Assembly (NCBI GenBank): GCA_031265205.1
Contig: JAISCZ010000094.1
Location: 1 to 19,580, forward strand
Length of the DNA: 19,580 nt
Source of the DNA: Deltaproteobacteria bacterium
Lineage (GTDB): Bacteria > Desulfobacterota > Desulfarculia > Adiutricales > Adiutricaceae
Reading direction: 5' to 3'
Shown: in pieces, positions 1 through 19,580 of the stretch
Layout: each line of letters starts with the position of its first letter
Numbering within the stretch: position 1 is the stretch's first letter
Program-made: the position numbers and the translations under genes
Notes under the pieces: generated by a model
Seen by the model: the letters and a program-made list of their open reading frames with translations, nothing else
What the model was told of the DNA's origin: nothing
The model's database searches: none

Positions 1-100
1 CCTCTTGCCCATGCCCGAACTGTCTTCTCGCCTCTCCGGCTTCCCAAGGCCTCTTGCCCCACATCCGCCCTGCTTCCTCGTCTCCCAGGCCTCTTGCCAC
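1..100. repeat. Three copies of (A)GGCCTCTTGCC at ~45-bp spacing in a Pro-codon-rich noncoding stretch
   Basis: cctcttgccc at 1-10 (copy cut by the window edge), aaggcctcttgcccc at 46-60, aggcctcttgccac at 87-100. Confidence 0.4.
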
Positions 101-382
101 ACCCAGCCCTCCTTGGCCCAATGGCCCGGCTGTTCTCTATTTATGGGTATCATAACAAAGGCAATATCGCCATGTCAAGGCTTTTTTATAAAAAATATTA
201 TGGGTACAATATTTTTTAAAAAACTAGCAATTACAGGTACTTAGCCTCAAAACTGAGGTAAGTTCAGTCTAAGGCCCACGGGACTTCCGCGCGCTTAAGG
301 GCGGATAAGAGCCTCCCCGCGGGCGGCCAACCCAAAGGCCTCGCTTGGGCGCCCAGGGAGAGCGGGAGAGCGGCTTTTAACG

Positions 383-412
383 TTTACGTCCCGCGCCTTG
401 GGGTGCTATAAT
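383..412 (+). promoter_or_regulatory. Sigma70-like promoter with extended -10 (TTTACG-N18-TGcTATAAT) upstream of gene 1
   Basis: tttacg at 383-388, tgctataat at 404-412. It would give a ~140-nt GC-rich 5' leader (419-560). Confidence 0.45.
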
Positions 413-560
413 TGGCGGATAATTGTCCCCTTAACGCGAAGGCGCTTGGCCGCGCGACGGGACGCGGCGCGAGGGAGCGCGCGCCCCAACGCGCCGCGAC
501 CGCGAGAGGCCTTTCCAGCGCTTTCCAGGGCCTTTTTCCTATCCTGATTTTTGGTGCCCC

Positions 561-1850
561 ATGGCCATTATTGACGTCGTGAAATTCAACGGGCCTCCCC
601 GGATCCTGGCTTGGAAATACCCGAGCCAGGAGCTTTCCACCTGGACCCAGCTTATCGTCAACGAATCCCAAGAGGCCGTCTTTTACAAAGGCGGCCAGGC
701 CTTGGACGTCCTCGGGCCCGGGACCCACTCCCTGGACACCAACAACCTCCCCATCTTAAGGGCGCTCCTCAAGCTCCCCTTCGGCGGGGAAACGCCCTTC
801 GCCGCCGAGGTCTGGTTCGTCAACAAGACCCATTCCTTGGACGTGAAATGGGGCACGGCCTCCCCCATCCAGACCCAGGATCCCAAATTCGGGATCATGG
901 CGCCGGTGCGCGCCAACGGCCAGTTCGGGGTCCAGGTCGAAAACTCCGCCAAATTTCTCGTCAAATTAGTGGGCGCCACCCCCTCCTTTGACCAAGACGC
1001 TTTAATCAGATACTTCCGCGGCGTTTACCTCACCAAAGTCAAAGACACCCTAGCCCAGTACCTTATCCAAAAAAAAATCAGCGTCCTGGAGATCAGCGCC
1101 TACCTCGATGAGCTCAGCGGCCACATGGCCGAGAAGCTGACCCCCTATTTCGCGGAATACGGCATCCGTCTCCTCAATTTTTACGTGAACGACGTCAGCG
1201 TCCCGGATAACGATCCCGCCGTAATCCAGCTCAAAAACGCCTTGGCCAAGAAAGCCGAAATGAATATCATCGGCTACGACTACCGCGAGGAGCGCTCCTT
1301 TAACACCCTCGAGGAGGCGGCCAAAAACCCGGGCGCGGCGGGGAGCGTCATGGGCGCGGGCGTCGGGCTGGGAATGGGCTTAGGCTTGGGCGGCGCCATG
1401 GGCCAGCGGGCCGGGGACCTCGCCCAAAACATCAACGTCGCGGCCCCGGCGCCCACGGTCGCCTGCCCCAAGTGCCAGGCCAAGGTTCCCGCGAACGTTA
1501 AATTCTGCCCCGACTGCGGCCAAAACCTCGCCCCCTCCGCCGCCAAGGCCATCAAATGCGACAAATGCGGGGCGCTCATGTCCCCCAAAGCCAAATTCTG
1601 CCCCGAGTGCGGAGATCCTTACAATCCCTGCCCCAAGTGCGGCGAGGATCTCCCCAAGGGCGCCGCCAGCTGCCCCGCCTGCGGGTACGCCTTTCCCAAT
1701 CCCTGCCCGAACTGCGGCGAGCCCATTGAGCGGCCGGACGTCAAATTCTGCCCCGCCTGCGGCCAAAGCCTCGCGCGCGACTGTCCCGCCTGCCACGCGA
1801 CCAACGCCCCCGGAGCGAAATTCTGCCTCAACTGCGGCGCCAAACTGTAA
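561..1850 (+). CDS. SPFH/band-7 family protein of the COG4260 'Band_7_1' (B. subtilis YdjI-like) type, with a C-terminal array of five tandem zinc-ribbon units
   Basis: 429-aa ORF. The N-terminal ~290 aa match the pattern I associate with COG4260 SPFH proteins (…ILAWKYP…LIVNESQEAVFYKGGQALDVLGPGTHSLDTNNLPIL…). A Gly-rich linker (GAGVGLGMGLGLGGAMG) follows. Then five CxxC-N8-10-CxxCG units: CPKCQ…CPDCG, CDKCG…CPECG, CPKCG…CPACG, CPNCG…CPACG, CPACH…CLNCG. Coding-like high-GC codon usage. The gene lies downstream of a sigma70-like promoter at 383-412. No obvious SD (only a weak ggtg). Confidence 0.8.
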   Translation: MAIIDVVKFNGPPRILAWKYPSQELSTWTQLIVNESQEAVFYKGGQALDVLGPGTHSLDTNNLPILRALLKLPFGGETPFAAEVWFVNKTHSLDVKWGTASPIQTQDPKFGIMAPVRANGQFGVQVENSAKFLVKLVGATPSFDQDALIRYFRGVYLTKVKDTLAQYLIQKKISVLEISAYLDELSGHMAEKLTPYFAEYGIRLLNFYVNDVSVPDNDPAVIQLKNALAKKAEMNIIGYDYREERSFNTLEEAAKNPGAAGSVMGAGVGLGMGLGLGGAMGQRAGDLAQNINVAAPAPTVACPKCQAKVPANVKFCPDCGQNLAPSAAKAIKCDKCGALMSPKAKFCPECGDPYNPCPKCGEDLPKGAASCPACGYAFPNPCPNCGEPIERPDVKFCPACGQSLARDCPACHATNAPGAKFCLNCGAKL

Positions 1851-1867
1851 AATCGCGCGAGGGTCCC

Positions 1868-2653
1868 ATGCGTAACCTATTGTTCAAGACGATCTTCGCC
1901 GTCTGGGCGGCGCTGGTAATTTTCAGCGTCATTTTCGCGGCGCTAATCCCCGACAAAAGACTCGTTCAGTACGTCGCTTTCTTTTTCCTCCTAATAACCG
2001 AAACGGCCACGGCCGCCTCTCTCGCGTCGCTCTCCTTCGCCAAGGCCCGCGCCAACTTCAATCTCTTGGCCTTAGGGGTCAGCGTTACCGCGTCCGTCTA
2101 TTTCATCGTCGCCGGCCTCTTGGCCGTCCTCGCGCTGGCGGGCGTCCTCAACAACCCGCCGGCTTTGGCTTTCCTGGAGTTGGCGCTCCTTTTGCTCCTC
2201 GGCGTCGCGGTCTGGGTCTTTTTCCTTTTCGCCCAAAAGCGGGAAGGCGCGGACGCGGAAATCAGCCGCAAGGCCGCCCGTTCCCTTTCCTGGGAAAAAC
2301 GCCTCGCGGCCCTTCGCCGCGAAAGCCCCCAAGGCTCCCCCGTCCAGCTGGGCCTGGAAAAAGTTCTCGAGGAAGTCAGATATTTTTCCAAAACGGCCGA
2401 ACTCCCCTCGGATCTCTCTTTCGCCGCCAAACTCCTGGAGCTGGAAAAACTCCTCGCGCCCTCCCCCGCCGCCGACGCCCTCCCCGGGGCGGAGGGCCCC
2501 GTCGCGCCGGATAGCCTTCCAGGGGCGTCGGACTCCCCCGCGCCGGAAAGCCAAGCGACGGAAAGCGCGATCCTCGGAGTTATCGAGGAACTCCGCCGTC
2601 TCGCCCTCGCCCGCCGGGACGAAAGCGCCCTCGCCCGCAGGGGCCGCTTTTAA
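1868..2653 (+). CDS. Integral membrane protein (about 4 predicted TM helices) with a Pro/Ala/Glu-rich cytoplasmic C-terminal tail; hypothetical
   Basis: 261-aa ORF starting 17 nt after gene 1, with a GAGGG SD 4 nt upstream. There are four hydrophobic stretches of ~23 residues in the first 125 aa (e.g. LLFKTIFAVWAALVIFSVIFAALI; LLALGVSVTASVYFIVAGLLAVLALAGVL). The remainder is a charged, low-complexity helical tail. No family recognised. Confidence 0.6.
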   Translation: MRNLLFKTIFAVWAALVIFSVIFAALIPDKRLVQYVAFFFLLITETATAASLASLSFAKARANFNLLALGVSVTASVYFIVAGLLAVLALAGVLNNPPALAFLELALLLLLGVAVWVFFLFAQKREGADAEISRKAARSLSWEKRLAALRRESPQGSPVQLGLEKVLEEVRYFSKTAELPSDLSFAAKLLELEKLLAPSPAADALPGAEGPVAPDSLPGASDSPAPESQATESAILGVIEELRRLALARRDESALARRGRF

Positions 2654-2708
2654 GCCCCGCGCCCTGACCGTCAAAACCGCCGCGAGCGAAAATTAAGGAC
2701 CGGCCTGA

Positions 2709-3956
2709 ATGGAAGAAACAAATCAAGTACAGTGCCAAGCCTGCGGGGCGACGATCGCCGTGGTTCCCGGAGTGTCAACGTACGTCTGCGAATACTGTGG
2801 GAGCGAAGTCAATCTCTTCCAGCCCACGGTCGCCGAAATTATCCCCTTGGAGCCGGAAAAAATCATCTGCTTCAACGTGGACAAAAATAAATTCCACGCC
2901 TTTCTCTTGGATAAAATCGTCAGCGACCCCTTCGCCCCGGACGATATCCTCGAATCCGGGACCCTGGAAGAGGAAAAACTCAAATTCGTCCCCTGCTATT
3001 TTTTCCAAGGCCAATTCCGCGCCCACTGGACGGCCTCCTTCGGCTACGACCGCCAGGTGCGGGAAACGGTCTACGTGACCCGCGTGGAAGGAAACCGCCG
3101 CAGAAGCGTCCCGGAAACCCACTACCGCACGGTCACGGACTGGCGGCCCGCCTCCGGGGTGGCCGCGGGCGTGGCCCTCGTCCACGCCTACGCCGGGCCC
3201 CCGCTGCCCACCCAAATCCAGGACATGCTTAACGCCATTCCCTCCGACGCCAGCGTTCGCTACGCGAAAGGCTACGCGGCGGGCTTTAGCCTGGACCCCT
3301 TCGCGCTCAAACAGGCGGAAGTCGAGAGCCTTATCCTCAAACAAGCCCGCGCCGTAGCGCGAAGGGAGGTTCAATCCCACGCCCAGGGGGACCGCCAAAG
3401 GGACTGGCGCTTCAACGAGACTTGGGAAAAGACGGAATACGCGCCCGGCCTTTTGCCGCTGTGCGCGGCCACCTTCAAGTACGGGGAAACCCTTTATCGC
3501 TTTTGGGCCAGTGGGGAAAACATCGCCCTTAACTTAAACGATCCCCTGCCGAAGGACAAGTCGCGCCGCCGCAGGATCCGCCTCGGATGCGTTCCCGCGC
3601 TCCTTTGCGCCGTCGCTTTTTCCGCCTGCTATATACTCCTGGCCCGCGAGCCCCACCTTTATTCCATGGTCGTCGTCCCTACCGTCGCGGCGCTCGTTTT
3701 CGCCGCGCTCCGGCGCTCCTCCATTCTGAAATACTCGCGCCGCGTCCGGGAGGCCACTTTGGCGCGCCGCCAAATCGAGGATCTGTCCAACGCCGATAAT
3801 TACGAGGCCAAGGATCTCGACGCCCTCGAAAAGAAAGCCCAAAAACCTTCGCTCCCCGCGCTCGCCAACCACGCCTACGACGCGCTCTTCGTCTCCCTTT
3901 CAAGCCTCGTCCTCGTGGGCCTCGTCGTTCTCGCTTTCTTTATCTTGCGCCTTTAA
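2709..3956 (+). CDS. Zinc-ribbon membrane protein: N-terminal CxxC…CxxC zinc ribbon, ~260-aa soluble domain, 2-3 C-terminal TM helices; hypothetical
   Basis: 415-aa ORF with an AAGGA SD 9 nt upstream of ATG 2709. N-terminus: VQCQACGATIAVVPGVSTYVCEYCGS. C-terminal hydrophobic helices: RIRLGCVPALLCAVAFSACYILLA, LYSMVVVPTVAALVFAAL, LFVSLSSLVLVGLVVLAFFILRL. It is on the same strand as genes 1-2 with a 55-nt gap. Confidence 0.65.
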   Translation: MEETNQVQCQACGATIAVVPGVSTYVCEYCGSEVNLFQPTVAEIIPLEPEKIICFNVDKNKFHAFLLDKIVSDPFAPDDILESGTLEEEKLKFVPCYFFQGQFRAHWTASFGYDRQVRETVYVTRVEGNRRRSVPETHYRTVTDWRPASGVAAGVALVHAYAGPPLPTQIQDMLNAIPSDASVRYAKGYAAGFSLDPFALKQAEVESLILKQARAVARREVQSHAQGDRQRDWRFNETWEKTEYAPGLLPLCAATFKYGETLYRFWASGENIALNLNDPLPKDKSRRRRIRLGCVPALLCAVAFSACYILLAREPHLYSMVVVPTVAALVFAALRRSSILKYSRRVREATLARRQIEDLSNADNYEAKDLDALEKKAQKPSLPALANHAYDALFVSLSSLVLVGLVVLAFFILRL

Positions 3957-4037
3957 AAAACTTTTTTTGGCCCCGCCCCCTCGCCCGCGCCTGGGGGGCT
4001 TCCCGCGTCTCGCGGGGGGGACACAATCCGCGCGAGG

Positions 4038-5588
4038 GTGATGGATATGGACGGCGACGCGCCCCAAGTCCTCGAAAGAGACGATCCCTTCCGCGAGCCC
4101 CTCTTCCCCTACGCGCTAAAGGTCGCGGGAAGGCTCCCCGGGGTCCTCGAATCCTTGGCCCAAGGCGCTTTTCTCCTCCTCGAGGCCCCCCGTCTCGCCG
4201 GCAAAACAATGGCCTTAAAGGATCTGGCGCGGGAATTGAGCGCCTCTCCCGCCAATCTCGCGGTTTACGTCCCCCTTCGGGCCCTCGGGGGCGAAAGCGA
4301 CCCCGCGGCCGCCGTGGCCGCGACCGCGAGCCTCGTCGCCGAATCCCTCGCCGCTTTTCCGGGCGCCGCGCCGCCGGATCCCGGCCCCTACGCCCGGCGC
4401 CGCGGCCTCGCGGATTATCTGCCCAAGGTTTTGGAGACGGGCGAGCGGCGCCTCGCCCTTTTTCTCGACGACATCGACTCTCCGCCGGCCCCGGCGCGCG
4501 AAGCCCTGGTCGGGGAAATTTTCCTGGCCCTCGCGCGCGCCCAGGAGGGCGGGCGCCGCCTTTCCGCGCTCTTTTCGGCGAGATTGGGCTTCGCGGAGAC
4601 GCGCGCCGGGGGCGCGCCAGACGCCTTCGCGCGCTCGCCGCTCGCCTCCGCGCGCCTTATCTCCCTTCCCCCCTGGGGCCCCGACGACTTAAAGCTGCTT
4701 TTGGACGGCCCTTTCGCCAAGCGCGCCATAAGCTTCTCCCCGGAAGCCGCCGAAGAGCTCCTCTATTTTTCCGGGGGAAGCCCTGGCCTCACCGTCAAAC
4801 TCGTCTCCCGCGCGCTGGAAAGCCTTCCCCCGGGCTTCCAGGGGGAACTGGGCGCGGATCGCGTGGACCGGGCCTCGCGACTCCTCATTTTGGAGCGGCG
4901 GGGCAATTTCCTGGGTCCCCTCCTCCACCCCCTCGCCGACGCGCGCGTCCAAAGGGTCATGGAAGCGGTCCTGTTGGGGGACGGGGCGCTCCCCGCGGCG
5001 GCGACCATGGAAGACGTGGGCCTCTGCTTGGGCTTGGGCCTATTAAGCGACAAAGACTCTACCCTGGCCCCCACCTGCCCCCTCACGCGGGAGGCCATTT
5101 TAAGCGCCCTCGCCCACCGCTTCGCCCTCGCCCTCCCGCGCGATCTGGAGATCCCGTTCCGCGCGGGAAAAAGATTGGACATGGGCGTTTTGCTACTCAA
5201 TTTTCAGGCCTTTTTCCTGGAAACCGTCAAAGTTCCGCCGTCCTCCCCCGACTATTCCCCCAGCCACGGCCCCCTGGCCCTCGCGGCTTACCTTCAAAAG
5301 GCCCTGGGCGAGGAGGGTACCCTGCTTTCCGAGTACGGCCTGGGAAGGCGCCGCCTCGATCTCCTCTTAACCCGCGAGGGCCGCAACTATCCCGTCTTTA
5401 CCCGGGTCGCGGCCCAGGGCCCCCATAGCCCCACGCTCCTCAAAAATCTCGCCGCCCGCCTCGACCGCCTCCGCGCGACGGAGGGCTGGCTCGTTTATTT
5501 CAACCCTGTAGGCTCCGGGTCGTCCCCCAAGCCGCCCTTCGCGGCCGAAAAAATCGAGGGCCGGACTATCTATTGGCTTGAGTGCTAA
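4038..5588 (+). CDS. AAA-ATPase-like P-loop protein (PF09820-like N-terminus) with a probable degenerate PD-(D/E)xK ('PDDEXK_9'-like) C-terminal domain
   Basis: 516-aa ORF. Walker-A-like LLLEAPRLAGKTMAL resembles the …RPRRFGKS… signature of the predicted AAA-ATPase family. Walker-B-like LALFLDDIDSP. The C-terminal …EYGLGRRRLDLLLTREGRNYPVFTRV… resembles the E…GR.D..L motif of the DUF1703/PDDEXK_9 nuclease-like domain, but the terminal E/K appear substituted. The start is uncertain: GTG 4038, ATG 4041, or ATG 4047, which has better SD spacing. Confidence 0.55.
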   Translation: MMDMDGDAPQVLERDDPFREPLFPYALKVAGRLPGVLESLAQGAFLLLEAPRLAGKTMALKDLARELSASPANLAVYVPLRALGGESDPAAAVAATASLVAESLAAFPGAAPPDPGPYARRRGLADYLPKVLETGERRLALFLDDIDSPPAPAREALVGEIFLALARAQEGGRRLSALFSARLGFAETRAGGAPDAFARSPLASARLISLPPWGPDDLKLLLDGPFAKRAISFSPEAAEELLYFSGGSPGLTVKLVSRALESLPPGFQGELGADRVDRASRLLILERRGNFLGPLLHPLADARVQRVMEAVLLGDGALPAAATMEDVGLCLGLGLLSDKDSTLAPTCPLTREAILSALAHRFALALPRDLEIPFRAGKRLDMGVLLLNFQAFFLETVKVPPSSPDYSPSHGPLALAAYLQKALGEEGTLLSEYGLGRRRLDLLLTREGRNYPVFTRVAAQGPHSPTLLKNLAARLDRLRATEGWLVYFNPVGSGSSPKPPFAAEKIEGRTIYWLEC

Positions 5589-5855
5589 CGGTGGGCTTTG
5601 GCGCTAATTTTGGCGCGCGCGAGCTTTGGGCTTTAACGCTGGCGACGCGCCTCGCCGCCCGCTCGCGGCGGGAGCGGGCGGCTCTTTAAAACGGGAGCGC
5701 TTTTCCGACGCCTTTCCCCCAAAGCCCGCCCGGGGCCTTCCGGGGCGCGGCGGCGGAAGAGCCCGTAACTCTTACATTTTGAGGGCCTTTTGCGCTAAAA
5801 TCGTCCTTAAGCGCGCCCGCTTCCCCATAAGGGCCGTTTCGCCAAGGCTTTGGGC

Positions 5856-5907
5856 TTGACGGCGGGCGAGGGGCGCGATAAAATTAATTTAACAAATAAT
5901 TAATTTT
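5856..5907 (+). promoter_or_regulatory. tetR promoter (TTGACG-N16-ATAAAA) with overlapping operator: two AATTAATT palindromes 16 bp apart
   Basis: ttgacg 5856-5861 and ataaaa 5878-5883. AATTAATT sits at 5882-5889 and 5898-5905 within aaattaatttaacaaataattaatttt. This is the classic TetR autoregulatory layout. Confidence 0.5.
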
Positions 5908-5977
5908 GTCGCCCCGCCACGCGAATTTCGGGAAAAGAGGCGCGGTCCCCAGTGGCGCCCGCGCGAGGCGCGAGACT

Positions 5978-6691
5978 ATGTCGGAAAAAAGCAAACGTCG
6001 CCAGGTGGGCCGTCCCCCTGGGAATTCCACGGACAAGGCCAATCTCCGGGAGGATATCTTAAAGGAGGCCTTGGAAATCCTGGGAGAGCAGGGATTTACC
6101 CACTTTTCCCTCAAAAACGTCTCCACCCGGGTCGGAGTCACCCCCGCCGCCCTGTACCATTATTTCGCCAACAAGAACGCCCTCATCGAGGAAACCCTCG
6201 GACACTTCGTTCTCCCCGTGGTCTACGGTCTCTGGGAGCTGATGGATTTAGAGGACGACCCCGTCAAGATGGTGGTCGCGCTCATGGACAGGCTCATCGA
6301 AATCGCCAACTCCTCTCCCTGGTTTCTGCCCATGTGGGCGCGGGAGCTGGCCGACCCCGCCCAGCCCTTGCGCCGGTACTTAACCCAGAACGTGGACCCC
6401 CAAACCATTCACCGCTTCTGCGAAAAGCTGCGGAAAGCCAAAGAGAACAATATCGTCAATCCCGACCTTTTGCCGGACATGCTCTATATTTCCCTCTTCG
6501 CCTCCATTTTTATTCCCCTCCTGTCCATTTCCTCGTGGACGGACAGCTGGGGCTTTGACATTACCCCGGAAAGGCTGGTCGCCCATATCCGCTCCATGAC
6601 CCTCAAAGGCGTTTTTATGCCCCACGTCGAAATCGCCTTCAAGGACTCGCCTCCCCTGACTCTCCCGGAGCCCCCGCCCAAACCCCTTTGA
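5978..6691 (+). CDS. TetR/AcrR-family transcriptional repressor
   Basis: The N-terminal HTH is classic TetR_N: LREDILKEALEILGEQGFTHFSLKNVSTRVGVTPAALYHYFANKNALIEE. The start is chosen at ATG 5978 (MSEKSKRRQ…). The upstream in-frame ATG 5906 given in the ORF track lies inside the predicted operator/promoter. Confidence 0.85.
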   Translation: MSEKSKRRQVGRPPGNSTDKANLREDILKEALEILGEQGFTHFSLKNVSTRVGVTPAALYHYFANKNALIEETLGHFVLPVVYGLWELMDLEDDPVKMVVALMDRLIEIANSSPWFLPMWARELADPAQPLRRYLTQNVDPQTIHRFCEKLRKAKENNIVNPDLLPDMLYISLFASIFIPLLSISSWTDSWGFDITPERLVAHIRSMTLKGVFMPHVEIAFKDSPPLTLPEPPPKPL

Positions 6692-6752
6692 GCTTCGCGA
6701 GAGGCGCTTTTCCCCCTCTTTTTTTAGCTCCCTTTAACTTCCCTCGCCTCCC

Positions 6753-6969
6753 CCCGAGGCGGGCCCGAGAGCCCAATATTTCCCTTAAAGGGCTTTTCCC
6801 ACTCTTTTATAAAATCCCCGCCCCTCCCCTCCGGGGCCTTGCCGAGAGCCCAATATTTCCTTTTAAAGGGCTTTTCCCACTCTTTTAAAAATTCGCCCCG
6901 CCGCCCCGCCCCACGGGGGCGGGCCCGAGAGCCCTTTTCGCGCGCGAAGGGCTTTTTCCCACTTTCGCC
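6753..6969 (+). repeat. Three tandem direct repeats (~77-83 bp) between tetR and the efflux genes, each containing (G)CCGAGAGCCC … AAGGGCTTTTCCCAC; copies 1-2 also carry TTAAAG-N17-TATAAA-like promoter hexamers
   Basis: Copy anchors cccgagagccc are at 6764, 6841 and 6924. aagggcttttcccac is at 6787-6802, 6865-6880 and 6946-6962. Copy 3 has diverged, with the AT stretch replaced by ttttcgcgcgcg. Confidence 0.75.
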
Positions 6970-6981
6970 AAAGAGTCCCCC

Positions 6982-8172
6982 GTGTCCCCAACGCCTCCCC
7001 CGCCCAGCGCCTCTCCCCCCGGCGCCCACTCCAGCGCCAAGGCCGCTTTAAAGGCCCTGGCGGTTTTTTTCTTTTTGGGCCTCGTCGCCCTCGGCTGGTG
7101 GCTGGCCTTTAAAAGAGGCTACGTTTCCACGGACGACGCCTACGTCCAGGGCAACATTGTCCGCTTGAACGCCCAGGTCGCGGGCACGGTCACCGCGATT
7201 TTGGCCGACGCGACCCAAAGGGTCGCCGAGGGCGACGTTTTGGCGCGACTGGACTCCCAAGACGCCGAAAACGCCCTCGCCCGGGCCTGGAACGGCCTCC
7301 GGGCGGCCGCCCGCGACGTTTCCGCCCTCTACGCCGAAAGGGATAGGCTCCAGGCCGTCATCTTGGCCCAAGAGAGGACCTTGGACCTCAGCCGCCGGGA
7401 TCTGGAAAGGCGCGGCAAACTCTTTAGCGGCAATTCGGTGACCCAAGAAGAGCTGGAGCGCCACCAGATCCAAGTCCAAATCAACGAGGCCAATCTCCAA
7501 GCCGCCCAGGCCTCCCTCCTTTCCGCCAACCGCCGTCTGGGGGAAGGCCCCCCGGAAGAGCATCCCGCTATTTTAGAGGCGGCGTCCTTGGTGGAAAGCG
7601 CGTGGCTCGAGCTTTCCCGCCACGAAATTAAAAGCCCAGTCGCCGGGGTCGTCGCCAAACGCGCCGTCCAGGTGGGGAGCCAGGTGAGCCCCGGGACCCC
7701 CTTACTGATTTTAGTGGACGCGGAAAACGTCTGGGTGGACGCGAATTTCAAGGAGAGCCAGCTGGGAAACATCCGTCAGGGCCAACCCGCCCGGGTGACC
7801 GTGGACATGTACGGGAGTTCCGTCGTCTATCCCGCCGTGGTGGAGGGCCTCAGCCCCGGGACGGGCAGCGTCTTTTCCCTTCTCCCCCCGGAAAACGCCA
7901 CGGGCAACTGGATTAAAGTCGTCCAGAGGGCCCCTCTCCGCGTCGCCCTCGACCCCCAAGCCATCCGCGAGCGCCCGCTCCTGTTGGGCCTCTCCTGCTC
8001 CGTGGAGGTCAATCTCCGCGAAGGCGCCGTAAGTTCCGTCCCCTTTCGGGAAAAATGGGCCTTCGCGACGGACGCCATCGCGCGGGATTTGGATCCCGTC
8101 CGCCTGCAAATCCAAGACATAGTCCAGCGCGACCTCGGGGCGGCGGCGACGGTCGCCCCCGCGCAACCTTAA
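6982..8172 (+). CDS. HlyD-family membrane-fusion protein (EmrA-like periplasmic adaptor of an MFS efflux pump)
   Basis: GTG start with AAAGAG 6 nt upstream. Single N-terminal TM (LAVFFFLGLVALGWWLAF). EmrA signature YVSTDDAYVQGNIVRLNAQVAGTVTAI. Coiled-coil middle region and C-terminal beta-barrel-like region. Its stop overlaps the SD/start region of the following MFS gene. Confidence 0.85.
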   Translation: MSPTPPPPSASPPGAHSSAKAALKALAVFFFLGLVALGWWLAFKRGYVSTDDAYVQGNIVRLNAQVAGTVTAILADATQRVAEGDVLARLDSQDAENALARAWNGLRAAARDVSALYAERDRLQAVILAQERTLDLSRRDLERRGKLFSGNSVTQEELERHQIQVQINEANLQAAQASLLSANRRLGEGPPEEHPAILEAASLVESAWLELSRHEIKSPVAGVVAKRAVQVGSQVSPGTPLLILVDAENVWVDANFKESQLGNIRQGQPARVTVDMYGSSVVYPAVVEGLSPGTGSVFSLLPPENATGNWIKVVQRAPLRVALDPQAIRERPLLLGLSCSVEVNLREGAVSSVPFREKWAFATDAIARDLDPVRLQIQDIVQRDLGAAATVAPAQP

Positions 8173-8182
8173 GGCTTTTCCC

Positions 8183-9718
8183 ATGGCGGCAATCGCGCTC
8201 CGCGCGGGGGACTCTCTCCCCCCCATCACCGCCCGCGAAAGGGCGATCTTAACCTTCGCCCTGCCCCTCGCCACCTTTATGATGGTGGTGGACCTGACCA
8301 TCACCAACGTGGCGCTCCCCACCATCGCCGGAAACCTCGGGGCCTCCTACACCCAAGGGACCTGGATCATCACCTCCTACAGCGTGACCAACGCGATCGC
8401 GCTACCCCTCACGGGCCGTCTCGCCAAGCGCTACGGGGAGGTCAGGCTCTTTTTGGCCTCCACCGCCCTCTTCGCCCTGGCTTCCGTGTGCTGCGGGCTG
8501 GCCCCGAACATTACCGCCCTCGTCCTCTTTCGCGTTTTCCAGGGCGCCGCCGGCGGGCCCATGATTCCTTTGGCCCAATCCCTTCTGATCAACAATTACC
8601 CCAAAGAGAAAAAGGTGATGGCCCTGGCCCTCTGGTCCATGACCGTTTCGGTGGCGCCGGTGATAGGCCCCATTTTGGGAGGCGCCATCAGCGACAGTTA
8701 CCACTGGAGTTGGATCTTTTTTATCAACGCGCCTTTCGGGGCGATCGTGGTCTATTGCGTCGCCAAGGTCCTCTACCGCCGCGATTCCCCCACGAGCCCG
8801 GCGCCCTTCGGGACGGTTAATTTTCTCTTCCTCGCCCTGGGAGTGGGGGCGCTCCAAACGCTCCTCGACAAAGGCAAGGAACTCGACTGGTTCCACAGCG
8901 ATTTGATCGTGGCCCTGGCGGTCGTCGCCGTCGTGGGAATTACCCTCCTCATCGTCTGGGAAAGGCGCGACCCCGACCCCATAATTGACCTAAGCCTCTT
9001 TAAGTCCCGCAACTATTCCGTGGGCGCCGCTCTAATCAGCCTCGGCATGATGCTGTACATGGGGACCGTGGTCCTTTTGCCGCTCCTCCTGCAGACCTGG
9101 CATGGCTACACCGCCACCTGGGCGGGCCTGGCCCTCGCCCCCATCGGCCTTTTTCCCATCGTCCTCACCCCGCTGATAGGTCGCTACTCCCGTCGGCCGG
9201 ACTTGCGGCCCGTCGTCACTTTGAGCTTTTTAATCTTCGCGGGCTGCATGTTCGCGCGGACTTCTTTCGCGCCCCAGGCCGACCTCAAATTCGTCGTGCT
9301 CCCCCAGCTGATCCAAGGTCTCGCCCTGGCCACCTTTTTCGTGCCGCTCACGGCCCTGGCCTTTATGGACACGCCCCGCGAAAAAATGGCCTCGGCCGCG
9401 GGGCTCTTTAACTGCGTCCGCACCCTTTTCGGCGGGGTCGGGGCCTCCGTCGCGACGACCCTGTGGGAGCGCCGGGAGGCCTTCCACCACACCCGCCTGG
9501 TCGAAAATATCGACGGGATAAATCCCCTCTCCATCAGGGCGCTCGAAAGCCTCCAGTCCATGGGCCTCGGGGAAAGCGAGGCCTTGGGCTATCTGAGCCG
9601 GGAAATTACCAAGCAGGGCTACATTTTCGCCGGGGCGGAGATCTTCCAGCTCTGCGCCTTCGCTTTCTTAGCCATGATCGCCGTCGTCTGGCTCGCTCGG
9701 ACCCAGCGCGGCGCCTAA
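8183..9718 (+). CDS. MFS transporter, DHA2 (EmrB/QacA-like, 14-TM) drug:H+ antiporter family
   Basis: 511 aa with ~14 hydrophobic segments. MFS motif A-like GRLAKRYGEVRLF. Length and architecture are typical of EmrB. Translationally coupled to the adaptor gene. Confidence 0.85.
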   Translation: MAAIALRAGDSLPPITARERAILTFALPLATFMMVVDLTITNVALPTIAGNLGASYTQGTWIITSYSVTNAIALPLTGRLAKRYGEVRLFLASTALFALASVCCGLAPNITALVLFRVFQGAAGGPMIPLAQSLLINNYPKEKKVMALALWSMTVSVAPVIGPILGGAISDSYHWSWIFFINAPFGAIVVYCVAKVLYRRDSPTSPAPFGTVNFLFLALGVGALQTLLDKGKELDWFHSDLIVALAVVAVVGITLLIVWERRDPDPIIDLSLFKSRNYSVGAALISLGMMLYMGTVVLLPLLLQTWHGYTATWAGLALAPIGLFPIVLTPLIGRYSRRPDLRPVVTLSFLIFAGCMFARTSFAPQADLKFVVLPQLIQGLALATFFVPLTALAFMDTPREKMASAAGLFNCVRTLFGGVGASVATTLWERREAFHHTRLVENIDGINPLSIRALESLQSMGLGESEALGYLSREITKQGYIFAGAEIFQLCAFAFLAMIAVVWLARTQRGA

Positions 9719-9734
9719 ACGCGCCCGCCCGCGA

Positions 9735-9776
9735 GGCGGCGCGAAAGCCGCCGCCCGCGGGAAACCCTTTTCCCTC
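9735..9776. terminator. GC-rich hairpins plus T-tract between convergent genes (probable bidirectional terminator region)
   Basis: Hairpin 1: ggcggcg-cgaaagc-cgccgcc (9735-9755). Hairpin 2: gggaaa-ccct-tttccc (9759-9774) with a ttttcc tract. Confidence 0.4.
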
Positions 9777-9783
9777 CGGGCGG

Positions 9784-10422
9784 CTACTCCACCGCGAAGC
9801 TAGAAAAAGAGCGCGCGCAGACGGAGACGTAATATTCCGAAGCCAAGAGACCCGACTCGTAATATTCTTGGGGTTCCTCGATCGTTTTGGTAAAACCGCA
9901 GCCCCAAACGAAGATATAGCGCTCTTTGGGAACGAGGTAAACGTGATCCCAAGTTTTCGCGGCCCCGTCGCCGCGCGGAATTTCACCCTCGAGGTAAGCC
10001 TTCGCGTAAGGCCAATCGCGGTCAAGGCCGCGCGACAGATAGCGGACGGCGTAAGCGGGCGAGTCTAAAAGCGGCGCGAGAGAGTCCCAGTAGTCGCCGA
10101 GCGCCTCATGGTCCCAGCCGCCCCGCCCGTCCCGCGAGGAATAGGCGGAAGGTAAATCCCCGCCGATCAGCTTCAGGTAGAGGGATTCCTCCATGACCGC
10201 ATTAAGCTCTTTTTTATAAAAGCGGATGAAACCGGCGCCGGGATTTTCGTCTAAGGCGAAATCTTCGGGATAACTGAAACGGACGGCGCCGCCCGGAAAG
10301 AGGATGTCGCTGTCGCGCCACGTTAAGCCGCCGTGGCCGTCCCCGGCCAAGAGCGCCAAGATTAGGAGCGAAAGCGGGGCCGAAAGAGCTAAAAATCGCT
10401 GGCGGAATAAGAAAAATGACAC
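9784..10422 (-). CDS. Secreted hypothetical protein (signal peptide)
   Basis: 212-aa minus-strand ORF with a GTG start and GAGAGG SD 6 nt upstream. N-terminal signal-peptide-like MSFFLFRQRFLALSAPLSLLILALLAG. Trp/Tyr/Asp-rich mature part. Convergent with the MFS gene. No family recognised. Confidence 0.5.
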   Translation of the reverse strand: MSFFLFRQRFLALSAPLSLLILALLAGDGHGGLTWRDSDILFPGGAVRFSYPEDFALDENPGAGFIRFYKKELNAVMEESLYLKLIGGDLPSAYSSRDGRGGWDHEALGDYWDSLAPLLDSPAYAVRYLSRGLDRDWPYAKAYLEGEIPRGDGAAKTWDHVYLVPKERYIFVWGCGFTKTIEEPQEYYESGLLASEYYVSVCARSFSSFAVE

Positions 10423-11055
10423 GCGCGCCTCTCGCCGTGGGAAATCCCCTCCCCATCAGCGCCTCCATTTTAGGCCCGGCCACCCCTGAAAAACAAGTTC
10501 CCCCATGGGGGCCTTCCCGCGCCTGGGGCCCGAACGGAGAGGCCAAACGGAGCGTCTCCGGACGAAAGGCCCGGGGGCGGAAGCTGGGAGTTCCGGGAAA
10601 ATAATTTTGAGGCCAAGGCGCGAAATTGGGCGGCCAGAGGGCCAATTTATCCAGCGCGCTCGCCGCCGCCCCTCTCTTTGGGTAGCGCGTTAAAGCTCTT
10701 TCGCGTCGCGCTCGCGAGCGGCGCGCGAGAACCATCGCGGCCCGTTCCGGTCGGAGTAAAGATAACTCCGCCGGGGGCCCCACGCGCGCGGCCGCGGGGC
10801 CGCGCGGGGAGGCGCGCTTGTCCCCAAGCCTCCCCTCGTCAGTCCGCCGGGAGCCTTAAGCCGCGGGCGCGTGAAAGCGCCTTAGCCGCGGCGACGCTCC
10901 CCAATCGTCCCGAAAGGGGCGCGAAGGGCGCCAAGGCGCGGAGCGTCGCGGTTTTAAGGGATAAGAGAAGGCGTAAGCCCATCGGAAAGGGAAGCGCGAA
11001 ATAGGGAAACGAGCGCCCACGGAACGACAAGTCGCCCTGAAAATTGTTTTAAAAG

Positions 11056-11084
11056 TTGCTTTTTCCCTCCGCCACAAGTTAATA
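11056..11084 (+). promoter_or_regulatory. Candidate sigma70-like promoter TTGCTT-N17-TTAATA
   Basis: The only AT-rich patch inside the 838-bp GC-rich gap. It is oriented toward ORF 11261 and the recombinase-like gene. Confidence 0.3.
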
Positions 11085-11260
11085 TGGAAGGACAAACCGC
11101 GCGAGCGGCGAACGTCAATTAAATTTATTCGCTCCTCCGTTGGCCGCCCCCCTTTTGGGGAAAGCGGCGTTTTCCCCCCGCCCCTCCCCCGCGCGGGCTT
11201 CGCGTTCGCGCGGGCCGCCATAAGGGCGCGCCGGGGCTACGCGAGCGAAACTGGAATAAA

Positions 11261-11716
11261 ATGACCGCTGGAATCGCGAAAGACATATTAGACCGCTCGC
11301 GCGATCTAGCGGCGCGGCGCGCCTTTTGGGCCCGCGAGGCCTTGGGGCCGATAGCGAATCAAGACAGTCTCGCGCGCCATGACGGCCAAAAACCTATTCA
11401 AGCCCTTAAAATAGGCGCCGCCGTTGGCGACTCGGATTCCCGGAAAATCTTTTCCCGCCGCTCTTTCTTGGAAATAGCCTTGGAGGAAAGGCGCGTAAAA
11501 CTCAGCGCCCGCGATATTTCCCAAGATAATAACGCGAACGCGCTTCTCTCTACCGGAACGCGGCTTTTCGCCGCGTTAGCCTTGTTAGCGTTCGCGCCTT
11601 TATTTTTAAAAATCGCCAACGTTGGCGAGCCTTGTCGCGCCGCGGTCAACGGCGATTTTCCAGGCGACGGGCCGGCCCCGCGAGTCCCCGCGGAGAGAAA
11701 GGGGGGAAACAAATGA
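11261..11716 (+). CDS. Hypothetical protein (weak call)
   Basis: 151-aa ORF whose TGA overlaps the ATG of the downstream recombinase-like gene (ATGA overlap), suggesting translational coupling. There is a possible promoter at 11056-11084. The composition is Ala/Arg-rich and no motif was recognised, so it could be a spurious GC-rich ORF. Confidence 0.25.
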   Translation: MTAGIAKDILDRSRDLAARRAFWAREALGPIANQDSLARHDGQKPIQALKIGAAVGDSDSRKIFSRRSFLEIALEERRVKLSARDISQDNNANALLSTGTRLFAALALLAFAPLFLKIANVGEPCRAAVNGDFPGDGPAPRVPAERKGGNK

Positions 11717-13176
11717 GCGATTTTGACGCGGAGTGGGCCATCGCCTCCGTTCTTAAATTGATGGAACAAAAAGGGTACGTCCGCAAGAGCGTCATGGCTG
11801 TTCAAAGGGCTTACCGAGACGGGCTCCAAAGCTATCTCGCGCGAAAAGGCGCGACGCGGGCGACTTTGGACGATCTTGACGCCCATGTCAGGGAAAAACG
11901 CGCTCTCCACGAGGCGGGCCTCTTAAGCGTGGACCTCTGGAAGCTCGCCCGACGTTCCATAGAGGTTTTAAAAACCTTCGTCCTTACGGGCGACATCGAA
12001 ACGCCAAGAGTCGTCGCGTGGGACAGCGCGGCCCAAACGCCGCGCCTTTGCCTCGCGCGGCGCGTTCCGCCGCCGGAGCGATTAAACGCTCCGGACGATA
12101 TTTACGCGCAGCTTTGGCTGACCCGCCAGGAACTTCTCAAGATGGGCCTGAGCGAAGCGACGACGCGAAATTACACTGTCACGGGATTTAACGCCATCCT
12201 CCGCGCGCACGAGGAACTGGGCCTCAAGAGCTACAGCGAGAGCGCGATCTCCTCTCTAATCGCGGAGGCCAGGCGCGATTTCGAATCCGGGCGCAAATCG
12301 CGAGCCCGTTTAACCTGCCTCCTGAAAACCAGTTCCTGGCTCAGCGAATGGCGCCAAACCGGAAAACTCGCTATCTCCGGTCTCCACCGCACCGGCCAAT
12401 TGGAGCCAACCCCGGCTTTCGCCAGCCTCGCGGAGGCCTATTACGCCGAAGGCGCGGCTTTCCGCTCTTACGCCAAAAGCTTCGCCCGTCTCGTTAAAAG
12501 CGTTCTCCGGAGCGTTTTCTTTGAGCTGGAAGACGAGGGGTTTGAGTCATTTGAGGGGGTCACTCCCGCGTTATTCAAGAAAATAATAGACACTCTCGCC
12601 ATCCGCCGCAAAAACGGCGCGTCCACGCTGATTTCCGTTACCAGGGCCTTTTGCCATTTTCTGTTCTCCACCGGGCGCGTCAAGGAGGATTTAGGCCAAG
12701 AGCTTGGCCTGGACGCCGGGAAGGAAAAGCGTTTCCGGGACAGATTTTCCGCTGAAGAGGCCCGCGCTTTGCTGGAGGCCCCTAATCGCGAAACCCCGGA
12801 AGGCAAACGCGATTTCGCCATTATGCTCTTGGCGGCGCGCACGGGCGCGACCGCCGACGCTATCGCCAATATCAAGCGCGAGGACATTAATTTCCCGAGC
12901 GAGGAAATCCGCCTCCCCCTGGCCAACGCGCGCCAAGCCGTTCCCCTGGCCCTACCGCCGGACTGCCTTAAGGCTCTGGCGGATTACCTGGAAAACGGTC
13001 GCCCCCCCAGTCCTCTTCCCCATCTTTTTCTCTACGGCGAAGCGGACGCGCCGACTCCCCTCGACGCCCGTAAAATCAGCCGCGTGGTCAGAACTCATTT
13101 AAAAAAGGCCAATTTCAGCGGCCCTAAGGGCGCGGGATGGGGCTATCAGAGTTTACGGCGGACAGGCTTACCCTAA
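11713..13176 (+). CDS. Tyrosine recombinase (phage-integrase family)-like protein, degenerate and apparently C-terminally truncated (possible pseudogene or inactive relic)
   Basis: Strong SD (AAAGGGGGGAAACAA-ATG). An N-terminal SAM-like core-binding region is followed by a box-I-like segment RDFAIMLLAARTGATADAIANIKREDI (compare XerD RDRAMLELLYATGLRVSEL). The conserved TGLR Arg is replaced (TGAT). The protein ends at …GYQSLRRTGLP*, which resembles the HxLRHT box with H to Q. No downstream LGH…Y nucleophile segment is found in any frame after 13176. Confidence 0.6.
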   Translation: MSDFDAEWAIASVLKLMEQKGYVRKSVMAVQRAYRDGLQSYLARKGATRATLDDLDAHVREKRALHEAGLLSVDLWKLARRSIEVLKTFVLTGDIETPRVVAWDSAAQTPRLCLARRVPPPERLNAPDDIYAQLWLTRQELLKMGLSEATTRNYTVTGFNAILRAHEELGLKSYSESAISSLIAEARRDFESGRKSRARLTCLLKTSSWLSEWRQTGKLAISGLHRTGQLEPTPAFASLAEAYYAEGAAFRSYAKSFARLVKSVLRSVFFELEDEGFESFEGVTPALFKKIIDTLAIRRKNGASTLISVTRAFCHFLFSTGRVKEDLGQELGLDAGKEKRFRDRFSAEEARALLEAPNRETPEGKRDFAIMLLAARTGATADAIANIKREDINFPSEEIRLPLANARQAVPLALPPDCLKALADYLENGRPPSPLPHLFLYGEADAPTPLDARKISRVVRTHLKKANFSGPKGAGWGYQSLRRTGLP

Positions 13177-13519
13177 AAAAGAGGCGGCCCGCGCGACCTC
13201 GCCAAAAATTTTTCCATAGCCCCGCCAGGCGCGCCGCGAAGAAAACGAGCGAAAACGCGAGGACGCTTCCAAGGTCGCCCGCTCCTTAAATTTCTCCCCG
13301 GAGCGAGGCCCCGGCCTCGCGTCTCGCCCCTTACCGCGCGCCAGTCGCGTTTGCCGGAGGGGGCTTTACGGCGGTAGGGCGGCCCCGCGCCTTCCGCCTC
13401 CGCGCGGGCGCGGCGGGCCTTCCCGCTCGCCGCGCCCGCGCGCGCTCCCCGCTAATCCCGCGCCTCCGGGGGACTTAAAGGGAGGCGTTTCCCAAGAAAA
13501 CCCGCGCGCCGCGCCGCTT

Positions 13520-13570
13520 AAAAAAAATATCCCCTCTCTTTCCGTCTTCGCGGGGAAAAGAGGGGATATA
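13520..13570 (-). terminator. Rho-independent terminator of the Crp/Fnr-family gene
   Basis: A8 tract (13520-13527) is followed by a near-perfect inverted repeat tatcccctctcttt…aaaagaggggata (13528-13570). On the minus strand this is a hairpin followed by U8. It lies 55 nt past the minus-strand stop. Confidence 0.6.
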
Positions 13571-13625
13571 TCCGAGGCGAGCTTGACGCCACAAAGGCGC
13601 GAGGCGAGGCTGAAGAGAGGCTAAA

Positions 13626-14312
13626 TTAAAGGTCTTTGAGCGTCCCCTGAACCAGGGCGTTTAAGATATCGCGGTTTAAAATGACGATATAGGGCTTCTC
13701 CTCCATAATAGCTTTTTTCCCTTTCAGGAAGGTCAAAGCGCGGGAAACCGTCTCCGGGGAAGTGCCGATGAAGGACGCGAGCTGGCCTTTGCTGAAGTTC
13801 AGCTTCATCCTTCCGCTGACTTCCTCGTGATTCAAGATAAAGGAAGCCAAACGGGCGGGCGCTTCTTTGATGGTCCTCGACTCGAAAAGGTGAGCGAAAT
13901 CAGCCAATTTCAAAGCGAGGAGACTGAGGAAATTGCGCCCGAGACTGGAATTTTCGGCGATAAGCCGCCTCATCCTTTCTCCCGCGAAAAAATAAGCGCT
14001 CGATTTATCCAGAGACTGGGCGGTGGAAGGATATCCGTGCTCCAGAAAAATTCCGGCTTCGCCGAAGGAGTCGCCCGGCGCCAAAACGCGCAGAAGCTGT
14101 TCCTTCGAGCCGTTTCCGCTCACGAAAATCCTTATCTTACCCTCAACCAAAACGTAAAGACCGCCTCCAGGATCGCCGCGATTGAAAATGACCTGACCAG
14201 GCTGGTAATGTTTCAAAACGGCGGTTTGTAAAAGCGTTTCAATATCTTGAGGCTCAAGATCGCAAAAAAAAGCGGTTTTTTTCACAATCAAACTAAGATC
14301 ATCCTGAGTCAT
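13626..14312 (-). CDS. Crp/Fnr-family transcriptional regulator (cNMP-binding domain plus C-terminal HTH)
   Basis: 228 aa with a perfect AAGGAGG SD 7 nt upstream of the ATG. cNMP-binding fold motifs: GQVIFNRGDPGGGLYVLVEGKIRIF…LAPGDSFGEAGIF. HTH: GQLASFIGTSPETVSRALTFLKGKKAI. There is no N-terminal Cys cluster, so it is Crp-like rather than FNR-like. Confidence 0.85.
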   Translation of the reverse strand: MTQDDLSLIVKKTAFFCDLEPQDIETLLQTAVLKHYQPGQVIFNRGDPGGGLYVLVEGKIRIFVSGNGSKEQLLRVLAPGDSFGEAGIFLEHGYPSTAQSLDKSSAYFFAGERMRRLIAENSSLGRNFLSLLALKLADFAHLFESRTIKEAPARLASFILNHEEVSGRMKLNFSKGQLASFIGTSPETVSRALTFLKGKKAIMEEKPYIVILNRDILNALVQGTLKDL

Positions 14313-14466
14313 TTACGGCCTCCTTGACCGCCACATTTTCTATGACGGAACGTGACAAACCCATGAACAGAATAACACAAAATTATTTCAAAAAAAACTT
14401 AAATTCCGAAAAGACTCGACTTTTTTTATATAATACAAGCAAAATCAAGCTATTCGCTATTTGAAA

Positions 14467-14480
14467 TTGATCCAAATCAT
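14467..14480. promoter_or_regulatory. FNR/CRP-family-like box TTGAT-CCAA-ATCAT ~155 nt upstream of the Crp/Fnr-family gene
   Basis: The site matches the TTGAT-N4-ATCAA consensus in 9 of 10 positions. It lies in the regulator's own AT-rich upstream region. Confidence 0.35.
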
Positions 14481-14618
14481 ATTTCCAAAGAAATCATACG
14501 CTAAAAATAGATTTAAATCAACACTATTTTGGACGGATAAATCAGAACAGACGCGTTGTTCCAATCTCCAATAATACAAGAACTTTGCCGAAATTACGCG
14601 TAAACATTGATTTGGCGA

Positions 14619-14673
14619 GGAATCTCGCGAAACGCGAAGGTTAATAGGAATCTCGTTAAACGCGAAGGTTAAG
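14619..14673. repeat. Two 26-bp direct repeats (GGAATCTCG[CG/TT]AAACGCGAAGGTTAA) separated by 3 bp
   Basis: Seen directly at 14619-14644 and 14648-14673 (24 of 26 identical). Confidence 0.7.
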
Positions 14674-15145
14674 ACAAAACATCCATATTAACCAATATGA
14701 GTTAAAACGCGCCATTTTAAAAAAGCGAAAAATTAACGTCCCTATTACGCGGATATTCGCCGCGATAATCGCGAACGTTCGTTCCGCCCATTTCGCGCGC
14801 GTTTCCGCGCCAAACAGCGGGCAAATAATGGCAATACGCGCGCGGCCACTTATTGGCGCGGAAAATCGTCTAATTCCGACGGCGCGGGTTATCGCGCTCC
14901 CCAAACGCGATTGAGGCCTCTTGAGAAAAATGTCCCGTCCACGCGAAATAAACGCCATTCAGGATTAAACGCGCGCGCGATAATATTTTTTTAGCTCGCG
15001 AACGCTTTTGGCTCCGATAAGGCTCTATTTTAAAATTTCGCGTCGCGACGCGGCGGCTCGATAACTGGTTTAAGTTATGGAGACAAACGCTCGCGCGCCG
15101 CGCGAGGCGAGGGGGTAGCCTCAACCGCGACTCGCGTATAGAAAC

Positions 15146-15195
15146 GGGGACGCCAACCTGGGCCTTAAGCGCGTGGTCAGGCGCTTGGCGTCCCC
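15146..15195. other. Strong hairpin: 11-bp perfect stem (GGGGACGCCAA / TTGGCGTCCCC) with a 28-nt partly self-pairing loop
   Basis: Seen directly. On the minus strand it is followed by a GTTTCTATA U-rich tract, ~220 nt beyond the autotransporter stop. It could be a distal terminator or an RNA structural element. Confidence 0.45.
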
Positions 15196-15413
15196 AAAAC
15201 GTTCGCGGGAAATCATAGGCGCTCGCGAAATAACTCAAAATCGCCAAAATTATAGCTATGTCGGGTACCGACACATATAGAAGTTACGGGATATTGGGTC
15301 AAAAACGCCTCAAAATATTACGCTGTATCCATTCTAGGAGATATAGCGGCAAAATGGATTTTTGACGCCGCAAGCGAAAGAAAGCGCCTGAATGGTCACG
15401 TTTTGGGCGTCCT

Positions 15414-18400
15414 TTAAAAAATAAAATTCAGGCCGAGCGTCCCCTCATGGACAGAGGTGGTTTTTCCGCGAAGCAAGGAATATTCTAGCCTAAGCTCCGT
15501 ATGGGCTCCCAGACGGACGCCGCAATTGAGCCCGAGCCCGAGACTGTTTTCATCCAGTCCGTCCACGGGCGCGTAGAAGCGGTTGGCTTCAGGGTCCAGC
15601 GCGAAGGAGGCGGATGGGGATTTTTTCGTGTCGCCGCTTAATCCCGACCAATACGCCTTGGCCCCAATGCCGCCGCGTTCCGTTACCCACGCGCCTTCCA
15701 GTCCCGCCTGGAGCCGGTAGAGGCGATTGCGGGTATGGTCAAAGCGCAGTCCGTAGACGTCAGGTCGCTCGGAGTAGGAGTCTCTACTCATGTTGAAATA
15801 GCGCCAATCCGCGAAGGGGAGAATCATGAAGTTTTCCGAAATCTCGAAACGTCGCCCGAGACTGACGCCGACGCTCGCCATTTTGGCGTCGTAGTCGCTG
15901 TCATAGCTGTTTCCGCCGACCGCGCGAGTCTGCTTGAAACGCGCGCCGCCAAACGCGCCGACGAACCCCAGTTCCAGGCCACGGGGCAGGCGGACGCCGC
16001 CGTAAAAAATGGCGTTTGCCCCCCGACCGTCCACATCCGCGTCGCTACTTTCATAGCGCGGAAAGTCTAGGGACAGAGCCAGCCCCAGATACAGGTTGTC
16101 AGCGAAATAACGATCCACGCCAAAAGTGACGCCGGATCCGAAAATTGTGTAATCCCTGTCGCCTCCGTGTTTGAGAAACCCGTAGGCGGGGGCGATCCAT
16201 ACGCCGTTCCGTCGCGACGCGGCGTCCAATCCTCCGCCGTCTCGCGATTGCCCACCCGCGGACGGCGCGCCCGGCCGCGCGTCCCGAAAAGCGTAAACCT
16301 GGCCTAGCCACCCGCTCCCGGCCAAAGGCGACCACCGCGACGAAAAGGATTTCTCGTCCTCAAAAGGACCGTCCGCTCGCGGAGAGAGTGGGCCGCGCGC
16401 GGCCGCGTCCGAAAATCGCCTGCCCATTCTGGAGCTTACGGCGTTCAGGCCGGGCTGACGCATGAGTATCGGCAAAGGCGCGTTAAGAGCGTCCGCGCCG
16501 CCACGCTGATGGTTGAAGGCGGCCCGCGTGACGTTAACCATGACGGAATGAAGGTTCGCGTCCCAGTCAAGGCCGTTCCAGGCGTAGTCGAACGCTCCCA
16601 TGGCGAAAGCGCCGGCCGATTGCCGCAGCGGCGGCGCGACGGGAGCGGACAGCGTGAATTCCAGCGCGGGACTGCCGCCGAGAGCGAGCTGACGGCCATA
16701 GCTGAAGGCGCACGGCGCGAAGCCGATTTCCGACAGCGGCGAAAGGCTCGCGGAATCGCTGGCCGCGATTTCGGTGGGTTTGCCGCCCACGAATTCGGTC
16801 ATGAGCCGGGCGCCGTCAGCCATGGAAAAAGAGCGGACACGCATGCTTCCGGCGTAATCTAGACTGCCTCCCTCAAGTGAAACGTTGACGCTCGAAGAGC
16901 CGAGAATATCGCCCCGATAACGCGTCTCGAACGCGGGGTCGCTGGAAGAGGGAATGGCTTTCCCGAAGCTGTCCATCAGCTTTCCGAAGGTCAGCTCCGT
17001 CATGAAGTCCGACGGGTCGCCGAATAAGCCGCCGTAGATTTCGGGAGCCCAGCGGATGACGATGTCCCCAAAAATAAACGCTCCGTTCATGACGTTGACG
17101 GTTTTTACGTGCGCGTACGGAGAGACGTACATGGCGATGGGCCTGCCCCCGTAATCGACGAATTCGCCGGAAAAATACTGGCCGCCGATGGCGGAAGGCC
17201 CGCCCACCAGAACCCCGCTCAGATCGAAACTGTCAACCAGAGGTCCGCCGATGTTCCCTATCCTCGGTTCCTGCGACACCCTGGATATCTCTCTTCCTTC
17301 CGCGTCGAAAGTGACAACGGCGTTCGGGTTGAGATAATAGCGTCCGTATGAAAAAAGACGGCCATAAACGGAAGGAGCGCCGAAATCAAACCTCGCTCCG
17401 ACGCCGAGAGGTCCGGACGCCTCGACGACGCCCTGGCTGACGATATTGTGCCCAGAACCGAAGGACACCAGAATGCCGGCGCCCTGGGCGCCGTTGGCGG
17501 TGACCAGCGTGTCCTTGGGAATGGTCACGCTGTTGTTGAATCCGTCCACGCGCACGCCCGCCCCGCCCGCTCCGTCGGCCAGCAGATCCGCCATCTGCGT
17601 GACGCCGTAGTCGCTGCCGTAGACATGAAGGCCCACGCCGAAACGGCTGACGTTGGGAGTTCCCTCGGCGTAACCCAGCCAGCCGCCAGCGGGATCAAGC
17701 CCCTCGCTGGCGTAAAATCCCTGATTATTTTCTATAATACCCGGCGATGGCGAGTCGTCATACAATGACAAGCCGAAAAAATTACGCAGATCCACGGGAT
17801 AACCTATGTCCACCAGAGACGCCAGCTCCACCTCCGTGAACATTGAGTAATTAATAAGTTGCAGATGTGTCATAAGTCCGTTTCGCACGGCGAAATGACT
17901 GGTTTCCTGAGAACTTCCATGGGTCATAGGCACGGGTCCGCCGAAAACTTGCGTGGCCGTGGGTCCGGTAAAAAACATCTCGCCCGGGGCGCCGACCAGT
18001 AAATTTCTAAAATTCTGATCGTTATCGGAAATGCCGATGGAGTGGCCAATCTCGTGAATCGTGACGAGGGAAATCGATCCGGCGGTTTCAGGCAAGTTGG
18101 AGTTGGACTGGGTGTCCCAGACTGAATTATCTATGTTGACGAGGGCGTGCATTCCAATTAGAGGATCGTGGGGCAAGCCTGACGCGGTCAGGGGGCTTCC
18201 ATCGCCGACGATGGAGCTCCAGATGGAACCTCTGTCAAAATCCGCGGGGTTTTTGAGATATATCGACCCGCCATTGAAGTCCGCGCCGGGCCCAATCCAC
18301 AGCCGCAGCGTCACGGCGTTGGCCGGAGCGCCGCGGGGCTTGAGAATGTCAGCCCAGTAGGCCGCGACCTTGACAATGCCTTCACGGACGGGAAGAGAAA

Positions 18401-18617
18401 AATCACTGGCGGACACATAGACGATTAAGTCGCCCCCGGAGCCAGTTCTGGCTAGGTAGGGGAGTCCCTCGCCGAAAAAATCCAGCCGGAATATTTCTTT
18501 TCCGTCAAAATTGAGTATGGAAACGCTTTCTGGCGCGCTGGCGCCTCGCGCGCTCCCCAAGGGAAACAACGAAAACAGAAGGCAGAATACGCCGAAAAGC
18601 CGAAGAGGTAGGGACAT
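15414..18617 (-). CDS. Autotransporter (type Va) outer-membrane protein with a passenger domain carrying an HExxHxxGxxD zinc-metallopeptidase-like motif
   Basis: 1067 aa. N-terminal signal peptide MSLPLRLFGVFCLLFSLFPLGSARGASA. Motif VTIHEIGHSIGISDND at residues ~186-200 (nt ~18024-18062). Gly-rich repetitive passenger region. The C-terminal ~270 aa have alternating hydrophobic beta-strand character and end in …GTLGLNFIF (terminal Phe), as in autotransporter beta-barrels. GC content is lower than in the left half of the window. Confidence 0.7.
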   Translation of the reverse strand: MSLPLRLFGVFCLLFSLFPLGSARGASAPESVSILNFDGKEIFRLDFFGEGLPYLARTGSGGDLIVYVSASDFSLPVREGIVKVAAYWADILKPRGAPANAVTLRLWIGPGADFNGGSIYLKNPADFDRGSIWSSIVGDGSPLTASGLPHDPLIGMHALVNIDNSVWDTQSNSNLPETAGSISLVTIHEIGHSIGISDNDQNFRNLLVGAPGEMFFTGPTATQVFGGPVPMTHGSSQETSHFAVRNGLMTHLQLINYSMFTEVELASLVDIGYPVDLRNFFGLSLYDDSPSPGIIENNQGFYASEGLDPAGGWLGYAEGTPNVSRFGVGLHVYGSDYGVTQMADLLADGAGGAGVRVDGFNNSVTIPKDTLVTANGAQGAGILVSFGSGHNIVSQGVVEASGPLGVGARFDFGAPSVYGRLFSYGRYYLNPNAVVTFDAEGREISRVSQEPRIGNIGGPLVDSFDLSGVLVGGPSAIGGQYFSGEFVDYGGRPIAMYVSPYAHVKTVNVMNGAFIFGDIVIRWAPEIYGGLFGDPSDFMTELTFGKLMDSFGKAIPSSSDPAFETRYRGDILGSSSVNVSLEGGSLDYAGSMRVRSFSMADGARLMTEFVGGKPTEIAASDSASLSPLSEIGFAPCAFSYGRQLALGGSPALEFTLSAPVAPPLRQSAGAFAMGAFDYAWNGLDWDANLHSVMVNVTRAAFNHQRGGADALNAPLPILMRQPGLNAVSSRMGRRFSDAAARGPLSPRADGPFEDEKSFSSRWSPLAGSGWLGQVYAFRDARPGAPSAGGQSRDGGGLDAASRRNGVWIAPAYGFLKHGGDRDYTIFGSGVTFGVDRYFADNLYLGLALSLDFPRYESSDADVDGRGANAIFYGGVRLPRGLELGFVGAFGGARFKQTRAVGGNSYDSDYDAKMASVGVSLGRRFEISENFMILPFADWRYFNMSRDSYSERPDVYGLRFDHTRNRLYRLQAGLEGAWVTERGGIGAKAYWSGLSGDTKKSPSASFALDPEANRFYAPVDGLDENSLGLGLNCGVRLGAHTELRLEYSLLRGKTTSVHEGTLGLNFIF

Positions 18618-18896
18618 GTCAGACCGCCTGAAAACCTTAAGTGGCGATGTCGCTCAATAATAACATATTGGCGAGCGGTTTTCCACATTTTTCTCCTTGC
18701 TGGGTGTCCCAAAAAAAAGGTAGATATTTATTGAAAGACTTTTCCAATACTCTGAATTATGGTATACTGATAGTATTGGTAATTGTCACTAATTTTCCAA
18801 CAATTTGATTTTTCCATGGAGGCAAACAGAGTATCCGTTCACAAATTATGGTCCAGCCAGAGGCCGGGGCTACGGCATCGGGGCTCTGCCTGACCA

Positions 18897-18922
18897 GGGC
18901 ATACGCTTCAATGCCCCTTTTT
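18897..18922 (+). terminator. Weak Rho-independent terminator-like hairpin (GGGCAT-acgcttca-ATGCCC followed by CTTTTT)
   Basis: 6-7 bp stem plus a T5 run. It is downstream of a TATACT -10-like element at 18763-18768, so it is a possible end of a ~150-nt small transcript. Confidence 0.3.
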
Positions 18923-19504
18923 AAAGGCTTGTAAGACGTGAAATGGATGCACGGAAGGCTCTGGATAGCCTCCCGAGCCGAACATACGAGTTAGGAAGGA
19001 CGCTGGAGCCTGGGGGTGAATCGCGTACGTCTCTTAACGCCGCGCTCCTTGACCTCAATCAACAAAAATGCGAAGTGAAGAATGATAGTCACGCCACCGG
19101 GCGTAGAAGCGGCTATCTGGCGCGCCGGACATGATACGGGGCAATATATGCTGTAGAAAATATGCGATAATTACCAAATTAAGTATCAACTTGCGGCTGT
19201 TTAGACATCTAGTCCTCTATAGTTTTTAGGATCAGTTGCGGTAGTTTCCTCGGGAGCCTCAACTATTCCAACATCGCCAAAGTTGAGGATGATGTTATTC
19301 CATCCCGACCCGGCTCCATAGATGGACCCTTTGTCATTCCCTGGATTCAATTTAACCTTTGAGAGACCGTCCAACCGTCCGTGTCACCCTTTGCTCGCAA
19401 AACCTTCCAGAGTCATGCTAAGACGGGGCATCCGAGTTCGTGGAATGCGGTTTGTCGCCATGCCCTTCCAGCCAGGCCCCTGAATTGGGAGAGGAAACAA
19501 ATTG

Positions 19505-19580
19505 ATGAAAAAGAAAAAGAATCCCTCTAATTCGGTTAAAAATACAACAGAAATCCCACGGAACTATAGAGAAGAATTCA
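19505..19580 (+). CDS. 5' end of a CDS running off the window (MKKKKNPSNSVKNTTEIPRNYREEF…)
   Basis: ATG 19505 is preceded by GGGAGAGGAAACAAATTG (good SD). The sequence is Lys-rich and low-GC. Only 25 codons are visible. Confidence 0.3.
   Translation, partial: MKKKKNPSNSVKNTTEIPRNYREEF

Follow-up and report, generated by a model that had tools for sequence, protein, structure and literature searches.

The first three of four adjacent genes in the 19,580-nucleotide stretch of deltaproteobacterial DNA analyzed here (the window) are a widely conserved, unstudied variant of the YdjGHI/SamGHI membrane-stress module, one that has no pspA and a different third partner. From homology and gene order, these three genes probably encode an SPFH complex that is associated with the membrane and is similar in type to YdjGHI/SamGHI; the fourth gene, which encodes an ATPase whose nuclease-like tail is degenerate, would be separate from it.

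The four open reading frames all lie on the plus strand: gene 1 at positions 561-1850 (429 aa, an SPFH protein), gene 2 at 1868-2653 (261 aa, a polytopic membrane protein), gene 3 at 2709-3956 (415 aa, a YdjG/SamG-like membrane protein), and gene 4 at 4038-5588 (516 aa from a GTG start). These coordinates, and the intergenic gaps of 17, 55, and 81 nt, reproduce exactly those of the original prediction. GenBank places the start of gene 4 at ATG 4047, giving a protein of 513 aa and therefore a gap of 90 nt between genes 3 and 4. Each gene was also predicted to have its own SD sequence: There are GAGG-type, SD-like motifs ahead of genes 2-4 and only a weak GGTG ahead of gene 1. A candidate sigma-70-like promoter lies on the plus strand upstream of gene 1 at 383-412 (TTTACG, 18 nt, TATAAT, with an extended TG) and matches 10 out of 12 consensus positions; this is a consensus match only, and a scan of 7 kb found six such sites, compared with 0.9 expected from shuffles. 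Since the gap of 81-90 nt contains no predicted terminator, co-transcription of gene 4 with gene 3 is possible. The promoter site assigned to a single four-gene operon is thus present, but comparative genomics does not support the four-gene unit itself: Genes 1-3 alone travel together.

By sequence comparison, gene 1 encodes a homolog of Bacillus subtilis YdjI/SamI, a soluble SPFH protein. Residues 19-220 match Band_7_1 (PF13421, E = 1.9e-48), in agreement with its predicted membership of the COG4260/Band_7_1 family, and there is a weaker match to Band_7 (PF01145, E = 3.5e-6). A Gly/Met-rich linker of low complexity (approximately residues 255-300) leads into a C terminus (residues 302-429) in which we count five tandem CxxC...CxxC zinc ribbons, with Zn_Ribbon_1 matched in five stretches; the five-fold fusion of ribbons onto the SPFH protein had been described correctly. 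No hydrophobic transmembrane (TM) segment was found in this protein. Its BLASTP alignment with the B. subtilis-type YdjI (E = 8e-19) spans the SPFH domain, the linker, and the ribbon.

Gene 3 proves on profile comparison to be a true remote homolog of YdjG/SamG. The protein begins with a zinc ribbon (C9/C12/C27/C30, CxxC-x14-CxxC), continues with a conserved, beta-rich cytoplasmic domain of ~245 aa (residues ~45-288), and has three predicted TMs, namely a hairpin at ~290-336 and a C-terminal TM at ~388-415. The family has 94 homologs with invariant columns, and the motifs ASFGYDR, TVTDWRP, and GDRQRDW are near-invariant. Using a YdjG query taken from a pspA-ydjGHI locus that agrees with published primers, hhalign aligned the family profile with YdjG at a probability of 99.1% (E = 1.7e-18), and at 99.9% in another comparison; the core domain without ribbons still reached 98.1% (E = 1.3e-13), whereas controls made by reversal and shuffling stayed at 0.8%. 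The homology is remote, since pairwise BLASTP detects the ribbon alone. The AF2 model of gene 3 has a pLDDT of 91.9, and its core domain has no significant structural neighbor in the PDB. One homolog (P0025) carries a C-terminal TPM domain, which is the domain type of YdjH, and so provides a domain-fusion link between the YdjG-like and YdjH-like partners.

The third component is of a different kind. Gene 2 has three to four hydrophobic segments in residues 1-125, corresponding to about four TMs, followed by a predicted cytoplasmic, helical tail of low complexity with a conserved E..RY motif. Searches of Pfam gave no match for gene 2 or for 10 diverse relatives, and neither gene 2 nor gene 3 has an NCBIfam or Pfam match. 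We ruled out that gene 2 is a YdjH homolog: Its family profile aligns with YdjH at an hhalign probability of only 0.45%, and no protein in the window matches TPM_phosphatase, whereas YdjH itself matches PF04536 at 7.7e-22. The statement that the window holds the same three ingredients as ydjGHI therefore applies as homology to genes 1 and 3, which correspond to YdjI and YdjG, and only as analogy to gene 2. In at least 42 loci, gene 2 lies between homologs of genes 1 and 3.

The combination of genes 1-3 is conserved well beyond its source genome. Among the 61 informative loci, i.e., those with enough upstream sequence, at least 42 have the order gene 1-gene 2-gene 3 on one strand, with median gaps of 28 and 54 nt, and in several further loci gene 1, alone or together with gene 2, lies farther upstream. 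These triad loci come from several phyla and include Deltaproteobacteria MAGs, Burkholderiales, Chlorobi, and Acidobacteriota, among others. Apart from genes 1-3, no neighbors are conserved across the loci, and relatives in Clostridia, Synergistetes, Paracoccus, and Comamonas keep the pair of SPFH and YdjG-like genes. As had been noted from the window alone, pspA is absent: No window protein matches PspA_IM30, and phmmer searches with two PspA queries found no PspA-like open reading frame at E ≤ 1 within ~8 kb in the window and in 82 loci (L001-L082).

Gene 4 had been predicted to be an AAA-ATPase with a PD-(D/E)xK tail. This kind of protein has support, although the two families proposed for it, PF09820 and PF08011, are not matched in a profile search at E ≤ 10, where the sole Pfam match is a sub-threshold one to AAA_16 (E = 0.049). 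Five close relatives give weak AAA_16 matches or nothing; among its wider relatives (357 at E ≤ 1e-3), there are matches to AAA_35, AAA_22, ATPase_2, NucS_C, and UPF0102. Gene 4 retains both Walker motifs, A (APRLAGKT) and B (LFLDD), the Walker A lysine being replaced by Arg in termite-clade relatives. In the C-terminal domain the E and D of the family motif E..GxGRxDL are kept, and the family ExK is aligned to F-T-R in gene 4 and to G-A-V in the relative P0097. The structure model (pLDDT 86) retains a PD-(D/E)xK-like fold topology and shows an AAA+ part, a helical and winged-helix-like region, and the C-terminal PD-(D/E)xK-like domain; its best Foldseek matches in the PDB are 2qen and 2fna, followed by Cdc6/Orc1 and RFC (E ~ 1e-8). 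Motifs and model together support the assignment of gene 4 as a putative AAA+/Cdc6-like ATPase with a degenerate PD-(D/E)xK-like tail.

One alternative is that all four genes form one system, in which genes 1-3 would sense envelope perturbation or phage infection and control gene 4 as an effector of defense or abortive infection. In its favor, gene 4 and the triad share a strand and the short, terminator-free interval described above, and gene 4 adjoins gene 3 in five other distinct loci, an adjacency that recurs even though the gene 3 and gene 4 proteins there are only ~31%-38% identical to those of the window. The GC3 of gene 4 equals that of the neighboring genes, so that gene 4 is no recent foreign insertion. 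However, just these five loci were found, all in related termite-gut Deltaproteobacteria MAGs, and at least 50 other triad loci have no gene 4. These include the closest syntenic relatives (L005, L010, L012, and L014), where gene 3 is followed by TetR-HlyD-MFS genes and where we found no remnants of gene 4. In one relative, gene 4 lies beside the same TetR-efflux cluster but has a SRAP gene, not gene 3, upstream, and more distant relatives of gene 4 occur in unrelated contexts. The loss of ExK in the window protein and the Walker A substitution in its termite-clade relatives also speak against this alternative. Neither do the data bear out the suggested anti-phage or abortive-infection role: None of the four proteins is matched in PADLOC-DB v2 at E ≤ 0.01, gene 3 has no phage homologs among 50,697 phage records, and the triad neighborhoods inspected are ordinary chromosomal, housekeeping contexts. 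We therefore consider a four-gene defense system very unlikely. On its patchy, lineage-restricted adjacency, gene 4 is best described as a lineage-specific neighbor outside the conserved module, an outcome that satisfies one of the conditions named in the original prediction as refuting it for gene 4.

A second alternative is that the triad operates just as it does in Bacillus: It would be a membrane receptor mainly devoted to recruiting a PspA/IM30 (ESCRT-III-like) protein, the gene for which would lie in another part of the genome. The homology of genes 1 and 3 to YdjI and YdjG is in its favor, and since the MAG is seen as a 19.6-kb contig only, there is room for a distant pspA. Against this, the lack of PspA-like reading frames within ~8 kb of the module extends over all 82 loci as well as the window, no further conserved neighbor appears beyond genes 1-3, and the place of the PspA-interacting YdjH is taken by a protein unrelated to it. 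Moreover, the developmental phenotype caused by loss of samI is PspA-independent in B. subtilis (bioRxiv 10.64898/2026.02.06.704340), so that the module has PspA-independent functions even there. This makes a mainly PspA-recruiting triad a rather unlikely reading. That genes 1-3 are neighbors merely by chance, or that these reading frames are not real genes, might be suggested by the missing Pfam and NCBIfam matches of genes 2 and 3, but is exceedingly improbable given the size of the gene 3 family, its invariant motifs and confident model, and an order conserved across phyla in which genes 1-3 alone persist as neighbors.

For the preferred reading of genes 1-3 as an SPFH complex, experiments in B. 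subtilis suggest a mode of action. There, YdjI depends on both YdjG and YdjH for its localization to the membrane, and the proteins interact with one another (PMC8581546); SamI in turn restrains SamGH signaling (bioRxiv 10.64898/2026.02.06.704340). Transferred to the window, this would make genes 3 and 2 most likely an integral-membrane platform that recruits the TM-less gene 1 protein to the inner face of the membrane. The SPFH protein may oligomerize there, with its five-ribbon tail acting as an array for protein-protein interaction, and would organize or restrain its membrane partners in envelope or membrane-stress homeostasis. A third component that is not homologous to YdjH would stand in for the TPM protein, with no pspA beside the module; for these two reasons the Bacillus mechanism may transfer only in part. 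Gene 4 would be a separate gene, belonging to a broad family of stand-alone ATPase-nuclease-like proteins, that in this lineage lies by chance with the module on one side and a TetR-EmrAB-like efflux cluster on the other.

The known proteins closest to gene 4 are the archaeal/bacterial Walker ATPases PABY2304 (2qen) and SSO1545 (2fna), the Cdc6/Orc1-like AAA+ group, and AAA_35 proteins that end in a PD-(D/E)xK domain. The shared features are the AAA+ fold with its lid and winged-helix-like region, an APRxxGKT-type Walker A, and a C-terminal alpha-beta-beta-beta-alpha-beta domain with the family motif E..GxGRxDL...ExK; gene 4 differs in having lost the ExK residues and in falling below the threshold of every Pfam ATPase model. 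Genes 1-3 can be compared with the SPFH superfamily, whose members are generally expected to act as scaffolds that form cages or rings and regulate partners in the membrane. The classical assemblies (HflK/C-FtsH, the flotillins FloA/FloT, and QmcA-YbbJ/NfeD) have the SPFH domain in common with gene 1; however, gene 1 itself carries no membrane anchor, Band_7_1 is a distinct family, and the window module includes no NfeD or FtsH partner. The two-gene pairs of Clostridia, Synergistetes, Spirochaetes, Paracoccus, and Comamonas bring together the SPFH family of gene 1 and the TVTDW-motif, zinc-ribbon membrane family of gene 3 but are without gene 2. In pairs of the Firmicute type, the partner bears two ribbons at its N terminus and in most cases a single TM, and its gene precedes the SPFH gene.

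A further comparison is with the B. subtilis pspA-ydjGHI operon, renamed pspA-samGHI. Both encode an SPFH protein of the Band_7_1 family that has no TM but possesses a Gly-rich linker and, at its C terminus, a zinc ribbon (YdjI/SamI in one, gene 1 in the other), a membrane protein composed of zinc ribbon, central domain, and TM (YdjG/SamG and gene 3), and a second membrane protein encoded between or beside these, all in tight linkage on one strand. There are also several differences. The SPFH gene comes first in the window and last in Bacillus, pspA belongs to the Bacillus operon but is not found beside the window module, and the TPM-domain YdjH contrasts with an unrelated gene 2 product of four TMs and a helical tail. 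YdjI has one ribbon and gene 1 five; YdjG has two ribbons and one TM, compared with one ribbon and three TMs in gene 3. B. subtilis YdjG does not share the motifs TVTDWRP, GDRQRDW, and ASFGYDR, which are so strongly conserved among gene 3 homologs and could mark an activity or a ligand without a counterpart in Bacillus. Recruitment of the SPFH protein to the membrane by the two membrane proteins, as well as sigma-W induction under envelope or alkaline stress, is known from B. subtilis alone (PMC8581546). Finally, unlike the B. subtilis operon, the window-type module is found in Gram-negative lineages.

The window is one complete contig of 19,580 nt from a MAG labeled "Deltaproteobacteria bacterium". 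Four plus-strand ORFs lie in close succession near its start: gene 1 (561-1850, 429 aa), gene 2 (1868-2653, 261 aa), gene 3 (2709-3956, 415 aa; GenBank locus tag LBO66_08555), and gene 4 (4038-5588, 516 aa, or 513 aa from the GenBank start at 4047). The intergenic gaps of 17, 55, and 81 nt, from which the original prediction read one four-gene module, are real, and no terminator-like site is found in any of the three. A sigma-70-like sequence (TTTACG-18-TATAAT, with TG in front) does occur on the plus strand at 383-412, where a promoter had been proposed; the claim that every gene has its own SD holds for genes 2-4, which are preceded by GAGG-type SD-like motifs, and less well for gene 1, with GGTG only. 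Rfam and tRNA scans of the window gave no matches, and the GC-rich 5′ leader has a stable fold, yet not beyond that of shuffles (z = -1.7). At the start of the contig, the AT-rich stretch 130-250 includes a strong promoter-like site on the minus strand (178-149, 11/12 matches), suggesting a gene that diverges from genes 1-3 (hereafter the triad) just past the contig end. An XRE-type HTH regulator gene lies just 5′ of the triad in one termite MAG (L087, 785-1087) and in Oxalobacter formigenes (L002, 4130-5662), in the latter divergent and followed by a 299-aa ORF without assigned function. It could be a local regulator of the triad; in the window, the contig edge cuts off the corresponding region.

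SPFH proteins are universal membrane organizers that in general oligomerize. To our knowledge, work on their Band_7_1 branch is confined to a single organism, where it concerned YdjI/SamI of Bacillus subtilis and always in connection with PspA. Gene 1 matches the Band_7_1 profile (PF13421) over aa 19-220 with E = 1.9e-48 (Pfam), as expected of a COG4260-type SPFH protein, and no hydrophobic segment was found in it. Five of its stretches are matched by the Pfam Zn_Ribbon_1 and DZR models, and five CxxC-x(n)-CxxC units are counted by regular expression at aa 302-429, so the proposed fivefold fusion of zinc ribbons onto the SPFH protein is borne out. The alignment with B. subtilis-type YdjI (BLASTP, E = 8e-19) spans the SPFH domain, a Gly/Met-rich linker, and a ribbon. 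Ribbon counts among 55 full-length gene 1 homologs of related loci are bimodal (five in 27, none in 24), and because of this the five-ribbon array is a conserved feature of a sub-clade and not a peculiarity of the window genome. Very few of the gene 1 homologs in loci L001-L079 have counts between zero and five.

Gene 3 has no Pfam or NCBIfam match except sub-threshold ribbon ones. A homolog search returned 94 relatives, from Deltaproteobacteria MAGs, Oxalobacter, Herminiimonas, and Burkholderiaceae; in the family alignment C9, C12, C27, and C30 are invariant and the motifs ASFGYDR, TVTDWRP, and GDRQRDW nearly so. In the AlphaFold2 model built with this alignment (pLDDT 91.9), the ribbon is followed by a beta-rich core (aa ~50-280) that has long hairpins, then by a TM hairpin and, at the C terminus, a TM helix; the core domain has no significant structural neighbor in the PDB. 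The window protein is a short form. Many homologs are longer, with C-terminal extensions after the last TM that are predicted to be extracytoplasmic: TPM in P0025, LprI in P0026, and TPR in others. From these periplasmic extensions of the long forms we infer a role in envelope sensing. Tandem duplication of gene 3 is seen in several loci (L013, L025, L044).

A parallel had been drawn with the B. subtilis pspA-ydjGHI operon, in which YdjG has two zinc ribbons, an uncharacterized NTF2-like domain, and a TM segment, YdjH carries a TPM domain, and YdjI, the SPFH partner (spelled "YdjL" there), combines Band-7 with a ribbon (bioRxiv 10.1101/2020.09.24.301986); YdjG is listed with Pfam TF_Zn_Ribbon (PMC9239133). 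Divergent gene 3 relatives in Clostridia and Synergistetes have the same double ribbon as described for YdjG, match PF08271 in some cases, and are directly adjoined by a Band_7_1 gene. Among the 120 matches listed for a profile built from Firmicute-type gene 3 relatives, none is named YdjG. A B. subtilis-type locus, retrieved by a degenerate pattern based on the published ydjG primer, encodes pspA, ydjG, ydjH, and ydjI products that match PspA_IM30, Zn_Ribbon_TF, TPM_phosphatase, and Band_7_1, respectively. By hhalign, the proteobacterial-type gene 3 alignment matches YdjG over 262 columns with a probability of 99.1% (E = 1.7e-18); the probability is 99.9% (E = 1.2e-33) when Firmicute-type members are included and 98.1% (E = 1.3e-13) for the core domains only, without ribbons and TMs, against 0.8% for reversed and shuffled YdjG core controls. 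These profile alignments identify gene 3 as a remote YdjG/SamG homolog. The signature motifs of its family are not conserved in Bacillus YdjG. The ydjGHI parallel is thus upheld for genes 1 and 3. The TPM domain fused to one gene 3 homolog (P0025) also links YdjG-type and YdjH-type partners by domain fusion.

Gene 2 fits the parallel less well. Three to four hydrophobic segments lie within aa 1-125, ahead of a helical, low-complexity tail with a conserved E..RY motif, and Pfam has no family for it or for ten diverse relatives. With a probability of 0.45% for its family profile against YdjH, homology to that protein is ruled out. Of the "same three ingredients" originally claimed, the SPFH and zinc-ribbon proteins are therefore homologous to their Bacillus counterparts and the third is not; on profile evidence, gene 2 is a nonhomologous occupant of the slot of second membrane partner. 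When iterated too far, the gene 2 HMM also gave spurious matches to overlapping shadow ORFs, and gene 2 counts include only matches located between gene 1 and gene 3.

To survey neighborhoods, one genome per GTDB species was scanned with a gene 3 profile, giving 80 loci, and HMMs of the four window proteins were run on the ORFs of these loci. Among the 61 loci with at least 2.6 kb 5′ of gene 3, 42 have genes 1, 2, and 3 in this order on one strand, with median gaps of 28 and 54 nt, so the co-occurrence of these three genes extends well beyond this genome. In five further loci gene 1 is present upstream, and gene 2 was missed or overlaps; in three (L001, L007, L013) genes 1 and 2 are farther upstream, beyond insertions or a gene 3 duplication. 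Among the carriers are Deltaproteobacteria MAGs, Oxalobacter, Paraburkholderia, Pandoraea, Caballeronia, Massilia, Variovorax, Sutterella, and Dakarella, together with one Chlorobi, one Acidobacteriota, and one archaeal-labeled bin. In all-against-all clustering of neighboring ORFs, no gene besides 1, 2, and 3 is widely conserved as a neighbor. No PspA-like ORF was detected in the window, as had been remarked, or in any of 82 loci. Loci inspected closely have ordinary chromosomal surroundings, with genes for seryl-tRNA synthetase, glutamate dehydrogenase, MgsA, and ribosomal proteins. The phage collection holds no gene 3 homolog; in the plasmid collection, the six closest matches are on replicons of 1.4-2.2 Mb and three weaker ones on plasmids of 245-373 kb. 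In the two plasmid regions inspected, from Paracoccus and Comamonas, an SPFH gene again precedes one for a zinc-ribbon protein. On Paracoccus ferrooxidans pFER4 (L096, 269-4987), a distant SPFH and zinc-ribbon pair stands behind genes for a TelA-like "toxic anion resistance protein" and a DUF2927 protein on the same strand, possibly another envelope-stress association.

Gene 4 was predicted to be an AAA-ATPase with a degenerate PD-(D/E)xK tail. Motifs and model agree with the kind of protein, but the assignment to PF09820 and PF08011 was wrong: Neither profile matched, and the only Pfam match is AAA_16 (E = 0.049). A word-indexed homolog search returned gene 4 itself only, and an exhaustive search with phmmer yielded 357 relatives (E ≤ 1e-3), most of them 500-580 aa long. 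Relatives match AAA_35, AAA_22, and ATPase_2 and, C-terminally, NucS_C or UPF0102. The family consensus has a Walker A motif APRQxGKT, a Walker B motif hhhhDE/D, and a C-terminal E..GxGRxDL...ExK, a canonical PD-(D/E)xK pattern. Of these, GKT, DD, and the E and D residues are retained in the window protein, where F-T-R takes the place of ExK. In its termite-clade relatives Walker A reads GRT and ExK is likewise missing, so that both the ATPase and the nuclease sites of this clade look degenerate. The homologs of L001, L008, L013, L016, and L017, with Arg for the Walker A Lys (SGRT), are nevertheless mutually well conserved. In the AF2 model (pLDDT 86.3), the AAA+ core is accompanied by a helical region and, at the C terminus, by an alpha-beta-beta-beta-alpha-beta domain. 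Foldseek ranks 2qen and 2fna, two archaeal Walker ATPases, as its best PDB matches, followed by Cdc6/Orc1 and RFC subunits. PADLOC and NCBIfam searches gave no informative matches.

Gene 4 is best left out of the module. Its homologs adjoin gene 3 in only five other distinct loci (L001, on the same contig as L011, and L008, L013, L016, and L017), all from termite-gut Deltaproteobacteria MAGs and with gene 4 immediately 3′ of a short-form gene 3; the isolate names of MAGs related to that of the window are, we take it, typical of a higher-termite gut MAG collection. The loci with the flanking synteny closest to the window (L005, L010, L012, L014; MFS transporter 62%-67% identical) pass from gene 3 to TetR-HlyD-MFS without gene 4 or any remnant of it. 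Gene 4 homologs also occur without an adjoining gene 3: One (33% identity) lies 5′ of the same TetR-HlyD-MFS-Crp block in L089, preceded by an SRAP gene on a contig that ends 78 nt further on, and a more distant relative is found among Kelch-repeat and SpoIID genes. A foreign composition was considered and rejected, the higher GC of gene 4 being due to amino-acid content; its GC3 (0.80) is that of its neighbors, and it is therefore resident with no recent import. Most simply, gene 4 is read as a local neighbor that the gene 3/TetR-efflux region of this lineage has retained variably. It may be cotranscribed with genes 1-3 in this organism. That the four genes form a defense system, as the anti-phage or abortive-infection guess had it, is unlikely, given the lack of PADLOC matches, of any phage association, and of defense-island context in the loci inspected, and the degenerate nuclease motif of gene 4. 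This outcome removes a tempting but unsupported reading as a new defense system.

The other conserved neighbor of gene 4 is an efflux cluster (5906-9718, plus strand) of a TetR regulator, an HlyD/EmrA-like adaptor, and an MFS/EmrB-like pump, together with a convergent Crp/Fnr-type regulator gene beyond it (13626-14312, minus strand); this block is syntenic in the related MAGs of L005, L010, L012, L014, and L089. A 514-aa ORF (11632-13176, plus strand) matches Phage_integrase below threshold (E = 4.9e-5; 23.6 bits, cut-off 27.1), and just downstream, at ~13.5-15.5 kb, GC falls markedly to 0.44-0.48; together they may mark a mobile-element remnant or boundary. A 1067-aa protein (15414-18617, minus strand) begins with a signal-like segment, and its C-terminal part matches the Autotransporter beta-domain (E = 4.2e-28).

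In B. subtilis, membrane localization of YdjI needs YdjG and YdjH, and the proteins interact (PMC8581546); SamGH signaling is restrained by SamI (bioRxiv 10.64898/2026.02.06.704340). By homology with Bacillus, genes 2 and 3 would most likely form a membrane platform that recruits the soluble SPFH protein, which presumably oligomerizes as the superfamily does, with its ribbon array as a likely interaction surface. We infer each of these steps (recruitment, oligomerization, interaction through the ribbons), as well as that of envelope sensing. A bolder proposal, which we consider unlikely, is that the proteobacterial-type triad works autonomously and independently of PspA as a system for membrane sensing and scaffolding, composed of an SPFH protein with zero or exactly five ribbons, a dedicated 4-TM/helical partner, and a YdjG-like protein whose ASFGYDR/TVTDWRP/GDRQRDW domain, unlike that of Bacillus SamG, could bind a ligand or catalyze; the periplasmic TPR, LprI, or TPM extensions of the long forms would be envelope sensors, and in the termite-gut lineage the module may also have captured the degenerate protein with the ATPase-nuclease fold, which would serve it as output or adaptor.

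The proteobacterial triad is not described in the papers found by a literature search on Band_7_1, PF13421, and COG4260. It is the Gram-negative form, widespread but unstudied, of an SPFH system on which little work exists, and it includes, in genes 2 and 3, two sizeable families without a Pfam model. Across Gram-negative phyla, the SPFH and YdjG-like pair is conserved, but pspA is missing and the third membrane partner is another one. This suggests an ancestral functional core made up of the pair, to which PspA and YdjH were added in particular lineages. Cultivable carriers (O. formigenes, Paraburkholderia, Pandoraea, Massilia, and Variovorax) make its role tractable for testing. Genes 1-3 are a conserved module, a variant of the YdjGHI/SamGHI kind and not a new class of system. 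Compared with the Bacillus pspA-ydjGHI operon, the window module shares two of four defining sequence-level features and lacks the other two, the TPM partner and pspA; we therefore call it a SamI/SamG-type module with a different third partner rather than a SamGHI ortholog set.
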